Notes under the pieces: model-generated
The model's database searches: none
Told to the model about the DNA's origin: nothing
The model's input: the letters and a program-made list of their open reading frames with translations, nothing else
Made by a program: the position numbers and the translations under genes
Shown: piece by piece, positions 1 to 64,000 of the stretch
Layout of the letters: each line of letters starts with the position of its first letter
How positions within the stretch are numbered: position 1 is the stretch's first letter
Source: Labilithrix sp.
GTDB taxonomy: Bacteria > Myxococcota_A > Polyangia > Polyangiales > Polyangiaceae
Direction: 5' to 3'
Length of the DNA: 64,000 nucleotides
NCBI GenBank assembly: GCA_026128965.1
Contig: JAHCIY010000002.1
Location: forward strand, 1,448,108-1,512,107

Positions 1-3000
1 CCGAGCTCTGGGCGGACAAGAAGCAGAAGAACGACCGCGCCGCGCGCGCCTACGAGAAGGCGCTCGAGCTCGATCCGCAGAACCTCCGCGCGGCGGAGGC
101 CCTCATCCCGATCTACTCGCAGGCCGGCAACAGCAAGGCGCTCGCGAACGCGATCGAGGTGAAGCTCGGTCACGAGGAGGACCCGTACTCGAAGCTCGCG
201 CTCCTGCGCGAGGTCGCCTCCCTCTACGAGGGCAAGGTCCGCGATCCGGGCAAGGCGTTCGCGCGCTACCTGTCCGCGTTCGTGCTCGCTCCGTCGGACG
301 AGCAGACGACGGTGGACGTCGAGCGCGCCGCGAAGGCGACCGGGCAGTGGGAGGAGGTCCAGCAGGCCTACCGCCAAGCGATCGACGACGCGATGAACGC
401 CGGCGACGCCCAGCTCGCGATCACGCTCCGCCTCAAGCTCGGTCGCGTCCTCGTCGAGGAGATGAACCAGGTCGACGAGGCGCTCGACGCGTTCCGCGCG
501 GTGTACGACGCCGACAGCGAGAACGCGGAGGCGCTCGCCGCGCTCGAGCGCCTCTACCGCACGACGTCGCGCTACGCCGACCTCCTCGGCATCTACGAGA
601 AGCGCCGCGACCTCTCGACCGAGCACGACGAGAAGAAGCAGATCAGCTACGAGATCGCGAAGCTGTACGAGACCGAGGTGAAGGACCTCGATCGCGCGAT
701 CGACACTTACAACGCCGTCCTCGAGGACGAGCCGACCGACGCGCACGCGCTCCGCGCGCTCGACATCCTCTACGGTCAGCTCGAGCGCTGGGACCCGTAC
801 GTCGACACGCTGCGCCGCCGCATCGAGCTCGACGTGAACGAAGGCGAGATGGTGGACCTCAAGTTCCGCCTCGGCCAGACGCTCGAGCGGTACACCGGCG
901 ACCCCGCCGGCGCGCTCGAGAACTACCGCGAGATCCTCTTCCTCGACTCGCAGCACCAGGGCGCGCGCGAGGCGCTCGAGGCGCTGCTGCAGAACGAGCA
1001 GCTCCGCGGCGAGGCGGCCGCGATCCTCGAGAACATCTACGAGGAGCGGAGCGACTGGCCGAAGCTCCTCGTCGCGCTCGAGATCCTCGCCCAGAGCGAG
1101 GGCGACTCCGACAAGCGCGTCCAGCTCCTGCGCAAGGTCGCGCGCGTCTCCTCCGAGATGCTGAACGACCACGCGCGCGCGTTCAACGCGCTCGCCGCCG
1201 CGCTCCGCGAGCAGCCGCACCACGGCGAGACGCGGGCGGAGATCCAGCACATCGCCGAGGTCTCGAACGCGTGGAAGGCGCTGACCGACCTCTACGAGTC
1301 GATCGCGGAGGGCCTCACCGACGCGCAGCTCGCGCGGAGCTACTGGATGCTCAGCGCGCGGATCGAGGACGAAGCCCTCGGCCTCGTCGACGACGCGGCG
1401 AAGGGCTACCTCCACGTGCTGTCGCTCGACCCCGCCGACGCGGAGGCGCTCGACGCGCTCGAGGCGCTCTTCACGCGCACCGAGCGGTGGACCGATCTCA
1501 TCAGCGTCACCGAGCGCCGCATCGAGCAGACCGCGGAGCCGGAGCTCCGCGAGCAGCTCTACGTCCGCATGGCGCGCATCTACGACGAGCAGCTCTCGCG
1601 TCCCGACGACGCGGTGTCCTGCTACAAGCGCGTCCTCGAGCTCGACCCTGCGTCGCAGACCGCGCTCGCCGCGCTCGACGCGCTCTTCACGCGCCAACAC
1701 ATGTGGAGCGACCTCGCCGAGAACCTCGAGGCGCAGCTCGCCCTCGCGGCCGACGAGGAGCAGCAGATCGCGCTCATGCTCCGCCTCGCGGCGCTGCGCG
1801 AGACGCAGATGGGCCAGATCGAGCAGGCGATCGACGGCTACCGCTCCGTCCTCGAGCGGGACATCCAGAACGCGGAGGCGCTCGGCGCGCTCGAGCGGCT
1901 AGGGCAGGATCCGGCCCACGAGCTCGTCATCGCCGACCTCCTCGAGCCGCTGTACCGCCAGATCGGCGACTACGCGAAGCTCATCGGCGCGCACGAGGTG
2001 CAGGTGCGGCGCTCGGACGATCCGAACCGCCGCGTCGAGCTCCTCCACCAGATCGCGCAGCTCTACGAAGACGCCGCCGCCGATCTGAACAACGCGTTCT
2101 CGACCCTCGCGCGCGCCCTGCGCGAGGACCCCGCGAACGAGCAGACCCAGACCGCGATCGACCGCGTCGCCCGCGCGACCGGCCGCTTCGAAGACCTCGC
2201 CTCGGTGTACCGCCAGCTCGGCGAGGAGGTCGTCGCGAACGATCCCGCGCTCGGCGCGGCGCTCACGATGATGAGCGCGCGCGTCTACGAGGCCGACATC
2301 GGCAACGTCGACACCGCGATCGCGCTCTACACCCGCGTCCTCGAGATCGACCCCGGCCACCTCGCGGCGGCGGAGTCGCTCGAGCGCCTCTACCGCGTGA
2401 CGGAGCGCTACGCGGAGCTGTCGCAGATCCTCCAGCGCAAGGCGCTCATCCTCGTCGAGCCGAACGACCAGAAGGACGCGCTCTTCCAGGCGGCGGCGAT
2501 CGAGGAGGACGTCCTCGAGAAGCCGGAGGACGCGATCGCGGTCTACCAGAAGGTCCTCGCGATCGACGAAGACGACGTCCGCGCGCTCGACGCGCTCATC
2601 AAGCGGTACCTCGGCCTCTCGCGCTGGCAGGACCTCCTCCAGGTCTACGAGCGGAAGGCGGACCTCGTCGGCGATCCCGACGAGAAGAAGCGCATCTACT
2701 ACCAGGTCGGCGCGGTCTACGAGCGCGAGCTCGGCTCCGTCGAGCAGGCGATCGAGACGTACACGAAGATCCTCGAGCTCGATCCCGACGACCTCCAGGC
2801 CCTCTCGCGCCTCGACGTCCTTTACGAGCAAGCGCAGAACTGGCAGGAGCTCCTCGGCATCCTGACGCGCGAGTCGGAGATGTGCGACGACCCGAGCGAG
2901 GCGATCAGCTTCCAGTACCGGATCGCCGAGCTCTACGAGAAGCGGCTCGAGGACGTGGTGCGCTCGGTGGAGCTCTACCGCGAGATCCTCCAGCGCCAGG

Positions 3001-6000
3001 TCGATCACGAGCCGACGCTCCAGGCGCTCGAGGGCCTCAAGGCCGGGACGCAAGATCCGCTCGGCGCGGCCGCCGTCCTCGAGCCGGTCTACGAGGCGTC
3101 GCAGGACTGGCCGAAGCTCATCTCCGTCCACGAGGTGCAGGTCGCGCACGCGGACGATCAGTTCCAGAAGGTGGACCTCCTCCACCGCATCGCGCGCCTC
3201 TACGAGGACGCGCTCGAGAACCACGGCCAGGCGTTCGACACGTACGCGCGCGCGCTCACGCTCGACAACGGCAACGAGGCGACGCTCCAGAACCTCGAGC
3301 GCCTCGCGATGGTGGTGAACCGCTGGCCGCAGGTCGCGCAGCTCTACGACGTCGAGCTCGACAAGCTCGCGGAGGAGCAGCCCGATCGCTTCGTCGAGCT
3401 GGGCCTTCGCTTGGCCCAGATCTACGAGGTGCAGCTCGAGGACGTCGACAACGCGATCGGCCGCTACCGCCGCGTCGTCGAGGTCGAGCCCGAGAACCAG
3501 AACGCGGTCCGCTCGCTCGATCGCCTCTACGTCTTCACCGAGCGCTGGGCCGACCTCGCGGCGATCCTCGAGCGCGAGGCCGAGATCGGGCAGACGCCCG
3601 ACGAGATCCTCGAGTTCAAGTTCCGCCTCGGCCAGGTCCAGCAGGCGAACCTCGGCAACGTCGACGCGGCGATCGCGGCCTACCGCGACGTCCTCTCCGC
3701 CGCGCCCGAGCACGAGAACGCCGCCGGCGCGCTCGAGGGCCTCTTCTCGAACGGCATCAAGCAGGTCGAGATCGCCGAGATCCTCGAGCCGCTCTACCGC
3801 GCCGCCGGGGAGTGGGAGAAGCTCGTCGCGGTTCACGAGGCGCAGCTCAACCACACGCCGCCGAACCCGGAGACGAACAACGAGGAGCGCCTCGCCGCGT
3901 ACTACCGCATCGCGGAGCTCCTCGAAGACAAGCTGATGGATCCGGTGCGCACGCTCGACGTGTACATCCGCGCGCTGAAGGAGTTCCCGCTCGACGAGAA
4001 GTCGAGCGAGGAGGCGCCGCGCCTCGCCGGGTCGATCGACAACGGCTGGGAGACGCTCGCGAACGCGTACGCCGACATCCTCGGCTTGCACAACGACAAG
4101 ACGGTGCAGTGCTCGATCGGCCGCCGCCTCGCGAAGACGTTCGAGGACGATCTCGGCGACGTCGAGAAGGCGGTCGAGACGTACCGCTACGTCCTCAGCG
4201 TCGAGGAGCTCGACCTCGAGGCGCTCGCCAACCTCGATCGCATCTACCTCTCGCTCGAGCAGTGGCCGGACCTCGCCGGCATCCTCGAGATGCGCGTCCG
4301 CGCGCCGGCCGACGAGCTGGACCTCACCGAGCTCTACGCCCGCCTCGGCGAGGTGTACGAGTCGCGGATCGGGGACATCCCGAACGCGACGCGCGCCTTC
4401 CGCCAGATCTTCGACGGCCTCGACAAGACGCACGACCCCGCCATCCAGGCGCTCGCGCGCATCTACGCGGGGCAGGAGAACTGGGTCGAGCTGAACGGCG
4501 TCTACGAGCGCGAGCTCGAGAACGCCTCCGGCGACGTGGCCGAGGCCGAGATCCGCGCGCGGCTCGCGCACCTCGCGTCGGACCGCCTCAACGATCCGCA
4601 CCGCGCGATCGACACGTGGAAGGTCGTCCTCGACCTCCGCGGCGAAGACCCCGAGGCCCTCACCGCGCTCTCGAACCTCTTCGAGGGCCAGCAGATGTGG
4701 CGCGAGCTCGTGGACATCCTCGAGCGCCAATACGACATCGCCGACAGCGACGATGACCGCGTGAACATCCTCACGCGGAAGGCGCGCACGTTCGAGGGCA
4801 AGCTCGAGCGCGACGACCTCGCGCTCGAGGACTGGAACCGCGTCCTCGACATCGACTACGCGAACCTCGCCGCGCTCCGCGCGATCGCCGCGATCCGGCG
4901 GCGCCAGGGCGACGCGCAGGAGCTCGTGACCGCGCTCCACCAGCAGGTGGACCGCGCGGCGCAGATGTTCGATCCCGAGGAGCTGAAGGAGATCTTCCGC
5001 GAGCTCGGGAAGGTCTACGGCGAGCAGCTCTCGCAGCCGTACGACGCGGCCGACGCGTGGCGGAAGCTCCTCGAGGTCGGCCCCGACTTCGAGGCGATGG
5101 ACGCGCTCGAGGCGATCTACCGCGGCCAGGAGCAGTGGCCGGACGTCATCGACGTCAAGATGCAGCGCGCGGCGGCGCTCGAAGACCCCGCGCAGAAGAT
5201 CGAGGAGTACCGTCAGGTCGCCGAGCTGTGGCGCGAGACGGTGGACGAGCCGGACAAGGCGACCACCGCCTGGCAGAAGATCCTCGAGATCGACAACACC
5301 CACGACGAGGCGTTCCTCCAGCTCGAGAAGTTGCACACCAACGCGTCGCGGTGGGAGCCGCTCATCGAGCTCTACCTCGGACGCCTCGACACACGCGCGG
5401 AGGTCGCCGACCAGACCGACCTCCTCCGCCGCATCGCGAAGGTCTTCGAGGAGAAGCTCGACGACAAGAACCAAGCCCTCGACGCGCTCATCAACGCGCT
5501 CGGCCTCGACTTCCACGATCGTGAGACGTCGAAGTACCTCGAGCGCATGGCGCAGGCGACCGGGCGCTGGGGCGAGGTGATCCAGACCGCGAACAACTGG
5601 CTCCAGGCGCAGACGGAGCCGACGCAGAAGATCCGCCTCTGCCTCCACCTCGCGAAGTGGTACGGCGACGACCTCGGCCACCCCGAGTACGCGCAGCCCT
5701 ACTACGCGCAGATCGTCGCGCTCGACCCGAACAACGTCGGCGCGCTGCGCCAGATGGGCCAGCTCTATCGCAAGAACGGCAACTGGCAGCAGCTCGGCGC
5801 GACGCTCACGCGCGCGCTCGACGTCGCGGTCAGCGACGTGGACCGGAAGGAGATCCTCACCGAGCTCGGTGAGCTCCTCGACTCGCAGATGGGCCAGACC
5901 GATCAGGCGGTCACCCACTTCAACCGCGCGCTCGAGGTCGACGGGCTCTTCATCCCGGCGATCGAGAACCTGGAGCGCATCTACGCGTCACGCGGCGAGA

Positions 6001-9000
6001 AGAAGCAGCTCGTCGACATCCTGACGCGCAAGGTCCGCGCGCTCGAAGACGCGGCGGAGATCGCGGCGACGAAGCTGCGGATCGGCGGCCTCAACGAGGA
6101 GATGAACGATCCGCAGAAGGCGGCGCAGACCTTCCGCGAGGTCATCGAGATCGAGCCGCAGAACCTGCAGGGCCTCCGCGGCCTCGCCCGCGTCTACGAG
6201 ATCCTGAACCAGTGGCCCGAGCTCGTGCGCGTGCTCGAGTCGCAGCTCGACGTCGTCACGACCGAGCGTGAGCGCATCGACATCCTGATGCAGCTCGCCA
6301 ACATCCACGAGGAGCACTTCCTCAAGGCCGACATCGCGGCGCAGCGGCTCGAGCAGGTCCTCGAGATCGACCCGAACCACGAGGAGGCCTACTTCGCGCT
6401 CGAGCGCTGCTACCGGAAGCTCCGGCAGTGGGTGGAGCTCATCAACGTCTACGAGCGCCACATCTCGGCGACGCTCGACCGCAAGACGAAGATCGACCTC
6501 TACGCCTCGATCGCGCAGGTCTACGCCGACGAGATCGAGGACACCGAGCGCGCGATCGACGCGTACCGGAACATCGTCGACCTCGACGACGTGAACCTCC
6601 CCGCGCTCGAGGCCCTCTCGAAGCTCTACGACAAGCAGGGCGACGCCTCGCAGGCGATCGACTACATGACGCGCGTCGCCGAGCTGACGCAGGACACGAA
6701 GCAGCGCGTCGAGAGCTACTACAAGATCGGCAAGGCCCTCGACGAGAAGCTCGGAGACCGCGTCTCCGCGCAGGACCGCTTCGAGATGGCGCTCGATCTC
6801 GATCCCTCGCACATCGCGACCCTCGGCGCGCTGCGCCAGATCGCGATGGACAACGCGGACTACGACAAGGCCGCGCGCTACATCGATCAGGAGCAGAGCT
6901 ACACGCCGGCCCCGCGCCAGCGTGCGCGCCTGCTCTGCGAGCTCGGTCGTCTCCGCGAGGAGATGCTCGGCGATCACGACAGCGCCGTCCTCGCCTGGGA
7001 GGCCGCCTTCGAGGCGGACCCCGAGAACGAGGAGGCGGCGATGCCTCTCGTCGACGAGTACATCGTCAAGGAGGAGTGGGAGAAGGCGGAGCCGCTCCTC
7101 GACATGCTGACCCGCAAGGCGGGCAAGCGTGACCGCGGCGAGCAGCACTCGCTCTACAACAAGCTCGGTCAGGTCACCGCCGCGCTCGGTCGCGACGAGA
7201 AGGCGCACAAGGCCTACCAGGCCGCGCACCAGCTCGATCTGACCGATCAGGTCACGATCCGCGGGCTCGCGGAGGTCGCGTTCCGGCTCAAGGACTGGGG
7301 CGCGTCGCTCACGAACTTCCAGAAGGTGCTGACCGCGCTCTCGGAGGACCAGACCGAGGAGCGGGCGGACGTCTACTCGAAGCTCGGCGCGATCAAGCGT
7401 GAGCAGGGGCAGGCGAAGCAGGCGATCAACAACTTCGAGAAGGCGCTCGGCGTCGACGCGTCGCACCGCCCCACCCTCGAGGCGATGGTCGGCATCTACA
7501 CCGACCTGAAGGACTGGAAGCAGGTCGTCCACTACAAGCGCCAGATCCTCGACTCGATCGTCGACGGCGACGAGCGCTTCAAGGTCCTCCAGGACATCGC
7601 CGACATCTGGCAGGACAACGACAAGAACCCGGCGAAGGCGATCGAGGCCCTCGAGGACGCGAAGGATCTCCAGCCGGACAACCGGCCGCTCCTCAACAAG
7701 ATGCTGCCGCTCTACGAGGCGACGCAGAACTGGGCCAAGATGATCGACACGATCCAGGCCATCGCCGACATGGAGAAGGACAACGCCCGCAAGGCGAAGT
7801 TCATCTTCACGATCGCGCAGCTCTACCGCGACAAGATGCAGGACCAGGATCGCGCGGTCGAGCAGTTCAACGAGGCGCTCGATCTGAACCCGAGCTACCT
7901 CGAGGCCTTCGAGCGCATCAACAAGATCCTGACCGCGCAGAAGGACTGGAAGCAGCTCGAGCGGGCGTTCCGCAAGATGCTGCGCCGCCTCTCGACCTCG
8001 AACGCCGGCAACCCCGACCTCGAGTTCAACCTCTGGCACAACCTCGGCCTCATCTACCGAGACCGCCTCTCCGACATCAACAGCGCCATCGAGGCGTTCA
8101 AGATGGCGACGCGGTTCAAGGACGAGCCGGTCGAGCGCCAGATCCTCGCCGAGCTCTACGAGTCGACCGACCAGCTCGAAGCGGCCGTCGGCGAGCACTC
8201 GCAGGTCCTCCAGAAGGACCCGCTCCGCGTCGACCCGTACCGCGCGCTCTACAAGCTCGCCTTGAAGATGCACGACTACGATCGCGCGTGGTGCATGTGC
8301 TCCGCGCTCGCGTTCCTCCACAAGGCGGACGAGGAGGAGCAGCGCTTCTTCGAGGACTATCGCCCGCGCGCGATGATCCAGGTGAAGAGCCGGCTCGACA
8401 ACGAGCAGTGGGTGAAGAACCTCTTCCACAAGGACGAGAACATCTTCATCGGCAAGATCTTCGAGATGGTCACGCCCGCGGCGATCGTCGCGAAGACGCA
8501 GGCCCTCGCGAAGGCGAAGCAGCTGCCGGTGCTCGATCGCCGCTTCAAGCAGGACCCTGCCACGAGCACGGTCACGTTCGCGAAGACGTTCGGCTGGGCG
8601 GCGCAGGTCCTCGGCATCCAGCTCCCGGACCTCTACGTCCGCAACGACGTGGCGGGCGCGCTCCTGGCCGTTCCGTCGCGCCCCCCGGCGTCGGTCGCGG
8701 GTCAGAACGTGCTGACGGGGTACACGCCGCAGGAGCTGACGTTCATCGTCGGCAAGCACCTCAGCTACTACCGCGGCGAGCACTACATCAAGAACCTGTT
8801 CCCCACGCTCGGTGAGCTCAAGGTCGTCTTCTTCTCGGCGATCAAGATCATCCAGCCGGAGTTCAACGTCCCCGCCGAGATGGCGCAGGCGGTGAACATG
8901 ACGGCGGCCGAGTTCGTGAAGTACATGCAGCCGGTCGAGCGCGACTCGCTCCGCCTCGTCGTCCACAAGTTCATCGAGGACGGCGCGAAGGCGGACCTGA

Positions 9001-9209
9001 AGCGCTGGATGCAAGCGGTCGACGTCACGGGCGCGCGGGCGGGCCTCCTGCTCTGCGCGGACCTCGAGATCGCGAAGAAGATCATCGCCGCGGAGCCCCA
9101 ACTCCCCGGCGACCTCCCGCCGCCGGACAAGCTGAAGGAGCTCATCATGTTCTCGGTGAGCGAGCAGTACCTGGCGCTGCGGAAGGCGCTGGGCATCGCG
9201 GTGGGCTGA
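1..9209 (+). CDS. Giant tetratricopeptide-repeat (TPR) protein; 5' end lies outside the window (>3,060 aa); the last ~430 aa form a non-TPR domain
   Basis: Reading frame open from nt 3 to the stop at 9209 (track ORF 159..9209 is only the first in-frame GTG). Hundreds of 34-aa TPR-like units with recurring W..A...Y.K.L..DP.N..AL..L / G.FE.L signatures. Periodicity is lost after ~nt 7900, where the C-terminal domain contains WCMCSALAFLH...YRGEHYIKNLFP. Confidence 0.85.
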   Translation, partial: ELWADKKQKNDRAARAYEKALELDPQNLRAAEALIPIYSQAGNSKALANAIEVKLGHEEDPYSKLALLREVASLYEGKVRDPGKAFARYLSAFVLAPSDEQTTVDVERAAKATGQWEEVQQAYRQAIDDAMNAGDAQLAITLRLKLGRVLVEEMNQVDEALDAFRAVYDADSENAEALAALERLYRTTSRYADLLGIYEKRRDLSTEHDEKKQISYEIAKLYETEVKDLDRAIDTYNAVLEDEPTDAHALRALDILYGQLERWDPYVDTLRRRIELDVNEGEMVDLKFRLGQTLERYTGDPAGALENYREILFLDSQHQGAREALEALLQNEQLRGEAAAILENIYEERSDWPKLLVALEILAQSEGDSDKRVQLLRKVARVSSEMLNDHARAFNALAAALREQPHHGETRAEIQHIAEVSNAWKALTDLYESIAEGLTDAQLARSYWMLSARIEDEALGLVDDAAKGYLHVLSLDPADAEALDALEALFTRTERWTDLISVTERRIEQTAEPELREQLYVRMARIYDEQLSRPDDAVSCYKRVLELDPASQTALAALDALFTRQHMWSDLAENLEAQLALAADEEQQIALMLRLAALRETQMGQIEQAIDGYRSVLERDIQNAEALGALERLGQDPAHELVIADLLEPLYRQIGDYAKLIGAHEVQVRRSDDPNRRVELLHQIAQLYEDAAADLNNAFSTLARALREDPANEQTQTAIDRVARATGRFEDLASVYRQLGEEVVANDPALGAALTMMSARVYEADIGNVDTAIALYTRVLEIDPGHLAAAESLERLYRVTERYAELSQILQRKALILVEPNDQKDALFQAAAIEEDVLEKPEDAIAVYQKVLAIDEDDVRALDALIKRYLGLSRWQDLLQVYERKADLVGDPDEKKRIYYQVGAVYERELGSVEQAIETYTKILELDPDDLQALSRLDVLYEQAQNWQELLGILTRESEMCDDPSEAISFQYRIAELYEKRLEDVVRSVELYREILQRQVDHEPTLQALEGLKAGTQDPLGAAAVLEPVYEASQDWPKLISVHEVQVAHADDQFQKVDLLHRIARLYEDALENHGQAFDTYARALTLDNGNEATLQNLERLAMVVNRWPQVAQLYDVELDKLAEEQPDRFVELGLRLAQIYEVQLEDVDNAIGRYRRVVEVEPENQNAVRSLDRLYVFTERWADLAAILEREAEIGQTPDEILEFKFRLGQVQQANLGNVDAAIAAYRDVLSAAPEHENAAGALEGLFSNGIKQVEIAEILEPLYRAAGEWEKLVAVHEAQLNHTPPNPETNNEERLAAYYRIAELLEDKLMDPVRTLDVYIRALKEFPLDEKSSEEAPRLAGSIDNGWETLANAYADILGLHNDKTVQCSIGRRLAKTFEDDLGDVEKAVETYRYVLSVEELDLEALANLDRIYLSLEQWPDLAGILEMRVRAPADELDLTELYARLGEVYESRIGDIPNATRAFRQIFDGLDKTHDPAIQALARIYAGQENWVELNGVYERELENASGDVAEAEIRARLAHLASDRLNDPHRAIDTWKVVLDLRGEDPEALTALSNLFEGQQMWRELVDILERQYDIADSDDDRVNILTRKARTFEGKLERDDLALEDWNRVLDIDYANLAALRAIAAIRRRQGDAQELVTALHQQVDRAAQMFDPEELKEIFRELGKVYGEQLSQPYDAADAWRKLLEVGPDFEAMDALEAIYRGQEQWPDVIDVKMQRAAALEDPAQKIEEYRQVAELWRETVDEPDKATTAWQKILEIDNTHDEAFLQLEKLHTNASRWEPLIELYLGRLDTRAEVADQTDLLRRIAKVFEEKLDDKNQALDALINALGLDFHDRETSKYLERMAQATGRWGEVIQTANNWLQAQTEPTQKIRLCLHLAKWYGDDLGHPEYAQPYYAQIVALDPNNVGALRQMGQLYRKNGNWQQLGATLTRALDVAVSDVDRKEILTELGELLDSQMGQTDQAVTHFNRALEVDGLFIPAIENLERIYASRGEKKQLVDILTRKVRALEDAAEIAATKLRIGGLNEEMNDPQKAAQTFREVIEIEPQNLQGLRGLARVYEILNQWPELVRVLESQLDVVTTERERIDILMQLANIHEEHFLKADIAAQRLEQVLEIDPNHEEAYFALERCYRKLRQWVELINVYERHISATLDRKTKIDLYASIAQVYADEIEDTERAIDAYRNIVDLDDVNLPALEALSKLYDKQGDASQAIDYMTRVAELTQDTKQRVESYYKIGKALDEKLGDRVSAQDRFEMALDLDPSHIATLGALRQIAMDNADYDKAARYIDQEQSYTPAPRQRARLLCELGRLREEMLGDHDSAVLAWEAAFEADPENEEAAMPLVDEYIVKEEWEKAEPLLDMLTRKAGKRDRGEQHSLYNKLGQVTAALGRDEKAHKAYQAAHQLDLTDQVTIRGLAEVAFRLKDWGASLTNFQKVLTALSEDQTEERADVYSKLGAIKREQGQAKQAINNFEKALGVDASHRPTLEAMVGIYTDLKDWKQVVHYKRQILDSIVDGDERFKVLQDIADIWQDNDKNPAKAIEALEDAKDLQPDNRPLLNKMLPLYEATQNWAKMIDTIQAIADMEKDNARKAKFIFTIAQLYRDKMQDQDRAVEQFNEALDLNPSYLEAFERINKILTAQKDWKQLERAFRKMLRRLSTSNAGNPDLEFNLWHNLGLIYRDRLSDINSAIEAFKMATRFKDEPVERQILAELYESTDQLEAAVGEHSQVLQKDPLRVDPYRALYKLALKMHDYDRAWCMCSALAFLHKADEEEQRFFEDYRPRAMIQVKSRLDNEQWVKNLFHKDENIFIGKIFEMVTPAAIVAKTQALAKAKQLPVLDRRFKQDPATSTVTFAKTFGWAAQVLGIQLPDLYVRNDVAGALLAVPSRPPASVAGQNVLTGYTPQELTFIVGKHLSYYRGEHYIKNLFPTLGELKVVFFSAIKIIQPEFNVPAEMAQAVNMTAAEFVKYMQPVERDSLRLVVHKFIEDGAKADLKRWMQAVDVTGARAGLLLCADLEIAKKIIAAEPQLPGDLPPPDKLKELIMFSVSEQYLALRKALGIAVG

Positions 9210-9383
9210 GGGGCTCGCTCGGCCTCCGTCGCTCTCTTCCATGTGAGCCGCGGGGGCGCGGGCGGCGGGGGCGGCGCCCTCTCGCCCGAGAGTCGCTGTC
9301 CTCTTGACTGGTGGGTTTCGCTTCGGGCTCGCGTTGTCGCTCGCTTCGACGGTGGTCGTGCGGCGCCGACGAGCTGCGCGCGC

Positions 9384-10190
9384 TCAGGAGGCCGTGAAGA
9401 TGTCGTCGATGCTCGTCGCGGTGATGACGCGATCGGTCCAGCGCGTCAGGTCGTCGACCGTGCCGTCGCGGAGTCGTTGGGCGACGGTGGGCGGGAGGTC
9501 GCCGAAGCGGAGGTGCATCTGTCGTAGGAGCACCTCGCGCATGGCCTCCTCGCGCCCCTCTTCGCGCCCCTCCTCTCGACCGTCCTCGCGGCTCTCTTCG
9601 CGAAGAGAGTCCAGGAACGGATGGCCTTTGGCCGCGAGGGCGCGGAGGACGGCTTCGTCGGCGTCGATCGCGCTGAACACCGCGCGGGCGTCGAGGGGGC
9701 GGACGAAACATGGGTCGTCGATGGACTCGAGCGGCGTCGCGGCCCAGGCGTTGGTGCTGGGCGCCCACTCGAGGATCTTTCGCTTCTTCACGATGAGCAC
9801 GAAGATGCGTCGCACGCCGCGGGTGGAGAGCTGGCGCGCCTTCGTCGTCTGCGTGGCCAGCGACTGCTCGTTCACGACCTCGAAGGCGAGCTGTTCGAGG
9901 CGGCGGCCGCCCGTCACCTCGTCGCGCTCGCTCTCGAAGACGCTCGCGTCGGGCGCGAAGTCGTTCGGCACGCTCGTCCGCGTGAGCATGTCGACGGCGA
10001 CGCTGAACCCAGGCTTCACGTGCGCACGCAGCAGGTAGGCGAGGTCGGCGTGAGGAACGGCATGGTTCTCGTCCGACGGCGGCGCGAACACGAGCTGCCC
10101 CTCGAGGATCTCGGCACGCGAGCCCGGCGCGACGATCCGTTCATCGACGGGAGGCGCTCCACGACCGGGGAACCGCTGCATGACGATCAT
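9384..10190 (-). CDS. PD-(D/E)XK-type nuclease-like protein (Uma2-family-like) with a DUF4351-like C-terminal tail
   Basis: ATG at 10190 (atgatcgtcatgcag on minus). Core PDASVFESERDE...GVRRIFVLIVKKRKILEW resembles the Uma2/putative restriction endonuclease signature. An acidic Glu/Gly/Arg low-complexity linker (EESREDGREEGREEGREE) precedes a C-terminal LLRQ..RFGDLP...L motif typical of DUF4351 tails. Family assignment is from memory. Confidence 0.45.
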   Translation of the reverse strand: MIVMQRFPGRGAPPVDERIVAPGSRAEILEGQLVFAPPSDENHAVPHADLAYLLRAHVKPGFSVAVDMLTRTSVPNDFAPDASVFESERDEVTGGRRLEQLAFEVVNEQSLATQTTKARQLSTRGVRRIFVLIVKKRKILEWAPSTNAWAATPLESIDDPCFVRPLDARAVFSAIDADEAVLRALAAKGHPFLDSLREESREDGREEGREEGREEAMREVLLRQMHLRFGDLPPTVAQRLRDGTVDDLTRWTDRVITATSIDDIFTAS

Positions 10191-10260
10191 CGTAGCACTC
10201 GTCGCTCGTCCGCCGTCGTTTCGGGCTCCGCCCGAGCCCTGAAAGGGGTATCACTCGCCC

Positions 10261-13116
10261 ATGCGTCGACTCGTTGCCGTCTCCGCTCTTCTCCTCCTCG
10301 CCGCCTGTGGTGGCAGTCCTCCGCCGGCTGCGCCGGTCGCTTCGCCGCCGGGCGCGAAGGCGGCGCAGGCGGCCGAGCAGAGCGATCCGCCGCTCGCGAT
10401 GGATGCGCGCGTCACGAAGGGGAAGCTCGAGAACGGGCTGACCTATTACATCCTCCCGCACAAGAAGCCCGAGGCGCGCGCGCAGGTGTGGCTCGCGGTG
10501 AACGCCGGGTCGGTGCTGGAAGACGACGACCAGCGCGGGCTCGCGCACTTCGTCGAGCACATGGCTTTCAACGGGACGAAGCGGTTCCCGAAGAGCGAGA
10601 TCGTCGACTTCCTCGAGAAGAGCGGCGTGCGGTTCGGCGCCGACCTCAACGCGTACACGAGCTTCGACGAGACCGTCTACACGCTGCAGGTCCCGACCGA
10701 CAAACCGGAGATCCTCGCGAAGGCCTTCAACGTGCTGCGCGACTGGGCCGGCGACGTGACCTTCGACCCGGTCGAGGTCGACAAGGAGCGCGGCGTCGTC
10801 CTCGAGGAGTGGCGGCTCGGCCGCGGCGCCGGGATGCGCCTCTTCGACAAGCGCGCGCCGGTCCTCTTCCACGGATCGAAGTACGCCGAGCGCATCACGA
10901 TCGGGAAGCCGGAGATCCTGAAGACCGCGTCGCGCGACACGCTCTATCGCTACTACAAAGACTGGTATCGCCCCGACAACATGGCGGTGATCGCGGTCGG
11001 CGACTTCACCGCCGCGGACATCGAGAAGCAGATCAAGGCGGAGTTCTCGAACCTGCCGCCGGCGGCGAAGAACGCGAAGCCGCGCGCGCTCGCGGAGGTG
11101 CCGGCGCACGCGCAGGACCTCTACAGCATCGAGACCGATCCCGAGATGACGGCGACGTCGATCAGCGTGATGACGAAGCTGCCGAAGCGGCCGCACAAGA
11201 GCGCGAAGGACTACCGCCGCGTCCTCACCGAGCAGCTCTACAACAGCATGCTCAACGCGCGCTTCGACGAGATCCGCCGCGCGCCGAACGCGCCGTTCTT
11301 GAGCGCGATGTCGTACGCGGGCGGGGGAGTCCGCTCGCTCGACGTCTTCAGCCAGAACGCGACGGTGAAGGAGGACGGCATCCCCGCCGGCTACGCGGCG
11401 CTCCGGGAGGAGCTCCTCCGCGTCGAGAAGCACGGCTTCGTGAAGAGCGAGCTCGAGCGCGCGAAGGCGTCGACCCTCCGCAACTTCCAGCAGCACGTGA
11501 AGGAGTACGACAAGCGCGACTCGCGCGTCTTCTCCGCCGAGATCGTCCGCAACTTCCTCACCGAAGAGGCGATGCCGGGCCCCGAGAAGGAGCTCGCGCT
11601 CGCGGAGGAGATGCTCCCCACCATCACGCTCGAGGAGCTGAACGTCCTCGGGAAGACGCTCGGGAAGGGGAGCCACGTGCTCGCGGTCGCGGGCGGGCCC
11701 AAGATGGTGAAGCCGACGCCGGAGACGTTCTCCGCGCTCGACAAGGAGCTCGCGGCGAAGGACGTGAAGCCGTACGACGACGGCGGCGAGGGCGTGCCGC
11801 TCATGGCGAAGGCGCCGGCGCCGGGGAAGGTCACCGCGACGAAGTCGATCGCCGAGATCGGCGTCACGGAGTGGACGCTGTCGAACGGCGTGCGGGTCGT
11901 CGTGAAGCCGACGACCTTCGCCAACGACGAGGTGAAGCTCTCCGCGTTCTCGCCGGGCGGCACCTCCCTCGTGAAGGACGCCGACTTCGACACCGCGCGC
12001 GCCGCCGACACGATCGTGAGCCAGGGCGGCATCGGGCCCGTCGACGCGGTCCAGCTCCGGAAGTCGCTCGCGGGGAAGATCGCGTCCCTCAATCCGCGCA
12101 TCAACGAGCTCGAGGAGGGCTTGACCGGCAACGCGTCGCCGAACGACCTCGAGACGCTGATGCAGATGGTGCACCTCACCTTCACCGCCCCGCGCAAGGA
12201 CGAGAGCGCGTTCGCGAGCTGGCGCGCGCGTGAGACCGAGCGCGTGAAGAACCGCCGCCTCTCGCCCGAGAGCACGTTCCTGGAGGACATGTCGCTCTTC
12301 TCGACGCAGAACCACCTCCGCCGTCAGCCGACGACGCCGGAGAGCCTGCTGAAGGTCGACCTCGACAAGGCGCTCGCGATCTACAAGGACCGCTTCGGCG
12401 ACGCCGGCGACTTCACGTTCCTCTTCGTCGGGAACGTCGAGCTCGAGAAGCTGAAGCCGCTCGTGGAGACCTACCTTGGAAGCCTGCCGTCGAGCGGACG
12501 CAAGGAGACGTGGAAGGACCCCAAGGTCGCGCGCCCGTCCGGCGTCGCGAAGAAGGTCATCACCAAGGGGAGCGAGCCGAAGAGCAGGGTGATGCTCACG
12601 TTCCACGGCAACGAGAAGTTCACGCGCGACACCGAGAACGACATGAAGATGCTCGGCGAGGCGCTGCGGATCCGCCTCCGCGAGGTCCTGCGCGAGGACA
12701 TGGGCGGCGTCTACGGCGTCGGCGCGAACGGCGGCATCGCGCGCCGGCCGCGCGCGGAGTACTCGTTCAACGTCAGCTTCGGCTGTTCGCCCGAAAACGT
12801 CGATAAGCTCGAAAAAGCCGTGTTCGACGAGATCCAGTCGGTCCAGGCCCAGGGCGTCAGCGACCTCTACGTCACGAAGATCAAGGAGATGCGCAAGCGC
12901 GCGCACGAGACCGACCTGAAGGAGAACTCCTTCTGGCTCCGCGAGCTCGAGCGCGCGTACGTCTACGGCGACGATCCGAAGCAGATCCAGGACATCTCCG
13001 CGATGACGGAGAAGGTCACGTCCGATCGGATCAAGGCGGCGGCGAAGAAGTACCTCTCGAAGACGCAGTACATCCTCGGCGAGCTGAAGCCGGAGACGAC
13101 GGCCGCCGCGAAGTAG
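10261..13116 (+). CDS. M16-family (pitrilysin/insulinase-like) zinc metallopeptidase, lipoprotein
   Basis: ATG at 10261. Signal peptide with lipobox LLLAAC. Inverted zinc-binding motif HFVEHMAFNGT (HxxEH) plus downstream E in the first half; a second, inactive-like M16 half follows. 951 aa. Confidence 0.9.
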   Translation: MRRLVAVSALLLLAACGGSPPPAAPVASPPGAKAAQAAEQSDPPLAMDARVTKGKLENGLTYYILPHKKPEARAQVWLAVNAGSVLEDDDQRGLAHFVEHMAFNGTKRFPKSEIVDFLEKSGVRFGADLNAYTSFDETVYTLQVPTDKPEILAKAFNVLRDWAGDVTFDPVEVDKERGVVLEEWRLGRGAGMRLFDKRAPVLFHGSKYAERITIGKPEILKTASRDTLYRYYKDWYRPDNMAVIAVGDFTAADIEKQIKAEFSNLPPAAKNAKPRALAEVPAHAQDLYSIETDPEMTATSISVMTKLPKRPHKSAKDYRRVLTEQLYNSMLNARFDEIRRAPNAPFLSAMSYAGGGVRSLDVFSQNATVKEDGIPAGYAALREELLRVEKHGFVKSELERAKASTLRNFQQHVKEYDKRDSRVFSAEIVRNFLTEEAMPGPEKELALAEEMLPTITLEELNVLGKTLGKGSHVLAVAGGPKMVKPTPETFSALDKELAAKDVKPYDDGGEGVPLMAKAPAPGKVTATKSIAEIGVTEWTLSNGVRVVVKPTTFANDEVKLSAFSPGGTSLVKDADFDTARAADTIVSQGGIGPVDAVQLRKSLAGKIASLNPRINELEEGLTGNASPNDLETLMQMVHLTFTAPRKDESAFASWRARETERVKNRRLSPESTFLEDMSLFSTQNHLRRQPTTPESLLKVDLDKALAIYKDRFGDAGDFTFLFVGNVELEKLKPLVETYLGSLPSSGRKETWKDPKVARPSGVAKKVITKGSEPKSRVMLTFHGNEKFTRDTENDMKMLGEALRIRLREVLREDMGGVYGVGANGGIARRPRAEYSFNVSFGCSPENVDKLEKAVFDEIQSVQAQGVSDLYVTKIKEMRKRAHETDLKENSFWLRELERAYVYGDDPKQIQDISAMTEKVTSDRIKAAAKKYLSKTQYILGELKPETTAAAK

Positions 13117-13152
13117 TCGCCGACCGTCGATCTTCCGCTAGAACGGGCCCGC

Positions 13153-14439
13153 GTGCGTGCCTTCGCCTTCGCGGTTCTCGTGTTCGGCGCCGCCCTCGGC
13201 GCGTGCCGCGTCGAAGAGGTCGCGACGGGATCGCCGCGGAGCGTCGCGGGCACGGGCGCGATCCCGCTCGCGACCGCGCGATCGTACCTCGACGAATACG
13301 CCGGGCTCGCCGCGGCCGACGGCGGCAAGCTCTGGGGCCGCTCGCTCGCGGGTCCGTTCCTCTTCGTCGATCCCGGCACGCGGCAGGTCGTCGCGAACGA
13401 GCGCGACGCGCAGGGCAAGCTCGCCGCGCGTGACGGCGTGTTCGTCGGGCGCCTCGGCGACGACGACATGATCGCGAACACCTCCGTCGAGTGGAGCGGG
13501 ACGCGGTGGACGATGGTGATGTGGGACGACGACTTCGCCGAAGACGCCGCGCGTCGGCGCCGCCTCATGTTGCACGAGGCCTTTCACCGCGTGCAGCCGG
13601 CGCTCGGGCTCGTCGCGGCGGGGGAGCCGAACGAGCACCTCGACACCCGCGACGGACGCTACTGGCTGCAGCTCGAATGGAACGCGCTCGAGACCGCGAT
13701 CGCGTCGCCGCCCGTCGCCGCCGCCGCGATCGCGGACGCGCTCGCCTTCCGCGCCGCGCGTCGCCGCGCGTTCCCGGAGGCGGCGGCGCGCGAGAACGCG
13801 CTCGAGATCCACGAAGGGCTCGCGGAGTACACCGGCGCGCGCGCGAGCGGGACGAGCGAGGCCGACGCCGTCGCGGCGGTGCGCGCGCGGCGCCAGGCGA
13901 CCTCGGGCTTCGTCCGCAGCTTCGCGTACGTGAGCGGCCCGCTCTATGGATACCTGCTCGATCGCACCGGCGACGACTGGCGCCGCGGCCTCGGGAAGGA
14001 CTCCGATCTCGGGGCCCTCCTCGCGCGTCGCGCGCGCGTCGACGTCCCCGCGTCCGGCGACGCGGAGCGCTGGGGCGGCATCGCGCTCGGCACCGCCGAG
14101 GACACGCGCGAGGCCGAGCGCCAGGTGCGGCTCCGTGCGTGGCGGGTCGCGCTCGTGGAGGGCCCGGTCCTCGCGATCGACCTCACCACCGTGACCTCGG
14201 GGAGCTTCGATCCGCGGAAGGTGCACGCCTTCGCGTCGAACCAGGTCGTCTACACGAGCCGCACGCTCGTCGCGCCGTGGGGCAAGCTGACGATGGAGGA
14301 CGGCGCGATGCTCGAGGACCGCGCGAGCGCCCGCGCGTTCGTGTCGCTCTCGCGTCGCGACTGGACGCTCCGCCTCGAGCCGGGATGGACGCTCGCGCCG
14401 GGCGAGCGCAGCGGCGATCGACGAATCGTCCGGCGTTGA
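13153..14439 (+). CDS. Secreted/lipoprotein hypothetical protein with HExxH motif (possible metalloprotease)
   Basis: N-terminal signal peptide MRAFAFAVLVFGAALGAC. MLHEAFHRVQP contains HEAFH. No other recognisable family. Confidence 0.55.
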   Translation: MRAFAFAVLVFGAALGACRVEEVATGSPRSVAGTGAIPLATARSYLDEYAGLAAADGGKLWGRSLAGPFLFVDPGTRQVVANERDAQGKLAARDGVFVGRLGDDDMIANTSVEWSGTRWTMVMWDDDFAEDAARRRRLMLHEAFHRVQPALGLVAAGEPNEHLDTRDGRYWLQLEWNALETAIASPPVAAAAIADALAFRAARRRAFPEAAARENALEIHEGLAEYTGARASGTSEADAVAAVRARRQATSGFVRSFAYVSGPLYGYLLDRTGDDWRRGLGKDSDLGALLARRARVDVPASGDAERWGGIALGTAEDTREAERQVRLRAWRVALVEGPVLAIDLTTVTSGSFDPRKVHAFASNQVVYTSRTLVAPWGKLTMEDGAMLEDRASARAFVSLSRRDWTLRLEPGWTLAPGERSGDRRIVRR

Positions 14440-14467
14440 TCCCGGCGCGGCTCTCCGGCGCTCGCGA

Positions 14468-16435
14468 TCAGCGGACCGTCGGCGGGAGGCGGCGGCGCGG
14501 CGGCTCCTCGCGGCCGGGTGTGGGGGTGGGGACCGGCGCGGGCGCGGGCGTGGGGGCTGGCGCGGACTCGAGCTGCGCGACGCGGGCGCGGAGCTTGTCG
14601 CGCTCGTCTTCGACGCGCTTGATGTCGCGGCGGTAGCTCTCGTCGGTCTGCTTCATCGCCGTCGCGTGGTCGGCGTTGAGGCGCGCGATCTCCTTCGCGT
14701 GCTCGCCCTCGATGCGCTGCTTCTCCTTCGCGTGCTCGTCGCGGAGCTGCTGGATCGACTGCGCCTGCTCGGTGTGGAGCTTCGTCGTCTCCTGCTGGTG
14801 CTTCAGCTTCTGCTCGTTGAGCGCCATCTCCCGCTCGAACCGGAGCTGCGCGACCTCGGTCTCGTGCTGCGCGACGAGCTCCTTGCCGTGCTCCTTCTCC
14901 GCCTGGAGGCTCGCCTCCTTCGCGCGGAGGAGGAGCTTCTGGCGCTCCGCCTCCGAGCCCGCCGTCTCGGCCTTCTTCCGCAGGCTGTCGGCGAGCGACT
15001 GCGCGCTCTCTGCCGCCGCTTGCGCCTGCTGGCGCGCGGTCTCCTGGTTCTCGACGATCCGCTTCTGGAGGTCCGTGATCTCCTGCTGCTTGCGCGTCGT
15101 CTCCGCTTCGAGCGCGGCGAGGCGGCGGTCGCCGTCGTCGAGCTCGGCGTCGAGCGCGCGGAGGCGCCAGGTCGACAGCCCGATCGTGAGCGCGAGGAAG
15201 AGCATCGACGCGACGACGGACGCGACGAGGCCGGGGTGGCGGCGGCCGGCGAGGTAGAGCGCGCCGAAGAGGCCGCGTTCTCCGGGGAAGGGGCGATCGT
15301 CGAGGAAGGCGCGGAGCGCCGCCGCCATGTCCTTCGCCGTCGCGAAGCGCTTCGTCGGATCGGTGTCGAGCGCGCGCCGCACGATCGCGCGGAGGCGACG
15401 CGGGACGCGCCGGCGCGCGAGCGCGTCGAACGGGACCTGGTTCGCGGCCGCCTTCGCGACGACGGTCATGACGTCCGCGTCCGGCCCCGCGTCGTGCGGC
15501 GCGTGCCCGGCGAGGAGCTCGAAGAGCACGGCGCCGAGGCCGTACACGTCGATGCCCTGGAGCAGCGCGCGATGCTGCGGGTTGCCGTCGGGATCGAGGC
15601 GCGGCACGCCGCGGGCTTGCTCCGGCGCCATGTACTCCGGCGTTCCGGCGAGGAAGCGACCGGCCGACATGTCGACCGCGACGGTGCGCGCCTTCGCGGG
15701 TCCGGCCTCGTCCGGCCGTGAGATCTCGTACGCCGCGAGCCCGAAGTCGGCGACCTGCGCGCGGCGAGCGGCGTGCGAGACGAGGACGTTGGCCGGCTTG
15801 AGGTCGCGATGGAAGACGTTGCGCGTGTGCGCGGAGTGGACGCCGAGCGCGGCTTCCATCACCCAGCGCGCGGCCTCCCGCACCTCGGCGTGGGTCGGCC
15901 TCGCGCGCGGCACGAGCGCGCCGAGCTCGGTCGCGAAGTGCTCCGCGCCGTCGTCGCCGAACTCGGCGCAGAGCTCCATGTCGATCGCGACGATCCCGAG
16001 CTTCGCGTCGACGCACGCGTTGTGGATGCGGACGACGTGGTCGCTCCGGATCCAGCTCGACGCTTGCGCCTCGGAGCTGACCTCGTTCGCCTTCCGGCCG
16101 TGGACGTCGTCGACGAAGAAGACCTTGAGCGCGACGTCGCGCCGGAGCTGTCGATCGTGGACGCGCCACACCACCGCCGTCGCGCCGGACCCGATCTCGC
16201 GCTCGAGCACGTAGCGATCGGCGACGACGACGCCCGGCGCGAGCACCGACGAGACCGTCTGCGCGGCGGGCCCTTGCGCGATCGTGGCGCCGAGCGGCGC
16301 GGCCGCGATCGTCGCCGGCGGCGCGGGCGTCAGCGCCTGTGCGGCGTACGGCGCGACGGGCGGCGCGGGCGAGGTCTGCTCGTGCGAGTCCGTCACCGTC
16401 TGCGCGACGCCGGACCGCCGCATCGTTCCGCCCAT
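14468..16435 (-). CDS. Membrane-anchored Ser/Thr protein kinase with C-terminal coiled-coil and Pro-rich tail
   Basis: Hanks kinase motifs: VALKVF (VAIK-like), HRDLKPANVLV catalytic loop, DFGLA, APE (YMAPEQ). One TM segment (LVASVVASMLFLALTIGL) is followed by a long heptad/charged region and a PAPTPAPAPVPTPTP tail. Exact start uncertain. Confidence 0.9.
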   Translation of the reverse strand: MGGTMRRSGVAQTVTDSHEQTSPAPPVAPYAAQALTPAPPATIAAAPLGATIAQGPAAQTVSSVLAPGVVVADRYVLEREIGSGATAVVWRVHDRQLRRDVALKVFFVDDVHGRKANEVSSEAQASSWIRSDHVVRIHNACVDAKLGIVAIDMELCAEFGDDGAEHFATELGALVPRARPTHAEVREAARWVMEAALGVHSAHTRNVFHRDLKPANVLVSHAARRAQVADFGLAAYEISRPDEAGPAKARTVAVDMSAGRFLAGTPEYMAPEQARGVPRLDPDGNPQHRALLQGIDVYGLGAVLFELLAGHAPHDAGPDADVMTVVAKAAANQVPFDALARRRVPRRLRAIVRRALDTDPTKRFATAKDMAAALRAFLDDRPFPGERGLFGALYLAGRRHPGLVASVVASMLFLALTIGLSTWRLRALDAELDDGDRRLAALEAETTRKQQEITDLQKRIVENQETARQQAQAAAESAQSLADSLRKKAETAGSEAERQKLLLRAKEASLQAEKEHGKELVAQHETEVAQLRFEREMALNEQKLKHQQETTKLHTEQAQSIQQLRDEHAKEKQRIEGEHAKEIARLNADHATAMKQTDESYRRDIKRVEDERDKLRARVAQLESAPAPTPAPAPVPTPTPGREEPPRRRLPPTVR

Positions 16436-16532
16436 GGTCTTCCATCATACGAAGACCGCGGCGCGGCGTTGCCTCGCTTTGCATGAGTTTACGAACGTTG
16501 CAGAGTGCACTCGTGTGCGACAGCGCCCGAGA

Positions 16533-17555
16533 TCAGAGCCCGTCCTTGCGGATGCGCGCCACGACGTCGCGGAAGAACGCGACCTGATCGAAGCCGCCCT
16601 GGCCGATGACGAACGCGTTGTGATCGGCCGGCACGCAGCGCTGGAACTTCCCCCACTTCGCGTTCTCGACCGTCACGAGGCCGTCGTTCGCCTTGCCCTG
16701 GCCGTCTTCGAGGATCTTCACCGTCGCGAGGAGGTTGGGGCTCACGCGCCGCACGTCGTTCGGATCGTTCGGCTGCTCGCCGTCGTCGCAGACGCCGGCG
16801 CCGGTCTGCTTGTTCGTGCGCCCCGCCCAGCTGAAGTACTTCACGCCGGGATCGTCGGTGTACTTCGGGTTGAACACGTCGCGCATGTGCGGGGTGGAGA
16901 GCTCGGTCACCTGCGCGCGGAGCGCGGGATCGTCGTCGAGATCGGACATCCGCTTCTGCGCGATGCCGAGGAGCACGTCGCTGCCCTTGTCGATGACGCC
17001 GTCCGGCACGCGGGCGGTGATGCCGAGCGCGAAGTCGGCGACGCCGCTCCCGAGGTGCGGCGTCGCGACGGTGGAGATGGAGGCGATCTTCTTTCCGAGG
17101 CCGAGGCCGCCCGGGCTCGCGATGACGCGCGCGTCGAGGCCGCCCTGCGAGTGGCCGATCAGGTTCACCTTCTTCGCGCCGGTGTTCTTCATGATCGTCT
17201 CGAGTTGCTCGACGATCATCTTCGCGCGCTGCTCGCTCGTGTCGTACGGCTGCGAGAGGGTCTGGAAGACCTGGTTGCCGTTCTTGGTGAGGTCCTCGGG
17301 CACGCCCTGGAACATCTTCACCTTGATGAGCCCCTCGGTCTCGACGAACCCACCCATCCCGTGGAGGAGGACGATCGGGAAGGGCCCCTTCGGCTCCTCC
17401 TCCGCCGGCGCGGCGGGATCGTTCGCCGCCGCCGCGGCCTCTTCCGCGTCGTCGCTCCCTTCGACGAGGACACGGGCGGGAGGGCCATCGCCTGCTCCAT
17501 CGCAGGCGGCGAGGGAACCGACGAGGAACGCGAGGAGGAGGACCGGACGGACCAT
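16533..17555 (-). CDS. Secreted lipase/esterase of the alpha/beta-hydrolase fold (triacylglycerol-lipase-like), lipoprotein
   Basis: ATG at 17555. Signal peptide plus lipobox LAAC. LLHGMGGF oxyanion region, nucleophile elbow GHSQGG (GxSxG), downstream D/H candidates. Confidence 0.8.
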   Translation of the reverse strand: MVRPVLLLAFLVGSLAACDGAGDGPPARVLVEGSDDAEEAAAAANDPAAPAEEEPKGPFPIVLLHGMGGFVETEGLIKVKMFQGVPEDLTKNGNQVFQTLSQPYDTSEQRAKMIVEQLETIMKNTGAKKVNLIGHSQGGLDARVIASPGGLGLGKKIASISTVATPHLGSGVADFALGITARVPDGVIDKGSDVLLGIAQKRMSDLDDDPALRAQVTELSTPHMRDVFNPKYTDDPGVKYFSWAGRTNKQTGAGVCDDGEQPNDPNDVRRVSPNLLATVKILEDGQGKANDGLVTVENAKWGKFQRCVPADHNAFVIGQGGFDQVAFFRDVVARIRKDGL

Positions 17556-17874
17556 GCGTCCCCTCCAAGCGAAGAGGATGCCGACCCGATCTTCGATGAT
17601 TCCGCACTTTTACGCCCCTTCCCCCGTCACTCCACCGTTACAGTCCCCCACGCCCGATCCATCGGGTAGCATGTAAACATCTGTGTTTTATTGCTAAGAC
17701 CGCGGCGCCGCAGGCAGCTCGCGAAGCGGCCACGCCAACGGTTGCGAGCGCGAACCGGACCGCGCCCCAGGGGCCCCAGAGCCGGCCGCGCCCGCGGTTG
17801 CGAGCGCGCCCCGGGGCCCCAGAAGCGGCCGCTCCAGCGGTTGCGAAGCAACCCTCGCGCTCCGCGCGAGGGCC

Positions 17875-17970
17875 GTGTCTGGGGTGGGGGTGTCGGGGGC
17901 GAAGCCCCCGACGTTGAAAGAGTGTCTGGGGTGGGGGTGTCGGGGGCGAAGCCCCCGACGTTGAAAGCCT
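17875..17970 (-). terminator. Two tandem GC-rich UUCG-tetraloop hairpins immediately after the receiver-gene stop (candidate factor-independent terminator / RNA-stability element)
   Basis: Two ~48-bp direct copies. On the minus-strand RNA each reads GUCGGGGGC-UUCG-GCCCCCGAC followed by ACCCCCACCCC (C-rich, no U-tract). They lie directly after the stop of the 17969..18370 gene. Confidence 0.4.
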
Positions 17971-18370
17971 AGCGAAGCGCTTTGGGAGCACGCCGTGGCG
18001 TGGCGACGAGCGTGCGGATGCGGGCGGCGAGGTCGGAGCCGGTGACGCTCTTCGAGATGTAGCCGTCGGCTTCGACCTCCTTCGCGAGGTTCCTGAGGAT
18101 CGTCTCGTCCGAGGAGCTGTGGAGGACGAAGCGCGTCATCGGGGGCGCGCTCTTCCGCGCGATGAAGAGGATGCGATCGCCGGAGAGGGCAGGGATGTCG
18201 ACGTCCATCAGGACGACGTGCGGCACGAACGAGCGGACGATGTTCGTGACGCCGATCGGGCTCTCGCAGGTCATCACGTCGAACCCCTCGCCCTTGAGGG
18301 TGCGTTCGAGGAGCTCGAGCTGCATGGCGTCGTCGTCGACGACGAGGACGCGGAGGGAGTCTTCAGCCAT
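17969..18370 (-). CDS. Single-domain response regulator (CheY-like receiver)
   Basis: LRVLVVDDD...VLMDVDIP...KS receiver signature. Overlaps the upstream hybrid kinase by 8 nt (operon). Confidence 0.85.
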   Translation of the reverse strand: MAEDSLRVLVVDDDAMQLELLERTLKGEGFDVMTCESPIGVTNIVRSFVPHVVLMDVDIPALSGDRILFIARKSAPPMTRFVLHSSSDETILRNLAKEVEADGYISKSVTGSDLAARIRTLVATPRRAPKALR

Positions 18371-20480
18371 GGGAATCCTTCGCCCCCTTCGAGTCGCCGA
18401 TCGCCTGTCGGAGCGCGGCGAGGAGGAGCTCCCGCTCGACCGGCTTCGTGAGGTACTCGACGCAGCCCGCGCGCCGCGCGCGGTCGCGGTCTTCCTTCGA
18501 GACGTGCGCCGTCAGCGCGATCACGGGGACGTGCTCGATCTGCGGCGTCGCCTTGATCTTGGCGGTCGTCTCGCAGCCGTCCATGCGCGGCAGCGACAGG
18601 TCCATCAAGATGACGTCGGGCATCTCGCGCTTGGCGCGCTCGTAGCCGTGCTCGCCGTCTTCGGCCTCGAGCACCTCGTAGTCGCCTTGGAGGTAGCGCC
18701 GCACGATGTCGCGGTTCTGCGGCGAGTCCTCGACGTACAGGACGCGCGGCAGCTTCCGCGCGTTCTTGTGCGACTCGCGGAGGAGGAGCTTCGCTTGCGT
18801 GACGACCGAGTCCATCGCGAGCCCTCCTTTCCGGATGACGTGCGCGAGGCCGGCGCGGAGGCTCGCCTCGTCGTTCGCGTCGAGCGTCCGCCCGGTGAGG
18901 ACGATGACGGGCACCGACGATCCTTCGTTCCGCAGGTGGGCGAGGACCTCGAAGCCGTCCATCCGCGGCATCGTCAGGTCGAGGACGAGCAGCGCCGGGC
19001 TCATCACGCGTGTCTTCAGGAGCGCGTCTTCTCCGTCGCGCGCCTCCTGACAGCTGAAGCCGGCCGCGCGGAGGTTGCGGACCACGAGCTCGCGCGCGTG
19101 CGCTTCGTCGTCGACGACGAGGACGGTGCCGCCCGTGTCGCGGATGTTCCGCTTCACGACGTCGACGAGGCGCTCGGGATCGAACGGCTTCACGAGGAAG
19201 TCGCACGCGCCGAACGAGAAGCCGCGTCCGCGCGCCTCTTCGACGGAGATGATGAGGACCGGGATGTGGCTCGTCGCGGGGTCGTTCTTCATCTCCGAGA
19301 GCGCGGACCAGCCGTCGAGGCGCGGGAGATGGATGTCGAGGACGACGGCGGCGGGGCGATGCCGGCGCACGGCCTGGAGCCCGGCGACGCCGTCGGCCTC
19401 GGACATGACGCGGAAGCCCTCTTTTTCGAGCTCGCCCTCGAGCAGCGCGACGATCATCGGGTCGTCGTCGATGATGATGATGAGCGGCGCCTCGCCCGCG
19501 GGCGCGCTGTGGCCGCGGGCCTCGGCGCGGTGGACGACCGGCGTCCCGAGGCCCTCCGCGTCGAAGGCGTTCGGCAGCACGACGGTGAACTTCGAGCCGC
19601 GGCCGAGCGTGCTCACCACGTCGACGCGGCCGCCGAGGATGCGGCTCACCTCGCGGACGATCGCGAGGCCGAGGCCGGTGCCGCCGATCTTGCGCGTGGA
19701 GGTGCCGTCGACCTGGCGGAACTTCTCGAAGATGTGATCGAGCTGGTTCGGCGGGATGCCGGCGCCGGTGTCCTCGACCGCGAGGACGAGCGTGCTGCCC
19801 TGCGCGGTCGCCTCGACGATGATCTCGCCCGAGTCCGTGAACTTCGCCGCGTTCGAGAGCAGGTTGAGGAGGACCTGCCGGATCTTGAGCGAGTCGGTGA
19901 AGATCGTCCGCGCGGCGGGGTCGATGTTGCAGCCGACGGTGACGTCCTTGCCCTTCAGGAGCTCGCGCACCGTCGCGACGCACTCGTCCGCGACGGCGGC
20001 GAGATCGACCTCCTCGCGCACGATGTCGACGCGCCCGGCCTCGATCTTCGACAGGTCGAGGATGTCGTTGATGAGGGCGAGGAGCGTCTTCGCGTTCGAC
20101 TTGATGACGTTCAGATCGCGGCGGCCGTGCGGGGTGAGGCGCGCGCCCTCTTCGCGGAGGACGAGGTCGCAGTAGCCGAGGATGCCGTTCAGCGGCGTGC
20201 GGATCTCGTGCGAGAAGTTGGCGAGGAACTCGCTCTTCAGGCGCGCCGCCTCTTCGAGCTGTCGCGCGCGCTCCTCTTCGACGCGCTTCGAGCGCGCGAG
20301 GTCGTTCGCGAGGCGATCGAGGTCCTCGTTCTGCTGGCGGATGACCTCCATCTGGAGGGCGCGCTGCTGGTAGCTCGCGATGGCGCGGGCGGCGAGCGAC
20401 TTCTGGGCTGCCGCTTCCTGCTTCAGCCGCGCGTTCTCGGCTTCGAGCTGCGCGACCCGTTCTTCGAGGCTGAGGCTCAT
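18363..20480 (-). CDS. Hybrid sensor histidine kinase with N-terminal coiled-coil, HisKA-HATPase core and three receiver domains
   Basis: ATG at 20480 with AGGGA 8 nt upstream. H-box FLANFSHEIRTPLNGILGY, N/G-boxes (LLSNAAKFT, DTGAGIP, GTGLGLAI), then three D-containing REC domains (IIIIDDD.., VLVVDDE.., VLYVEDS..). Confidence 0.9.
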   Translation of the reverse strand: MSLSLEERVAQLEAENARLKQEAAAQKSLAARAIASYQQRALQMEVIRQQNEDLDRLANDLARSKRVEEERARQLEEAARLKSEFLANFSHEIRTPLNGILGYCDLVLREEGARLTPHGRRDLNVIKSNAKTLLALINDILDLSKIEAGRVDIVREEVDLAAVADECVATVRELLKGKDVTVGCNIDPAARTIFTDSLKIRQVLLNLLSNAAKFTDSGEIIVEATAQGSTLVLAVEDTGAGIPPNQLDHIFEKFRQVDGTSTRKIGGTGLGLAIVREVSRILGGRVDVVSTLGRGSKFTVVLPNAFDAEGLGTPVVHRAEARGHSAPAGEAPLIIIIDDDPMIVALLEGELEKEGFRVMSEADGVAGLQAVRRHRPAAVVLDIHLPRLDGWSALSEMKNDPATSHIPVLIISVEEARGRGFSFGACDFLVKPFDPERLVDVVKRNIRDTGGTVLVVDDEAHARELVVRNLRAAGFSCQEARDGEDALLKTRVMSPALLVLDLTMPRMDGFEVLAHLRNEGSSVPVIVLTGRTLDANDEASLRAGLAHVIRKGGLAMDSVVTQAKLLLRESHKNARKLPRVLYVEDSPQNRDIVRRYLQGDYEVLEAEDGEHGYERAKREMPDVILMDLSLPRMDGCETTAKIKATPQIEHVPVIALTAHVSKEDRDRARRAGCVEYLTKPVERELLLAALRQAIGDSKGAKDSHG

Positions 20481-20493
20481 GGCTCGTCCCTGT

Positions 20494-29175: not shown

Positions 29176-29814
29176 GTGGGCGTGATCGGGCGGCGATCGA
29201 ATCGGCCTCCTGCGCTCGTGGAGCCCACGGTGTGGAGCGCCGAGGCGCCGCGCGTGACGGCGGCGTGGATCTCGCGGCCGCGCGTCGGCGAGGTGGAGAG
29301 CGGCGACGATGTGATCGTGCTGGAGCGTCGCGACGCCGTGTTCCTCGTCGTCGTCGATGCGCTCGGGCATGGGCCGAACGCGGCGCGGGTCGCGCGGGCG
29401 GCGACGGAGTGGGTGCGCTCGACGACGGACGCGGCGACGGTGCTGGACATCTCCAATGGCCTCCATCGCGCGCTTCAGGGATCGCGCGGCGCGGCGGCGC
29501 TCGTGGTCGCGGCGTCCGCCGCCGGCGTGGAGGCATGCGGGGTCGGCAACGTCGATCTCCGCTCCGTCAGCGGGCGGCTCCCGTTCGTCCTTACGCCAGG
29601 TGTGCTCGGGGTGCGGCTGCGGAGCCCGCGATCGTGCCGCGTCGATGCGCCGGTCGCGGAGCGGTTCGTCATGTTTAGCGACGGAATCTCGGGGCGGTTC
29701 GACCTGAAAGCGCTCGCCGCCATGTCGCCCGGCGAAGCGGCGACGCACGTCTTCGCGAAGCATCGTCACTCGCACGACGACTCGACCGTCCTCGTCGCCG
29801 ACGTGGCGCTCTGA
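29176..29814 (+). CDS. PP2C/SpoIIE-type serine phosphatase (RsbX-like, no sensor domain)
   Basis: GDDVIVLERRDAVFLVVVDALGHGPNAA and the distal HDDSTVLVADV metal-binding Asp motifs typical of SpoIIE/RsbU-family phosphatases. The true start may lie downstream of 29176. Confidence 0.75.
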   Translation: MGVIGRRSNRPPALVEPTVWSAEAPRVTAAWISRPRVGEVESGDDVIVLERRDAVFLVVVDALGHGPNAARVARAATEWVRSTTDAATVLDISNGLHRALQGSRGAAALVVAASAAGVEACGVGNVDLRSVSGRLPFVLTPGVLGVRLRSPRSCRVDAPVAERFVMFSDGISGRFDLKALAAMSPGEAATHVFAKHRHSHDDSTVLVADVAL

Positions 29815-29841
29815 TTCGATCCGAGCAGAGGAGCGGAGAAG

Positions 29842-29909
29842 CCGAGCATGACCGCGAGCCGAGCATGACCGCGAGCCGAGCATGACCGCGAGCCGAGCAT
29901 GACCGCGCC
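29842..29909 (+). repeat. 17-bp x4 perfect tandem repeat (gccgagcatgaccgcga), each copy carrying an ATG; the last ATG is the start of the downstream gene
   Basis: ATGs at 29848, 29865, 29882 and 29899, exactly 17 nt apart. The first three are followed by an in-frame TGA (MTASRA*). The fourth opens the 157-aa ORF. Confidence 0.8.
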
Positions 29910-30372
29910 GCTGCCTGTCGCTTGCACCGTCGCCGACTTCGACGCCGTGCTCACCGCGCGCGCGCACGTGCGCTCGTTCGCGGGGGCGCTCGGGTTCGAT
30001 CGCGAGGTCGTGGAGGAGCTCGTCGTCGTCGTGTCGGAGCTCGCCTCGAACATCGTGAAGTACGGGCGGCGCGGTCGCATCGAGCTCACCGCGATCGATC
30101 GGCCGGAGGAAGGGATGCGCGGGATCGCGATCGCGGCCGAGGACGAGACCGCGCCCTTCGACCTCGCGGGGAGCCTCCGCGACGGCTACGACGCGCGCGG
30201 CAAGCTCGATCCCGCGAGCGTCTACGGCCGCGGCGGCATCGGCGCCGGGCTCGGCGCGGTCGCGCGCTTCAGCGACGGGCTCGATCTCGTCCCCCTCGCC
30301 GGCGGAGGAAAGCGCATCGTAGCGCGCCGCCTGCTCGGCCGGCCACGCCGCGGCTCGTCGCCGTCGTTCTGA
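29899..30372 (+). CDS. Anti-sigma-factor-type Ser/Thr protein kinase (HATPase_c_2; RsbW/RsbT/SpoIIAB-like)
   Basis: VVVVSELASNIVKYG (N-box-like E..NA..Y) and a Gly-rich ATP lid (GRGGIGAGLG). 157 aa. Confidence 0.8.
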   Translation: MTAPLPVACTVADFDAVLTARAHVRSFAGALGFDREVVEELVVVVSELASNIVKYGRRGRIELTAIDRPEEGMRGIAIAAEDETAPFDLAGSLRDGYDARGKLDPASVYGRGGIGAGLGAVARFSDGLDLVPLAGGGKRIVARRLLGRPRRGSSPSF

Positions 30373-30700
30373 AGCGGTCGCGCCGTCGCCGAAGGTGGCT
30401 GCAAGTTCGTCATCGCTCGGCCGACGGCGTCGCGGCTCGTAGCGCGCCGCCTGCTCAGCCGGCCAAGCCACGCGTCGTTCCGAAGCGGTGGCATCGCTCG
30501 TCGCGCTGCCGGTGCGGCCGCCGGCGGCTCGTCGCCATCGTCTGAAGGCGCGCCCCCGCCGCGTCGCGCGCCGCCGCCCGTCGCCTGCTCGGTACCGTCC
30601 GCGGCTCGTCGCGCTTGCTCGTCGGCTGCCGCTCGTCGCTGTAGTTGAAGCGGGTGCGTCGCGGCTCGTCGCGCGTCGTTCTGGAAGCGGTCGCGTCGCG
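30316..30700. repeat. Direct repeats duplicating the last ~55 bp of the upstream kinase gene, plus further partial copies
   Basis: gtagcgcgccgcctgctcggccggccacgccgcggctcgtcgccgtcgttctga (gene 3' end, 30316-30372) recurs at ~30437-30492 with few changes. Shorter ggcggctcgtcgc...gtcgttctg(a/g)aagcggtcgcg copies run to ~30700. Confidence 0.65.
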
Positions 30701-30727
30701 GCTTGTCGGCGATGGCGCGGGCTTGGG

Positions 30728-31369
30728 TCAGTCGTCGTCGGGGGAGAAGTAGCGGGTGATGTAGCGCTGGAGGGCGGTGCGCATCGTGCGGTGGGTGAGG
30801 ACGCCGCTGAGGTCGACGCCCATGTGGATGATGGTTTGCGCGATGGCCGGGTTGATGCCGGTGAGGAGGCACTCGGCGCCGAGGAGGCGGACCGCGCGTG
30901 CCATGCGGAGGAAGTGATCGGCGGTTCCGGTGTCCATGACCTGGATGCCGGTGATGTCGATGATCGCGCAGTCCGCTTTTTTCTCGACGATCGCGCTGAG
31001 GAGCGCCTCCGTCATCTCGGCGCTGCGGGTGCTGTCCAGCACGCCCACGACCGGGAGACAGAGGACGCCGGCCCAGACCTCGATGATCGGGGTCGACAGC
31101 TCGCGGATCGCCGCGCGCTGGATCTCGATCGTCGCGAGCTTCTCCTCGAGCTCCTTCTGGTACGTCGCGCTCCGCTCCTGCTCCTTCGCGAGCGAGCCGA
31201 TCATCTGGTTGATGCCCTCGTAGAGCGTCGAGAGCGGGTGGTTCTCGGGCAGGTTGCTCTTGAGGCGCGTCGAGTAATCACCGCTTCCCACGTCCGCGAC
31301 GACGATGAGGATGTCAGCGATTCGCTCGAGCATCAGCTCCGACAAGTTCTGGTCGACCGCCTCCGGCAT
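30728..31369 (-). CDS. STAS-domain protein with ~95-aa N-terminal coiled-coil extension (RsbR-like stressosome/partner-switching component)
   Basis: C-terminal STAS (SpoIIAA-like) fold: IIEVWAGVLCLPVVGVLDSTRSAEMTEALL....ADCAIIDITGIQVMDTGTADHFLR...LLGAECLLTGINPAIAQ. AAGGA 9 nt upstream of the ATG at 31369. Confidence 0.8.
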   Translation of the reverse strand: MPEAVDQNLSELMLERIADILIVVADVGSGDYSTRLKSNLPENHPLSTLYEGINQMIGSLAKEQERSATYQKELEEKLATIEIQRAAIRELSTPIIEVWAGVLCLPVVGVLDSTRSAEMTEALLSAIVEKKADCAIIDITGIQVMDTGTADHFLRMARAVRLLGAECLLTGINPAIAQTIIHMGVDLSGVLTHRTMRTALQRYITRYFSPDDD

Positions 31370-31437
31370 TCGTCAGGTCCTTTGCGTCCCGCGCACGATG
31401 GCACGGCATTTCGTGGAAGCAAACTATTCTCGGTAAG

Positions 31438-31872
31438 TCAGCGCGTCTCGCGCGGCGTTCGCGGCCGCGGCCGCTTGTTGGGGCCGCCCTTGGGCGCGTG
31501 CCCGTCGAGGCGGCCGATCCCGAGCGACTTGAACGCCGCCTCGAGCGTGAGCGCCGTCCGGACCACGCCCATGTCTATCCCCATCGTTTGGAGGGTGATC
31601 GCGACTTGCGCGTTCATCCCACAAATGATGCTGTCCGCGCCCATCAGCCGCGCGGAGGCGGCGAGGCGCGAGAGGACGGCGCAGAGGTGGCTGTCGACCA
31701 TCCAGATACCCGTGAGATCGATGATTAACCCTTCCGCCCCGGTATCCCGGATGGTGTCGAGCACCTGATCTACCAGCCGCTCGGCGATGTGGTCGCTCAC
31801 GTCCCCCTGGAGCGGGACGAGCACTTGGTTCCAGAGGTGGATCACCGGGAGGCGATCGAGGCTGTCCGTCAT
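31438..31872 (-). CDS. Single STAS-domain protein (RsbS/anti-sigma-factor-antagonist-like)
   Basis: Start at the internal ATG (MTDSLDRLPVIHLW). STAS signature VIHLWNQVLVPLQGDVSDHIAERL....LIIDLTGIWMVDSHLCAVLSRLA...GADSIICGMNAQVAITL. The longer track ORF upstream is Arg-rich and not protein-like. Confidence 0.8.
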   Translation of the reverse strand: MTDSLDRLPVIHLWNQVLVPLQGDVSDHIAERLVDQVLDTIRDTGAEGLIIDLTGIWMVDSHLCAVLSRLAASARLMGADSIICGMNAQVAITLQTMGIDMGVVRTALTLEAAFKSLGIGRLDGHAPKGGPNKRPRPRTPRETR

Positions 31873-31929
31873 CGCGGCCGAGATTCGCACGAGACGCCGT
31901 GTCCGTCGAGCCTCGGCGCTACATCTGTT

Positions 31930-32235
31930 ATGGGTGATTTCATGGAAATGCGGGAAAGCTTTCGCGCGCCCTTTCTGGAGATGGCGTGGCAACGCCACCG
32001 TCGCATCGCCCAGCTCCTGAGCGAGGCCGGCGGGGAGAGCACGGAGCTCCGCTCCGCGGCGTCGGAGCTGCATTGCCTCTCGGGCGAGGCGAGCATGCTC
32101 GCCTTCGACGGCGTGGCCGACGTCGCGCGCGACGCGGAGGCGGCGGCGCGCAAGGGGGACCGCGTGCGGCTCCGCAACCTCGTCGAGGAGCTGCGCTCGG
32201 AGATCGAGGCCGTCGCCGAGGAGCGCGCGCCGTGA
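31930..32235 (+). CDS. Hpt (histidine phosphotransfer) domain protein
   Basis: Internal ATG at 31930 (MGDFMEMRESF). Phosphoacceptor-like helix ELHCLSGEASMLAFDGVA (H.LKGSA...G pattern). Its stop overlaps the GTG start of the downstream CheB gene. Confidence 0.6.
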   Translation: MGDFMEMRESFRAPFLEMAWQRHRRIAQLLSEAGGESTELRSAASELHCLSGEASMLAFDGVADVARDAEAAARKGDRVRLRNLVEELRSEIEAVAEERAP

Positions 32236-33332
32236 CGATCCGCGTCGTCGTCGTCGACGACTCGTCGATCTCGCGGATGGTCCTCCGCCGCATCCTCGAG
32301 GCGGACGGCGACATCCAGGTCGTCGGGGAGGCGACGAACGGCTTCGAGGCGCTCCCGAAGATCCTCGAGCACAAGCCGAACCTCGTCACGATGGACATCG
32401 ACATGCCGGGCCCGAGCGGGCTCGAGACGATCGGCCGCGTCATGGGGACGAGCCCGGTGCCGATCCTCGTCGTGACCGCCGAGCGCCTCGGACCCGACAG
32501 CGACGTCGGCTTCCGCGCGATCCAGTCCGGCGCGCTCGACTTCATGGCGAAGCCGTCGATCGGCGACGAAGAGAGCATGAAGATGCTGCGCCAGCACGTC
32601 CGCGTCCTCGCCGACGTGCCGGTGTTCCTCCACATGGAAGAGCGGCACGACGCGTCGCGCACGATGCGCGCGGGCCCGATCGAAGAGCCGCCGCCGTTCT
32701 CGCTCATCGCGATCGCGGGCGGCACCGGCGCGCCGAAGTCGGTCGCGACGATCCTCGAGGCGATCCCGCCGGGAATCTCCGCGCCGATCGTGATCGTGCA
32801 GCAGATGCCGGCGAAGTTCGGGGCCGCGTTCGTGAAGTACCTCCAGGGCGCGACCGCGCTCCGCGTGCGCACCGTCTCGGCGACGCCGCACGACTGCATG
32901 CCGGGTGAGGTCATCGTCGGCGAGCCGGGAGCGCACGTGTACTTCCCGCGGCGCGGCGTCGTCGTCTCGCGCGAGGGCGCGCCGTACGCGGGGGCGCTGC
33001 CGTCGATGACGGTCATGTTCCGCTCGATCGCGGAGACCTACGGAAAAGACGCGGTCGGCGTGCTCCTCTCGGGAACGGGGACCGACGGCCTCGAGGGCCT
33101 CGCCGCGATGCGCGAGGCCGGCGCGCTCACGATCGCGGAGAGCCCCGACTCCGCGCCCGTCGCCGAGCTCCCCGCCGCCGCGCTCGCCTCGGGCGCCGCC
33201 ACGCGCGCGCTCCAGGCGCAGATGATCGCGAGCTCGCTCGTGAGCGCGATGACCGACGTCGGCAAGAAGACGACCGCGCCGCCGAGCAGCGACCCCGCGT
33301 TCGCCGCGGAGCTGGACGTGCGAATGCGCTGA
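32232..33332 (+). CDS. cheB: Chemotaxis-type protein-glutamate methylesterase/deamidase CheB (REC + CheB_methylest)
   Basis: GTG at 32232 (VTIRVVVVDDSSISR). Receiver Asp region (VTMDIDMPGPSG), then catalytic domain with IVIVQQMP, GTGTDGLEG and S/H/D triad context. The first ~80 aa of the track ORF 31986..33332 fall in a different, non-protein-like region. Confidence 0.9.
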   Translation: MTIRVVVVDDSSISRMVLRRILEADGDIQVVGEATNGFEALPKILEHKPNLVTMDIDMPGPSGLETIGRVMGTSPVPILVVTAERLGPDSDVGFRAIQSGALDFMAKPSIGDEESMKMLRQHVRVLADVPVFLHMEERHDASRTMRAGPIEEPPPFSLIAIAGGTGAPKSVATILEAIPPGISAPIVIVQQMPAKFGAAFVKYLQGATALRVRTVSATPHDCMPGEVIVGEPGAHVYFPRRGVVVSREGAPYAGALPSMTVMFRSIAETYGKDAVGVLLSGTGTDGLEGLAAMREAGALTIAESPDSAPVAELPAAALASGAATRALQAQMIASSLVSAMTDVGKKTTAPPSSDPAFAAELDVRMR

Positions 33333-33413
33333 CCGCGCCGCCGGTGCGGCCCGGCCTCGAAGGATGCTGCGCCGTGGGAGCGCGGGGCGGAGGCGCCGAG
33401 CAGCGGCCTCGCG

Positions 33414-33779
33414 CTATCCGGCCTCCGAGAAGAACGCGGCGAGGCGGGAGGCGAGGGTGGCGCCGTCCTTGGGGACCGAGCCGCGGGCGCCGATGCGGGA
33501 CGCGAGGGCGTCCACCTCGCAGGGGGGGCGATCCGAGAAGAGGACCACCGGGAGGCGCGCCGCGTGGCGGGAGACCACCTCGACCAGCGCGTCGTCCGTG
33601 ACGCCGGGGTAGCTCGCGTCGACGAGGAGCAAGTCGGGGGTTCCGCCGGCGACCGCATCATCGATTTTTCCAGGGTCTTCGACGCTGGCGACCTCGTGGC
33701 CCGCCGCGGCGAGGGCGTGGGCGACGACGGCCCGGACGAGGGCGCTGTCGTCGACGAGGAGGATCTTCCGGGGAGACAC
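33414..33779 (-). CDS. Single-domain response regulator (CheY-like)
   Basis: Start at GTG (VSPRKILLVDDSALVRAV...). DLLLVDASYPGV...LPVVLFSD receiver signature. Upstream in-frame sequence would overlap the divergent 33859 gene and is not protein-like. Confidence 0.7.
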   Translation of the reverse strand: MSPRKILLVDDSALVRAVVAHALAAAGHEVASVEDPGKIDDAVAGGTPDLLLVDASYPGVTDDALVEVVSRHAARLPVVLFSDRPPCEVDALASRIGARGSVPKDGATLASRLAAFFSEAG

Positions 33780-33858
33780 GAAGCGTGACGATAGTCGAAA
33801 TCTTGGATTTGGTTTTCGTGAGAATAGTGCAAAATCGGACCACCGCTGAGGCGGCGAG

Positions 33859-34260
33859 ATGGGGCCCGAGACGATCGACATCGCGATCAAGATGGAGGGG
33901 GACATCGTGCGCGCCCGCGGGGCGGGGCGCGAGATGTGTCGCGAGCTCGGGCTCAGCGAGATCAACCAGGTCAAGGTCGCGACCGCGATCTCCGAGCTCG
34001 CGCGCAACATCTTCCACTACGCGCAGACCGGGAACATCCACCTCCGGAAGCTCGCGTCGCCGCGCCCCGGCATCGAGATCGTCGCGACCGACCGCGGCCC
34101 CGGCATCTCCGATCTGAAGCTCGTCCTGAGCGGCACGTACCAGTCGCGCACCGGGATGGGGAAGGGCCTCCTCGGCGCCCGCCGGCTCGTCGACTTCTTC
34201 GAGGTCGACACCGGCCCGGAGAAGGGCACGCGCGTCGTCCTCCGCAAGTACGCGCGGTGA
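33859..34260 (+). CDS. Anti-sigma-factor-type Ser/Thr kinase (RsbT-like switch kinase)
   Basis: KVATAISELARNIFHYA plus Gly-rich GMGKGLLGARRL ATP-lid. 133 aa. Followed 4 nt later by the GAF-PP2C gene. Confidence 0.8.
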   Translation: MGPETIDIAIKMEGDIVRARGAGREMCRELGLSEINQVKVATAISELARNIFHYAQTGNIHLRKLASPRPGIEIVATDRGPGISDLKLVLSGTYQSRTGMGKGLLGARRLVDFFEVDTGPEKGTRVVLRKYAR

Positions 34261-34264
34261 CGGC

Positions 34265-35560
34265 GTGAACGGGGAGATCCAACAACACCTCGACCGCCTG
34301 CGCGCCTTCGGCGGGCTCCGCCGCGAGCTGCGCGTGCTCGAGGACCTGGAAGGGATCGCGCGCGTGGCCCTCCGCTTCGCGGTCGACGTGCTCGGCTGCG
34401 CGCGCGCCGCGCTGTATTGCGCCGAGAAAGAGGACGGCGACTACGTCCGCCTCGCCGTCACCGACGAGACGCGCGCGACGCCGGCGTCGATCGAGCGCTC
34501 GTCCCCGCTCGGACAGGCGCTCGCGGACGCGGTGTGGACGACCGCCGATCCGATCGTGACCGCGTTCGGGGAAGGGGAGCCGATGGCCGCCGCCGTCGCG
34601 CTCCGCGGCTCGGCGGGGCAGCCGCTCGGCGCGCTCCTCGTCGCCGGCGCGCGCCTCGACGAGGAGCTCCTCGGCGAGCTCGCCTTCGACGTCGAGAGCG
34701 TCCTCGCGGTGCGCCTCATCGCGCAGCTCCGCGCGGAGGAGCTCGCGGTGCTCGAGATCCAGGAGCGCGAGCTCGTCGGCCTCTTGCGCGACGTCGAGGC
34801 GCGCGACGAGATCATCCAGCGCGATCTCGAAGAAGCGCGCCGCTTCCAGCGCCAGATGCTGGGGACGCCGCCGCGGATCGCGGGGGCGGCGGTCGAGGTC
34901 GTGTACACGCCGCTCGGCCTCGTCGGCGGCGACCTCTACGCCGTGTCGGCGGAGGACCGTCGCGTGCGCATGTTCGTCGCCGACGCGACGGGGCACGGCG
35001 TCCGCGCGTCGCTCACGACGATGTTCATCAAGAGCGGCTACGAGGCGGTCCGCCGCTCGGCGCCGGATCCGGCCTCGCTCCTCGCCGCGCTGAACGAGAC
35101 GATCGCCCACACCTACCGCAGCGCGGAGATGCTCTTCTCCGCGGTGTGCGTCGATCTCGACCTCGACACCGGGCGCCTGTGGATCGCGTCCGCCGCGCAC
35201 CCGCCCGCATGCATCGTCCGCGCCGGCGCGCCGGTCCTCCTCGAGGCCGGCGGCGCGTTCCTCGGGCTCCGGCCCGGCATGAAGTTTGGCCTCCACGAGG
35301 ATCGGATCGCGCCGGGAGATGGGGTCTACCTCTATACCGATGGATTCGTCGAAGCTCGAAAGGGGCAGGAGCAGTTCGGCGACGAGCGCTTCCAGGCCGC
35401 GATCGTGGACGCGCACGTCCGCGGAGAGAAGGCCGGCGCCGCGGTGCTGGCCGCGGTGACGGAGTTCCTCGCCGGTGGTGCGCTCGAGGACGACGGCACC
35501 TTCGTCGGCCTGCGTTTCGGGGTGGAGGACGACAGTGTGCCGAGCGTCCGGAGCGTCTGA
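34265..35560 (+). CDS. GAF-domain PP2C/SpoIIE-type serine phosphatase (RsbU/RsbP-like)
   Basis: GTG start. N-terminal GAF-like region, then GGDLYAV...RMFVADATGHGVRASL...YLYTDGFVEAR...DD.T phosphatase motifs. Confidence 0.85.
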   Translation: MNGEIQQHLDRLRAFGGLRRELRVLEDLEGIARVALRFAVDVLGCARAALYCAEKEDGDYVRLAVTDETRATPASIERSSPLGQALADAVWTTADPIVTAFGEGEPMAAAVALRGSAGQPLGALLVAGARLDEELLGELAFDVESVLAVRLIAQLRAEELAVLEIQERELVGLLRDVEARDEIIQRDLEEARRFQRQMLGTPPRIAGAAVEVVYTPLGLVGGDLYAVSAEDRRVRMFVADATGHGVRASLTTMFIKSGYEAVRRSAPDPASLLAALNETIAHTYRSAEMLFSAVCVDLDLDTGRLWIASAAHPPACIVRAGAPVLLEAGGAFLGLRPGMKFGLHEDRIAPGDGVYLYTDGFVEARKGQEQFGDERFQAAIVDAHVRGEKAGAAVLAAVTEFLAGGALEDDGTFVGLRFGVEDDSVPSVRSV

Positions 35561-35636
35561 GGTGAAATCGTCGAACCAGACGGATTCGTGCGATCGTGTT
35601 GCAGCGGCCGACACGCCGAGTAAGATCGCTGGGCCG

Positions 35637-36155
35637 ATGTCGACGCACGACGATCAGTCGCTCTTCGAGCTGCGCTTCCGGCCGACGGTGGCCCTCGCGT
35701 CGACGGTGCGTCGCTTCGTCGCGGAGTTCTACCGCGAGCTCCTCTCCGACGCCGACGTGAGCCACCGCCTCGCGATGGCGACGCACGAGATGCTCGAGAA
35801 CGCGGTCCACTACTCGATCGATCAGCGCTCCGAGCTCGTCATCTCCGCGCGCCGCGTCGAGGGCGAGCTCGTCGTCGCGATCCGGACGAAGAACCGCGCG
35901 ACGACGGAGCGCCTCGAGAAGGTGCGCCTCCACCTCGACGAGGTGCTCGGCGCGTCCGACGCCTCGGCGATGTACACCCGGCTCATGCATCGCGCCGCGA
36001 AGCGCACCGACGGCGGCAGCGGCCTCGGGCTCGGTCGCATCCGCGCGGAGGCCGACCTCGCGCTCTCGTACGCGATCGACGGCGACACGATCGCCGTCAC
36101 CGCCGAAGGGCATTTCCCACGCGCAGAAGGCGCGCTGCTGACAGGGGCCCCATGA
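35637..36155 (+). CDS. HATPase_c_2-like protein kinase (partner-switch kinase, SiaB/RsbW-like; tentative)
   Basis: Internal ATG at 35637 (MSTHDDQSLF). LAMATHEMLENAVHYS resembles the E..NA..H N-box of anti-sigma kinases. Gly-rich DGGSGLGLGRIR follows. Its stop overlaps the next start (ATGA). Confidence 0.6.
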   Translation: MSTHDDQSLFELRFRPTVALASTVRRFVAEFYRELLSDADVSHRLAMATHEMLENAVHYSIDQRSELVISARRVEGELVVAIRTKNRATTERLEKVRLHLDEVLGASDASAMYTRLMHRAAKRTDGGSGLGLGRIRAEADLALSYAIDGDTIAVTAEGHFPRAEGALLTGAP

Positions 36156-36547
36156 TCGACATCCCGAACATCGACGCGAACGATCTCCGTGCGGCCCCGA
36201 CCTTCACCGACGGGCAGCTCTCGGTCGTGTTCGCGGGCAGCGCCGACTCGCGCTCGCAGGACGCGATCCAGGAGCTGCTCCGTCGCGTCCACGCCGAGGC
36301 GATGCGCCTCCAGCTGCCCGAGGTCGCGATCGACTTCCGCGACTGCGACTTCGTGAACTCGTCGTGCTTCAAGGCGTTCGTCGTCTGGCTCGAGCAGATC
36401 CAGGAGCTCGACGAGAACCAGCAGTACCGCCTCCGCTTCTTCTCCGACGACACGAAGGCCTGGCAGAGGCGGAGCCTCCAAGCGCTCTCGTGCTTTGCGA
36501 TCGAGCTCGTTCATATCGAGTCGAAAGCCCGTCGTGTCGGCAGCTGA
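36152..36547 (+). CDS. Small acidic protein resembling STAS/DUF1987 (SiaC-like) phosphorylatable partner-switch proteins (tentative)
   Basis: 131 aa. Pattern LSVVFAGSADSRS...EVAIDFRDCDFVNSSCFKAFVVWLEQIQ recalls the phospho-Ser/Thr loop plus beta-strand of antagonist-type folds. Family call is from memory only. Confidence 0.5.
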   Translation: MIDIPNIDANDLRAAPTFTDGQLSVVFAGSADSRSQDAIQELLRRVHAEAMRLQLPEVAIDFRDCDFVNSSCFKAFVVWLEQIQELDENQQYRLRFFSDDTKAWQRRSLQALSCFAIELVHIESKARRVGS

Positions 36548-38030
36548 AGCGCTCCCGAACGACATCGTCGCTCAGTTTCGAGCGACGACGGTGGAGCGCC
36601 TCGGACGCATCGAAGAGGCGTGGGGCTCGCTCGCGCACGGCGTCGCGACGGCGGAGAACGAGTCGGAGCTGTTCCACGACGTCCACACGCTGAAGGGCGA
36701 GGCCCGCCTCGTCGGGTTCGCCGACGTCGTCCTGATCATCCAGCGGCTCGAGGACCTCCTCGTCGCCGCGCGCCGCCGCCGCTACCGCGTGAACGAGGAC
36801 GTCGACGTGCTCGTCACGATGGCGATCCAGTTCGCGCGCATGCTCGTGCGGAAGCGCCCCGGCGCGTCGAACGGCGGGATCGACATCGGCGGCTTCCTCA
36901 AGCAGATCGAGGACGTCCTCGCGGAGTGGCCGCGCCAGTCGGAGGGCCCGGAGTCGAACGGCGCCGCGTCGATGCGCCCGGCCGACGGCGGCAAGATCAC
37001 GGTCGCGATCCGGCAGCGCCTCGGCGGCGCGGCGACCCAGATCTTCCTCGAGATGCTCGTCGCGTCCGACCGGATCCGCCTCCGCCGCGCGTGGGACACG
37101 CTCGTCGGCGAGCTCGCCGGCCTCGACGCGGTGCCGCTCATGCCCGTCGCTCGCCACCACGCGGCGTCGGCGAAGGAGCTCGCGGCCGAGCTGGGGAAGG
37201 AGGTCGACGTCATCGTCGAGGGCCCCGATCTGCGCGTCGGCGTCGAGGTCCTCGACACGATCCACACGTCGCTCCTCCACTGCCTGCGCAACGCGGTCGA
37301 TCACGGGATCGAGCCGCCGAGCGCCCGCGTCGCCGCGGGCAAGCCGCGCCGCGGCAACGTCTGCGTGAAGGTCCGCGCCGAGACCGACAGCGTCGCGGTG
37401 ATCGTGCAGGACGACGGCGGCGGCGTCGACCTCGAGTCGATCCGCGATCGCGCGGCGAAGCTCGGGCTCCTCTCGGCCGAAGACGCGCTCGCCGCGCCGG
37501 AGGCGACGCTCCTCGATCTGACGTTCGCGGCCGGCTTCTCCGTGCGCGAGTCCGCGGGCACGGTGTCGGGCCGCGGCATCGGGCTCGACGCCGTGCGCGC
37601 AGGGATCGAGCGGCTCGGCGGGCGGATAGGGATCGCGTCCACGCGCGGCGTGGGGGCGATCGTGTCGTTCGAGGTCCCGAGCACGCGGCGCGTCGTCGAG
37701 GTGCATCGCCTCCCGTCGACGCAGGCCGGCCTCTCCTTCGCGATCCCGACGACGTGGACGGTGCGGAGCGGCAAGAGCGATTCGTACCTCGATCCAGTCA
37801 CCGTGCTCGCGCTCCGGCGCAACGAGCAGACCACGCCGACGGTGGGTCAGATCGTCGTCACGCGCGACGGCGAGGAGCACGGCCTCGTCATCGGCGGCCC
37901 CGTCTCGCGCGTCGCCGCGACGCGCATCGCGCCGACGTCGCCGGACGAGCCGCTCGAGGTCGTCGCGTTCGGCGGCGAGCACCTCCTGCTCCTCCGCCCC
38001 GAGGTGTTCTTCACCGCGCGCGGCCCCTGA
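36528..38030 (+). CDS. CheA-like histidine kinase (Hpt - dimerisation - HATPase - CheW-like), no P2 domain
   Basis: Likely GTG start near 36528-36531, overlapping the end of the 36152..36547 gene. N-terminal Hpt H-box HDVHTLKGEARLVGF; CheA-type N-box HCLRNAVDHGIEP; G-boxes DDGGGVD, GRGIGLDAV; C-terminal ~110-aa CheW-like domain. Confidence 0.85.
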   Translation, partial: PVVSAAEALPNDIVAQFRATTVERLGRIEEAWGSLAHGVATAENESELFHDVHTLKGEARLVGFADVVLIIQRLEDLLVAARRRRYRVNEDVDVLVTMAIQFARMLVRKRPGASNGGIDIGGFLKQIEDVLAEWPRQSEGPESNGAASMRPADGGKITVAIRQRLGGAATQIFLEMLVASDRIRLRRAWDTLVGELAGLDAVPLMPVARHHAASAKELAAELGKEVDVIVEGPDLRVGVEVLDTIHTSLLHCLRNAVDHGIEPPSARVAAGKPRRGNVCVKVRAETDSVAVIVQDDGGGVDLESIRDRAAKLGLLSAEDALAAPEATLLDLTFAAGFSVRESAGTVSGRGIGLDAVRAGIERLGGRIGIASTRGVGAIVSFEVPSTRRVVEVHRLPSTQAGLSFAIPTTWTVRSGKSDSYLDPVTVLALRRNEQTTPTVGQIVVTRDGEEHGLVIGGPVSRVAATRIAPTSPDEPLEVVAFGGEHLLLLRPEVFFTARGP

Positions 38031-38035
38031 TCGGA

Positions 38036-38404
38036 TCACGCCTCGCCGAGGACGCTCTTCACCTTCGCGAGCAGCGCGTCGGGTCCGGCCTTCTTCGTGA
38101 CCCAGCCGTCGACCTCGGCTTCGGCCGCGCGCCGGGCGAGCTCCTCCTCGTCGAGGCTCGAGAGGAGGAGGATCGGCGACGATACTTTGTACGCGCCGCG
38201 GAGCGCGCTCGCGAGGTCGTCGCCGAAGACCTCCGGCATCTGGACGTCGACGATGATGAGGTCGGGCGCGGCGCGCCGGCGCTCCGCTTCGAACGCGGCG
38301 ACCGTCGTCGCGGTCGCGACCTCGTAGCCGGCGCGCTCGAGCACGGCGCGCGTGAAGTCGAGCACGAGCGCGCTGTCGTCGATGAGGAGGATCCTACGCG
38401 GCAC
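38036..38404 (-). CDS. CheY-like single-domain response regulator
   Basis: RILLIDDSALV...LIIVDVQMPEV...SPILLLSS...WVTKK receiver motifs. Confidence 0.85.
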   Translation of the reverse strand: MPRRILLIDDSALVLDFTRAVLERAGYEVATATTVAAFEAERRRAAPDLIIVDVQMPEVFGDDLASALRGAYKVSSPILLLSSLDEEELARRAAEAEVDGWVTKKAGPDALLAKVKSVLGEA

Positions 38405-39143
38405 CGTATTCGCTCCACGGCGGCGCGCCGATCAGGAACTCGAGCGTGCAGAAGAGGTCCTTCAGCGCGATCGGCTTGGCGAGGAAGAGGTCGGCGCCGG
38501 CGTCGAGCATCGCCTGGCGCGCCGCCCTTCCGGCGCCGCTCATCCCGACGATGAAGGCGAGCCCGAGCTGGGTGTCGGCGCGGAGGCGCGAGACGAAGTC
38601 GGTGCCGGAGCTGGCCTTCAGCGTGTGATCGACGAGGAGGAGATCGAGGTCGGGGCGCGCGAGGCGCCACGCCTCCTCCGCCGTCGCCGCCTGCACGAGG
38701 CGGAGGCGGGCGGAGCGTTGCTTGAAGTAGCGCTCGAACGCGTACGCGAACGTGTCGCGAATGAGCTGGTTGTCCTCGACGAGCAAGACCGAGAGCTCGC
38801 GGTTCGCGAGCGCGCCGGGGACCGGGCGGATGCGCCGCGCGACCTCACGCGCGCGCTCTCGCTGCCGCTCGTCGGCGAAGTCGAAGGTCGCGACGAAGCC
38901 GGGCGGCGAGCCGGGACCGTCGGAGACGCGGATCTGCGTGACGGCGGCGGAGAGGCGGAGCGGGCGGAAGATGCGCGGGAACGAGAGCTCGACGCTCACG
39001 CGATGATCGAGAGGCGGGAGAAGCTCGGTGATCACGAAAACCGACTCTTCCGTCATCTCGATGGCACACGTCGTCTCCGCGAAGCCGTCGCGGAAGAGCT
39101 CGGCACGCAAGATCGCGCTGCGCTGTGCGCTCACGGTCGTCAC
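38394..39143 (-). CDS. Response regulator with N-terminal PilZ-like domain (tentative) and C-terminal receiver
   Basis: C-terminal REC (LSVLLVEDNQ...LLLVDHTLK...IVGMSG...AKP). N-terminal ~120 aa have an R(x)4R element and DGPGSPPG loop suggestive of a degenerate PilZ. Overlaps the downstream CheY-like gene by 11 nt. Confidence 0.6.
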   Translation of the reverse strand: MTTVSAQRSAILRAELFRDGFAETTCAIEMTEESVFVITELLPPLDHRVSVELSFPRIFRPLRLSAAVTQIRVSDGPGSPPGFVATFDFADERQRERAREVARRIRPVPGALANRELSVLLVEDNQLIRDTFAYAFERYFKQRSARLRLVQAATAEEAWRLARPDLDLLLVDHTLKASSGTDFVSRLRADTQLGLAFIVGMSGAGRAARQAMLDAGADLFLAKPIALKDLFCTLEFLIGAPPWSEYGAA

Positions 39144-39227
39144 TGCGATCAGGATAACGGTGCGTTCGCGCGCCGCGTAGAGCGTTCCATCGCGCCGGGA
39201 GACGAACGGTGCGATAGGGAGCGAGCA

Positions 39228-39482
39228 TCACTCCTCGGTGATGACGGCGTCGTGCGCGGCGGTGATCTGCGCAGCGACCGTCTTCCGCACCACTTCTTCG
39301 ATCGCGACGTCGACGTTCGTGACCTCGATCACGCCGCGGCCGTCGCTCTCGAGCCGCGCCTGCACGCCGCTCTCCTTCGGCAGGCCGAGCGCGCGGAGGT
39401 TCTCCTCGGTCCGCGCCTGGAGCGTGACCATCTCCGGCGCGCCGAAGGTCCCGCGGAACGTGAAGACGATGCTCTTCCTCAT
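39228..39482 (-). CDS. Small hypothetical protein (~85 aa)
   Basis: Internal ATG (MRKSIVFTFRGTFGAPE...). No recognisable motifs. Confidence 0.35.
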   Translation of the reverse strand: MRKSIVFTFRGTFGAPEMVTLQARTEENLRALGLPKESGVQARLESDGRGVIEVTNVDVAIEEVVRKTVAAQITAAHDAVITEE

Positions 39483-39574
39483 CCGCTGAATAGAGCGCGA
39501 TCCACGCGGCTCTTCAATGCTGCGCGAGGGCGCAGGATTGACTCCGCTCACCTGGGCTGTCATCTTCGTCGTCC

Positions 39575-39648
39575 GAGGCGGTGGAGTCCGCCCTCATCCG
39601 TTCGCTCCCTCGAAGGCAGCGAGCCAATGGCTCCTACGGCAGTGCCAT
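39575..39648 (+). ncRNA. Candidate fluoride riboswitch (crcB motif) aptamer with an RBS-sequestering expression platform
   Basis: GGCGGUGGAGUCCGCC (P1 stem GGCG/CGCC with an 8-nt loop, as in the GGCGAUGGnnnnCGCC consensus), a middle hairpin, then 3' CAAUGGCUCCUAC. Loop GGAGUC can pseudoknot with GGCUCC (one G-U). Downstream hairpin CCUCCG-N12-CGGAGG (39675-39698) buries the GGAGG RBS of the CLC gene. Confidence 0.55.
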
Positions 39649-39705
39649 GACTGGCGCCGTAGGTCATCGATAACCTCCGGCGCTTCACGACGCGGAGGTT
39701 GTGAC

Positions 39706-40998
39706 GTGCGATCGAACATCCTGGCGGCCCTGAAGAGGCGGGCGAACGCGCTCCTCCAGTGGATCGGGCTCGGGGCGGCGGTGGGGCTCGCCTGCGGCGG
39801 CGCGTCGGCGTTCTTCCTCACGCTGCTCGAGCACGCGACGCAGCTCCGCGAGTCGCACGAGCAGCTCGTCTACACGCTGCCGATCGCGGGCCTCGTCATC
39901 GGCTTCCTCTACGACCGCTGGGGGAAGCCGATCAAAGGCGGCAACAACCTCGTCCTCGACACGATGCACGAGAGCGCGCCGCAGATCCCGTTTCGCATGG
40001 CGCCGATGGTGCTCCTCGGCACCGTCCTCACCCACGTCTTCGGCGGCAGCGCGGGACGTGAAGGCACGGCGGTGCAGATGGGCGCGAGCCTCGCCGACGA
40101 GATCGCCCATCGAGCGCGCGTCGGCAAGGAGACGCGTCGCCAGCTCCTGGCGGCGGGGATCGCGGGCGGCTTCGGCTCGGTCTTCGGCACCCCCATCGCC
40201 GGGACGGTCTTCGGAATGGAGGTCGTCTCGGTCGGTCGCATCGAATACGACGCGTTCTTGCCGGCGCTCGTCGCGTCCGTCGTCGGTGACCTCGTCACGC
40301 GCCGGCTCGGGATCGTCCACACGCCGTATCCACGCCTCGCGCACGTCGAGCTCACCGGGATCGTCCTCGGGAAGCTCGCGGTCATGGCGGTGGCGATGGC
40401 CCTCGCGACGATCGCGTTCGTCGAGCTCACGCATCGCCTGAAGCACCTCCTCGAGCGAAAGATCCGTTGGCTCTCGGTCCGCATGTGCGTGGGCGGGATC
40501 TGCGTCGTCGTGATGTGGAAGCTGATCGGGACGAGCGACTACCTCGGGCTCGGCGTGCCGATGATCGTCCGCTCGTTCGACGATCCGAGCCTGCCGTGGT
40601 TCGCGTTCGCGGCGAAGCTCGTGTTCACGTCGGTGACGCTCGCGGCGGGCTTCCTCGGCGGCGAGGTGACCCCCCTCTTCTTCGTCGGCGCCACGCTCGG
40701 GAGCGTGCTGGCGCGTCTCCTTGGTCTGCCGATCGAGCTCGGCGCCGGGGTCGGCCTCGCCGCGGTCTTCGGCGCGGCCGCGAACACGCCGATCGCGCTC
40801 TCGATCATGGCGGTCGAGCTGCTCGGCGCGGAGGCGTTCCCGCACGTCGTGATCGTCTCGGTCATCGCGTACATCTTGACCGGTCACCGCGGGATCTACC
40901 CCGCGCAGCGGATCCAGCTGCGAAAGCACGGCGGGCTCTTGCGCCGTCCCGTCCCGCTCCGCGACTACCGCGACTCGACCGCGCCGCCCGACTCGTGA
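39706..40998 (+). CDS. CLC-family fluoride/proton antiporter (CLC-F, EriC-F type)
   Basis: GTG at 39706, 8 nt after GGAGG. CLC architecture with GNNLV in place of GSGIP and GREGT in place of GREGP (hallmarks recalled for the fluoride-specific CLC-F clade); GxxxGMEV second gating region; GTPIAG. Confidence 0.85.
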   Translation: MRSNILAALKRRANALLQWIGLGAAVGLACGGASAFFLTLLEHATQLRESHEQLVYTLPIAGLVIGFLYDRWGKPIKGGNNLVLDTMHESAPQIPFRMAPMVLLGTVLTHVFGGSAGREGTAVQMGASLADEIAHRARVGKETRRQLLAAGIAGGFGSVFGTPIAGTVFGMEVVSVGRIEYDAFLPALVASVVGDLVTRRLGIVHTPYPRLAHVELTGIVLGKLAVMAVAMALATIAFVELTHRLKHLLERKIRWLSVRMCVGGICVVVMWKLIGTSDYLGLGVPMIVRSFDDPSLPWFAFAAKLVFTSVTLAAGFLGGEVTPLFFVGATLGSVLARLLGLPIELGAGVGLAAVFGAAANTPIALSIMAVELLGAEAFPHVVIVSVIAYILTGHRGIYPAQRIQLRKHGGLLRRPVPLRDYRDSTAPPDS

Positions 40999-41094
40999 GG
41001 AGAGGAGCATGGACCCGATCGCGGACCCGCTGAACGCGCTCGAGCGGCTCGCCGCCGCGCTCCGTCCGCTCGCGATCACGAATCCGATTTGGAT

Positions 41095-42441
41095 TCAGCC
41101 GTAGTGGCTCGCCGGCGCCGGCGCCGGTGCCTTCGGCGAGCGCGGGATCTCGAACCAGAACGTCGCGCCGCGGCCGACCTCCGACTCGACGCCGGCGCGA
41201 CCGCCGTGCGCCTCCGCGAGGCGGCGCACCGTCGCGAGGCCGAGGCCGACGCCGGGCTCCTTCGTGCCCGGCGCGCGGACGTAGGGATCGAAGACGCGGG
41301 CGTGGAGCTCGCGCGCGAGGCCGGGACCGTTGTCGGCGACCTCGACGCGGACGGCGGAGCCGCGCTCGCGGGCGCGGATCTCGATGCGAGGCTCCTCTCC
41401 GTTGCCGTTGCCGTTGCCGTTGCCGATGTACTTGATCGCGTTCCGCGCGAGGTTCGCGATGAGGCTCGTGAGGACGCCCGGATCGCACGCCGCGACGAGG
41501 TCGGCGTCTTGCTTCGTCGTCAGCGCGATGCGCTTCTCCGCGACGGTGGGCTCGAGCTCGGCGACGAGGTCGGCGGTGATGCGCGCGACGTCGGCGCGCG
41601 CCCCGACGGCGGGCCGTCCCCCCGCGCGCGCGAACTCGAGGAGGCCGTTCACGAGGCGCTGGATCCGCTCGAGCGACGAGGTCCCGCGCTCGACGACGCG
41701 CGCGCGTTGCTTCGGATCTTCGGTCCGGCCGAGGATGTCGAGGGCGAAGCCGATCGCGCCGAGCGGGCTCAGGATGTCGTGCGCGACGCGGCCGGCGAAG
41801 CCTTCGAGCTCCGCCGCGCGCTCCTCTTGCAGCTGCCGCCGCCGCTCCGCGATCTCGCGATCGGCGCGGACGAAGCGCTGCACGAGGTACGCGCCGAGGA
41901 GCGCGAGGAGCGCGCACACGACGTCGAGCGCGAGGGCGACGCGGCTCGACTGCGCGCGGAGGTGCCGGATGCGGAGCGCCGACTCGCGCGTTCGCACCGC
42001 GCTCGCCTCGAGCGCCTCCGTGATCGCGTCCGACACGTCGCCGACGATCGGCAGGACGTCGTCCACGTCCGCGTCGTCGCGCTCGAGGCGCCGCAACATG
42101 CCGTCGAGCTCGTCCTTGGAGCGCCGCACGTCGCGCCAGCTCTCCTCCTCCCCGGGCAAGAGCGGGCGCGTGAGGTAGCCGTCGAGCGAGCGATCGAGGA
42201 CGTGGCGCGCGTCGACGAGCGCCGCGTTCTCCACTGGCTCGCGGCGGAGGACGAGGAGGAGGTGCCGCAGATCGCTGCGTGCGGCGGCGAGGTGCTCGAT
42301 GCCGGGCGCGGAGTCGTCGGCGATCTCGAGCGCCGCGTCGTCGATCGCGCGCAATTCCCAGTGCACGAACGCGGTCGCGGTGACGAACGAGAGGACCACG
42401 CCCGCGAAGATCGCGGGCAGGACTACGCGCGAGGTCGGCAT
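41095..42441 (-). CDS. Membrane sensor histidine kinase (HisKA + HATPase_c)
   Basis: Start at the internal ATG (MPTSRVVLPAIFAGVVLSF, TM1); second TM ~aa 190. H-box FAGRVAHDILSPLGAI; N-box LIANLARNAIKY; G-boxes DNGPGL, GVGLGLA. Contains a (GN)4-5 insertion encoded by (gttgcc)4. Confidence 0.85.
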   Translation of the reverse strand: MPTSRVVLPAIFAGVVLSFVTATAFVHWELRAIDDAALEIADDSAPGIEHLAAARSDLRHLLLVLRREPVENAALVDARHVLDRSLDGYLTRPLLPGEEESWRDVRRSKDELDGMLRRLERDDADVDDVLPIVGDVSDAITEALEASAVRTRESALRIRHLRAQSSRVALALDVVCALLALLGAYLVQRFVRADREIAERRRQLQEERAAELEGFAGRVAHDILSPLGAIGFALDILGRTEDPKQRARVVERGTSSLERIQRLVNGLLEFARAGGRPAVGARADVARITADLVAELEPTVAEKRIALTTKQDADLVAACDPGVLTSLIANLARNAIKYIGNGNGNGNGEEPRIEIRARERGSAVRVEVADNGPGLARELHARVFDPYVRAPGTKEPGVGLGLATVRRLAEAHGGRAGVESEVGRGATFWFEIPRSPKAPAPAPASHYG

Positions 42442-42532
42442 GCGTGACACCTCCGGCTGCGGGACTGTGCCCCGACAGCGAAGGCCTGCCATTCATTCCC
42501 GACGAATCGTGGTCGAGGTCGATCGTCGACTC

Positions 42533-43270
42533 TCACCACAGCTCGTGGCTGACGACGCGGAAGCCGCTCGAGAAGAAGGGAGGCATCGGCGAGTCGCCGG
42601 TGAAGCCGCGGCCGTACGTCCCGTCGAGCTGGAGGTGATCGTTGAAGATGATGCGGAACCCGACCTGGTACGCCGCGCCCGCGCCCGCGACGTACGGGTC
42701 GCCGGAGAAGACCTCGCCGATGAGGTGAAAATCGTAGATCGTCTCGACCTGCGTGCCGACGCCCCACGTGAATTTGACGGGGTCGAAGCCCTTCGCCGCG
42801 ATCGCCGATAATCCGATGTTGGCGTGAATGAGGAAGTCGTCTTCTTTGAAGAAGGCCTGCGTCATTGCCAAATAGCTGAACCCCGTCCAGCCCGGAGCGG
42901 AGAAGCCGCCGCGGCCGAGCGGCGGCACGGTGCCGGCGGAGAGCGCGAAGCCGGGCGGCCGGTTCGGGATCGTCTCGCGGAGGAGGACCTTGGCCTGCGC
43001 GACGGGGCCGGCGATGTCGTAGCCCTCCTCCCGCGTGCTGATGTTGCCGATGCCGTGCACGCCGCCGAGGGTGAGCTCGAGCCAGTCGTTGGGGCCGATC
43101 GCGGGGAGGATCCAGTGCTGGAGCGCGAGGTCGTCGCGGCGCCAGTAGGTCTCGAGCTGGAGGTGCCCCTTGCCGACCACGCGCGCGTCGTCGGTGATGA
43201 ACGGACGGATCGCCGCCGCCGGGGCGCTCACGAAGAGCGCGGCGAGCGCGAGGCCGAGGGTCAGCGCGCG
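42533..43270 (-). CDS. Putative outer-membrane beta-barrel protein (MetA-pathway/phenol-degradation-like transporter family; tentative)
   Basis: Signal peptide (LALAALFVSAPAAA), alternating amphipathic beta-strand pattern, C-terminal aromatic residue (…VSHELW). Start codon uncertain. Confidence 0.5.
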   Translation of the reverse strand, partial: RALTLGLALAALFVSAPAAAIRPFITDDARVVGKGHLQLETYWRRDDLALQHWILPAIGPNDWLELTLGGVHGIGNISTREEGYDIAGPVAQAKVLLRETIPNRPPGFALSAGTVPPLGRGGFSAPGWTGFSYLAMTQAFFKEDDFLIHANIGLSAIAAKGFDPVKFTWGVGTQVETIYDFHLIGEVFSGDPYVAGAGAAYQVGFRIIFNDHLQLDGTYGRGFTGDSPMPPFFSSGFRVVSHELW

Positions 43271-45000
43271 GCGCACTTCGGGTTCTTCCAGCGAAAGCGG
43301 TCGACGAGCACGACGGGATCGTCCTTCTTCAGCGGATCGACGCGGCCGAAGACCCACCCGTCGGCGTGACTACCATCCTTCTTGAAGCGCAGCCGGACGA
43401 AGTGCTTGTAGCCGGGGTGCGCGAGCGCGCTGAAGGCCTGATGCTGCTCGATGCCGAGCATCGTGAGCAGCATCAGGTACGCGCCGAGCGCGAGGGTCCC
43501 GACGTACACCGTGCCGGCGAGGCCGAGCGCGAGGAACGTGAGCGCGCGCGCGATGTGGAACCACAACAGCACCTCGAACACCACGAGCGGCAGGAGACCG
43601 ATGACGGAGCCGCACACGAGCGAGAGCGCCGCGACCTTGAGGCGGTTCTTGCGGAAGCCGCCGAGGAAGAAGCAGACGAGGAACGCGGCGAGCGCGACGA
43701 CGACGCTGAGCAAGCCGGCGCCTTCGTGCGTGCGCCACTGGTGCATGAAGATCGGCGCCTGCACGAGCGCGAGCACGGTGTGCACGACGAAGCCGGAGCG
43801 ACCGTGCGCGATCTGCCAGGGGACCTGGAGCGCGAGGACGACCGTCGTCGTCCGGCCGGGGAACTCGGCGTCGGGCTCGGGCAGGCCGCGCCGGTTGATC
43901 GTCGCGGGGTGGAGGAACGCGCCGCCGCCGCCGGCGAGGACCTGCATCCCGGGGCCCATCGTCTGGCGGCAGTAGTGATGCGTGTCGCCGGTGAGGACGA
44001 GGAGGCCGTCCTTCTCGATCCCGAGATCGAGCGCGGCGAGGATCTCCTGCCCCGCGCGGCTCGGCTCGAGGAACGCGTACGGCGGGTCGGCGACGCAGAG
44101 CACGATGCCGCGATCGGGGTCGCGCTCCTCCGCGAAGAACGCGCGCTGGTGGAAGTCGACGAGCCGGAGCTGGCGGTCGGCGCCCCAGAGATCGAGGTTG
44201 GGCGCGACGCGGAAGGTCCAGTAGCTCGCGTCCTGCACCGGCGTGTAGCCCGTCAGCGCGAGGGCGGCGCGCTTCACGACGTTGGTGCCGAGGCGGAAGG
44301 CCTCGACCCACTCGACGAAGTGCCCGATCTGGCCGAAGCGATCGACGGAGAGGTCGTCCTCCTTCTCCGCGCGCCCGAGCATGAGCCGCCGCGCGCGGAA
44401 CATGCGGCCGAAGCCGTCGAGCCCGGCGTACCAGTCGTGGTTGCCGGGGACGCCGAGCAGCGCGCGCTTCTTGTCGTCCGCGACGGTGCGGAGCACGGTG
44501 TTGAACGGCACGCAGACGCGGTTGTGGATCTCGACCTCGGTCGCGACCGGATAGGCGGTGTCGCCGCCGAAGAGGAGGACGTCGCCGCGCGGGAGGACGA
44601 GCTTCTTCGTCGGATCGTCGGGATCGTCGACCTCGTACTCGGACGCGATGAGGCGCGCGACGGCCTTGCTGACGGAGAAGTCGTCGCCGGTGTCGGAGAC
44701 GAAGTCGATCCAGACGTCGCCGTCGAGCGCCTCCGCGAGGCTGTCGGCGTCGGGGCGTGCGGCGCCGATCGTGTCGGCGAGGCGGCGCGTGAGCGCGCGC
44801 GCGGTGGCGGGGTGCATCCAGTCGCGCGAGTCGATGTCCTCCGTCGCGATGACGCTCGCGGCGAGGTGCCAGAGGTGACCCCAGAACGATTTGAAGCCGA
44901 ACCACGCGATCGCGCGCGGCCAGCGGTTGCCGCGGCGGTAGAACAACTTCGGCGCGTCCTCCGGCAGCGGCACGGGGACGACGACGGACGGCTCGGGCAC
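43261..45000 (-). CDS. Calcineurin-like metallophosphoesterase with C-terminal multi-pass membrane domain
   Basis: Metallophosphoesterase motifs GDTGDDF (D-x-H/GD), GDTAYP (GDxxY), GNHDW (GNH[DE]), GDTHHY. The last ~170 aa contain 4-5 hydrophobic helices. Confidence 0.8.
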   Translation of the reverse strand: MPEPSVVVPVPLPEDAPKLFYRRGNRWPRAIAWFGFKSFWGHLWHLAASVIATEDIDSRDWMHPATARALTRRLADTIGAARPDADSLAEALDGDVWIDFVSDTGDDFSVSKAVARLIASEYEVDDPDDPTKKLVLPRGDVLLFGGDTAYPVATEVEIHNRVCVPFNTVLRTVADDKKRALLGVPGNHDWYAGLDGFGRMFRARRLMLGRAEKEDDLSVDRFGQIGHFVEWVEAFRLGTNVVKRAALALTGYTPVQDASYWTFRVAPNLDLWGADRQLRLVDFHQRAFFAEERDPDRGIVLCVADPPYAFLEPSRAGQEILAALDLGIEKDGLLVLTGDTHHYCRQTMGPGMQVLAGGGGAFLHPATINRRGLPEPDAEFPGRTTTVVLALQVPWQIAHGRSGFVVHTVLALVQAPIFMHQWRTHEGAGLLSVVVALAAFLVCFFLGGFRKNRLKVAALSLVCGSVIGLLPLVVFEVLLWFHIARALTFLALGLAGTVYVGTLALGAYLMLLTMLGIEQHQAFSALAHPGYKHFVRLRFKKDGSHADGWVFGRVDPLKKDDPVVLVDRFRWKNPKCAAR

Positions 45001-45077
45001 GACCGCCTCTTACTACATCCCTGTGGAGAAAATCCCGCGCAACCACCGCGAAGGGCGGTCGAACGACGCGCACACAC

Positions 45078-46346
45078 ATGACGCACGAGACGACCGAGAT
45101 CGACGTGGTCACCGCCAAGGCGCCGCCGCGGCTCTTCCTCGAGGTCCAGGACGGCGGCCGCACGCGGCGCGTCCCGCTCGAAGACCGACCGATGACGGTC
45201 GGCAGCGCGTCCGGCGTCGACATCCGGATCGACGATCCGACCGTGAGCGCGCAGCAGTGCACGATCGCGCTGGAGGACAAGGGCGTGCACGTCGCCGACA
45301 CCGGCTCGAAGAACGGGACGTTCATCGGCGGCGCGCGCGTGCGGGACGGTTGGGGCGCGCCGGGGGCGGTCATCGTCGCGGGGCGCGTCACGATCGTCTG
45401 CGCGGCGGCGAGCGGCGATGAGGAGGCCGACGTCGTCACCGGCGCGCCGCTCCCCGGCATCGCGGGGGCGTCGAGCGCGATGCTGCGCGTGGCGCGCCAG
45501 GTGCGCTGGCTCGCGAACCACGCCGCGCCGGTGCTCGTCACCGGTGAGACCGGGGTCGGGAAGGAGCTCGTCGCGCGCGCGCTCCACCGCGAAGGCGCGC
45601 GGAGCGAGGCGGAGTTCGTCGCGCTCAACGTCGCGGCGCTCCCGCGCGAGCTGGTCGAGAGCGAGCTCTTCGGCCACGAGCGCGGGGCGTTCACCGGCGC
45701 GACCGCGCGGCGCGACGGCGCGTTCGTCGAGGCCGAGGGCGGGACGCTGTTCCTCGACGAGATCGGCGAGCTCCCGAGCGACGCGCAGCCGAAGCTCCTC
45801 CGCGCGCTCGACGGCTACGAGGTCCGCCGCGTCGGCGGCGCCGGTTCGGGGAAACGAACCGACGTGCGCGTCGTCGCGGCGACGCACGTGCCGCTCCTCG
45901 AGCACGTCCGCGCGGGCCGCTTCCGGCGGGACCTCTTCCACCGGCTCGAGGTCTTCGTCGTCGAGATCCCGCCGCTGCGCGCGCGTCCGGGCGACATCCT
46001 CCCGATCGCGAGCACGATCCTCCAGCAGCTCGAGCCTCAGATCGGCGAGCGCGATCTCACGCCCGGCGCGAGCGCGCTCCTCACCGCGCACGAGTGGCCC
46101 GGCAACGTCCGCGAGCTGCGCAACGTGCTGCTCCGCGCGGCGGGGCTCTCGAACGAGTCGCGGTGGATCCACGCGCAGGCGATCACGCGCGCGATGGCGC
46201 CGCGGGCCGGGCCGAAGGTCCTCGGCTTCACGCCCGATCGCGCGCGCGACTGGCTCGCGAGCCACGCCGGCAACGTGAGCGCCGCCGCGCGCGCGGCGAA
46301 GATGCCGCGGACTACGTTCCGTAAGCTCTTGGCGAGGACGGGATGA
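45078..46346 (+). CDS. FHA-domain sigma-54-dependent transcriptional activator (FHA - AAA+ sigma54 interaction - HTH)
   Basis: FHA signature (MTVGSASGVDIRIDDPTVSAQQCTI...GSKNGTFIGG); Walker A GETGVGKE; GAFTGA motif in ERGAFTGA; Walker B LFLDEIGEL; arginine finger region; C-terminal Fis-type HTH. Confidence 0.9.
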   Translation: MTHETTEIDVVTAKAPPRLFLEVQDGGRTRRVPLEDRPMTVGSASGVDIRIDDPTVSAQQCTIALEDKGVHVADTGSKNGTFIGGARVRDGWGAPGAVIVAGRVTIVCAAASGDEEADVVTGAPLPGIAGASSAMLRVARQVRWLANHAAPVLVTGETGVGKELVARALHREGARSEAEFVALNVAALPRELVESELFGHERGAFTGATARRDGAFVEAEGGTLFLDEIGELPSDAQPKLLRALDGYEVRRVGGAGSGKRTDVRVVAATHVPLLEHVRAGRFRRDLFHRLEVFVVEIPPLRARPGDILPIASTILQQLEPQIGERDLTPGASALLTAHEWPGNVRELRNVLLRAAGLSNESRWIHAQAITRAMAPRAGPKVLGFTPDRARDWLASHAGNVSAAARAAKMPRTTFRKLLARTG

Positions 46347-46366
46347 CATGCGAAAGGTCGTAGCGG

Positions 46367-47683
46367 ATGCCCGATACGGACGCGCTGAAGCAGTGGGGGC
46401 TCGGCGCCTTCGCCGTCCTCTTGTTGGTGGGGACCGGGGTGAAGGTCTGCGGCGGGGGCCCTCCGCCGAAGCCGGTGCCGGTCGTCGTCGCGCCCGAGCC
46501 GTCGGCGGCGCCGCCCGTCGTCGCGGCGCCGCTGCCGAAATCGAAGGTCGGCCTCAGCGCGCCGATCGCGGCGGCGTGGATGCCGGGCGGAGACGTCGTC
46601 GTCGCGGGGCTCGACGTGCCGACGAGGACGATCCGTGTACAGCGCATCGACAAGCTCGACGCCGTCGTCGCGAACGAGCCCGCGTTCGACGACGTCGCGT
46701 GGTCGACGGACGCCGACCTCAAGGTCGCCGCGTCGGCGGAGGGCGCCTTCGTGACGTGGCGCGGTCTCCGCGGCGGCAAGCTCGTGCGCGAGCTCGCGTT
46801 CTTCGGCCCCGACCTCGCGAAGCGCGGCGCGCCGATCGACGTCGCGGCCGCGTCGTGCGCGACGCGGGCGGGGATCTGGTTCGCCGACGCCGCGCTCGTC
46901 ACGAGCGTCGGGTGGAGCGGCGACCGCGCGACCTTCGCGCTGCCGAAGGACAAGGAGGCCGCGCTCCTCTGCTCCGCGACGCGCGCGTACGCGGTCCTCG
47001 AGGAGGACGAGCAGACGAGCATCCTCCCGCTCCACGACGACGCGGGCGCGCCGGTGGTGATGACGCGTGAGAGCGACTTCGGCGAGGACGATCAGCGCGA
47101 GCTCGCCGAGTACACCGTCGGCGACGAGGTCGGCGTCGTGCGCCTCGCGCTCTCCGGCGCGGTCGCGCTCCGCGAGACGAAGGCGGGCGTGCCCGACGCG
47201 CTGCACAAGCTGGCGACCACGATCGGCCGCGACGACGACGTGGTCGCGGTGGACGCGACGTCGAAGATGGTCGTGATCGTCTACACCCAGGACGCGGCCG
47301 GCTGCAAAGCGGACGAGACGGGCTCGCGCGTCATGGCGCTCCGCGTCGATCGCCGCTCGTTCGAGGAGTCGGTGGTGGAGCTCGCGCCCGCGCGCTGCGG
47401 GGGCGAAAACGGCCCGTTCTTCACCGGCGTCCTCGAGGACCAGCTCTCGGTCGCGTGGGTCGAGCGCACCGCCGGCGTCGGCAAGGCCCGCGCTCCGATC
47501 GCGGGCCTCACGCACACGCACGTCGATCTCCTCGGCGCGCCGATCGCGACCCACCTCGATCAGCCCGCCGACGCGATCGTCGACGCCGGCTGCGACGGCG
47601 CGAAGTGCTTCGCCGTCGCGCTCGTCCGCCACGACGCCGAGGACGCGAAGACGCCCGGCTACGCGCGCGTCATTCGCTGGTGA
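46367..47683 (+). CDS. Hypothetical secreted/membrane-anchored protein
   Basis: N-terminal hydrophobic segment (LGAFAVLLLVGTG) and Pro-rich linker. Protein-like composition for 438 aa. 21 nt downstream of the sigma54 activator on the same strand. Confidence 0.55.
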   Translation: MPDTDALKQWGLGAFAVLLLVGTGVKVCGGGPPPKPVPVVVAPEPSAAPPVVAAPLPKSKVGLSAPIAAAWMPGGDVVVAGLDVPTRTIRVQRIDKLDAVVANEPAFDDVAWSTDADLKVAASAEGAFVTWRGLRGGKLVRELAFFGPDLAKRGAPIDVAAASCATRAGIWFADAALVTSVGWSGDRATFALPKDKEAALLCSATRAYAVLEEDEQTSILPLHDDAGAPVVMTRESDFGEDDQRELAEYTVGDEVGVVRLALSGAVALRETKAGVPDALHKLATTIGRDDDVVAVDATSKMVVIVYTQDAAGCKADETGSRVMALRVDRRSFEESVVELAPARCGGENGPFFTGVLEDQLSVAWVERTAGVGKARAPIAGLTHTHVDLLGAPIATHLDQPADAIVDAGCDGAKCFAVALVRHDAEDAKTPGYARVIRW

Positions 47684-47685
47684 GC

Positions 47686-48040
47686 TCACTCCGCCGAGGA
47701 GCCGCCGCCTTCGTCGAGGCCGCCGGCGCCGACGCGGAGCGTGACGAGCTCGGCGAGGATCGCGGCCACGTCGACGGGCGCGCCGGGTTCGTCGTAGCGG
47801 AGCTCGTTCGTCTCCTCGCGGCCGGCGCGGAAGACGACGACGTCCATCGCGTCGCTCCGGAGCGCCTTCGCCTCGATGAAGTCGCTCATCGTGCGGGTCC
47901 GCTTCCCGTTCACCGAGAGGAGGACGTCGCCGTAGCGGATCCCGGCGCGCGCGGCGGGCGTGCCTCCGAGCGCGCCCAGTACCGGGATCCCCTCGAGCGC
48001 CTTGGCGAGGGCGAAGAGCGACGACTTCGCGATCAGACGT
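47686..48040 (-). CDS. PDZ-domain protein (start codon unresolved)
   Basis: GIPVLGALGGTPAARAGIRYGDVLLSVNGKRTRTMSDFIEA is a PDZ carboxylate-binding loop plus core. The upstream part of the track ORF is Arg-rich junk that overlaps the REC-DUF4388 gene. No canonical start is visible right after that gene's stop. Confidence 0.4.
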
Positions 48041-49146
48041 GGAGCTCCTTCTCGACGTCGGCGAGCGCGATGCGCGCCATCGCGAGGTTCGCGCGCTGGC
48101 GATCGAGCGCGACGTAGAAGAAGAGCGTCGGGCGGGAGCGGAGAGGGCGGATGAGGTGGTACTGCTTGCCGAGGGTGATGAGGATGTCCTCGATTCCGTC
48201 CTTCAGCGCGAGGTTGCTCATCGTCTTTCGCTTCGCGCGGACGACCTCGGTGTTGCCGGCGGCCGCTATTTCGAGGTTCAGGTTCCCTCCGCCTTCGTGC
48301 CCGAGGAGCATGCCGCTCTCGGAGTCGACGATCGCCGCTCCCACGAATCCGTCGACCTGATTGAGCTTGTGGAGGCTTTCTTTGATGTTCATGGACAGAT
48401 CCCTCGCTGCTGCTGATGCGTTGTTGAAGTTGGGTGTCGCGGAATCGAAATGGGTATTGCCCGCGTTCAGCCGCTCGTCGGCCCGGCGCGCGCTCTCCAG
48501 CAGGAGCGCCTGCCACGCCGAGCGCACGGACCGACCGCTCGTCGTCGCGCCGGTCCGCATCGAGAACTCCCCCGCGCTCCAGGTCATGATCTCGTAGAAG
48601 GCCTCGTCACCGACGGCGTGCGGCGTCTGCGCGTGGAGGACGACCCCTTGCGAGAAGAACACGTGCCCCTCCAGCGTCTTGTGGCGGACCGTCAGCTGAC
48701 CGGTGGCGCTCGAGTGGACGTAGAGCTGCACGATGTCCGGGAGCGTCTGCACGAGGACCGCTCCGGAGAAGCCCGACGACGGCGGAGAGAGAGCCTCGTC
48801 GATCTGCTGAAGGAGCAGATCGAGCTTGAACGGCTTCTCCAGGAAGCCGGTGAACGGACCGGAGCGGAGGCTCGTGATGTCGACCGACTTGAAGGCGGTC
48901 ATGACGATGACGGGGAGCTCGGGATGGACGCTGCGCGCAGCGAAGACGAGATCGATGCCGCTCAAGCCCGGCATGTGGACGTCGGTGATGAGGAGATCGA
49001 CCGCTCCTTCGAGGAGCGTGAGCGCCGCCGCGCCGTCGTTCGCCGACTCGATTCGGTGGCGGGGGTACGCGCGCGCGAGGCGGCTCGAGAGCGATCGAGT
49101 GAGCGCCTCCTCGTCGTCGACGAGCACGATCCGACGCGCGGTCATC
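48033..49146 (-). CDS. Response regulator with DUF4388 (PATAN) and C-terminal roadblock/LC7-like domains
   Basis: Start at the internal ATG (MTARRIVLVDDEE...LLITDVHMPGLSG...VIVMTAF...EKP = REC). Then LVQTLPDIVQLYVHSSATGQLTV (DUF4388 signature). The C-terminus resembles MglB/roadblock (VGAAIVDSESGMLLGHEG...LFFYVALD). Confidence 0.7.
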
Positions 49147-49439
49147 GGCGCGCCCTGCTGCAGCGCACATGCCGCCGGCGCAAGCCCGCGTCTTCGCGAA
49201 ATCCGGGCTCCGAACGGGGCGCGACCCGTCCGGCGCTCCGGACGCCACCGTCCGGAGGGCCGGACACCGGCGAGCGAACGCGCGCGCAAAACGAGGAGCT
49301 CTCCGCGGCATGCCGCTTGCGACTTCGGATCGGCTGGCGCGAAGCGACCAAGCGCCGATCACCGAAGGAGAGCCGACATGCCCCATGAGCCCCATCACGT
49401 GTTCGAGCCGCGCGCGGACGACCCTCTCGGCGGGACGTC

Positions 49440-49805
49440 GTGAGCGCCGCCGGTCTCGGCGTGACGATGCGCGAAGAGCTCGCCAGCCGCACCGACGCGG
49501 TCGCGCTCGCTTGCCTGGATACGCGCGCGGGGTTGGTCCTCGGCCTCGAGCTGCGCGTCGACGTCCTCCACGACGACGCGGAGAAGGCGGCGCTCTCCGC
49601 GGTCTGCACGACGTCCCCGACGAAGGAGGAGCTCGCCGACTTCGACGAATCGCTCGTCGCGTCGGGACGTTGGGTCCACGCCTACGCGCGTGTCCCCGAC
49701 CGTCACGACCTCGTCGTCGTCGGCGTCGCTCCCGGCGACGCGAACGTCGCCCTCCTTCGCACCTGGATCCGCACGATCGCGGAGCGAGTGGGCTCGCGAC
49801 GCTAG
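49440..49805 (+). CDS. Hypothetical protein (possibly roadblock/LC7-like)
   Basis: 121-aa ORF of moderate protein-likeness. Weak resemblance to roadblock folds. Followed by (gacgcta)x3. Confidence 0.35.
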   Translation: MSAAGLGVTMREELASRTDAVALACLDTRAGLVLGLELRVDVLHDDAEKAALSAVCTTSPTKEELADFDESLVASGRWVHAYARVPDRHDLVVVGVAPGDANVALLRTWIRTIAERVGSRR

Positions 49806-49815
49806 ACGCTAGACG

Positions 49816-50901
49816 CTAGAGCGAGCCGCCGATCGTGAGGCCGCCGCTCTGCCAGCCGGCCCAGGGGGTGATCGTGGGCAGGCGCGAGGTCTTGGAGTCA
49901 TCCGAGGCGCGCTTGGGGCCGAACAGGTAGTAGGCGCCGGCGCCGACGAAGCCGATGCCCATCACGACGAGGGAGATGTTCGCGACGAGCGCGTCGGCGT
50001 CGACGTCGTCGTTGCTGGAGCGGAGCTTCGCGCACGCGGCGCCGAACTCGGGCGGGAGCCGCGGGTTGTTGCACGCGCCTTGCGCGGGCTCTCCGTACTC
50101 CACCGCCTTCGTGCGGATCTCTTGCGCGGTCCGGTCGGCGTTCGACTGCGCCGTGCCCTTGAGCGCCGCGAAGACGACCGCGTTCACGAGGCCCGCCGCT
50201 CCCACGCCGAGGCCGACCCAGACCGGCCACATCGGATCGGGCGGCGTCGTCAGGCTGGCCTCCGCCTTCTTCGGCGCGGGCGGCGGCTCCGGCGGCGGCG
50301 TGGTCTCCGGCTTCGCGGGCGTGTCCGGCGCCGGCGTCGACGGGGGCGTGAGGTCCGCCTTCGCCTTCTGCCCGACGACCGCGGTCACCGTCACCGTCTG
50401 CGCGCCGCCCTTCACCGTGTGGGTGCCGGCCTCGACGTCGACCGGCTCCACCGGCGCGGCGCCGACCTTCTGATCGTCGACCGTGATCTCCGTGCCCGCC
50501 GGCGCGACGACCTCGATGCGCCCGAGCTGCTTGCGCACCTCCTCGAGGCCCTGCGCCGCGTCCTTCTTCTGCTGCGCGGTCGCGGTCGTCGCCTCCTTCA
50601 AGAACTGCTTGAAGTAGCCCGCCGCCTCGAGCGGGTGGTTCGACTTCGCGCTGCTCTGCGCGAGGTTGAGGAGCACCGCCGGGTGCTTCTTCAACGTGTA
50701 GGCCTGGAGGAACGCGAGCCTCGCCTCCTCGTATTTTCCCTTGTCGAACGCCTCGACGCCCTCCTTGAAGCGCGCGCGCGCCTGGAGCGTGACCGGATCG
50801 TCCGCCTGCTGCGACCACGCGGGCACGGTGACGGTCTGCGCGAGCAGGCTGATGAGCGCCGCGGCGGTGATGCGGCGAGCTGAGTTCGATCGCGTCAGCA
50901 T
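49816..50901 (-). CDS. Secreted TPR-like repeat protein with a TM segment and Pro-rich linker
   Basis: Signal peptide; TPR-like helices (FKEGVEAFDKGKYEEARLAFLQAYTL..., AAGYFKQFLKE); PETTPPPEPPPAPKK linker; hydrophobic VWVGLGVGAAGLVNAVVFAAL. Confidence 0.65.
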   Translation of the reverse strand: MLTRSNSARRITAAALISLLAQTVTVPAWSQQADDPVTLQARARFKEGVEAFDKGKYEEARLAFLQAYTLKKHPAVLLNLAQSSAKSNHPLEAAGYFKQFLKEATTATAQQKKDAAQGLEEVRKQLGRIEVVAPAGTEITVDDQKVGAAPVEPVDVEAGTHTVKGGAQTVTVTAVVGQKAKADLTPPSTPAPDTPAKPETTPPPEPPPAPKKAEASLTTPPDPMWPVWVGLGVGAAGLVNAVVFAALKGTAQSNADRTAQEIRTKAVEYGEPAQGACNNPRLPPEFGAACAKLRSSNDDVDADALVANISLVVMGIGFVGAGAYYLFGPKRASDDSKTSRLPTITPWAGWQSGGLTIGGSL

Positions 50902-50921
50902 GGAGCGACGCGAGGATACGC

Positions 50922-52100
50922 TCAGAACGGGCTGTCGCGCACGATCCCTCCACCGGAGGGCTTGTTCCCCGCCGGCTTGGCGGCAGGGGCCGGCGCCGGT
51001 CGCGGCTTCGCGACGGGAGCAGGAGGCGGCGCGGTCGCGGCCTTCGGCTTGACCTGCGCCGCGACGGGCTCGGGCGCGGGTGCGGCGGGAGCGGGCTCCG
51101 GCGAAGGCGCGGGCGCAGGTTCGGGCTCCGGCTCGGCGCTCTTCGCCGTCTCCGCGGACGCCGCGGCAGCAGCGGCCGCGAGCTCTTCCTTGTCCGGCGG
51201 CGGCGGGATGTCCTCCGCCGTCGGCGGCGGCGCGGCCACCGTCGGCGTCGCGGTCGATACGGGCTCGGGCTTGTCGGCGAGCAATCCGAATTTCACGAAC
51301 GCGCCGGCGCCGGCGAGGAGGCCGAGCCCGACCACCACGAACGCGGCCACCTTTCCGCCCGAGCGCTTCGGAAAGACGATGTCGTCGTCGTCGGGCGCCT
51401 CGATCGGCGGCGCGCTCGGCCCGAACGGATCTACGGCCGCGATCGGGATCGGGATGTCCTTCTTCACCGGCGCCGCCTCGACGATCGGGGGTACCGGCGA
51501 AGGCGGTGAAGCCGGCGAAGGCGGTGAATCCACGGGCGGCGCCGCCGCGACGGGAGGCGGGATCGGCGCGGGGGCCTCCGCGTCGGCGGCGCGAAGCTTC
51601 GCCTGCGCGGCCGCGACCATCGCCGCGACGTCAGGCGCGACCGCTCCACCGATCGCCGTCGACTTCATCGCCGCGACGGAGGGGGTCGCGACGGGAGGGG
51701 AGGCGACCGGCGCGGTGACCGCGGCGGCCGAAGCGACGGCCGGAGCGGTGACCACGGCGATCCCGCCGGCCGGAGTCGCGGCGGTCGGCGTCGAGCCAGG
51801 CGCCGGCGGCGCGACCCCCGGCGAGGTGCTCCCGCTCGCCTTCGCGGCGGCGTTCGCGATATTCGCGATGACCGGCGCGGCGACGTTCGCGACGCCCGGC
51901 GCGGCGACCGCGGGCGCGGCGACCGCGGCGGTGTCGGGGCCGATGGCGATCACGGGGGCGCCGACGATGACCGCGGGGGCGGGCACGATCGGGGGCGCTT
52001 CGAGCTCCGCCGCGGCGTTCTCTCCCGACTCCGCCCATGAGGGGCGGAACGACTCGGCGGCCTCGTCGATCGCGTCGAAGTCAGGGGTTTTCTCGCCCAT
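50922..52100 (-). CDS. Pro/Ala-rich low-complexity membrane protein (hypothetical)
   Basis: Single TM (VAAFVVVGLGLLAGAGAF) flanked by long PAPAP/AAPV tracts. Strand choice is favoured because it sits co-directionally between ybjN-like and TPR genes. The antisense +ORF 50962..52215 shares the same wobble positions, so GC3 cannot discriminate. Confidence 0.45.
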   Translation of the reverse strand: MGEKTPDFDAIDEAAESFRPSWAESGENAAAELEAPPIVPAPAVIVGAPVIAIGPDTAAVAAPAVAAPGVANVAAPVIANIANAAAKASGSTSPGVAPPAPGSTPTAATPAGGIAVVTAPAVASAAAVTAPVASPPVATPSVAAMKSTAIGGAVAPDVAAMVAAAQAKLRAADAEAPAPIPPPVAAAPPVDSPPSPASPPSPVPPIVEAAPVKKDIPIPIAAVDPFGPSAPPIEAPDDDDIVFPKRSGGKVAAFVVVGLGLLAGAGAFVKFGLLADKPEPVSTATPTVAAPPPTAEDIPPPPDKEELAAAAAAASAETAKSAEPEPEPAPAPSPEPAPAAPAPEPVAAQVKPKAATAPPPAPVAKPRPAPAPAAKPAGNKPSGGGIVRDSPF

Positions 52101-52127
52101 GAGCCCTCAGCGTAGCACTCGCGCGCT

Positions 52128-52592
52128 TCACGCCGGAAATTCGCGCTTCAGGACGTCGTCCCACTCGTCGGCGACGCGGCCCACCGTCACGATCAGGTCC
52201 TCGAACTCCTCGTAATCGAGGCCGGAGAGCCGCCGGACCGCCCGCACGTAAATCTCATCCTTGCTCTCGTCGATCGCGAACGACGCGTCCGACGTCGCGA
52301 GGAACGAGAGCTCGAGGACGCGGCGGTACAGCGCTTCGCGTCCGTGCTTGGGCACCGGCATCACGTACGAGACCAAGAAGAGGACGCCGTGGTCCTCGAG
52401 GACGTTCACGCCGATCGTCGCCGACCCGCGCCGCGTCTGCGTGTAGCCGTTCTCGTCGAGCGGCTTCAGCTCGACGCGATCGCGCTCCGCGTAGCGCTCG
52501 AGGTACGCGTCGACCATCGACTTCGCGTCGGGGAAGCGGCGGCCCGTCAACCGGTCGGAGTAGATAGGTGCGTCCTCGCTTCGGGTTTCCAC
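52128..52592 (-). CDS. YbjN-domain protein (putative sensory-transduction regulator/T3SS-chaperone-like fold)
   Basis: 154 aa. Pattern E..RVELKPLDENGYTQTRRGSATIGVNVLED..VLFLVSYVMPVP typical of the YbjN family as I recall it. Confidence 0.65.
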   Translation of the reverse strand: METRSEDAPIYSDRLTGRRFPDAKSMVDAYLERYAERDRVELKPLDENGYTQTRRGSATIGVNVLEDHGVLFLVSYVMPVPKHGREALYRRVLELSFLATSDASFAIDESKDEIYVRAVRRLSGLDYEEFEDLIVTVGRVADEWDDVLKREFPA

Positions 52593-52621
52593 GGCGGCGA
52601 TGATAGCCTCGCTCGCGCGCG

Positions 52622-54277
52622 ATGGGGATCACTCGTGCCGCCCTTGCCCTCGCCGCCCTCGCCGTCCTCGCCGCGTGCAGCGGCGGAGGGTCCGGCGGCG
52701 CCGACGCCGGGGCGGGGGGGGAGGTCGGTCGCGCGACCACGCTCCTCGACCCGCGCACCCCGCTGCCCCCGCGCCCGGAGGTCATCGCGCTCGCGCAGTC
52801 GGTCGAGGCCCTCGCGCTCAAGGAGGGCGCCGGCGCGCGCGCGGTCGAGCTGCACGCCCTCGCCGCCCAGCTCGAGGAGCGCGTCTGGCGCGTCGAGCAC
52901 CGGGAGCAGGACGGGAAGGAGGCGCTCGATCTCTACCGCGCCGCGAGCAAGGACCTCTCCCTCCGCGGCGCGTGCGAGGCCGGCGCGCGCGGCGCGAAGC
53001 TCGCCGGCGAGATCGCGAAGACGGCGGAGACCACCTACGCCGAGCTCTATCGCATCCAGCGGCGCGGCACGGTCCTCGGCCCCGACGACAACGACGCCGG
53101 CGCCGGCGCGAGCGCGTGCGGCCACACCATCGACGAGCCGCTCGCGATGCTCGCGCCGTTCCGCCCCCCCGCCGCCGTGCTCGAGGCGATCGACCGCGGC
53201 CTCGCCGGCGAAGGCGCGATCGCGCTCGCCGTCCTCGACGCCGGACCCGCGCGCGTCCTCGTCGCCCCGCGCATCCAGAAGATCGAGCAGTGGAGCGGCC
53301 CCGAGGCCGCGCGCGTCGTCGTCCACCTCGACAAGTCCTCGCGCTTCCGCGTCGGCGACGTCGGCAGCGCCTCCGGCCAGGGCGCGCGGACGTACGTCGA
53401 CCTCGACGGCGTCGAGCTCGGCACGACCGCGAAGGAGACGCCGATCGGCGGCATCGTGAGCCGCATCGTCGCCGAGCCGACCACGACCGGGTCGCGCGTC
53501 GCGCTCGATCTCGCGGGCCCCGCCTACCGGCGCGTGTTCCATTTGCTCGAGCCGTTCCGCGTCGTCATCGACATCGCGAAGAACCCGCCCGGCGACGCGA
53601 AGGGCGGCCGCGCGGTGGCGCGGGTCGCGATCGACGCCGGGCACGGCGGCAACGACCCCGGCGCGCGCGGGCCGACCGGCGTGCAGGAGAAGGACGTCAC
53701 GCTCGCGGTCGCGCACAAGCTCGCGCCGGTGCTCGCGCGGAACGGCATCCAGGTCACGCTCACGCGCGACGACGATCGCTACGTCACGCTCGAGGAGCGG
53801 ACCGCGCGCGCGAACGCGTTCGGGGCGGATCTGTTCATCTCGATCCACTGCAACGCGGCGGAGCGGAGCGCGAAGCGCGGGGTCGAGACCTACGTCCTCG
53901 ACACGACGACGAGCGACATGGCCGGCCGCGTCGCCGCGCGCGAGAACGCGACGAGCCAGGCCGCGAGCAACGAGGTCGCGCAGCTCCTCGCCTCGATGCG
54001 CCTCGCCGATCAGGCGACGCGCTCGACCCGGCTCGCCGAGCTCCTCCAGCGCGCGGCGGTCGTGTCGCTCTCGTCGCAGTACCCCGACGTCACCGACGGC
54101 GGCCTCCATCGCGCCGCGTTCTACGTCCTCGTCGGCGCGCGGATGCCGGCGGTCCTCTTCGAGACGAGCTACATCTCGAACCCGATCGAGGAGAGCCGCC
54201 TCGCGTCGGCGGGGTACCAGCAGCGCCTCGCCGACGGCATCGCGAACGCGGTGAAGGCCTACCGCGAAGGACGTTGA
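52622..54277 (+). CDS. N-acetylmuramoyl-L-alanine amidase (Amidase_3, AmiC-like) lipoprotein with ~300-aa N-terminal domain
   Basis: Lipobox LAAC. C-terminal catalytic domain VAIDAGHGGNDPGARGPTGVQEKDVTLAVA....GADLFISIHCNA....ETYVLD with the zinc ligands of Amidase_3. Confidence 0.9.
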   Translation: MGITRAALALAALAVLAACSGGGSGGADAGAGGEVGRATTLLDPRTPLPPRPEVIALAQSVEALALKEGAGARAVELHALAAQLEERVWRVEHREQDGKEALDLYRAASKDLSLRGACEAGARGAKLAGEIAKTAETTYAELYRIQRRGTVLGPDDNDAGAGASACGHTIDEPLAMLAPFRPPAAVLEAIDRGLAGEGAIALAVLDAGPARVLVAPRIQKIEQWSGPEAARVVVHLDKSSRFRVGDVGSASGQGARTYVDLDGVELGTTAKETPIGGIVSRIVAEPTTTGSRVALDLAGPAYRRVFHLLEPFRVVIDIAKNPPGDAKGGRAVARVAIDAGHGGNDPGARGPTGVQEKDVTLAVAHKLAPVLARNGIQVTLTRDDDRYVTLEERTARANAFGADLFISIHCNAAERSAKRGVETYVLDTTTSDMAGRVAARENATSQAASNEVAQLLASMRLADQATRSTRLAELLQRAAVVSLSSQYPDVTDGGLHRAAFYVLVGARMPAVLFETSYISNPIEESRLASAGYQQRLADGIANAVKAYREGR

Positions 54278-54281
54278 GCGC

Positions 54282-54719
54282 TCACGCGAGGAGCGCGCGC
54301 CACCACGTCCTCCGCTGGGCGCGGACGCCGAAGTAGACGCCCGCCGCGGCGAGCGGAACGACGAAAGGGAGGATCGTCTTCAGCCGATCCTCGAGCACGT
54401 CGACGCGATCGGCCGCGAGGAGCACGAGCCAGTGGGAGGTGAAGTGCTCCGGGATCCGGTACGCCGCCCTCCGCATCAGCCCCGAGAGGCCGCGCGGCGG
54501 GACGGTGGTGCCGAAGACGGGCGTGAGCTCCTCGAGCCCCGCGCGCTTCTGGATCCAGCCCGGGTCCGGCATGCGCTGCGGCGTGAGCCAGTGCGCGTTG
54601 CCGGCGGGCTCCGGCGTCTCCTTCTCCATCGGCACGCCGGGGCGCGCCTCCTGCGAGCCGTCGACGCCGGCGCCGGGGATGGGTGCGATCTGCATCTGTT
54701 TCTCGACCTGGGAATTCAT
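54282..54719 (-). CDS. Hypothetical membrane-associated protein
   Basis: 145-aa ORF with a C-terminal hydrophobic segment (ILPFVVPLAAAGVYFGV). No family recognised. Confidence 0.4.
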   Translation of the reverse strand: MNSQVEKQMQIAPIPGAGVDGSQEARPGVPMEKETPEPAGNAHWLTPQRMPDPGWIQKRAGLEELTPVFGTTVPPRGLSGLMRRAAYRIPEHFTSHWLVLLAADRVDVLEDRLKTILPFVVPLAAAGVYFGVRAQRRTWWRALLA

Positions 54720-54729
54720 CGTCGTCTCC

Positions 54730-55887
54730 TCACGCGGCCATGGGTGGAACGAGGACGCACTTGATGCAGTTGTCCTTCTTCTTCTCGAACAGCTCGTAGG
54801 CGTCCGCCGCGTGCTCGAGCGGGACGCGGTGGGTGATGATGCCCTCCGCGTCGATGCGGCCCTCGCGGATGTGATCGAGGAGCTTCGGCATGTAGCGCTT
54901 GCAGTTCGCCTGGTTCATCCGGAGCGTGAGGCCCTTGTTCATCGCGCTGCCGATGTCGACCGCGTTGAACGGCGGACCGTAGACGCCGATGAGCACCACG
55001 TTGCCCGCCTTGCGGCACGCCGCGATGCTCCAGTTGATCGCGGTGGCGGAGCCCGCCATGAGCTTCGCCTTCACGCCGAGGAAGCTCTGCGCGACGGAGC
55101 CCTCCGCCTCGCAGCCGACCGCGTCGATGCACACGTCGGCGCCGCGCCCGTCCGTCATCTTCATGAGGAGGGAGACGACGTCGCCGCCGGTGGCGTCCTC
55201 GAAGCCCACCGTCTCGACGTTGTTGTACGCGCGCGCGAAGTCGAGGCGGTAGGCGACGGGATCGACCGCGATGACGCGGCCCGCGCCCATCAGCCACGCC
55301 GACCTCTGGGCGAAGAGCCCGACCGGGCCGCAGCCGAACACGACCACGGTCTCGCCCGGCTTGATCTCGCCCATCTCCGCCGCCTGGTAGCCGGTCGGGA
55401 GGATGTCGCTCAGGAAGAGCACCTGCTCGTCCGTCATGTCGTCCGGGATCTTCATCGGCCCGACGTCGGCGAACGGCACGCGCACGTACTCGGCCTGGCC
55501 GCCGTCGTAGCCGCCGGTCGTGTGCGAGTAGCCGTAGACCCCGGACGCGACGTTCGCGCTCGGGTTCGTGTTCTCGCAGTTGCCGGTGAGCCCGCGCTGG
55601 CAGAAGAAGCAGGTGCCGCACGAGATGTTGAACGGCACGACGACGCGGTCGCCCTTCGTGAGCGAGACGACGCCCGGGCCGACCTCCTCGACGACGCCGG
55701 CGAACTCGTGGCCGAACACGCAGCCGACGCGCGTGTCGGGGATGAGGCCGTGCAGGAGGTGGAGGTCCGAGCCGCAGATCGCGGTGCGGGTGACGCGGAG
55801 GATCACGTCGTTGGGGTGCTCGAGCTTCGGCGCGGGCTTCTTCTCCACGCGGATCCGGTTCGGTCCGCGGTAGGTCAGTGCGAGCAT
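54730..55887 (-). CDS. Zn-dependent alcohol dehydrogenase, glutathione-independent formaldehyde dehydrogenase-like
   Basis: Catalytic Zn ligands (CGSDLH, GHEFAG), structural Zn Cys cluster (CGTCFFCQRGLTGNC), Rossmann GCGPVGL. Confidence 0.9.
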   Translation of the reverse strand: MLALTYRGPNRIRVEKKPAPKLEHPNDVILRVTRTAICGSDLHLLHGLIPDTRVGCVFGHEFAGVVEEVGPGVVSLTKGDRVVVPFNISCGTCFFCQRGLTGNCENTNPSANVASGVYGYSHTTGGYDGGQAEYVRVPFADVGPMKIPDDMTDEQVLFLSDILPTGYQAAEMGEIKPGETVVVFGCGPVGLFAQRSAWLMGAGRVIAVDPVAYRLDFARAYNNVETVGFEDATGGDVVSLLMKMTDGRGADVCIDAVGCEAEGSVAQSFLGVKAKLMAGSATAINWSIAACRKAGNVVLIGVYGPPFNAVDIGSAMNKGLTLRMNQANCKRYMPKLLDHIREGRIDAEGIITHRVPLEHAADAYELFEKKKDNCIKCVLVPPMAA

Positions 55888-55937
55888 GAGTCAGTTCCTT
55901 TCCTTTCGGCCCACGCTCCTTTCAAGGTCCGCGCCGT

Positions 55938-56462
55938 TCACTCGACGTCGAGCGAGCGCGGCAATTCGAGGTGCAAGCGCGAGAGGTCGCTCGTGACGAC
56001 GACGCGCACCCACGAGGTCTCGGGATCGCGCGCGAGCGCCTCCGCCGCCGCCGGGGTCCACGTCGCGTCGCCGTCGAGGACGACGATCGCGTCCGGCTCC
56101 TCCGAGAGCAGCCGCGCCACCGCCGCGAGCGCGTTCTCGAAGCGGACGACGAAGCAGCGCTGCGCGAGCTTCCGCGCGGTCTCGTCCGTGCTCGCGTCCG
56201 TCGTCGCGAGGAACACGGTCGGCTTCGCCTGCGTCAGCTGCGCGGGGAGGGGATAGCCGTGCGCGCGCAGGAACGCGAGCACGTGGTTGCGGCGAAAGCG
56301 GAGGTGGCGCCCCTCCGTGCGGCGGTGCGGGATCTTCCCCGCGTCGCACCAGTGATGGATCGTCTTGAGGTCGACCTCGCAGAAGCGCGCGACGTCCTGC
56401 GCGGTGTAGACGAGCGGCCGCCGCGCCGCCGCCTTCAGCGCGGCGCGTCCGCGGGCACCCAT
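55938..56462 (-). CDS. DNA-binding protein with N-terminal excisionase/MerR-like HTH and C-terminal receiver-like (pseudo-REC) domain
   Basis: YTAQDVARFCEVDLKTIHHWCDAGKIP is an HTH pattern. The C-terminal half resembles an atypical receiver (VVLDGDATW...VVVTSD). Its 5' end overlaps the NUDIX gene by ~28 nt, so the real start may be internal. Confidence 0.5.
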   Translation of the reverse strand: MGARGRAALKAAARRPLVYTAQDVARFCEVDLKTIHHWCDAGKIPHRRTEGRHLRFRRNHVLAFLRAHGYPLPAQLTQAKPTVFLATTDASTDETARKLAQRCFVVRFENALAAVARLLSEEPDAIVVLDGDATWTPAAAEALARDPETSWVRVVVTSDLSRLHLELPRSLDVE

Positions 56463-57253
56463 CGCTCTCCGCGGAGCACGTAGCGCGTCGCGTCCGGCAC
56501 GCGGAGCCTTCGCTCCTTCACCTCGTGCTCGGGATCGCCCGGCAAGACGAGCGCGAGCGTGTCACCTTGCGGCACGAGCTTGGGGCACACCGGCTCGAGC
56601 GACGCCTCTGCGGCCGTGGCGATCGCGTCGGCCGCGCGCGTCACGGTGGCGAGGAGCGCGATCGTCGCGTGGGTCGGCGGCGCCATCTGCACCTCCGCCG
56701 CCTCCCAGCGCCGCAGCACCTCCGCCGGCGTAGCCCAGAAGCTACGCACCGTCTCGTACGCGTCGTGCGCGCCGGCCTGCCCCGGCGGGGCGATCGCGAC
56801 GAAGAAGCGAGCGTCGAAGCGCCGCGCCTCCGCGGTCGGCGTGATCCAGCGCGAGAGCGGGTGGAGCGCGGCGAGGTCGAGCTTCAGCCCGCGCTCGGCG
56901 AGGAAGGCGCGGAGCGCGCCGGGGTCGGCCGCGAGGCGCGCGCGCAGCGCGGCGAGGGTCGCGTCGTCGAGCGGCTCGGAAGTGTGTAAAATGCACGCTT
57001 CTTCGAGCGTCTCGCGGCAGGCGGCGATGCGGTGCGCGTCGGCGTCGCCGCGGACGAGCGGCGCCCAGGCGGCGTCCGCGTCCGCCGCGTCGACCTTCCC
57101 GCCGGGGAAGACGATCGCGCCGCCCATGAACTTGCTCGCCTTGCTCCGCTCGACGATGAAGACCTCGAGCCCCGCCTCCCCGTCGCGCACGAGCACCACC
57201 GTCGCCGCGTCCTTCGGCGCGACGGCGTCGCGGTCCATCTTCAGGTCGAGCAT
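56435..57253 (-). CDS. NUDIX hydrolase
   Basis: NUDIX box GGAIVFPGGKVDAADADAAWAPLVRGDADAHRIAACRETLEEACIL (Gx5Ex7REUxEExGU pattern). Confidence 0.8.
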   Translation of the reverse strand: MLDLKMDRDAVAPKDAATVVLVRDGEAGLEVFIVERSKASKFMGGAIVFPGGKVDAADADAAWAPLVRGDADAHRIAACRETLEEACILHTSEPLDDATLAALRARLAADPGALRAFLAERGLKLDLAALHPLSRWITPTAEARRFDARFFVAIAPPGQAGAHDAYETVRSFWATPAEVLRRWEAAEVQMAPPTHATIALLATVTRAADAIATAAEASLEPVCPKLVPQGDTLALVLPGDPEHEVKERRLRVPDATRYVLRGERWVPADAPR

Positions 57254-57269
57254 CGTCCGCGATCTTACG

Positions 57270-57803
57270 TCAACGGACCGCCTCGGAGCGCATCGCCTCG
57301 CGGCGGCGCTCGTGGGCGCGGCGCTCGATGCGCTCCTTGCCGGTCGTGTCTTCGACGAAGGTGAGGACGTCGCGCTCGTCGTCGCCGATGAGGTCGAGGA
57401 GGACGTCGGCCGCGCGCTCGGCCGTGATCGCGCCGTCGCCGCGGCCGGGGAGCTCGAGGATCGCCTTCTTCGCGTGGAGGCCCGCGACGGAGGTGATCAT
57501 GCGATCGAGCACCTTCTTGAAGGTCGCGTCGCCGAACGAGGCGCGCGGGCCGAGCCCGGCGACGAGGAGCTTGTCGAAGGGGAGGCGCGGGCGCACCGGG
57601 ACGGCGAGGATCTCGCCGACCTCGCCGAGGAGGAAGCCCTGCTTCGCGAGCTTCGAGAGGCGGCCCGCGAGGCGCCAGTCGACGAGGCCGGCGAGGCCGT
57701 TCAGCGGGCGCGTGTCGCGGTAGACGCCGCAGGCGATGAGCTCCGCGCTCGTCTCGTCGAGGCGACGGAGGTCCGGCGCGACGAAGCGGAGGTCGACGAT
57801 CAT
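57270..57803 (-). CDS. Hypothetical protein (178 aa)
   Basis: Start at the internal ATG (MIVDLRFVAP...). The upstream part of the track ORF is Arg-rich and not protein-like. Co-directional with, and 4 nt after, nusB. Confidence 0.5.
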   Translation of the reverse strand: MIVDLRFVAPDLRRLDETSAELIACGVYRDTRPLNGLAGLVDWRLAGRLSKLAKQGFLLGEVGEILAVPVRPRLPFDKLLVAGLGPRASFGDATFKKVLDRMITSVAGLHAKKAILELPGRGDGAITAERAADVLLDLIGDDERDVLTFVEDTTGKERIERRAHERRREAMRSEAVR

Positions 57804-58210
57804 GTCCGGCCGAGATCGGTCGCGATGCGATCGAGCACGCCGTTGACGAACCCGCTCGACTCCTCGGTCCCGTACGACTTCGCGAGCTCGACCGCCTCGT
57901 CGATGACGACCGCGCGCGGGACCTCCTTCTTCGCGATCAGCTCCCAGGTGCTCATCCGGAGGAGGTTCCGGTCGACGCGCCCCATCCGCTCGAGGCGCCA
58001 GTTCTGCGACGCAGCGGTGATGCGCTTGTCGACCTCGGCGAGGCTCGACTCGACGCCGCTCACGAGCTCGTCGGCGTACGGCCGGCCTTCGGGATCGGCC
58101 TCGAACGAGCGCCAGAACAGCTCGATCACGCGCGGCGCCCGCTCGCCCGAGGCCTCGAGCTGGAAGAGCATCTGAAGCGCGGCCTCGCGGCCGGAGCGGC
58201 GCGCACCCAT
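57800..58210 (-). CDS. nusB: Transcription antitermination factor NusB
   Basis: 136 aa. AREAALQMLFQLE....RNLLRMSTWEL......INEAVELAK....SGFVNGVLD is the NusB signature. Conserved position after ribH. Confidence 0.9.
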   Translation of the reverse strand: MGARRSGREAALQMLFQLEASGERAPRVIELFWRSFEADPEGRPYADELVSGVESSLAEVDKRITAASQNWRLERMGRVDRNLLRMSTWELIAKKEVPRAVVIDEAVELAKSYGTEESSGFVNGVLDRIATDLGRT

Positions 58211-58213
58211 CGA

Positions 58214-58702
58214 TCAGAACCCGGCGCCGTCGAGCGCGCGATCGAGCGACACCATCTCGATCGCGGAGACGGCGGCGTCCCAGCCCTTGTTGCCCGCCTT
58301 CGTGCCGGCGCGCTCGATCGCCTGCTCGATCGTGTCGGTCGTGAGCACGCCGAACGCGATCGGGATCCCGGCCTCGAGCGACACCGCCGCGACGCCCTTC
58401 GAGACCTCGCCCGCGACGTAGTCGAAGTGAGGGGTCGACCCGCGGATCACGGCGGACAGCGCGATGATCGCGTCGAGCTTCTGCTTCGCCTTCGCGAGGC
58501 GCCGCACCGCGTGCGGGACCTCCCACGCGCCGGGGACGCGGACGATCGTGATGTTCGCCTCGTTCGCGCCGTGCCGCACCAGCGCGTCGACCGCGCCGCT
58601 CGTGAGGTGGTCGACGATGAAGTGGTTGAAGCGGCTCGCGACGATGCCGAAGCGCGCTCCCTTCGGAACGACGAGGTTACCTTCGACGATGCGCGCGGCC
58701 AT
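58214..58702 (-). CDS. ribH: 6,7-dimethyl-8-ribityllumazine synthase
   Basis: [18 protein letters not shown].....HG......[11 protein letters not shown]........[23 protein letters not shown]....[10 protein letters not shown] canonical RibH motifs. Confidence 0.95.
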
Positions 58703-58704
58703 GA

Positions 58705-59856
58705 TCAGTTGCCTCCGAGGGTGACGCTGTCGACCACCTCGAGCCCGAAGCCCGAGAGGCCGGCGATCTTACGCGGGTTGTTGGTGAGGAGCCGGATGCG
58801 ATGGAGCCCGAGGTCGGCGAGCACCTGCGCGCCGAGGCCGAACTCGCGGAGCGGGTGATCGGACGAGCCCGTCTTCGCCGCGCCGTTCGTGAGCGGCGGC
58901 ATGAGCGCGGCGAGCTCCTCCGCCGGCGACGTGCGCGCGGGGAGGTACACGATGACGCCGCGCTTCTCGGCCTCGATGCGGTGGATCGACTCGCGCAGGT
59001 TCTTCCCGCCCTCGCGCGCGGTCGAGGCGAACACGTCGCCGAGCAGCGAGCCCCCGTGCATGCGGCACAGCACCGGCTCGTTGGGCGGCAGCGTCCCGTG
59101 CACGAGCGCGATGAACTGCCGCCCGTCGGTCGCCGACTCGTAGACGTTGGCCGTCCACTCGGTCCCGGTCTCGTCGAGGCGGAGCTGCCCCTGGCCGACG
59201 CGCTTCACGAGGCGCTCGGTCTGGAGGCGGTACTGGATCATGTCCGCGATCGAGAGGATGCGGAGCCCGTGCTTCGCCGCGAACTGCTCGAGGTCGGGCA
59301 TCCGCGCCATCGTGCCGTCGTCGCGCATGATCTCGCAGATGACGCCGGCGGCGGTGAGCCCGGCGAGGCGCGCGAGGTCGACCGAGCCCTCGGTCTGCCC
59401 CGTGCGCACGAGCACGCCGCCCTTCCGCGCGCGGAGCGGGAAGACGTGGCCGGGGGTGACGAGGTCCTCCGGCTTGCACTCCGGCGACGCGGCGAGGCGC
59501 ATCGTGTGCGCGCGATCGGCCGCGCTGATGCCGGTCGTGACGCCGTGGCGCGCCTCGATGCTCATCGTGAACGCGGTGCCGAGGCTCGGCGTGGAGCGGC
59601 CGGGCTGCGCCATCATCGGCAGGCCGAGCCGGCCGATCGCCTCCTCCGTCAGCGTGAGGCAGATGAGCCCGCGGCCGTGCATGGCCATGAAGTTGACCGC
59701 CTCGGGCGTCACGAACTGCGCCGCCATCGTGAGGTCGCCCTCGTTCTCGCGGTCCTCGTCGTCGACGAGGATGACCATCTTCCCCGCGCGGATGTCGGCG
59801 ATGGCGCCGTTCACGCGCTCGAGGAGCTTCGGCTCGATGTTGAGGGCAGGGGCCAT
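58705..59856 (-). CDS. ribBA: Bifunctional 3,4-dihydroxy-2-butanone-4-phosphate synthase / GTP cyclohydrolase II
   Basis: DHBP synthase motifs ([19 protein letters not shown]) followed by the GTP cyclohydrolase II domain ([11 protein letters not shown]....). Confidence 0.95.
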
Positions 59857-59862
59857 GTTCGC

Positions 59863-60516
59863 TCAGAGGTATCCGGAGGCGCGGAGGCGATCGAGCAGAC
59901 GCGAGTCGGGCGCGGGCTCCTCGCGCTCGGCCTCGAGGAGGCGCGCGACGTACCGCGCGAGCACGTCGACCTCGAGGTTCACGCGCGAGCCGACACAGAG
60001 CGCGGGGAGGGAGGTCTTCTCGAGGGTGTGGGGGATGAGCATCACGTCGAAGCGGCTCCGGTTCACGTGGTTCACGGTGAGGCTAACGCCGCTGACGCAG
60101 ATCGATCCCTTCGCCGCGATGAAGCGCGCGAGGTCGGGCGGCGCCTCGAAGGTGACCCTGAGCGCCGCGCCCGACGGCGTCTTCTCCACGACCGTGCCGA
60201 CGCCGTCGACGTGGCCGCTCACGAGGTGGCCGCCGAGCCGGTCGCCGACCGCGAGCGCGCGCTCGAGGTTCACCGCGCCGCCGATCGCGACGCCGCCGAG
60301 CGTCGTCTTCGCGAGCGTCTCGCTCGAGGCGTCGACCTCGAAGACGTCGGCTTCGACGATCGTGTCCACGGTGAGGCACACGCCGTCGACGCTGATCGAC
60401 TCGCCGAGCACGAGCGGCTCACCGGGGAGCGCGCCGCGGAGGACGAGGCGCGCGTCCGGCCCGCGCTGGGCGCGGCGGACGAGCGAGCCTTTCGCCTGGA
60501 CGAGGCCGGTGAACAT
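59863..60516 (-). CDS. ribE: Riboflavin synthase alpha subunit
   Basis: MFTGLVQ...G....GESISVDGVCLTV....F..D...ETL..T.L........NLE duplicated lumazine-binding repeats. Confidence 0.9.
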   Translation of the reverse strand: MFTGLVQAKGSLVRRAQRGPDARLVLRGALPGEPLVLGESISVDGVCLTVDTIVEADVFEVDASSETLAKTTLGGVAIGGAVNLERALAVGDRLGGHLVSGHVDGVGTVVEKTPSGAALRVTFEAPPDLARFIAAKGSICVSGVSLTVNHVNRSRFDVMLIPHTLEKTSLPALCVGSRVNLEVDVLARYVARLLEAEREEPAPDSRLLDRLRASGYL

Positions 60517-60575
60517 GCCGCTGCTTAGGTAGTGAAGGATCGGTCGAGCGTCAAAGGGGTGGTAGGCTCCGGGCA

Positions 60576-61196
60576 GTGGCGAAGCGGGTGACTTTTCCCA
60601 TACTTGGCCTTGCGTTCGGGCTCGCGGCGTGCGGTCCGAGCTTTCAGGCCGTCTACGAGGGGAACGTGCGGTTCGAGCATTGTTACGCCCTCGAGGAGAA
60701 CCCGCAGAAGCCGATGCCGGAGAAGGCGTCGTGCTGGCGCGACTGGTCGGAGCGCTACACGTTCGGCCAGACGCGCGATCGCGTGCAGTACGCGATCTCG
60801 CGCTACGTCGCGCTCTCGCAGATGTCCACCGCGCCGACGGACGAGGCGATGATGATGGCGGCTCCGGGCGAGGCCTCGCGCACGAGCACGATCACGGCGC
60901 CGACCCCGTCGAACGCGTTCGCGCCTCCGCCGAAGGTCCTCGACTCGGGGGAGCAAAAGAAGACGCTGACGCCGGGGCATCCGATCGAGACGGCGGCGGA
61001 CGTCCCGTACATCGACGCCGGCGCGCCCGCGCCGGTCGTCACCTTCGTCGCGCCGAACCAGAGCTGCGTCGACGGCTGCATGGGCGATTACCGCGCCTGC
61101 GCCCCGACCTGCGAGGGCGACGCAGGGGCGGCGTCGAAGCCGTGCGCGACTTGCAAGAAGAAGTACGCCGCCTGCGGGCGCTCCTGCTTCAAATAG
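60576..61196 (+). CDS. Hypothetical lipoprotein with Cys-rich C-terminus
   Basis: Lipobox LAACG. C-terminal CVDGCMGDYRACAPTCEGD...CATCKKKYAACGRSC (10 Cys in 50 aa). Confidence 0.55.
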   Translation: MAKRVTFPILGLAFGLAACGPSFQAVYEGNVRFEHCYALEENPQKPMPEKASCWRDWSERYTFGQTRDRVQYAISRYVALSQMSTAPTDEAMMMAAPGEASRTSTITAPTPSNAFAPPPKVLDSGEQKKTLTPGHPIETAADVPYIDAGAPAPVVTFVAPNQSCVDGCMGDYRACAPTCEGDAGAASKPCATCKKKYAACGRSCFK

Positions 61197-61199
61197 GCG

Positions 61200-61703
61200 C
61201 TACGGCACGCCGGCGTCGTCGTCGTCCGAGGGCGGATCGAGGACGACGGGGCCGCCGTCGGGCGCCGGCGGGAACGGCGGGACGTGGACGACGACGCGGA
61301 CGTAGTAGTCGGAGCACGTGTCGTTGTAGACGTCGACGCGGTTCGGGCCGACGTTCTGCACGAGCGCGATGTTGCCGGCGCCGGTCGTCTGGTTGCCCGC
61401 GTTCGGGCCGGGGACGTTCGGCTCCGGCGCCGCGGAGAGGAACACGCTCACGTCCGCCGGCGTGCGGCCGCCGAGGGCGCGGATGTCGAAGACGTAGCCG
61501 GACTGCCGCTCGAACGGCAGCCACGGCCCGACCATCGGCGTCGACTCCCACATCGTGTCGGAGACCATCGAGCCCTGCCCGGCGTCGACGCCGAAGAACT
61601 CGATCTGGCCTTCGCACGTGCGCGGGTAGCAGGACGGCGCGGCGAAGATGCCGGCGGCGGCCGCGACCCAGAGACCGACGAAGAGGAAGAGGCGGGCCTT
61701 CAC
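61200..61703 (-). CDS. Hypothetical secreted protein
   Basis: GTG start (cac at 61701-61703), signal peptide MKARLFLFVGLWVAAAAGIFA, four Cys, acidic C-terminus. Confidence 0.5.
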   Translation of the reverse strand: MKARLFLFVGLWVAAAAGIFAAPSCYPRTCEGQIEFFGVDAGQGSMVSDTMWESTPMVGPWLPFERQSGYVFDIRALGGRTPADVSVFLSAAPEPNVPGPNAGNQTTGAGNIALVQNVGPNRVDVYNDTCSDYYVRVVVHVPPFPPAPDGGPVVLDPPSDDDDAGVP

Positions 61704-61715
61704 TCGCCCGCCTCT

Positions 61716-62702
61716 TTACCCCAGAAGCTCCGCCGCGCGAAGGGCGTGGTACGTCAAGATGAAGTCGGCGCCCGCGCGGCGGATCGAGGTCAGGACCTCG
61801 AGGATGGCGCGATCGCGGTCGATCATTCCGCGGTCCGCGGCGGCGTGGAGCATCGAGTACTCGCCCGACACGTTGTACGCGCCGAGCGGGAGGTTCGAGG
61901 CCTTGCGGACGTCGCGGATGACGTCGAGGTAGGAGAGGGCGGGCTTCACCATCAGCATGTCGGCGCCCTCCGCCTCGTCGAGCGCCGCTTCGCGGATCGC
62001 CTCGCGCGCGTTCGCGGGGTCCATCTGGTAGCCCGCGCGATCGCCGAACTTCGGCGCGCAGTCGGCCGCCTCGCGGAACGGACCATAAAAAGAGGAGGCG
62101 TACTTCACCGCGTACGAGAGGAGGGAGGTCGAGGTGAAGCCCTCCGCGTCGAGCGCGGCGCGCATCGCGGCGACGCGGCCGTCCATCATGTCGCTCGGGG
62201 CGACGACATCGGCGCCGGCCTGCGCGAAGAGGACGCCCATCTTCGCGAGCACCTCCACCGTCGCGTCGTTGTCGACCTCCATCGTCCCGTCGGCGCGCTT
62301 CCGGAGGACGCCGCAGTGACCGTGGTCGGTGTACTCGTCGACGCAGACGTCCGCCATCACGACGAGGTCGGGGACCGCGCTCTTCATCTCCTTGATGGCG
62401 CGCGGGACGGGGCCGTCGGGATCGAGGCCGGAGGAGCCGCGCTCGTCCTTCGTCTTCGGGAGGCCGAAGAGGATGACGGAGCTGATGCCGCGCGTCCGGA
62501 TCATGCGCGCCGTCGCGGCGGCCTGCGAGACCGGGAGCTGCTCGACGCCGGGCATCGTGCCGATCGCCTTCGGCTCCTCGATCGCCGCGCTGAAGAAGAG
62601 CGGGTAGACGAAGTCGTTCGGCGCGAGCGTCGTCTCGCGGACGAGCGCGCGGAGCTCGGGGGTCGCACGGAGACGGCGCGGACGGACGACGGGGAATCGC
62701 AT
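61716..62702 (-). CDS. hemB: Porphobilinogen synthase (delta-aminolevulinic acid dehydratase)
   Basis: Active-site and metal-site motifs (VMADVCVDEYTDHGHCG, GADVVAPSDMMDGRV, catalytic K in YQMDPAN..EA and MVKPAL). 328 aa. Start codon position ambiguous by 1 nt in my reading. Confidence 0.95.
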   Translation of the reverse strand: MRFPVVRPRRLRATPELRALVRETTLAPNDFVYPLFFSAAIEEPKAIGTMPGVEQLPVSQAAATARMIRTRGISSVILFGLPKTKDERGSSGLDPDGPVPRAIKEMKSAVPDLVVMADVCVDEYTDHGHCGVLRKRADGTMEVDNDATVEVLAKMGVLFAQAGADVVAPSDMMDGRVAAMRAALDAEGFTSTSLLSYAVKYASSFYGPFREAADCAPKFGDRAGYQMDPANAREAIREAALDEAEGADMLMVKPALSYLDVIRDVRKASNLPLGAYNVSGEYSMLHAAADRGMIDRDRAILEVLTSIRRAGADFILTYHALRAAELLG

Positions 62703-62711
62703 CGCCCCGCA

Positions 62712-63353
62712 CTATACCGCGCGGCCGCCGAGCGCGAGCACGCGCGTCGTGCGCGTCGTCGCCGACTCGAGCTCGAGCGTGGTGGGGACCTCGTAGCGCG
62801 CGAGCTCCCGCGCCGCGGCCGGGACGTAGTGCCGCCCCGGATCGCCGGTCACGACCGCGACCGGCAGCGCCTCGAACCACGCCGCGAACCTCCGCGCGGG
62901 CCCGGCCTCGTACCAGACGTCGCCGGCGAGGAGGAGGTCCTCCTCGACCGCGGCGCCGACGAGGTCCATGCACTGTGCATGGATCGTGACGCCGTTCGCG
63001 GCGGCGTTGATCCGGCACGCCGCGATCGCGAACGCGTCGACGTCGACCGCGCGCACGCTCGCCGCGCCGGCGAGCGCGGCCGCGATCGCGACGAGGCCGC
63101 TGCCGGTCCCGAAGTCGAGGACCCGCTTGCCGCGGACGACCTCCGGGCGATCGAGCACCCAGCGCGCGAGCGCCTGCCCGCCGGCCCACGGCACGCACCA
63201 GAACGGGACGCCGAGGTCGTGCGCGTCGAGCCACGCCGAGGTCGCGCGCCAGATCGGGAGCACCTCCGTCGCGGTGTGGATCCGCACCTCCGGCACGAGC
63301 GGAACGGCCGCGAGCACGGTGTGCTCCCGCACGAAGCCGGCGTGATCGTGCAT
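62712..63353 (-). CDS. Class I SAM-dependent methyltransferase (PrmA/small-MTase-like)
   Basis: Start at the internal ATG (MHDHAGFV). Motif I VLDFGTGSGLVAIAAALAGA; acidic motif II AVDVD. The upstream track-ORF part is Gly/Ala-rich junk. Confidence 0.7.
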   Translation of the reverse strand: MHDHAGFVREHTVLAAVPLVPEVRIHTATEVLPIWRATSAWLDAHDLGVPFWCVPWAGGQALARWVLDRPEVVRGKRVLDFGTGSGLVAIAAALAGAASVRAVDVDAFAIAACRINAAANGVTIHAQCMDLVGAAVEEDLLLAGDVWYEAGPARRFAAWFEALPVAVVTGDPGRHYVPAAARELARYEVPTTLELESATTRTTRVLALGGRAV

Positions 63354-63387
63354 CGCGCGGAACCGTAGCAGGGTGTATCGTGGGCAC

Positions 63388-63936
63388 ATGTTCGTTCGGC
63401 GGACGTCGCTCGCCAGCCTCGCGTTGCTCATCGCGTGCGGGAACGATCCGCCGCCGGAGACCCCCGCCCCGAAGCCGCGCCCGGCCGACACGACCGAGGT
63501 GAAGATGGAGGTCGTCCCGATCGAGAGCGCCGCTCTCGCGCCGCCGCCGCCGCCGGAGACCAGCGCCGCCGCGCCTCCTGCCGAGCCGGCGGACGACGCG
63601 AACATCGGCGGTCCGCAGGAGGCGACGGTGGAGCGCGCGGTCGCGCCGATCAGGCCGCGATTGCGTGCATGTTACAAGAAGGCGCTCGAGGCCACGCCCG
63701 GCGTCGCCGGCAGCGTCACCTTCGACACCACGATCGGCAAGGACGGGAAGGTCACCGCCGCGCGCTTCGTGAAGAAGGACGGCCTCAGCGACGACATGAT
63801 CAGCTGCCTGACGTCGGCGGTGAAGGCGATGGTGTTCGCGCCCGATCGCAAGAGCCAGGTCGTCGCGTTCACGTTCGGCACGCCGTCCGCCGCGCCGGTC
63901 GCGGCGGCCGCGGACGCGGGGCCGCCGAAGAAATGA
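63388..63936 (+). CDS. Lipoprotein with Pro-rich linker and C-terminal AgmX/PglI-like (TonB-C-like) domain (tentative)
   Basis: Start at the internal ATG (MFVRRTSLASLALLIACGN, lipobox). PPPPPETSAAAPPAEP linker. C-terminal RPRLRACYKKALEATPGVAGSVTFDTTIGKDGKVTAARFVK resembles the myxobacterial AgmX/PglI C-terminal domain as I recall it. Confidence 0.55.
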   Translation: MFVRRTSLASLALLIACGNDPPPETPAPKPRPADTTEVKMEVVPIESAALAPPPPPETSAAAPPAEPADDANIGGPQEATVERAVAPIRPRLRACYKKALEATPGVAGSVTFDTTIGKDGKVTAARFVKKDGLSDDMISCLTSAVKAMVFAPDRKSQVVAFTFGTPSAAPVAAAADAGPPKK

Positions 63937-64000
63937 GCCGCCGCCGTCGCGCCGCGGTCCGCCACGTCGCGCTCACGTCGCTCGTGCTCGTCGCGTGCGG
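63935..64000 (+). CDS. 5' end of another lipoprotein gene (runs off window)
   Basis: ATG overlapping the previous stop (aATGa). MSRRRRAAVRHVALTSLVLVAC is a signal peptide plus lipobox. Confidence 0.45.

Follow-up and report, generated by a model that had tools for sequence, protein, structure and literature searches.

A conserved signalling-gene island of Labilithrix in which partner switching may act on a receptor-less CheA-class kinase

In Labilithrix, a soil myxobacterium of the phylum Myxococcota, 10 kb of DNA (positions 29176–39143 of the 64-kb window, that is, of the whole stretch analysed) carry 14 signalling genes, g01–g14, which are split over six alternating transcription units. On balance, we think that these genes probably form one multi-tier signalling system, which is built similarly to the Bacillus sigma-B cascade but has a CheA-class kinase at the position of the sigma factor. 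Stressosomes feed two-component proteins in Vibrio (PMC9237108), stage-1 F7 chemosensory clusters contain STAS and Ser-phosphatase genes among their Che genes (PMC7184735), and Che or two-component systems upstream of partner switches are documented (PMC7184735, PMC4574943). Literature searches found no published description of a partner switch upstream of a receptor-less CheA-class kinase.

Results

Gene content of the island

Since the window has about 70% G+C, genes were called by third-position GC and the GC1>GC2 rule, followed by HMM searches (Table 1). A preliminary description had read this DNA as a composite island, and this is partly confirmed: most of its domain calls stand, while HMMs give no support for a CheW domain, a PilZ domain, a DUF1987 protein and a fourth small kinase. 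The tight coupling of stops and starts that it reported is evident in the sequence, with a GTGA overlap between g05 and g06, an ATGA overlap between g10 and g11, overlaps of 14 nt (g11/g12) and 11 nt (g14/g13), and a 4-nt gap between g08 and g09. g10, g11 and g12 are contiguous and run in one direction, their stops overlapping the following starts. The reported absence of chemoreceptor genes also holds: the Pfam families of MCP, CheW and CheR are missing from the coding-signal ORFs of the entire 64 kb, and from the gene-called related loci examined through precomputed Pfam families. Such genes may be encoded elsewhere in the same genome. No sigma or anti-sigma target gene occurs in any locus examined. 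Unrelated further kinases and receivers lie in the window at 14468–20525, 41095–42492 and 48033–49358.

Table 1 Signalling genes of the island and the adjacent gene g15.
Gene	Position	Strand	Size (aa)	Description
g01	29176..29814	+	212	small sensor-less PP2C phosphatase, RsbX-like
g02	29899..30372	+	157	small GHKL switch kinase, RsbT-type paralogue
g03	30728..31369	-	213	RsbR-type STAS protein; helical HAMP-like N-terminal extension
g04	31438..31872	-	144	RsbS-type single-domain STAS protein; ATG start at 31872
g05	31942..32235	+	about 97	stand-alone Hpt protein
g06	32232..33332	+	366	REC + CheB-like domain, predicted pseudo-methylesterase
g07	33414..33779	-	about 121	stand-alone receiver (REC)
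g08	33859..34260	+	133	RsbT-like switch kinase; N, G1, G2 boxes intact
g09	34265..35560	+	431	PP2C phosphatase, GAF-like N-terminal domain, RsbU position
g10	35637..36155	+	172	slr1658-type GHKL kinase-like protein, RsbW/SiaB position
g11	36152..36547	+	131	slr1659-type STAS-fold candidate phosphoprotein, RsbV/SpoIIAA position
g12	36534..38030	+	498	receptor-less CheA-class histidine kinase
g13	38036..38404	-	122	CheY-like stand-alone receiver
g14	38394..39143	-	249	two-domain receiver: N-terminal PilZ-like(?) + C-terminal REC
g15	39228..39563	-	111	small conserved protein, 5' of g14-g13; membership uncertain

Stressosome-type hub and phosphatase tier

The proposed RsbS-like and RsbR-like STAS proteins are borne out by Pfam STAS matches of 49.6 bits (g03) and 41.6 bits (g04), and both, like the HATPase_c_2 matches of g02 (38 bits) and g08 (36.9 bits; HATPase_c, 33.2 bits), lie above the Pfam cutoff. 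PDB matches of g03 include the RsbR of the V. vulnificus stressosome (7o0i_B, E=9.5e-30) and Listeria RsbR (6qcm, E=1.7e-28), with RsbS ranking below both. g04 matches NCBIfam anti-sigma antagonist models, all below cutoff, and its orthologues in L082 and L083 are 82% and 70% identical, respectively. The sensor-less, RsbX-like PP2C is likewise upheld: the SpoIIE match of g01 only just passes the cutoff (25.2 versus 25 bits) and spans profile positions 3–191 of 192, the motifs GDD, DALGHG, SDG and DDST are readable in its translation, and orthologues occur in L083 (44% identity) and in L087/L090 (56%). The kinase g02 has a degenerate G1 box (EDETAPF) and shares its strand with the RsbS-RsbR genes in L087/L090; its best match is what we take to be the B. 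subtilis RsbT sequence (31% identity, E=4e-13), to be read as a lead only. Three small switch kinases are present rather than the four described before, and the coding space has no room for a fourth.

For g08, the presumed B. subtilis RsbT sequence aligns at 40% identity over 127 of 133 residues (E=2e-32), again a lead only. Its gene adjoins a SpoIIE gene in every extended locus. The neighbour g09 is a clear PP2C phosphatase (SpoIIE, 135.9 bits), as had been stated, while the GAF part of that call has sub-threshold matches only (GAF_3, 20.1 bits; GAF, 18.3 bits). In distant relatives (L001/L084), the equivalent phosphatase has a dCache-HAMP-SpoIIE layout. Because no RsbU_N domain is detectable in g09, its putative activation by g08 is drawn from adjacency only. 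The receiver g07 (Response_reg, 38 bits) is divergent from g08-g09, also in the rearranged L083 and L097, an arrangement that fits His-Asp input into the phosphatase tier equally well.

The switch pair and the CheA-class kinase

The pair g10-g11 occupies the position of RsbW and RsbV. Against the NCBIfam slr1658 superfamily, g10 scores 43.6 bits (E=2.1e-11; cutoff 100), and its matches to Pfam HATPase_c_2 (25.4 versus 27.4) and DUF6272 (23.7 versus 26.6) are likewise below cutoff. It conserves an N box, HE(L/M)LENA, and a G2 box, GSGLGL, and has a conserved TxNR in place of the G1 box; as the canonical G1 (DxGxG) is missing, its kinase activity is uncertain. In 62 of 65 metagenome loci retrieved by the g11 profile, the gene immediately upstream of g11 is g10, and the two occur fused in P0222, P0252, P0276 and P0325.

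g11 had been taken for a DUF1987/STAS-like protein. The DUF1987 half is unsupported: no Pfam model matches, DUF1987 included, and the top Foldseek matches of its AF2 model (pLDDT 92.1) are the anti-sigma antagonists TM1442, RsfB, SpoIIAA and RsbV, with SiaC further down. The STAS half stands: the g11 family profile aligns with SpoIIAA (1th8_B, E=0.003), placing FMNSSCF on FMDSSGL, and the NCBIfam slr1659 superfamily is matched at 30.1 bits, below cutoff. S70 and S71 are invariant across 22 sequences, and the family comprises at least 1205 clusters at 50% identity. Model and sequence place g11, as a protein of slr1659 type, among the SpoIIAA-like STAS proteins; its predicted phospho-site is an invariant Ser.

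The kinase g12 has Pfam Hpt and HATPase_c domains, arranged as P1 (Hpt), a linker helix, a P3-like hairpin, P4 and an all-beta C-terminal domain of about 110 aa, without P2. The CheA-class assignment thus agrees with the earlier call, while its CheW domain has no Pfam support and neither CheW nor P5 homology is detectable. Databases label this kinase CheA. Both stand-alone receivers, g07 and the CheY-like g13 (Response_reg, 75.5 bits), are confirmed by Pfam; in L001, L002, L004 and L082–L086, a REC of g13 type is likewise found close to the CheA-like gene. Of the supposed PilZ-REC protein g14, the REC is secure (44.1 bits, residues 119–231); its N-terminal 118 aa have no Pfam match even at E<=10, TIGR02266 scores 22.2 bits (cutoff 68.7), and the L001 orthologue gives a weak PilZ match. 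The adjacent g15 has no Pfam match and an orthologue at the equivalent position in L082 (48% identity).

The Hpt protein and the CheB-like protein

g05 is an Hpt protein as described (31.4 bits, motif HCLSGEA), and in L083 it shares one operon with g14, g13 and g06. The CheB call for g06 is right as to its domains (CheB_methylest, 140.5 bits; REC, 69.6 bits), but probably not as to activity. In alignment with S. typhimurium CheB (1A2O), the nucleophile Ser164 is replaced by Gly and the catalytic His190 by Gln, while Asp286 and the REC Asp are retained. Ser164 is missing in all six island-type orthologues, whereas Ser and His are present in 41 of 41 canonical CheB proteins. Because catalytic Ser and His are absent, here and in the orthologues, the CheB-like domain is predicted to be a catalytically dead pseudo-methylesterase, and the lack of MCP and CheR is therefore expected rather than paradoxical.

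Conservation across related loci

The same parts occur in the same order in L082 (79% identity), L087 and L090. L083, L097 and JGI contig 3300047160 (kinase identity 49–58%) have a changed order and keep RsbR, RsbS, the small PP2C, kin157, Hpt, the CheB-like protein, REC, and kin133 beside SpoIIE; flanking genes vary among the loci that share the complement. Since the parts recur in L082, L083, L097 and the JGI contig, the partner-switching genes and those of His-Asp signalling are a single conserved unit rather than neighbours by chance; an ordinary Che cluster beside unrelated RsbRST genes was not seen. The order g10-g11-g12 is constant in L001, L002, L003 and L082–L086 (37–79% identity), the rearranged L004 being the sole exception among the g12 relatives examined.

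Further loci were sampled by fetching 80 metagenome loci with the g11 profile. A CheA-like gene lies directly downstream of g11 in 27 of the 54 with enough sequence. In at least 15 loci without it, a divergent GGDEF protein is encoded next to g10-g11 and a PP2C farther upstream, following the logic of SiaABCD; the output of the switch is therefore swappable between sister lineages. In Labilithrix luteola (L167), the neighbours of g10-g11 comprise two PAS-STAS proteins, small kinases, small PP2Cs and a kinase+SpoIIE pair, and no CheA-like gene lies within 10 kb. This ties the stressosome tier to the switch whatever the output. Given this species and about half of the metagenome loci, coupling to an adjacent CheA-like gene is not obligatory.

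Discussion

The two partner-switching modules described before are present, and are better understood as consecutive levels of a single sigma-B-like cascade, which starts with an RsbR/S/T/X-type hub and continues with an RsbT-like and RsbU-like pair and then an RsbW-like and RsbV-like pair. We infer that signals most likely flow from the hub through the RsbT-like kinase, the PP2C and the STAS/kinase switch to the CheA-like kinase and its receivers; we draw this direction, and the contacts g11–g12 or g10–g12, solely from the gene neighbourhood and the parallels with SiaABCD and RsbUVW. Specifically, a hub of g03 and g04 would hold the RsbT-type kinases, being phosphorylated by g02 and/or g08 and reset by g01. 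Once released, g08 would activate g09, which would remove phosphate from Ser70 of g11, while g10 would re-phosphorylate and/or bind g11. The phosphorylation state of g11 would then set the activity of g12. SiaC binds SiaD, and RsbV pulls RsbW off sigma B; likewise, unphosphorylated g11 may bind g12 directly, or may pull the inhibitor g10 off g12. g12, having no receptor, CheW or CheR, would autophosphorylate at His52 of P1 and pass phosphoryl groups to g13, g14, g07 and the REC of g06, with g05 as a shuttle. The earlier idea of a partner switch feeding a Che-type phosphorelay thus agrees with one conserved, receptor-less unit, except that its CheB part is a predicted pseudo-esterase, most likely a phosphorylation-controlled binding module that may provide feedback.

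The opposite wiring, in which the CheA-like kinase and Hpt/REC proteins would act first and the partner switch would be the output, directed at a sigma factor or other target encoded elsewhere, appears unlikely, though it has precedents in HptB-HsbR-HsbA, Shewanella Che1-CrsR-CrsA, B. cereus RsbK-RsbY and the stage-1 F7 clusters. The five REC and two Hpt domains of the island, the constant divergent placement of g07, and P0336, in which REC-PilZ is fused to a g11-type STAS domain, also speak for it. Unlike HsbR, CrsR, RsbY and SypE, however, the phosphatases and switch kinases in the island and the related loci examined carry no REC; extracytoplasmic and cytoplasmic sensor domains reside on the PP2C (GAF-like here, dCache-HAMP in L001/L084), and g12 has neither sensor nor receptor. 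We count these features as evidence for a partner switch upstream. In addition, the loci have no sigma or anti-sigma target gene, and the GGDEF enzyme beside g10-g11 in sister loci stands at a typical output position.

It is still less probable that g10-g11 and the kinase are merely co-transcribed and have separate targets, g11 controlling, for example, a diguanylate cyclase or a sigma factor with its gene at another locus. The loci without a CheA-like neighbour, L. luteola among them, would suit this, but where the kinase is present, the fixed order and overlapping coding ends persist down to 37% identity, and the adjacent gene encodes one or the other of two signalling-enzyme classes, as expected of a regulated partner. 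A chance juxtaposition of an unrelated RsbRSTX module, Hpt-CheB pair, partner switch and orphan kinase is quite improbable: signalling genes are dense in myxobacterial genomes, the island has alternating transcription units and the window holds unrelated kinases and receivers, but the complement recurs both in the shared order and rearranged, between differing flanks. Least credible of all is an ordinary chemosensory pathway with its MCP, CheW and CheR genes elsewhere in the genome. The database name of the kinase, the CheB-family protein and the CheY-like receivers hint at one; against it stand the missing catalytic residues of g06, the lack of CheW and P5 homology in g12, and the absence of the three gene families from the 64 kb and the related loci.

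Under the sigma-B-like reading, a minimal ancestral core, wide in Myxococcota, would consist of a sensor PP2C, g10, g11, the CheA-like kinase and at least one REC, to which the stressosome tier and the Hpt/pseudo-CheB pair would have been added in the Labilithrix clade.

Results

Organization of the signalling island

The stretch 29176-39143 contains 14 signalling genes (g01-g14, numbered from left to right), which are arranged in six alternating transcription units, as judged by Pfam searches and reading of the start codons. With a G+C content of about 70%, the window gives mostly spurious ORFs, and genes were therefore called from open frames combined with third-position GC and the GC1>GC2 rule. 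Several neighbouring genes are tightly joined: g05/g06 share GTGA and g10/g11 share ATGA, the overlap is 14 nt long at g11/g12 and 11 nt long at g14/g13, and the gap between g08 and g09 is 4 nt. Three small switch kinases are present instead of the four proposed in the preliminary description, coding space for a fourth being absent. A promoter and terminator scan of 28-40 kb returned nothing exceeding the shuffled expectation.

Outside the island, the window encodes unrelated products, including a TPR giant, an M16 peptidase, a Ser/Thr kinase, a hybrid kinase, a FIST protein, a ClC channel, a HisKA kinase, a sigma-54 activator and riboflavin genes, among others. The TPR giant corresponds to one ORF of more than 3000 codons (3-9209), which extends past the left edge of the window and is made up almost wholly of TPR-type repeats. 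To the left of the island, about 1.5 kb (26562-28020) is devoid of a convincing coding frame (low GC3). Within it, at 27351-27700, lies a tandem array whose period is 67/132 nt and whose core is GCGGATGGC.

Signalling genes of the island, with the evidence for each assignment
Gene	Product	Coordinates	Strand	Evidence
g01	Small PP2C	29176-29814	+	SpoIIE 25.2 bits (cutoff 25), full profile
g02	GHKL switch kinase	29899-30372	+	HATPase_c_2 above cutoff
g03	RsbR-type STAS	30728-31369	-	Pfam STAS 49.6 bits
g04	RsbS-type STAS	31438-31872	-	Pfam STAS 41.6 bits
g05	Hpt	31942-32235	+	Pfam
g06	REC + CheB-like	32232-33332	+	Pfam
g07	REC	33414-33779	-	Pfam
g08	133-aa switch kinase	33859-34260	+	HATPase_c_2 above cutoff
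g09	GAF-like PP2C	34265-35560	+	SpoIIE 135.9 bits
g10	GHKL kinase-like	35637-36155	+	Below Pfam cutoffs
g11	131-aa protein	36152-36547	+	No Pfam match
g12	Hpt + HATPase_c kinase	36534-38030	+	Pfam
g13	REC	38036-38404	-	Pfam
g14	N-domain without Pfam match + REC	38394-39143	-	Pfam for REC

Stressosome-type tier

The left part of the island resembles a stressosome module. Specifically, g03 combines a STAS domain of RsbR type with an N-terminal extension, and its best PDB matches are the RsbR proteins of V. vulnificus (7o0i_B, E=9.5e-30) and Listeria (E=1.7e-28), both of which score better than RsbS. The adjoining g04, encoded in the same direction, is of RsbS type, with 144 aa and a STAS match that spans the whole protein. 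The product of g01 is an RsbX-type phosphatase of 212 aa, sensor-less and with readable metal-binding motifs, whose score is barely above the cutoff. Searches of PDB sequences with the two small kinases g02 and g08 gave nothing useful and no RsbT chain; over the full protein, g08 shares 40% identity with the B. subtilis RsbT sequence used for comparison, a value that serves as a lead only, so the RsbT assignment is tentative.

Repeats surround the two leftmost genes. A tandem array of 28-nt units (29013-29185; about 5.6 copies of CGAGTGACGTGGGAGTGGGATGGGAAG) occupies the gap that reaches from the stop of the upstream gene (29031) to the GTG taken as the start of g01, which makes the g01 start and promoter positions uncertain. 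A perfect tandem repeat at 29840-29907, with four copies of the 17-nt unit AGCCGAGCATGACCGCG (100% matches), spans the g02 ATG; every copy holds an ATG, and since 17 nt is not divisible by three, gain or loss of copies would change the 5' end of g02 or its translation start. The 356-nt gap between the convergent g02 and g03 (within 30347-30727) contains a GTCGCGGCTCGTCGC-like motif five times, always on the same strand; over the window as a whole the motif is no more frequent than expected by chance, but the copies cluster in this gap. In the related loci L087 and L090, the strand of g02 is reversed and the gene reads in the same direction as RsbS-RsbR, and in L082, g02 and g03 abut with zero gap. 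Together with the g02/g03 gap of the window, these arrangements suggest that g02 was inverted in the window's lineage.

A putative phospho-STAS switch pair and the adjacent phosphatase

The protein g09 is a PP2C/SpoIIE phosphatase, and it is followed by a putative switch pair. The label of a DUF1987 protein given to g11 could not be kept: g11 has no DUF1987 match and no Pfam match whatever, and it is a SpoIIAA-like STAS protein instead. The AF2 model of g11 (pLDDT 92) is closest to the anti-sigma-factor antagonists TM1442, RsfB, SpoIIAA and RsbV, with SiaC lower down, and a profile built from 22 g11 sequences matches SpoIIAA (1th8_B) at E=0.003. On the Pfam null, the SpoIIAA profile match and the Foldseek ranking, a DUF1987/SiaC identity was rejected. 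In the alignment, the invariant F(M/V)NSSCFK of g11 falls on FMDSSGL, and Ser70 falls on the phosphorylated Ser58 of SpoIIAA, so that by fold model and profile alignment g11 has the features of a STAS antagonist with a phosphorylatable Ser starting helix 2.

The best named matches of the pair are two NCBIfam superfamilies, slr1658 (NF047703) for g10 with 43.6 bits (E=2e-11) and slr1659 (NF047705) for g11 with 30.1 bits (E=5e-7), both under the curated cutoff of 100 bits; we therefore treat g10 and g11 as distant relatives of these superfamilies. In Pfam, g10 scores 25.4 bits for HATPase_c_2 (cutoff 27.4) and is likewise below the cutoff for DUF6272. The g10 family keeps the N box and the G2 box, and TxNR replaces the G1 box. 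A 360-aa related protein, P0336, joins a receiver and a STAS domain of the g11 type to a PilZ-like segment (RRRSPPLR ... DITPSGAF), by which REC/PilZ-type proteins are physically linked to the switch protein.

A CheA-class kinase without a sensor or detectable CheW homology

The product of g12 has the domains P1 (Hpt), P3 (dimerisation) and P4 (kinase) that mark the CheA class, its top Foldseek matches are CheA without exception, and the peptides HTLKG, NAVDHGIE and SGRGIGLDA are invariant across its family, which includes a member in the cultured Chondromyces apiculatus. Thus, g12 is a genuine CheA-class kinase. P2 and any sensor domain are absent, and CheW homology was not detectable in g12 when 33 P5 domains from canonical CheA loci served as the comparison set. 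The linker from P1 to the P3-like hairpin (36834-37139, residues 102-203) has no Pfam match and displays a family-invariant GGID..GF motif (G116, I117, D118, G121 and F122) on a predicted helix; this motif is a candidate docking site for switch proteins or receivers.

A predicted catalytically dead CheB-like protein without chemosensory partners nearby

The preliminary description had read g06 as a CheB methylesterase. Aligned with S. typhimurium CheB (1A2O), g06 replaces the catalytic Ser164 with Gly and His190 with Gln and keeps Asp286 and the phospho-acceptor Asp of the REC domain, so the esterase-like domain is a predicted pseudo-enzyme. The same loss is observed in the island-type orthologues (window, L082, L083, L087, L090 and L092), where the Ser is absent in six of six and the His in five of six; as a control, all 41 canonical CheB proteins encoded beside canonical CheA keep both residues. 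After the esterase-like domain, the proteins of the window (33240-33332), L082 and L083 share a C-terminal tail, KTTAPPS(S/E), which may be a docking peptide.

The absence of MCP, CheW and CheR genes was borne out: none is found in any ORF with coding signal throughout the 64-kb window, and the precomputed Pfam annotation of those related loci that have called genes likewise shows none. With a dead CheB-like domain, the absence of MCP and CheR is expected, and together with the lack of detectable CheW homology this largely resolves the puzzle of Che genes without receptors. An ordinary Che cluster was considered and rejected on these grounds. A sigma-factor gene was also not found in the island or related loci, where a CheA-class kinase or a GGDEF protein takes the neighbouring position.

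The last gene, g14, had been described as a PilZ-REC protein. Residues 1-118 have no Pfam match at E<=10 (PF07238), and neither RxxxR nor DxSxxG is evident; the PilZ label was not kept, as it lacks Pfam support. This N-terminal domain reaches 22.2 bits for TIGR02266 (cutoff 68.7), and the L001 orthologue has a weak PilZ match. In L083, g14, g13, Hpt and the CheB-like gene form a single operon, which ties the Hpt/pseudo-CheB pair to the receivers of the kinase.

Conservation of the island as a probable single system

We scanned a genome collection with a CheA-like alignment, from which the patterns drawn were the N-box and G2-box peptides common to all CheA proteins. Nearly all matches were canonical CheA loci, which provided the control set of 41 CheB proteins and 33 P5 domains, and relatives of g12 were found only in L002-L004. 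Among the g12 relatives examined, g10, g11 and g12 lie side by side in one direction in eight loci (L082, L083, L085, L086, L084, L001, L002 and L003; 79-37% identity), and the triad is rearranged in L004. Its usual companions are a g13-type REC and a SpoIIE phosphatase, and often also a g14-type protein. In an independent sample of 80 metagenome loci fetched with the g11 profile, g10 lies directly upstream of g11 in 62 of the 65 loci with room upstream, and a CheA-like gene lies directly downstream in half of those with room downstream (27/54). Additionally, g10 and g11 are fused in four proteins (P0222, P0252, P0276 and P0325).

An extended parts list also recurs, comprising RsbR, RsbS, small PP2C, the g02-type kinase (kin157), Hpt, pseudo-CheB, REC and the g08-type kinase (kin133) adjoining SpoIIE. 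It is found in the same order in L082, L087 and L090 and rearranged in L083, L097 and one JGI contig, with varying flanking genes. The triad adjacency, the independent sample and the recurring list together make it very probable that the island genes form one system. In the cultured Labilithrix luteola (CP012333, L167), g10-g11 lie amid two PAS-STAS genes, small kinases, small PP2Cs and a kinase plus SpoIIE pair, with no CheA-like gene within 10 kb.

Position of the sensors and exchange of outputs

Every phosphatase and switch kinase lacks a receiver domain. Sensory domains are carried by the PP2C, which is GAF-like in the window and dCache-HAMP-SpoIIE in L001 and L084, two reduced loci without a stressosome tier whose core consists of a kinase-like protein, a STAS protein, a CheA-like kinase and the dCache-HAMP-PP2C. 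This reduced core lies among genes for di-haem cytochrome c peroxidase (CCP_MauG) and multihaem cytochromes, which hints at a redox or peroxide-related input in these lineages. In at least 15 loci without a CheA-like gene, g10-g11 are flanked by a divergent GGDEF gene, with a PP2C further upstream. The flanks of these sister loci encode a GGDEF protein of about 550 aa (divergent), a conserved protein of about 268 aa without Pfam match and sometimes an ammonium transporter; features in such loci lie at L124:7743-9392 (-), L124:10394-11197 (+) and L116:1890-3458 (+). The sensor position, the GGDEF sister loci and the L. luteola locus together point to a constant switch (PP2C, g10 and g11) with interchangeable outputs, to which a stressosome-type front end is added in the Labilithrix family.

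Discussion

Proposed flow and rival explanations

The known targets of partner switches are sigma factors, diguanylate cyclases and a small number of other enzymes, and kinases of the CheA class are generally regarded as governed by chemoreceptor/CheW arrays. The central idea of the preliminary description, a partner switch feeding a Che-type phosphorelay without chemoreceptors, is retained here, several of its domain labels are not. In the proposed scheme, the RsbR/RsbS-type hub would sequester the RsbT-type kinases and g01 would reset it; g08, once released, would activate g09, which would dephosphorylate g11, with g10 opposing. How active the CheA-like kinase is would then depend on the state of g11, which would either bind the kinase directly or sequester g10, and g12 would phosphorylate g13, g14, g07 and the REC domain of g06, with the Hpt protein g05 as a possible shuttle. 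The dead CheB-like domain would probably be a phosphorylation-gated binding module. We favour this direction, from partner switch to CheA-like kinase, with moderate confidence.

The wiring may possibly run the other way, with His-Asp signalling upstream as in HptB-HsbR-HsbA, Che1-CrsRA and RsbK-RsbY. The invariant divergent pairing of the receiver gene g07 with g08-g09 and the REC-PilZ-STAS fusion P0336 both argue for at least some feedback from that side, whereas the lack of receivers on the phosphatases and switch kinases speaks against this wiring. Co-transcription without direct control is less likely, since a CheA-like gene, where present, follows g10-g11 in a constant order down to 37% identity, and the neighbouring enzyme alternates between two signalling classes. 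Chance juxtaposition is also less likely and was rejected, because the complement recurs, also rearranged, with differing flanks. An ordinary Che pathway with distant receptors is also less likely for a locus whose CheB-like protein is predicted to be dead. Beyond the favoured flow from partner switch to kinase, a further reading is that the STAS hub and phospho-STAS switch replace the chemoreceptor/CheW array as input of a CheA-class kinase, and that the dead g06 is kept as a phosphorylation-gated binding module which, with g05 and g07, feeds kinase output back onto the hub or phosphatase tier, as an adaptation loop like that of CheB on MCPs but without methylation. We regard this combination as improbable and put it forward as speculation; if true, it would define a new receptor-independent 'chemosensory-like' class, in which Ser/Thr phospho-switching gates His-Asp signalling.

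Comparison with known systems

In gene content the island resembles the B. subtilis sigma-B cascade, with RsbR-type and RsbS-type STAS proteins, an RsbT-like 133-aa kinase, a small RsbX-like PP2C and a larger PP2C adjoining the RsbT-like gene; after these come a kinase-like protein of the GHKL type and a STAS protein of one domain that bears a phospho-Ser motif. The order g08-g09-g10-g11-g12 parallels rsbT-rsbU-rsbV-rsbW-sigB, with the kinase in the sigB position. However, in place of a sigma factor the terminal gene of the island encodes a CheA-class histidine kinase, the order of the W-like and V-like genes is swapped and their products are of the divergent slr1658/slr1659 families, the N-terminal domain of the PP2C is GAF-like and not RsbU_N, two RsbT-type paralogues are present, and the hub genes are split over convergent units.

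In P. aeruginosa SiaABCD, a PP2C (SiaA), a kinase (SiaB) and a DUF1987 protein (SiaC) act with the diguanylate cyclase SiaD, which unphosphorylated SiaC binds and activates (PMC8457831). In the island too, a phosphatase, a kinase-like protein and a putative STAS-like phosphoprotein would control an adjacent signalling enzyme in place of a sigma factor; a GGDEF enzyme stands beside g10-g11 in the sister loci, and a structure search with g11 lists SiaC among its matches. The likeness is confined to function and structure: SiaB_fam_kinase scores 13.9 bits for g10 (cutoff 85) and SiaA 45.6 (cutoff 700), the island has no GGDEF gene, its output is a CheA-class kinase with downstream receivers, and a stressosome tier lies upstream. 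Other non-sigma outputs of partner switches are the diguanylate cyclases HsbD and BgrR besides SiaD (PMC8457831) and a glycosyltransferase (PMC13555669).

The Vibrio vulnificus stressosome, RsbRSTX followed by the two-component proteins VvD1/VvD2 (PMC9237108), is likewise a Gram-negative RsbR/S/T/X-type module without SigB or RsbU_N and linked to His-Asp proteins (PMC9237108), and its RsbR is the best PDB match of g03. The Vibrio module directly abuts a PAS sensor kinase, whereas the island interposes a full PP2C and STAS/kinase switch before the CheA-class kinase. Stage-1 F7 clusters (Vibrio cluster III, Shewanella Che1, Pseudomonas Che2 relatives) also hold STAS and Ser-phosphatase genes, and so combine cheA, cheY and cheB with anti-sigma antagonists and a serine phosphatase (PMC7184735). 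These clusters encode MCPs, CheW, CheR and CheD, their CheB is active, and their partner-switch genes are presumably on the output side; in contrast, the island is without receptor, CheW or CheR, its CheB-like protein is dead and its sensors are on the phosphatase. In the sigma-B stress pathway of Bacillus cereus (RsbK-RsbY-RsbM), the CheR-like RsbM acts with a hybrid kinase (PMC4574943), again a chemotaxis-type modification enzyme recruited into partner switching. There, flow runs from kinase to REC-PP2C, RsbV/W and SigB with an active Che-type enzyme, whereas the island has a pseudo-esterase and a CheA-class kinase.

Synechocystis Slr1658/Slr1659 represent the best named families of g10/g11, which are an adjacent pair and score below the curated cutoffs. 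For Slr1658, papers citing the primary study (Zer et al. 2018, Plant J) give a mutant phenotype as the only information, namely impaired iron-starvation recovery and pgr5 de-repression, and state that the signalling chain is unknown (PMC7555055; PMC6525291). An interaction-network paper groups Slr1657-Slr1660 with Sll0536 and Sll0537 (PMC4614683). In full-text searches of literature largely outside subscription journals, neither a partner switch controlling a CheA-class kinase nor this pseudo-CheB was found. As a variant of partner-switching signalling, the island is real and conserved, and apparently it has gone undescribed.

Significance

The conserved pseudo-CheB would be a clean case in which a Che enzyme has taken on a non-catalytic role. 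Related loci are present in cultured organisms, L. luteola with the switch tiers and Chondromyces apiculatus with the kinase family, so the predictions are directly testable with purified proteins. The family is widespread, with at least 1205 clusters at 50% identity for g11. If the proposed flow is true, a CheA-type kinase can be gated by a phospho-STAS switch without a receptor array, which would represent a new output class for partner switching and a new input class for CheA kinases, and would offer a biochemical hypothesis for the uncharacterised slr1658/slr1659 families.

Follow-up and report, generated by a model that had tools for sequence, protein, structure and literature searches.

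A recent tandem duplication probably placed four copies of the start region at the beginning of an RsbT/RsbW-type kinase gene of Labilithrix sp.

Results

Kinase gene and its neighbourhood

The window analysed in this study is a 64,000-nt stretch of contig JAHCIY010000002.1 of Labilithrix sp. (GC content, 70%). A gene for a 157-aa GHKL serine kinase (HATPase_c_2; RsbT/RsbW type) lies at 29899..30372 on the plus strand, with its start codon inside the last unit of a 17-bp tandem array. The product matched Pfam HATPase_c_2 (PF13581) with 38 bits against a cut-off of 27.4 (E = 1.9e-9), and its homologues are labelled RsbT or anti-sigma regulatory factor kinase by JGI. In an alignment of 28 homologues, the kinase start at the fourth ATG of the array (ATG4; MTAPLPVAC) coincided with their N-termini, M-[TS]-x-P-x-P-V-x-C. 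The N-box SNI-KYG and the G-rich stretch GGIGAGLG occupied invariant or near-invariant columns, and the kinase retained 49 of the 49 invariant columns, indicating that the gene is not decaying. No curated equivalog was found for the kinase, the NCBIfam model RsbA_anti_sig giving a partial match of 28 bits against a cut-off of 210, and a PDB sequence search returned no match at E ≤ 0.01.

Upstream on the same strand are a gene for a PP2C/SpoIIE-type, RsbX-like phosphatase (29176..29814, plus strand) and, before it, a 181-aa gene with no assigned function (28483-29031, plus strand). The phosphatase scored 25.2 bits with Pfam SpoIIE, barely over the cut-off of 25.0, and was 72-73% identical to syntenic 212-aa genes. 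Its stop lies 33 nt 5' of the first ATG of the array (ATG1) and 84 nt 5' of the kinase ATG. Two STAS genes on the minus strand are convergent with the kinase gene. One encodes a 213-aa RsbR-like STAS protein (30728..31369; Pfam STAS, E = 3.6e-13; 92% identity to relatives) and the other an RsbS-like single STAS-domain protein (31438..31872; Pfam STAS, E = 2.7e-10; 83-84% identity to relatives); they are followed by Hpt, CheB, response-regulator and more HATPase/SpoIIE genes. STAS partners and a PP2C phosphatase close to the kinase gene are what partner switching calls for, and this arrangement is conserved in relatives. The sequence-only reading, made earlier from the letters and their open reading frames, had called the gene a partner-switching kinase; the domain and the gene context uphold this name, which no curated equivalog or solved homologue backs.

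The segment 28020-39600 of the window and the related loci L076, L081, L083, and L091 combine an RsbR/S/T/X-like module with Hpt, a CheB-type methylesterase, and single-domain response regulators. The same conserved signalling cluster also holds a second HATPase/SpoIIE pair and an Hpt-histidine kinase. This content suggests a stressosome wired to a two-component/chemotaxis-like output and not to a sigma factor.

Structure of the 17-bp array

The array occupies 29840-29907 on the plus strand and consists of 4.00 copies of AGCCGAGCATGACCGCG with zero mismatches (Tandem Repeats Finder: period 17, 100% matches, score 136). In an exact-string search, copies began at 29840, 29857, 29874, and 29891, and the rest of the 64-kb window held no further copy of the unit but only chance 10-mers. 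One unit comprises 8 nt of leader, the ATG, and 6 nt downstream of it, and the four ATGs lie at 29848, 29865, 29882, and 29899. The perfect fourfold repeat and its ATGs spaced 17 nt apart had been recognized in the sequence-only reading, and both are confirmed here. The span of 29842-29909 assigned to it, and with it the phase of the unit, must be corrected by 1-2 nt: in that phase the final unit ends with C, not A, and the maximal perfect periodic span is 29840-29907.

To judge whether such a repeat could occur by chance, perfect self-matches at a lag of 17 nt were scored in the window and in 100 first-order Markov simulations of it. The run in the array was 51 nt long, and the longest qualifying simulated run was 17 nt; the analytic expectation for a run of 51 nt was ~6e-21. 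The array is thus not a chance repeat. No microhomology was visible at the duplication boundaries, where 29839/29856 and 29891/29908 mismatch.

The copy number of the array is known from one contig of a metagenome-assembled genome (MAG), and the window is identical to JAHBWE010000008.1 (Labilithrix sp. GCA_019637155.1). De Bruijn assemblers may miscount short-period repeats that exceed k, so that the repeat could have been generated or miscounted during assembly and the true genome could have one unit or some other number. We consider such an artefact quite unlikely. The array of 68 nt is shorter than usual reads, comprises exactly 4.00 units, and is placed in the middle of a 436-kb contig between intact flanking ORFs. 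Older, diverged arrays of a like type, which are impossible as assembler stutter, are present on the same contig (see below). In addition, an identical 157-aa kinase is encoded in a second NCBI assembly (MCW5812993.1), a match at the protein level that does not show the copy number of the array.

Mini-ORFs and ribosome-binding site of the leader

Translation confirmed that each of the first three ATGs opens MTASRA followed by a stop and that the fourth opens the 157-aa kinase. The TGA of mini-ORF 1 (29848..29868, plus strand), at 29866-29868, overlaps the second ATG (ATG2, 29865) as ATGA. The stop of mini-ORF 2 (29865..29885, plus strand) overlaps the third ATG (ATG3, 29882) in the same way, and that of mini-ORF 3 (29882..29902, plus strand), at 29900-29902, overlaps the kinase ATG (29899). 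The leader therefore reads as three ATGA stop/start overlaps (29865-29868, 29882-29885, and 29899-29902), and this chaining results from a unit of 17 nt (3n-1) combined with the native start context ATGA (Met-Thr).

The Shine-Dalgarno-like sequence GGAGCGGAGA (29830..29839, plus strand) lies 8 nt 5' of ATG1 and outside the repeat, and is the sole strong ribosome-binding site of the leader. Predicted pairing with the 3' tail of 16S rRNA reached -10.8 kcal/mol in the 22 nt before ATG1, as against -3.5 kcal/mol for ATG2-4. Two features overlooked in the sequence-only reading are thus that the strong Shine-Dalgarno site serves ATG1 only and that every mini-ORF stop overlaps the next ATG. The description of the copy number as the number of decoy mini-ORFs that precede the kinase gene is structurally correct, and the ATGA overlaps mean that re-initiation would be possible, softening the effect of the decoys. 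The mini-ORFs and the kinase gene are co-directional and spaced as tightly as the NTGA arrangement under which termination-reinitiation is expected (PMC12548453). According to that review, no stop/start arrangement is more frequent in prokaryotes than NTGA (-4), and few couple translation more efficiently; a Shine-Dalgarno site boosts such coupling (PMC12548453). Several genes of the kinase operon apparently have no Shine-Dalgarno site; direct initiation at ATG4 may for this reason suffice, and the array would then be nearly neutral.

Since an ATG is part of every unit, the kinase gene stays in frame at any copy number, and an ON/OFF switch is structurally impossible; a graded translational effect alone is conceivable. 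Stop codons close all three frames within the array, and consequently the kinase ORF does not start 5' of the last unit. Reading of the array as an N-terminal extension of the kinase was rejected on the same ground (stops in 3/3 frames). ATG1 and ATG4 share a frame with one TGA between them, and rare UGA read-through could give a kinase extended by 17 aa.

Short leader ORFs regulate many operons, and direct repeats of 17 bp are within the size range of iterons and operators. The MTASRA mini-ORFs could accordingly form a leader peptide or attenuator, or the repeats could be iteron-like protein-binding sites. A dedicated cis element of either kind is highly improbable, because the unit simply equals the gene's own start region and the array is missing from every relative (9 syntenic and 83 homologous loci, described below), so that the leader shows none of the conservation expected of such an element. 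The folding energy of the leader RNA was not significant (z = +0.97; 168 of 200 shuffles folded at least as well), no Rfam family matched the leader (one sub-threshold, unrelated match fell at 28698-28746), and no promoter- or terminator-like site was found within the array. An RNA structure or known RNA family in the leader was rejected on the basis of the z value and the Rfam result.

Comparison with related loci

To place the array in its phylogenetic context, we compared the locus with nine syntenic metagenome loci from activated sludge and other sources, which represent three distinct relatives of the kinase (76-80% aa identity). Gene order was the same in 9/9 loci: ABM, the 181-aa gene, phosphatase, kinase, two convergent STAS genes, Hpt, CheB, and response regulator. 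None of the nine carried the 17-bp repeat, and each had a single start codon. Tandem Repeats Finder likewise detected no start-codon tandem array between -200 and +60 nt around the homologous start at any of 83 homologous loci. The phosphatase and kinase genes are separated by +84 nt in the window, as against -4 to +14 nt in relatives: +14 nt with GGAG and a GTG start in L076-L080, -4 (GTGA overlap) in L081 and L082, and +10 nt in L083 and L084. Absence of the repeat from the 9 syntenic and 83 homologous loci indicates that the array is derived and lineage-specific. A recurrent trait of this kinase family was rejected for lack of the array at all 83 loci.

A search for contigs encoding the kinase, phosphatase or STAS protein returned the source contig alone, and a scan of genome contigs gave relatives at ≤74% identity. 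Metagenomes scanned with the right flank gave 0 matches; with the left flank (a 22-mer) they gave 6, all of them chance matches to unrelated sequence. At a locus with a distant Thermoanaerobaculia homologue (L052; 46% identity), an unrelated 12-bp array of 3.8 copies (TATTGCGGAAAG; 2954-2999) sits about 20-65 nt 5' of the kinase start.

Older arrays and expanded junctions nearby

The 17-bp array is one of several repeats built from gene ends in this region. Between the stop of the 181-aa gene and the phosphatase start is a degenerate tandem array of about 5.6 copies of a 28-bp unit (29013..29180, plus strand), the copies being 68-97% identical. Its first letters, ACGTGGGAGTGA, come from the end of the 181-aa gene and its last, ACGTGGGAGTGACGTGGGCGTGATC, from the phosphatase start; junction comparison showed that the array was built from the ancestral overlapping junction, which reads AC ATGGGAGTGA in relatives. 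The two genes overlap by 10 nt in relatives, whereas a gap of 144 nt separates them in the window. A perfect stretch of 2.2 copies (29037-29099) persists in the array, two units being still identical. The 28-bp unit is G-rich (GGGAGTGACGTGGGAGTGGGATGGGAAG).

On the other side of the kinase gene, local alignments identified at least three decayed copies of its last 40-75 nt, including the stop region, at 30437..30698 (plus strand); their scores of 68, 60, and 47 all exceeded the best of 200 shuffles (37). These copies make up the convergent kinase/STAS spacer, which measures 355 nt (30373-30727) in the window and -4 to +13 nt in relatives. Similarly, the STAS/STAS junction is +68 (+3 in relatives) and the CheB/response regulator junction +81 (0 to +32 in relatives), and the non-coding spacer 5' of the ABM gene (26467-28019) extends over 1.55 kb compared with 380 nt in L091. 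The sister arrays, only 68-97% identical, are older than the 17-bp array.

Overall, the syntenic segment is ~700 nt longer in the window, and tandem repeats make up 6.2% of it, compared with 1.0-1.6% in relatives. Farther downstream, the syntenic stretch of 33.9-39.5 kb (HATPase, SpoIIE, HATPase, the 131-aa gene, Hpt-histidine kinase, and two response regulators) has junctions as tight as those of L091, with the same overlaps and short gaps. A genome-wide loosening of gene junctions was rejected on this account. The expansions are local, being confined to 26.4-33.9 kb, that is, the stressosome-like module and its immediate neighbours, and a purely random genome-wide process does not account for this clustering.

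Repeats of other kinds were also seen. The 26467-28019 spacer holds nested tandem arrays with periods of 132, 67, 36, and 31 bp (27351-27712; TRF scores up to 380). At 26206-26343, CCCGTT-type 6/18-bp repeats are part of the coding sequence for the N-terminus of a putative lipoprotein of 596 aa (minus-strand gene, 24676-26466), where they give rise to an HGKGNG-like tract of low complexity (aa 42-87). The tract lies in the N-terminal portion left unaligned with a 559-aa orthologue, which itself aligns only from its residue 58, and it resembles an expansion of in-frame repeats within a protein. In the 360-nt spacer 17610-17968, two adjacent tandem duplications, 43 bp x2 (88%) and a perfect 47 bp x2, occupy 17761-17967, and each 47-bp unit contains a 9-bp GC hairpin (GTCGGGGGCGAAGCCCCCGAC, -19.7 kcal/mol). 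This array begins directly after the stop of a minus-strand response-regulator gene and represents another recent duplication beside a junction.

Discussion

Origin of the array

The array is probably real and the product of a very recent tandem duplication, specific to this lineage, in which the native junction of the phosphatase and kinase genes was copied; of the duplications across junctions in this stressosome-like operon, it would be the youngest. A replication-slippage scar had been the fallback of the sequence-only reading, and it is this suggestion that the data favour: the copies are identical, the array is absent from the 9 syntenic and 83 homologous loci, and the neighbouring arrays are older and decayed. 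Slippage is its most likely origin. Replication slippage or unequal exchange could have produced the duplication in as few as two steps (from 1 to 2 to 4 copies), the first copy keeping the upstream context and the last copy keeping the start codon joined to the ORF. The array is probably tolerated because both flanking ORFs survive and no protein is damaged.

Damage is smallest when a 3n-1 unit is combined with ATGA: of the other two classes of unit length, 3n would extend the N-terminus and 3n+1 would send ribosomes into the gene out of frame. The array fits such survivorship, as a single case.

As for translation, the strong Shine-Dalgarno site would load ribosomes on ATG1, 51 nt 5' of the true kinase start. 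The kinase start would then be reached by three successive termination-reinitiation steps at -4 ATGA overlaps with weak Shine-Dalgarno pairing, or else by weak, Shine-Dalgarno-independent initiation at ATG4. Judging from this layout, the array probably lowers translation of the kinase. The net effect would be less kinase output relative to the co-transcribed phosphatase, and at this lower kinase:phosphatase ratio the RsbR/RsbS-type partners would tend to be unphosphorylated.

Copy number as a possible means of tuning

At least two successive expansions at one site with no point mutation indicate that the 17-bp tract is locally mutable, and local mutability is a property that a tuning locus would also need. 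A contingency-locus-like tuner had been the preferred interpretation of the sequence-only reading. In a VNTR rheostat of this kind, slippage would alter the number of units, each of which would add one re-initiation step before the kinase, and subpopulations would differ heritably and reversibly in their kinase:phosphatase ratio and hence in the threshold of stress signalling. The four perfect copies make a mutable tract that has expanded at least twice, and with the Shine-Dalgarno site outside the repeat, the copy number sets both the distance from that site to the start codon and the count of mini-ORFs. The stoichiometry of RsbT and RsbX matters in the Bacillus paradigm, and the kinase here is a regulator; the neighbouring 28-bp array, too, has its recent perfect stretch.

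On balance, we regard a rheostat as unlikely. Because each unit has its own ATG, the tract is incapable of frameshift switching. It is missing from the relatives and the 83 homologous loci and is thus not a conserved regulatory design, and decay of the sister arrays implies that perfection is not selected for. A 17-bp unit in four copies is also expected to slip far less often than tracts of 1-8-nt units. The unit structure, the length of the unit, and the decay of the neighbouring arrays thus leave the contingency-like interpretation without positive support, and the array gives no evidence of a genetic switch.

A more elaborate version, which we think rather improbable, is a live VNTR in which each unit would be one -4 re-initiation step between a fixed Shine-Dalgarno site and the RsbT-like start, so that the kinase:phosphatase stoichiometry of a stressosome would be tuned heritably in a free-living, high-GC myxobacterium. 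As a part of it, the cluster of arrays derived from gene ends would mark a local process, possibly fork slippage driven by G-rich sequence or hairpins, and this process would turn overlapping, coupled junctions into spaced, independently tunable ones.

A recent duplication of the junction, the reading that we prefer, makes the array a natural example of how a tandem duplication that spans a start codon can persist, the last copy preserving the gene. Where the unit is 3n-1 and the start ATGA, surplus copies turn into mini-ORFs, chained by the -4 overlap through which bacteria couple translation. Taken with the older arrays nearby, the 17-bp array points to one route by which overlapping coupled genes may be separated and intergenic DNA may arise from gene ends. 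If the copy number proved to be variable and to set kinase output, VNTR-type tuning would be extended to a module for stress signalling in a bacterium that is high in GC and non-pathogenic.

Comparison with known systems

The putative stressosome module shares its gene content with the RsbR-RsbS-RsbT-RsbX stressosome of Bacillus subtilis, namely an HATPase_c_2 kinase, a PP2C phosphatase, an N-terminally extended STAS protein, and a short STAS protein. It differs in that the genes are in convergent order and do not form one operon and in that the neighbours are Hpt, CheB, and response-regulator genes and not sigma B.

Repeats have been described as indel hotspots that cause phase variation (PMC12721329, PMC5084427). 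Like the contingency loci of Neisseria, Haemophilus, and Campylobacter, the array is a perfect tandem tract positioned so that slippage at the gene's 5' end would change its expression. Classical contingency tracts, however, have many copies of 1-8-nt units, differ from cell to cell, and turn genes ON/OFF through frameshifts or altered promoter spacing, whereas the array has 4.0 copies of 17 nt, causes no frameshift, and belongs to a large, free-living, high-GC genome. The TAACTGA repeats of marine Beggiatoaceae are likewise intergenic tandem direct repeats, and a post-transcriptional role has been proposed for them (PMC4679880). The heptamer itself contains the stops TAA and TGA. TAACTGA recurs at 169 loci genome-wide, and it is not derived from a local start codon; in contrast, the 17-bp array is unique and local.

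The likeness to termination-reinitiation coupling resides in the three consecutive ATGA overlaps that lead from mini-ORF 1 to 2, to 3, and to the kinase gene. The ancestral phosphatase/kinase junction, as seen in L081, is itself a GTGA overlap. Known cases of coupling join two real genes, whereas the upstream partners here are 6-codon by-products of duplication with weak Shine-Dalgarno pairing, and their coupling is putative.

The closest functional analogue is the MIRU-VNTR of mycobacteria, in which tandem units also lie at a start codon within an operon. MIRUs are dispersed and apparently mobile elements found at many loci, with units of about 40-100 bp. In contrast, the array has a 17-bp unit that was duplicated locally from the start of the kinase gene itself and is present at one locus in the 64 kb; the metagenome matches of the 22-mer are unrelated to it. 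As in MIRUs, the array is placed between co-directional ORFs, the phosphatase stop (29814) and the kinase ATG (29899), and the mini-ORF of each unit (MTASRA and TGA) overlaps the next ORF by -4. A MIRU carries a small ORF in each unit that is coupled at -4 (NTGA), which, it is believed, allows the insertion to be kept while the downstream gene is hardly affected (PMC12548453).

Follow-up and report, generated by a model that had tools for sequence, protein, structure and literature searches.

The window analysed here, a 64,000-nucleotide stretch of a Labilithrix sp. contig, contains a gene for a stand-alone Hpt protein that runs directly into a gene for a protein with an N-terminal REC domain and a C-terminal CheB fold. 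Around this pair lies a compact series of genes for stressosome-type, partner-switch and phosphorelay proteins, listed below with coordinates, strand, length and the matches on which each assignment is based.

29176..29814, plus strand: RsbX-like PP2C/SpoIIE phosphatase, ~210 aa (Pfam SpoIIE 1.8e-5, at threshold)
29899..30372, plus strand: RsbT-like small HATPase_c_2 protein, 157 aa (Pfam HATPase_c_2 1.9e-9)
30728..31369, minus strand: RsbR-like protein, 213 aa (C-terminal Pfam STAS 3.6e-13)
31438..31872, minus strand: RsbS-like single STAS protein, 144 aa (Pfam STAS 1.8e-9)
31884..31910, no strand assigned: bipartite intergenic motif, TTCGCACGA - ~13 nt - CGTCGAG, between the divergent rsbS-like and hpt starts
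31942..32235, plus strand: stand-alone Hpt, 97 aa (phospho-His in 'SELHCLSGEAS')
32232..33332, plus strand: REC plus CheB-fold protein, predicted pseudo-methylesterase, 366 aa (Pfam)
33414..33779, minus strand: single-domain REC, 121 aa (Pfam Response_reg 2.1e-9)
33859..34260, plus strand: SpoIIAB/RsbT-like Ser kinase, 133 aa (Pfam HATPase_c_2 and HATPase_c; NCBIfam spIIAB 7.5e-9)
34265..35560, plus strand: SpoIIE/PP2C phosphatase, 431 aa (Pfam SpoIIE 2.1e-39; SiaA-like 3.7e-12)
35637..36155, plus strand: slr1658-like HATPase-fold protein, 172 aa (Pfam HATPase_c_2 and DUF6272, sub-threshold)
36152..36547, plus strand: SpoIIAA/RsbV-fold STAS protein (slr1659-like), 131 aa (AF2, Foldseek and profile)
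36534..38030, plus strand: CheA-type histidine kinase, 498 aa (Pfam Hpt 1.3e-10 and HATPase_c 2e-12 only)
38036..38404, minus strand: CheY-like single REC protein, 122 aa (Pfam Response_reg 4.6e-21)
38394..39143, minus strand: 249-aa protein, N-terminal domain followed by REC (Pfam Response_reg 2.7e-11)

The Hpt gene is best read from the ATG at 31942, a start common to all orthologues and preceded by a conserved GGTGA; an alternative start at 31930 (ORF 31930-32235, plus strand) would give 101 aa, and the 84-aa call made by NCBI from 31981 loses conserved residues. The ORF scores above the Pfam Hpt threshold (E=9e-8, 32.7 bits, cut-off 24.6), and its conservation in relatives, on which the original prediction had made itself depend, is seen in 63 homologues at 55-72% identity. 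The His of 'SELH[CT]L[SG]GEA' is invariant across every orthologue inspected, with the Lys of the usual HxxKG motif replaced by Ser or Gly. As had been claimed, the Hpt gene overlaps the CheB-type gene, the TGA stop (32233-32235) sharing a GTGA at 32232-32235 with the GTG start (32232-32234), and the stop and start codons of the two genes overlap or abut in all gene tables examined. These observations support the Hpt-CheB pairing as a conserved, translationally coupled unit. The pair is also divergent from the RsbS/RsbR-like STAS genes, again in agreement with the earlier description, with 57 bp separating 31872 on the minus strand from 31930 and 69 bp separating the RsbS-like start from the ATG at 31942. 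The bipartite motif in this spacer is kept in ~10 orthologous loci, the remainder of the spacers being unalignable, and is a candidate promoter or operator. No sigma-70 consensus was found at the motif, and a scan for sigma-70 promoters and terminators around the gene pair gave nothing above shuffled background.

The protein encoded downstream of Hpt consists of a REC domain (residues 1-127), a disordered linker (137-151), a CheB-fold domain (158-345) and a clade-specific C-terminal tail (K346..T348-A-P-P-S352), and its ORF matches both Pfam Response_reg (3e-19) and CheB_methylest (5.9e-41). Its original description as a full-length CheB holds for this domain architecture and fails at the active site, where the catalytic Ser and His are missing. 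The catalytic triad of CheB is Ser164-His190-Asp286 (PMC3180692). The alignment that had been suggested as a check on these residues, made with phmmer against Salmonella CheB (1A2O), places G164, Q191 and D285 of the window protein against S164, H190 and D286, such that Ser164 is Gly, His190 is Gln and Asp286 alone is kept. The nucleophile motif aligns ungapped, reading 'IAI-A-G-G-TG' in the window and 'IAI-G-A-S-TG' in the canonical enzyme.

These replacements extend across the clade. When 68 clade members were compared with 49 canonical CheBs, the substitutions were S164->G in 99%, H191->Q in 63% and Q303->E in 99%; G195, G312 and M313 were lost and D285 was kept. Q303, G195 and the G-M of the GMP motif, all replaced in the CheB-like protein, are invariant in the canonical CheBs. 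The proposal that this CheB acts as an enzyme on a non-MCP substrate is accordingly at odds with the alignment, given Gly164 and Gln191 in the window and the absence of Ser164 from 67 of the 68 clade members and from all 20 cassette loci with a CheB-like gene, each of which reads A[SAG]G[TIV/A]GG. Among the nearest 150 cluster representatives (50%-identity clusters, 1.84 billion proteins), Ser, His and Asp are kept in 136, and the G...D-E signature accounts for about 9 clusters. The window protein also falls below both NCBIfam CheB models, scoring 243.9 bits where 342 are required and 228.9 where 293 are. Most orthologues possess a Ser one position ahead of the canonical site ('ASGTGG'), and a more distant subclade retains His190; judged from this motif, a shifted Ser nucleophile may exist in such orthologues. 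For the window protein itself a shifted nucleophile was ruled out, neither Ser nor His being present there.

In REC, 97-100% of clade members keep D9, D10, D55, T82 and K107, and because these residues and the Hpt His are all conserved, the proposed transfer of phosphoryl groups from Hpt to the REC domain of the CheB-like protein is plausible. The AF2 model has a pLDDT of 91, and the modelled C-domain superimposes on 1CHD and 3SFT with TM scores of 0.85-0.88 and an rmsd of ~2 Å. In close pairs, dN/dS is 0.13-0.18 for the C-domain and 0.09-0.18 for REC; only close pairs were used, with distant pairs set aside because ~90% GC3 constrains synonymous sites and inflates their ratios. The CheB-fold domain is thus under purifying selection. 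Mean pairwise identity is 75% for REC versus 60% for the C-domain, the ORF is intact in ~70 homologues at 41-77% identity, and the C-domain carries the clade-specific invariant residues E303, P193, Y270 and R325, as well as a position 312, close to the former active site, that is often D or E. Because the active-site residues are replaced, the REC residues intact, the fold retained and the domain under purifying selection, the window protein is, on sequence and model evidence, a conserved pseudo-methylesterase, not an orphan enzyme. In the open-access papers searched, neither a catalytically dead CheB nor the cassette described below has been reported.

The statement that nothing in the 64 kb encodes an MCP, CheR, CheD or CheW was borne out by Pfam scans of the large coding-looking ORFs, which gave no match, and a flanking MCP/cheR/cheW block, named beforehand as counter-evidence, does not occur on the right side, where MCPsignal, CheR, CheW and CheD are all missing within 8.7 kb past the window edge. 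None of these four was found within ~10 kb at the 8 orthologous loci with precomputed Pfam annotation, nor a CheR-type methyltransferase at any annotated cassette locus. The lack of a chemoreceptor or CheR nearby is understandable because the CheB-like protein has lost the residues for cutting methyl groups. Thus the Hpt-CheB observation stands, with its meaning changed by the dead active site. Absent from the earlier description is a gene for a CheA-type kinase, 3.2 kb downstream of the pair.

Upstream of the pair, RsbR-type, RsbS-type, small GHKL kinase and PP2C genes form the stressosome gene set, and such genes are co-located at many loci. The RsbS-like orthologues are nearly invariant over residues 1-122. 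The RsbR-like protein has an N-terminal region that is HAMP-like by eye, then a coiled-coil linker, then a C-terminal STAS part that is ~100% identical among orthologues. The RsbT-like gene adjoins the RsbR/RsbS genes at several other loci, and its G1 box is degenerate, reading 'EDETAPF' in the window and 'EDETPPF' in most orthologues; RsbX-like orthologues are present in other cassettes. The linker of the RsbR-like protein carries a conserved 'EQxRSA...ELEEK' stretch. This stretch was considered as a modification site of CheB/CheR type and dropped, the triad being absent and no CheR having been found.

Downstream of the pair, the gene for the 121-aa REC protein converges on the CheB-like gene and is transcribed away from the kinase/phosphatase pair; its DD, D, S and K residues are conserved, as is its position in core-cassette loci. 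The 133-aa Ser kinase, with intact N, G1 (DRGPGI) and G2 boxes, is among the most conserved of the cassette proteins (66-89% identity), and the 431-aa phosphatase that follows has a GAF-like N-terminal region (weak Pfam GAF). The slr1658-like protein keeps an N box and a G2-like box, lacks the DxGxG G1 box, and matches the NCBIfam slr1658 superfamily at 1.1e-11, below cut-off. A STAS fold for the 131-aa protein is supported by a deeper alignment, which matched SpoIIAA in the PDB at E=0.0066, and by an AF2 model (pLDDT 93) that Foldseek places closest to anti-sigma antagonists, SpoIIAA and RsbV among them; a shallow profile had no relevant PDB match, hhalign profile-profile comparison with the RsbS/RsbR alignments gave E values of 0.06-0.11, and the match to the NCBIfam slr1659 superfamily (4.7e-7) is below cut-off. 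SiaC structures are also among the fold matches of this protein. Its Ser70 is invariant and aligns with a SpoIIAA Ser that we take to be the phosphorylated Ser58. The components of a partner switch are therefore all present: a STAS protein with a putative phosphorylatable Ser, a GHKL Ser kinase with intact boxes, and a PP2C phosphatase. The cassette genes showed no sigma factor domain, and it is the CheA-type kinase gene that comes after the STAS gene, its start overlapping the latter.

This kinase combines a P1/Hpt domain ('DVHTLKGEA') with a P4 domain of the CheA class that matches Thermotoga maritima CheA at 2.5e-36, including the N, G1 and G2 boxes. The core domains of CheA are Hpt, H-kinase_dim, HATPase_c and CheW (PMC10782961). 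In the kinase of the window P2, P3 and P5 were not detected, with no Pfam H-kinase_dim or CheW match at E<=0.01; of P5, the first strand alone aligned in the T. maritima comparison, and a profile of the unassigned C-terminal domain (~110 aa) from 10 orthologues found no CheW/P5 or other match in the PDB. The stand-alone Hpt is not recognisable as a duplicate of the P1 domain of the kinase, the two aligning over 14 residues around the His (E=0.007), and a PDB sequence search with the Hpt gave no match. At the end of the series, the N-terminal domain of the 249-aa protein resembles the TIGR02266 paralog domain at 1.2e-4, below cut-off, a family that is presumably PilZ-related.

These genes recur as a cassette of 13-15 genes spanning ~11 kb, found in 19 loci (~15 distinct genomes), all in Polyangia and including the cultured Labilithrix luteola DSM 27648, where it lies inside 6,862,005-6,882,379 of NZ_CP012333.1, with synteny kept at all 19 despite unrelated flanks. 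The cassette comprises the RsbR/S/T/X-like module, the SpoIIAB-like kinase with its SpoIIE phosphatase, the slr1658-like and SpoIIAA-fold STAS proteins, the CheA-type kinase (P1 and P4), three single REC proteins, the Hpt and the CheB-like protein. Variants occur: in three loci (L009, L018 and L019) the genes for the 249-aa REC, CheY-like, Hpt and CheB-like proteins form one co-directional run, and another (L007) has related CheB-like, REC and Hpt genes but neither a SpoIIE nor a CheA-like gene within 10 kb. The genes next to distant slr1658/slr1659-like pairs (L022-L032), oxidoreductases and DUF885 among them, are unrelated and offer no functional clue. The cassette has so far been found only in Labilithrix-type myxobacteria (Polyangia).

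Taking the gene content and order together, the reading that we favour, with moderate confidence, is that the CheB-like protein is a response regulator with a dead CheB-fold output, acting as a phosphorylation-switched binder within a cassette that joins a partner switch, a CheA-type kinase and an Hpt relay. In such a scheme, the Ser kinase and SpoIIE phosphatase would control whether the STAS protein is phosphorylated, and its state, with the slr1658-like partner, would gate the CheA-type kinase. The order of the classical operon is rsbV-rsbW-sigB, and the kinase would take the place that sigB has in it. Phosphoryl groups would then pass from the P1 His of the kinase to a single-domain REC, to the stand-alone Hpt and finally to Asp55 of the CheB-like protein in a His-Asp-His-Asp relay, with translational coupling holding Hpt and CheB-like protein in fixed proportion. 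Phosphorylation would free the CheB-fold domain to bind rather than hydrolyse, its probable target being a helical partner within the cassette, and the outcome would be a non-catalytic counterpart to CheB feedback. Everything in this scheme beyond sequence and fold is inferred from gene order. The relay could be wired differently: by analogy with RsbK-RsbY or HptB-HsbR, the adjacent REC could instead carry its signal to the SpoIIE phosphatase, and the Hpt could be phosphorylated in trans directly by the CheA-type P4 without a REC step.

Other roles for the CheB-like protein have to be weighed against the favoured role as a phosphorylation-switched binder. That it remains an active methylesterase or deamidase, fed by Hpt and working on a non-MCP substrate or on MCPs elsewhere in the genome, draws some support from the complete REC and CheB_methylest architecture with its strong Pfam scores, from the retained Asp286, from the orthologues with a Ser beside the canonical position or with His190, and from the precedent of a non-MCP kinase, RsbK, that is methylated by RsbM in Bacillus cereus (PMC4574943). 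An active enzyme is nonetheless improbable with Gly in place of the nucleophile and Gln in place of the general base, Ser missing from 67 of 68 members, Q303 and the GMP motif replaced, scores under the NCBIfam CheB cut-offs and no CheR-type methyltransferase at the annotated loci. Retooling of the fold for some other chemistry, with Asp285, Glu303 and clade-specific residues in the former active site, would make sense of the invariance of Asp285, the new invariant E303, the frequent D/E at 312 and the strong selection on the domain. We give it an equally low probability: it is purely speculative, the cassette shows neither a cofactor motif nor a substrate-related gene conserved alongside, and we know of no CheB-fold enzyme that functions without a Ser nucleophile.

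Two further explanations dispense with a function for the C-domain altogether. The REC domain might serve as a phosphate sink for the Hpt or kinase, drawing off their phosphoryl groups, with the CheB-fold domain a passive passenger, and here the fully conserved REC residues, the position of REC as the best-conserved part (75% versus 60%) and the several REC proteins in the cassette, as in sink-using systems, all fit. Purifying selection on the C-domain is, however, similar to that on REC in close pairs (ω 0.13-0.18), E303, P193, Y270, R325 and the K..TAPPS tail are conserved in a clade-specific manner, and three single-domain RECs are already available as sinks, all of which makes a sink unlikely. 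Loss of catalytic residues would also be expected of a decaying CheB paralogue, or the gene might lie beside Hpt by chance and without functional meaning, yet the intact ORF in ~70 homologues at 41-77% identity, ω far under 1 in close pairs, the confidently predicted fold and the synteny at 19 loci with unrelated flanks leave this explanation almost no room, as it is contradicted already by synteny, selection and the clade-wide residue data. The reading as a phosphorylation-switched binder can also be extended to the whole cassette as a receptor-less 'chemosensory' machine, in which the RsbR/RsbS STAS assembly would stand in for the MCP array, the kinase would dock through its C-terminal domain and the slr1658-like/STAS pair, and the dead CheB would give adaptation-like feedback through phosphorylation-dependent binding to the RsbR coiled-coil linker, with no demethylation; as a joint proposal this is a decidedly long shot.

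The CheB-like protein is probably a phosphorylation-switched binding protein. CheB is regarded as a dedicated chemoreceptor-adaptation enzyme, and a conserved, selected CheB that lacks nucleophile and general base suggests that the fold can persist as a non-catalytic output of a response regulator. The window protein is labelled 'chemotaxis protein CheB' by automatic annotation, and such genes call for caution before they are counted as evidence for methylation-based adaptation. The cassette also brings three paradigms into one conserved unit, namely a stressosome-type sensor, a Ser-phosphorylation partner switch and a CheA/Hpt/REC phosphorelay, and its composition suggests a partner switch with a histidine kinase, not a sigma factor, as output, an arrangement of which no description was found in the open-access papers searched. 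Its scope is limited, with Polyangia genomes the sole known carriers and the mechanistic steps all inferred; the presence of the cassette in the cultured L. luteola DSM 27648 makes these ideas testable.

Each part of the cassette has a counterpart in a known system and departs from it. Like canonical CheB of Escherichia coli and Salmonella (1A2O, 1CHD), the CheB-like protein has an N-terminal REC domain with an acceptor Asp, a flexible linker, a C-terminal CheB fold, Asp286 and a CheA-class kinase encoded nearby, but it has Gly for Ser164 and Gln for His190, substitutions at Q303, G195 and the G and M of the GMP motif, and a clade-specific tail; MCP, CheR and CheW are not encoded nearby, and the gene is coupled to a preceding stand-alone Hpt. 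The Bacillus subtilis cascade runs from the RsbR/S/T/X stressosome through RsbU, RsbV and RsbW to sigma-B. With it the cassette shares RsbR- and RsbS-like STAS proteins, small HATPase_c_2 proteins, PP2C phosphatases and a SpoIIAA/RsbV-fold STAS protein adjoining an anti-sigma-like protein; it differs in having no sigma factor gene, a CheA-type kinase after the STAS/anti-sigma-like pair, an anti-sigma-like protein without a G1 box, and the extra Hpt, REC and CheB-like parts. In the HptB-HsbR-HsbA system of Pseudomonas aeruginosa, an Hpt reportedly phosphorylates a REC domain fused to a PP2C phosphatase and is served by a hybrid sensor kinase. There too a stand-alone Hpt is tied to a PP2C phosphatase, a kinase and a STAS partner switch, whereas here the Hpt is coupled to a REC and CheB-fold protein and the kinase is of CheA type, not a hybrid sensor.

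The use of a chemotaxis-type modification family in an MCP-less, partner-switching stress pathway recalls RsbK-RsbY-RsbM of B. cereus, in which RsbM, a catalytically active methyltransferase of the CheR type, modifies a helix of the kinase (PMC4574943); the cassette differs in that its CheB-type protein lacks catalytic residues and a methyltransferase is absent. For the stand-alone Hpt, a possible route of phosphorylation in trans is provided by the split CheA3/CheA4 of Rhodobacter sphaeroides, where an Hpt domain is reported to be phosphorylated by a separate CheA core (PMC6829392); CheW and MCP-like receptors belong to the chemoreceptor cluster in which that system operates, and none of these is found here. 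P. aeruginosa SiaABCD likewise consists of a kinase, a PP2C phosphatase and a STAS-fold switch with an enzyme, rather than a sigma factor, as output, in that case a diguanylate cyclase (PMC8457831); the output here is presumed, from gene order only, to be the CheA-type histidine kinase. Finally, the adjacent 172-aa and 131-aa proteins match weakly the Synechocystis pair slr1658/slr1659 (NF047703, NF047705; PMC7555055), with 44.5 and 30.1 bits against a curated cut-off of 100. The cyanobacterial pair is itself mechanistically uncharacterised, and it is in the Polyangia cassettes only that such a pair is met in association with a CheA-type kinase.

The original prediction of a stand-alone Hpt gene whose stop codon overlaps the GTG of a CheB-type gene, divergent from STAS genes, is borne out by both Pfam and the sequence. 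The window is ~70% G+C, and real genes were chosen by third-position GC and Pfam. The Hpt ORF (31930-32235, +; Pfam Hpt E=9e-8, 32.7 bits against a threshold of 24.6) ends in a TGA overlapping the GTG start (32232) of a 366-aa ORF ending at 33332 (+), which matches Response_reg (3e-19) and CheB_methylest (5.9e-41); the opposite strand carries an RsbS-like STAS gene with its start at 31872 and, after it, an RsbR-like STAS gene (30728-31369). The predicted gap of ~57 bp between the divergent genes is right if Hpt starts at 31930; the ATG common to all orthologues is at 31942, preceded by a conserved GGTGA. Shorter starts are given in public (NCBI) annotation, 31800 for the RsbS-like gene (120 aa) and 31981 for Hpt (84 aa), and because both remove N-terminal residues kept in orthologues, the longer starts (31872 for RsbS-like; 31942 or 31930 for Hpt) seem more likely. 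Between the divergent starts lies a bipartite motif, ACGTTCGCACGA, ~13 nt, then CGTCGAG (31884-31910), also present in the orthologous loci L002, L005, L010, L012, L014, L015, L016 and L021, the remaining spacer being unalignable; it does not fit the sigma-70 consensus and could be a candidate shared promoter or operator. The gene pair belongs to a conserved neighbourhood, hereafter the cassette.

Genes of the cassette (coordinates, strand, product and basis of assignment)
29176-29814, +, RsbX-like PP2C phosphatase (Pfam)
29899-30372, +, RsbT-like HATPase_c_2 protein (Pfam)
30728-31369, -, RsbR-like STAS protein (Pfam)
31438-31872, -, RsbS-like STAS protein (Pfam)
31942-32235, +, Hpt (Pfam)
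32232-33332, +, CheB-like protein (Pfam)
33414-33779, -, single REC protein (Pfam)
33859-34260, +, SpoIIAB-like kinase, 133 aa, N, G1 and G2 boxes intact (Pfam, NCBIfam, alignment)
34265-35560, +, SpoIIE phosphatase (Pfam 2.1e-39)
35637-36155, +, slr1658-like HATPase-fold protein, no G1 box (Pfam, NCBIfam, alignment)
36152-36547, +, 131-aa STAS protein, SpoIIAA/RsbV-like model (model and profile)
36534-38030, +, CheA-type kinase (Pfam, P4 alignment)
38036-38404, -, CheY-like REC protein (Pfam)
38394-39143, -, 249-aa REC protein, weak N-terminal TIGR02266 match (Pfam, NCBIfam)

Catalysis by CheB rests on Ser164, His190 and Asp286 (PMC3180692). Aligned with Salmonella CheB 1A2O (E=1.2e-45; residues counted as printed), the window protein has at these positions Gly164 ('IAIGASTGGT' versus 'IAIAGGTGAP'), Gln191 ('TQHMP' versus 'VQQMP') and Asp285, so that only the Asp is kept; the Ser/Gly alignment is gap-free, with 'AI' and 'TGG' flanking both versions. 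Across 120 homologues aligned with MAFFT, Gly occupies the Ser position throughout a clade reaching down to ~41% identity, joined by Gln at the His position in the closest subclade, and the canonical pattern returns below ~44% identity. Set against 49 canonical CheBs, 68 members of the clade show S164 to G in 99%, H191 to Q in 63% and Q303 to E in 99%, and have lost G195 and G312-M313 (GMP motif), which are invariant or nearly so in the canonical proteins; D285 is unchanged throughout both groups. A Ser sits one position earlier ('IASGTGG') in many orthologues, but it is unconserved, and absent from the window protein and from loci L007, L009 and L018. S-H-D is kept by 136 of the 150 nearest cluster representatives in a library of 1.84 billion proteins, and ~9 clusters carry the Gly...Asp-Glu signature.

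The rest of the protein is well maintained. The clade conserves REC residues D9, D10, D55 (the phospho-acceptor; D56 in E. coli), T82 and K107, and it also has invariant residues of its own and a conserved C-terminal K..T-A-P-P-S tail. In close orthologue pairs dN/dS is 0.13-0.18 for the CheB-fold domain, similar to the 0.09-0.18 of REC. An AlphaFold2 model (62 sequences; mean pLDDT 91) has two domains, both well folded, with a disordered linker (137-151), the C-domain matching 1CHD and 3SFT at TM 0.85-0.88 and REC matching that of T. maritima CheB at TM 0.89. On these features, the CheB-like protein is a putative but conserved pseudo-methylesterase. The tail, absent from canonical CheBs, spans residues 346-366 (window 33267-33332; K346, T348-A-P-P-S352, then a short predicted helix) and may be a docking peptide.

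Pfam scans of large ORFs (MCPsignal, CheR, CheW, CheD) uphold the predicted absence of MCP, CheR, CheD and CheW genes across the 64 kb; no flanking che block lies in the 8.7 kb past the right edge, where none of these genes was found, and no annotated orthologous locus holds an MCP, CheR or CheW gene. The original prediction had CheB perhaps acting on a non-MCP substrate: its REC domain and CheB fold stand, and the predicted activity is not supported, as Ser and His are missing. Judging from these residues, lost catalysis is the explanation for the missing MCP and CheR, not an unknown substrate. The protein also falls under both curated NCBIfam CheB cut-offs. It is a CheB relative by fold and architecture, yet is not filed as CheB, because the defining catalytic feature, curated family scores and genomic association all fail.

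The 131-aa protein has no Pfam match; the best matches of its model (pLDDT 93) are SpoIIAA, RsbV and other anti-sigma antagonists, and a profile of 30 sequences also recovers SpoIIAA (E=0.0066), invariant Ser70 aligning with the leading Ser of its 'DSS' motif, which we take to be the phosphorylated Ser58 of the B. subtilis sequence. The CheA-type kinase has a P1 with 'DVHTLKGEA' and a P4 matching T. maritima CheA at 2.5e-36, with no P2, P3 or P5 detectable by Pfam or by a C-terminal domain profile against PDB. It is named CheA-type because Hpt, H-kinase_dim, HATPase_c and CheW, the core domains in a survey of CheA architecture (PMC10782961), are not all detected. Of the three small GHKL-fold proteins, two have no DxGxG G1 box, the slr1658-like protein (35637-36155) having 'TKNRAT' there and the RsbT-like protein (29899-30372) 'EDETAPF' ('EDETPPF' in most orthologues), and these may engage partners without ATP; the full set of boxes is present only in the 133-aa protein (33859-34260). 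By eye, the N-terminus of the RsbR-like protein resembles a HAMP domain; an invariant 'EQxRSxxYQxELEEKL' coiled-coil linker comes next, and the STAS part is nearly 100% identical across genomes where the CheB-like protein is only ~65% identical.

Nineteen fetched loci, partly redundant and representing ~15 genomes, share a core set (Hpt, CheB-like, REC, kinase, SpoIIE, slr1658-like, STAS and CheA-type kinase), with flanking genes that vary. All named sources are Labilithrix, Polyangiaceae, Polyangiales or 'Myxococcales', including cultured Labilithrix luteola DSM 27648 (L018). The RsbR/RsbS module mostly adjoins the core set; in some loci, such as L008, it is rearranged or missing from the fetched stretch. 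Because the 249-aa REC, CheY-like, Hpt and CheB-like genes form one co-directional run in L009, L018 and L019, the CheB-like protein is tied to the phosphorelay part, and the more distant L007 keeps REC, Hpt and CheB-like, with neither a SpoIIE nor a CheA-type gene in the 10 kb around them. A second, partial copy in L. luteola (L020; NZ_CP012333.1, 6,247,399-6,267,761) has the slr1658-like/STAS pair, SpoIIE, kinase and RsbR/S/T/X-like genes but lacks genes for a CheA-type kinase, Hpt and CheB-like protein over 10 kb, which fits the relay parts being a separable sub-module. In Polyangiaceae MAGs (L022-L032), more distant slr1658-like/STAS pairs (40-45% identity) occur on their own next to unrelated metabolic genes, and the stretches examined contain neither a kinase nor a phosphatase.

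Several genomes have a sigma-54 activator gene a few kb or less from the cassette (window 44895-46346, +; L003 2547-4010; L008 9698-11035; L011 and L012 ~2350-3450), a candidate transcriptional output; those of the window and L008 have an FHA domain, and among the activators an identity of only 37-40% does not establish orthology. Elsewhere in the window, an apparently non-coding ~1.4 kb stretch (26562-28020) holds imperfect tandem repeats (27351-27712; periods ~33, 67 and 132 bp; 64-80% matches), an ORF translation just upstream of the stretch, near 26200-26400, shows a Phe-Pro repeat, and a TPR-repeat protein of >3,000 aa (3-9209, +) runs past the left edge.

Phospho-acceptor residues are conserved in Hpt and all REC domains, the ATP-binding domain is CheA-class, a complete set of partner-switch parts is encoded, and translational coupling links Hpt with the CheB-like gene and the STAS gene with the kinase gene. 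The mechanism as a whole is one that we infer: the SpoIIAB-like kinase and SpoIIE phosphatase would set the STAS phosphorylation state, which, with the slr1658-like protein, would gate the CheA-type kinase, and phosphate would pass from P1 His to a single REC, to Hpt and to Asp55 of the CheB-like protein. Phosphorylation frees the catalytic domain in canonical CheB, as established from 1A2O; by analogy, phosphorylation of Asp55 would free the CheB-fold domain, then acting by binding and not catalysis. The wiring could also be opposite, with the relay acting on the phosphatase by way of the adjacent REC, as happens in RsbK-RsbY or HptB-HsbR, or Hpt could be trans-phosphorylated directly by P4, as in split CheA3/CheA4 (PMC6829392).

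Other fates for the CheB-like protein carry less weight. A pure phosphate sink is unlikely, and a role in new chemistry is improbable. An active enzyme is equally hard to credit, given Gly164 and Gln191 at the Ser and His positions. A decaying relic is scarcely conceivable in view of the conserved REC residues, the low dN/dS of the CheB-fold domain (0.13-0.18) and the confident fold model.

No prior description of the cassette or of a dead CheB was found in the open-access papers searched. So far known from few Polyangia lineages only, the arrangement is of note both for genome annotation and to specialists in chemosensory or partner-switching signalling, and the ideas are testable in cultured L. 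luteola DSM 27648. The link of the cassette pair to cyanobacterial slr1658/slr1659, for which nothing is characterised beyond a mutant phenotype (PMC7555055), is weak because NCBIfam scores fall below cut-off. The cassette resembles the B. subtilis stressosome and sigma-B cascade, HptB-HsbR-HsbA, RsbK-RsbY-RsbM (PMC4574943) and SiaABCD (PMC8457831), but differs from all four in having a CheA-type kinase as apparent output and a dead CheB.

Follow-up and report, generated by a model that had tools for sequence, protein, structure and literature searches.

A candidate serine-phosphorylation partner switch joined to a CheA-family histidine kinase in Labilithrix sp. and other Myxococcota

What controls a CheA-family histidine kinase whose gene lies directly behind a phosphatase, a small kinase-like protein and a STAS-fold protein, in the position where partner switches elsewhere encode a sigma factor or a diguanylate cyclase? 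We address this question for an island within the window, a 64-kb stretch of a Labilithrix sp. contig, and refer to the kinase-like protein as KIN, to the STAS-fold protein as STASL and to the CheA-family kinase as CheAL. An earlier note on this DNA had described the four genes as a module with siaABCD-like order (PP2C, kinase, STAS-like protein, output), and that order holds. Its gene list was incomplete, however, in lacking the RsbT-like gene, the RsbS/RsbR-like pair, the Hpt and CheB-like genes and three receiver genes, all of which are included here:

30728–31369, minus strand: RsbR-like STAS protein of the stressosome scaffold type (Pfam STAS, E 3.6e-13; RsbR matches in the PDB)
31438–32073, minus strand: RsbS-like STAS protein (Pfam STAS, E 2.7e-10; PDB 6jhk)
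31930–32235, plus strand: single-domain Hpt protein of ~101 aa, inside ORF 31789–32235 (Pfam Hpt, E 2.2e-7)
32232–33332, plus strand: CheB-like protein, a receiver and a methylesterase domain without the catalytic Ser and His (Pfam CheB_methylest, E 6e-41; Response_reg)
33414–33791, minus strand: single-domain response regulator, divergent from the operon (Pfam Response_reg, E 1.9e-9)
33859–34260, plus strand: HATPase_c_2 protein of 133 aa in the RsbT position (Pfam HATPase_c_2, E 4e-9)
34265–35560, plus strand: SpoIIE-type PP2C Ser/Thr phosphatase with an N-terminal domain of ~170 aa and a helical linker (Pfam SpoIIE, E 2e-39)
35637–36155, plus strand: KIN, small GHKL-fold protein resembling anti-sigma kinases and the DUF6272/slr1658 superfamily (fold; Pfam and NCBIfam scores below cut-off)
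36152–36547, plus strand: STASL, acidic STAS-fold protein of 131 aa (AF2 fold; slr1659_superfam; Ser70 alignment)
36534–38030, plus strand: CheAL, CheA-family histidine kinase (Pfam Hpt and HATPase_c; PDB profile, E 1.7e-63)
38036–38404, minus strand: CheY-like single-domain response regulator (Pfam Response_reg, E 5e-21)
38394–39143, minus strand: PilZ-like (TIGR02266) N-terminal domain followed by a receiver (Pfam Response_reg; TIGR02266, E 1.2e-4, residues 27–100)

The PP2C, KIN, STASL and CheAL genes are real and lie where the earlier note had placed them. In all four, base composition by codon position is as expected for genes at 70% genomic GC (GC1 > GC2, GC3 0.88–0.95), and the NCBI gene calls of a Labilithrix sp. 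MAG have identical lengths, with P0247 (172 aa), P0001 (131 aa) and P0342 (498 aa) each 100% identical. The tight spacing that had been reported is also present in the sequence: KIN and STASL meet in an ATGA at 36152–36155, and the GTG start of CheAL at 36534 precedes the STASL stop at 36545–36547, giving an overlap of 14 nt. The PP2C gene likewise starts with GTG, 4 nt past the stop of the RsbT-like gene.

The small protein between the two kinases had been proposed to be acidic and STAS/DUF1987-like. It is acidic (pI 4.97) and, although no Pfam family matches at E < 0.01 (STAS_2, E 0.04), its AF2 model (pLDDT 91.8) has the STAS fold, matching TM1442, RsfB, RsbV and SpoIIAA at E 2e-5 to 1e-4. 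Membership of DUF1987/SiaC, on the other hand, is undetectable: Pfam gives no such match, the profile search of the PDB leads to SpoIIAA rather than SiaC, and SiaC ranks 26th or lower in Foldseek. STASL is thus closer to the canonical anti-sigma antagonists and to the NCBI slr1659 superfamily than to SiaC, with 46 of 46 STASL relatives matching slr1659_superfam and STASL itself scoring 30.1 bits, far below the curated cut-off of 100. The same PDB profile search aligns Ser70 with Ser58 of SpoIIAA, its phospho-serine. In the model Ser70 caps the N terminus of helix 2, it lies in an invariant motif, F-(M/V)-N-S-S-C-F-K, and it is retained in every one of the 88 STASL copies that have KIN upstream; Ser70 is therefore the predicted phospho-site.

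KIN narrowly misses the Pfam cut-offs for HATPase_c_2 (25.3 bits) and DUF6272 (24.7 bits). Its AF2 model (pLDDT 88.8) matches SpoIIAB (2e-6), UsfX, RsbW and SiaB, the last with the top TM-score (0.61), and all 26 KIN relatives match NCBIfam slr1658_superfam, for which KIN scores 44.5 bits, again far below the cut-off of 100. The N-box and G2 box are conserved, and the G1 motif D-x-G-x-G is replaced by T-x-N-R. The Asp of this box contacts adenine in GHKL ATPases, and KIN may have an unusual mode of ATP binding or be a pseudokinase. When KIN is compared by profile with a canonical neighbour, the alignment covers the N-box alone. On synteny and fold KIN is a putative kinase, and the earlier reading of the trio (phosphatase, GHKL switch-kinase-like protein, STAS-fold protein) stands.

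The earlier label of the phosphatase holds in part. Its catalytic domain is secure, with a best PDB match, at E 1e-27, to 6k4e, which we take to be the PP2C domain of SiaA; the GAF domain assigned to it is unconfirmed, since GAF_3 scores 18.8 bits where 27 are required and the N-terminal 170 residues found no match in the PDB. In the RsbT-like protein encoded just before it, the N-box and the D-x-G-x-G motif are canonical, and its gene adjoins the SpoIIE gene in L081–L084, even where these loci are rearranged. Further upstream, the RsbR-like protein is best matched in the PDB by stressosome RsbR from V. vulnificus and Listeria (E 1e-29 to 1e-28) and the RsbS-like protein by B. subtilis RsbS (6jhk, E 5.9e-19), the true start of the latter gene probably lying downstream of that of the longest ORF. 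The RsbR-like gene is peripheral, and the linkage of both genes to the module is kept in close relatives only; the STAS/STAS/HATPase_c_2 trio is found also in L081/L082. The Hpt protein carries an H-x-x-S-G motif and its stop overlaps the CheB-like start. An Hpt gene of 91–106 aa likewise precedes CheB in L081–L083, and in L169 one of 107 aa lies ahead of the gene for a 367-aa receiver protein. In the CheB-like esterase domain, aligned to 1a2o, Gly stands in for Ser164 and Gln for His190, and the enzyme is probably inactive. The divergent response regulator at 33414–33791 is conserved in L081–L083.

CheAL is a true CheA-family kinase, tightly coupled to the trio as had been proposed. Pfam recognizes Hpt and HATPase_c alone, whereas the profile search against solved CheAs (P4 domain, E 1e-63) extends into P5. 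The protein comprises P1 (Hpt, His51), lacks P2, and retains part of P3 and an intact P4, ending in a P5 that is short and degenerate; the H-T-L-K-G motif of His51 and the N, G1 and G2 boxes are invariant. The CheY-like gene is convergent with CheAL, 5 nt separating the two stops; homologues of it are found beside the module in L001, L026 and L071 and immediately after STASL in L020, L031, L038, L047, L048, L050 and L056, while homologues of the PilZ-receiver gene adjoin the module in L001, L026 and L035. Neither Pfam, run on nearly all called genes, nor a six-frame search for motifs turned up an MCP, CheW or CheR anywhere in the 64-kb window. The short P5-like C terminus might still couple CheAL to MCP/CheW proteins encoded elsewhere in the genome.

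The neighbourhood is conserved well beyond this island. Of 77 Myxococcota loci, about 72 have KIN directly 5′ of STASL, and the two are naturally fused in P0102, P0132, P0155 and P0196. The order KIN-STASL-CheAL, with overlaps or gaps of ≤~17 nt, recurs in relatives down to 35–40% identity, and the gene set is still linked in L083 despite rearrangement. A gene of the CheAL subfamily occurs in 20 of 80 STASL-led loci, directly behind STASL in 12 of them; in eight loci (L014, L021–23, L028, L030, L044, L050) it lies 1–7 kb away from KIN-STASL. Sampling led by CheAL, independent of the STASL-led set and comprising nine loci, places STASL directly upstream in eight, against none of 78 generic CheA loci; L167 has neither KIN nor STASL within 6 kb of CheAL. 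The arrangement thus exceeds chance. Outputs vary among the ~500-aa CheA subfamily, response regulators and REC-GGDEF proteins of SiaABCD-like content, with ~19 paralogous loci placing the pair beside PP2C and a REC-GGDEF protein; many pairs have no obvious adjoining output gene. L168 and L169 read H-NOX, HNOBA-PP2C, KIN, STASL, CheAL, which points to the phosphatase as the sensor carrier on the input side.

Taken together, recurrence across Myxococcota and the lack of receptor genes nearby suggest that serine phosphorylation, rather than a chemoreceptor, controls CheAL. We consider the chances about even that a σB-type or SiaABC-type partner switch governs a receptor-independent CheA-family kinase, which would replace the sigma factor or diguanylate cyclase. 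An input would activate PP2C through its own N-terminal sensor domain, aided by the RsbT-like protein, which may in turn be held by its RsbR/RsbS-like neighbours. PP2C would then strip the phosphate off Ser70, and unphosphorylated STASL would bind CheAL and alter its autophosphorylation, in either direction. Phosphorylated CheAL could pass phosphoryl groups to the receivers at 38036 and 33414, the PilZ-receiver protein at 38394 and the CheB-like protein, with the separate Hpt protein as a possible relay, and KIN would reset the switch by re-phosphorylating STASL. For all these contacts, and for the direction and sign of regulation, we infer from synteny and folds. Direct STASL–CheAL binding is likewise conjectural; a STAS protein that binds CheA has a precedent in CheS of S. 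meliloti (PMC12654446), and a KIN-STASL pair with other outputs parallels SiaC-SiaD, HsbA-HsbD and BgrV-BgrR (PMC8457831, PMC7647112).

That contact is also where the strongest rival departs. In the σB paradigm the output is held by the kinase and not by the STAS protein, which counts against STASL–CheAL binding. KIN could similarly silence CheAL, as RsbW does σB, until unphosphorylated STASL draws KIN off. The fold of KIN is that of SpoIIAB/RsbW/UsfX, the RsbR-, RsbS- and RsbT-like genes and the RsbU-like PP2C put CheAL in the σB slot by analogy, and KIN, lacking a canonical G1 box, could be chiefly a binding protein. Yet STASL always intervenes between KIN and CheAL, the order STASL-KIN-CheAL never being seen, and in L038, L047, L048 and L086 a second STASL copy without a KIN of its own lies directly upstream of CheAL, both of which make STASL a likelier partner of CheAL than KIN. 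The KIN-STASL fusions, furthermore, suit a kinase and its substrate better than a releasable antagonist, and we regard the RsbW-like scheme as unlikely. In three of the four second copies Ser is replaced by Ala, probably through one evolutionary event.

It is more doubtful still that information flows the other way, as it does in Shewanella Che1-CrsR-CrsA or Pseudomonas HptB-HsbR-HsbA, with CheAL and the receivers as input and the partner switch as output; the target of STASL would then be a sigma factor or cyclase encoded elsewhere. F7 stage 1 chemosensory clusters do have anti-sigma antagonists and a Ser phosphatase beside cheY-cheA (PMC7184735, PMC9855816), the island holds many receivers and an Hpt protein, and paralogous loci have GGDEF partners. 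However, PP2C has no receiver domain here or in the related loci, where it has instead a sensor-type N terminus (HNOBA beside H-NOX in L168/L169) or an RsbT-like partner; the operon contains no sigma factor gene, and with no MCP or CheW in the window CheAL would lack an upstream activator. Least probable of all, in our view, is that KIN-STASL, as a generic regulator of slr1658/slr1659 type, serves a separate target and that CheAL, although sharing the operon or regulon, is independent. In many loci the pair does have unrelated neighbours, housekeeping or hydrogenase-maturation genes, and in L013, L025 and L059 it is followed by hyp genes and no CheAL, but mere co-location fits poorly with the CheAL-led count and with spacing so tightly kept at such low identity.

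Among known systems, slr1658/slr1659 of Synechocystis (NF047703/NF047705; Pfam DUF6272) are the sole named families matched by all KIN and all STASL relatives, although the island proteins fall far short of the curated cut-off. The gene numbers suggest that the two are neighbours in Synechocystis too; slr1658 has been described as a putative two-component-like regulator, with a phenotype in recovery from iron starvation (PMC7555055), and the literature searched yielded no mention of DUF6272. CheS of Sinorhizobium meliloti and relatives, compared with STASL by description, is a single-domain STAS protein encoded beside cheA that forms a complex with CheA and changes how CheA interacts with CheY proteins; it operates, on the other hand, within a receptor/CheW chemotaxis system and has no known dedicated kinase/phosphatase pair. 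The F7 stage 1 clusters and Che1-CrsR-CrsA also bring CheA, STAS protein and Ser phosphatase genes together, but hold MCP, CheW, CheR and CheD, and their partner switch is seen as an output that reaches RpoS by way of a receiver-PP2C protein, whereas the island lacks receptor genes and its PP2C carries the sensor. In Vibrio vulnificus, RsbRSTX with D1/D2 forms a stressosome locus with a two-component 'downstream module' (Pane-Farre 2005, cited in PMC10014275), so that the output linked on the chromosome to a stressosome-type upstream module is a histidine kinase with a response regulator, and not a sigma factor; as described, the locus has no RsbU/V/W-type intermediate, and in place of a CheA-family protein it has a conventional sensor kinase.

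SiaABCD of Pseudomonas aeruginosa (PP2C SiaA, kinase SiaB, DUF1987 protein SiaC, diguanylate cyclase SiaD) shares the order of phosphatase, small GHKL kinase, STAS-fold phosphoprotein and output enzyme, the 6k4e and SiaB matches, a phospho-site at the start of helix 2 (in STASL predicted) and, through the paralogous loci, the combination of PP2C and a GGDEF protein. It differs in its output, which in the island is a CheA-family kinase; STASL is not detectably DUF1987 and KIN is not of the SiaB family by curated models, and the island PP2C has no visible HAMP, a different N terminus and an RsbT-like gene before it. The σB cascade of Bacillus and Listeria (RsbR-RsbS-RsbT, RsbU, RsbV-RsbW) lacks a counterpart of CheAL, having a sigma factor in that slot, and its kinase/STAS order is inverted relative to the island; KIN lacks the G1 Asp, and the RsbR/S-like genes are linked to the module in close relatives only. 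What the two share, on the other hand, are RsbR-like and RsbS-like STAS proteins, an RsbU-like PP2C that has a helical linker and directly follows a 133-aa RsbT-like HATPase, and a kinase/STAS pair whose conserved Ser is equivalent to Ser56 of RsbV and Ser58 of SpoIIAA. With the RsbT-like, RsbR/RsbS-like and other added genes, the σB stressosome is thus at least as close an analogue of this island as SiaABCD.

The genes considered here encode a phosphatase (PP2C), a small kinase-like protein (KIN), a STAS-fold protein (STASL) and a CheA-family kinase (CheAL):

34265-35560, plus strand: PP2C, SpoIIE-type phosphatase, 431 aa
35637-36155, plus strand: KIN, small GHKL-fold kinase-like protein, 172 aa
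36152-36547, plus strand: STASL, STAS-fold protein, 131 aa
36534-38030, plus strand: CheAL, CheA-family kinase, GTG start at 36534, 498 aa

In a window of ~70% GC, the four open reading frames placed here by the earlier note are supported both by codon-position GC statistics and by NCBI gene lengths (Labilithrix sp. MAG, Myxococcota; proteins 100% identical). The junctions it described also hold, with an ATGA overlap between KIN and STASL at 36152-36155 and CheAL starting 14 nt 5' of the STASL stop. A scan of 33300-39700 returned no promoter-like sites, and terminator-like sites at chance frequency; Rfam gave no matches in the whole window.

STASL is acidic (pI 4.97) and matches no Pfam family, even at E<=10, save STAS_2 at E 0.04, where its score of 14.5 bits lies below the cut-off of 29.2. 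Its AF2 model (pLDDT 91.8) nevertheless has a STAS fold, and the top Foldseek matches are the canonical anti-sigma antagonists TM1442, RsfB, RsbV and SpoIIAA; the small protein is thus STAS-like, as had been proposed from the sequence. In the model, Ser70 precedes helix 71-84, which is the phospho-acceptor position at the N-terminus of helix 2, and the invariant F-M-N-S-S motif aligns to F-M-D-S-S of SpoIIAA, so that Ser70 falls on the phospho-serine Ser58. The more specific proposal, that the protein is DUF1987-like, does not survive, the profile search having given no DUF1987 match. STASL does have the fold and phospho-acceptor position of SiaC, a fold common to all STAS proteins, but SiaC chains appear in the Foldseek list only at rank 26 or lower (TM 0.57-0.66, E 1e-2 to 8e-2), and the STASL family profile returned SpoIIAA and TM1442 from the PDB and not SiaC. 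TIGR00377 matches 28 of 46 STASL relatives weakly and the window protein not at all at E<=0.001.

KIN narrowly misses the Pfam thresholds of HATPase_c_2 and DUF6272 (24.7 versus 26.6 for the latter). In its AF2 model (pLDDT 88.8) it adopts the fold of anti-sigma kinases: SpoIIAB matches at E 2e-6, and SiaB (6kko_A) gives the highest TM-score, 0.61. By sequence, the KIN profile found nothing meaningful among solved structures. The N-box H-E-L-L-E-N and the G2 box G-S-G-L-G-L are invariant, while the G1 motif D-x-G-x-G is replaced in the family by T-x-N-R with an invariant Asn86 (residues 84-88, window 35886-35900). This G1 assignment rests on AF2 secondary structure, because hhalign against the canonical HATPase encoded at 33859 aligned the N-box alone. 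Judged from these motifs, either the nucleotide pocket may be unusual or KIN may be a pseudokinase; without a canonical G1 box, kinase activity is therefore plausible but unproven. The SiaB family model NF038262 does not match the window KIN and matches 4 of 26 relatives weakly. On the other hand, all 26 KIN relatives and all 46 STASL relatives match the NCBIfam slr1658 and slr1659 superfamilies, respectively, at E<=0.001, with the window proteins scoring 44.5 and 30.1 against cut-offs of 100; the pair is therefore distantly homologous to slr1658/slr1659 and not a member by the curated rule.

PP2C is of the SpoIIE type (Pfam E 2e-39), and among solved structures it is most similar to 6k4e (E 1e-27), which we take to be the SiaA PP2C domain. 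Against NF038263, the SiaA-type equivalog with a cut-off of 700 bits, it reaches 45.6 bits, through the PP2C domain alone. The GAF label previously given to its N-terminus could not be confirmed: Pfam matches there are sub-threshold and residues 1-170 have no PDB match. The phosphatase, the kinase and the small protein of the original trio are all present, but the trio is incomplete as a description of the locus, having left out an RsbT-like gene, RsbS- and RsbR-like genes, and Hpt, CheB-like and receiver genes:

29176-29814: weak SpoIIE gene, upstream, in a further partner-switch/stressosome-like set
29899-30372, plus strand: HATPase_c_2 gene of the same set
30728-31369, minus strand: RsbR-like gene of the same set
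31438-32073, minus strand: RsbS-like gene of the same set
Upstream: single-domain Hpt gene
32232-33332, plus strand: CheB-like gene, intact receiver domain plus a methylesterase domain with altered catalytic residues
Upstream of the operon: receiver gene
33859-34260, plus strand: RsbT-like HATPase_c_2 gene, 133 aa
Downstream, convergent with CheAL: CheY-like receiver gene
38394-39143, downstream, convergent with CheAL: gene for a PilZ-like and receiver protein

The RsbT-like gene stops 4 nt before the PP2C start, an adjacency kept in relatives, rearranged ones included; its product has no PDB match by sequence. The RsbS-like and RsbR-like STAS genes upstream match stressosome proteins at E 6e-19 and 1e-29, respectively, so that a small HATPase_c_2 gene directly 5' of PP2C and RsbR/RsbS-like genes nearby occur together, as expected of a stressosome-type input. 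In two relatives' loci (L081 and L082), the HATPase and STAS genes share a strand, and there is no SpoIIE-like gene.

The CheA-like identity of the fourth gene was borne out. CheAL carries a P1 domain (Pfam Hpt, E 1.2e-10) with an H51-T-L-K-G motif invariant in 14 orthologues, and an intact CheA-type P4 with N, G1, F and G2 boxes (profile E 1e-58 to 1e-63 against solved CheA P4 domains), in which H-x-x-R-N-A-x-D-H-G-I-E, D-D-G-x-G and S-G-R-G-x-G-x-D are invariant. It lacks P2, and neither Pfam CheW nor H-kinase_dim was found at E<=0.1. The profile alignment runs from the second P3 helix to ~75 residues into E. coli P5; P3 would thus be partial, and the C-terminal region, just ~110 aa, may be a short, degenerate P5. 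Domain scans covering nearly all genes across the 64-kb window found no MCP, CheW or CheR, a six-frame scan for the MCP hairpin and the CheW motif gave no matches, and none of the three was found in the relatives' loci examined. In the CheB-like protein, the catalytic Ser164 is replaced by Gly and His190 by Gln, Asp286 being kept; in a setting without neighbouring MCP or CheR genes, the protein resembles a pseudo-enzyme or a sink for phosphate. The relatives' CheB-like proteins vary at the catalytic Ser/His/Asp positions.

Conservation of this arrangement was assessed from both ends, with genes in the loci called from codon-position GC log-odds, a method checked on the window. The STASL family comprises ~1,200 clusters at 50% identity, from which 80 genome loci, nearly all from Myxococcota, were sampled. 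KIN lies directly upstream of STASL in ~72 of 77 called cases. The CheAL subfamily directly follows the pair in 9 of these loci, is found 1-7 kb away in 8 more, and accompanies a second STASL copy on the opposite strand in 3. Elsewhere a divergent PP2C and a REC-GGDEF gene adjoin the pair (~19 loci, SiaABCD-like in content), or it is followed by CheY-like receivers or by unrelated genes, including hydrogenase maturation genes. The unrelated neighbours would fit mere co-location of KIN-STASL and CheAL. Sampling led by CheAL, independently of STASL, bears on the same point: STASL is immediately upstream in 8 of 9 CheAL-subfamily loci, with KIN too in 7 of those 8; CheAL-like matches number ~2,300 in all. 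A metagenome scan with the CheAL alignment gave 2 informative loci and mostly generic CheAs, and the other 78 loci, used as the negative control, contain neither STASL nor KIN. No gene of the set is lost in close relatives (~85% and ~70% identity), although the order is sometimes shuffled; Hpt-CheB, the receivers and the RsbT-like/PP2C pair are all retained. The trio and the CheA-like gene are thus conserved neighbours, as the earlier note supposed; the linkage is well supported as a genomic association, and mere co-location is very unlikely.

Several further neighbours deserve mention. The genes hypF, hypC and hypD repeatedly lie 3' of KIN-STASL, with or without CheAL (L001, L002, L013, L025, L059, L165, L166 and L170), joined in two of these loci by a hydrogenase small subunit gene. 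This hints at a link to [NiFe]-hydrogenase regulation in some lineages, the window excepted, as no hyp genes follow its module. Among L003-L005, L008-L012, L016, L018, L019 and L027, the GGDEF-type loci have after STASL a conserved ~236-aa protein without a Pfam match (cluster C6), and four others a ~500-aa protein without a family match (C25); both are candidates for further switch outputs. KIN and STASL are naturally fused in a single chain in P0102, P0132, P0155 and P0196, and P0216, a receiver-PilZ-STASL fusion, contains RxxxR and DxSxxG-like motifs. Cross-talk with c-di-GMP is suggested by these fusions, by the PilZ-like/receiver gene at 38394-39143 and by the GGDEF genes that adjoin the pair at other loci. 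Away from the module, the window holds a single 3,016-aa reading frame made nearly entirely of TPR repeats (159-9209, plus strand), and in one relative's locus (L168) a TPR protein of >2,000 aa lies just 3' of CheAL. A ~1.5-kb stretch at 26530-28020 shows no convincing ORF, Rfam match or coding signal; on one side of it is an ABM monooxygenase gene (28020-28334) and on the other a multihaem-cytochrome-like gene (24676-26529), with a Gly/His/Lys-rich repeat close to the N-terminus of its product.

How, then, might the switch and the kinase be connected? Ser70 is kept in all 88 STASL copies with KIN upstream. Of the 10 copies without KIN, 3 have Ala at this position, all directly 5' of CheAL. 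They are among four second STASL paralogues:

L038, 10585-10947, minus strand: directly 5' of CheAL, no kinase of its own, Ala at Ser70
L047, 4377-4745, minus strand: directly 5' of CheAL, no kinase of its own, Ala at Ser70
L048, 10604-10966, minus strand: directly 5' of CheAL, no kinase of its own, Ala at Ser70
L086, ~5038-5380, plus strand: directly 5' of CheAL, no kinase of its own, Thr at Ser70

With Ala in place, no phosphorylation is possible there. The pattern fits Ser70 as the putative target of KIN and STASL as a putative partner of CheAL; the three Ser-to-Ala copies probably reflect one evolutionary event. In the same three loci, a separate KIN-STASL-RR-RR operon faces the second paralogue. 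An RsbW-style arrangement, in which KIN itself would sequester CheAL, has the anti-sigma kinase fold of KIN to recommend it; in view of the kinase-less paralogues that adjoin CheAL, we consider it unlikely.

The direction of the signal is suggested by two relatives' loci, L168 (3279-7530) and L169 (3344-7536), in which genes for H-NOX (HNOB), an HNOBA-SpoIIE phosphatase, KIN, STASL and CheAL follow one another in order. These operons would represent a gas-sensor-linked PP2C feeding the KIN-STASL-CheAL module. From this order, and since no PP2C among these loci carries a receiver domain, PP2C would be the sensor-bearing input and CheAL the output. The reverse, with CheAL acting on the switch, has precedents in Che1-CrsR-CrsA and HptB-HsbR-HsbA (PMC9855816, PMC7184735); given the sensor-bearing, receiver-free phosphatases, it is distinctly improbable here.

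We thus tentatively favour, as a real possibility that still falls short of probable, a widespread myxobacterial subfamily of ~500-aa CheAs that may have lost chemoreceptor control and may instead be controlled through direct contact with an slr1659-type STAS protein phosphorylatable at Ser, joining a Ser/Thr partner switch to a His-Asp phosphorelay. PP2C sensors would be interchangeable (stressosome/RsbT here, H-NOX in relatives), and the same pair would work with diguanylate cyclases in paralogous loci. An input would activate PP2C, through its own sensor domain or through an RsbT-like partner freed from RsbR/RsbS, and PP2C would then take the phosphate off STASL-pSer70. Dephosphorylated STASL could bind CheAL and alter its autophosphorylation. 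From CheAL the signal would pass to the CheB-like protein, the Hpt protein and the linked receivers, with KIN resetting the switch. All contacts in this scheme, like the sign of regulation, are presumed.

CheA is classically described as a receptor-coupled enzyme, and to our knowledge few modes of activation have been established for 'orphan' CheA-like kinases. Known targets of partner-switching modules include sigma factors, diguanylate cyclases and secretion. Control of enzymes by STAS-type partner-switch proteins is established for SiaC-SiaD, HsbA-HsbD and BgrV-BgrR (PMC8457831, PMC7647112), two-component outputs are known at stressosome loci (PMC10014275), and CheS, a STAS-only protein, binds CheA in S. 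meliloti (PMC12654446). In the literature searched, no paper reports a partner-switching module that feeds a CheA-family kinase, or a receptor-less CheA coupled to a STAS protein under kinase/phosphatase control, and none mentions DUF6272; for slr1658 there are genetic data alone, a phenotype in cyanobacteria. If confirmed, the proposed mechanism would offer a defined, reconstitutable control of CheA without a receptor array, would connect His-Asp phosphorelays with Ser/Thr phospho-switching, and possibly also with sensing by stressosomes and H-NOX, and would provide an initial mechanistic entry point to the slr1658/slr1659 (DUF6272) regulator pair.

Among known systems, CheA chemotaxis clusters contain MCP and CheW in the same cluster, whereas the window and the relatives' loci have neither. 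With anti-sigma-factor antagonists (SpoIIAA/RsbV), STASL shares the STAS fold and the phosphorylatable Ser of the D/N-S-S motif; in those systems, however, the partner kinase holds a sigma factor, and no sigma-70-family domain was found among the genes scanned (28020-47683). The adjacency of 33859-34260 and PP2C resembles the RsbT-RsbU pair. The SiaB-family model of SiaABCD is not matched by the window KIN, though the folds are alike (TM 0.61), and where the fourth gene of SiaABCD encodes a diguanylate cyclase, that of the window encodes a CheA-family kinase, the GGDEF partner appearing in paralogous loci only.
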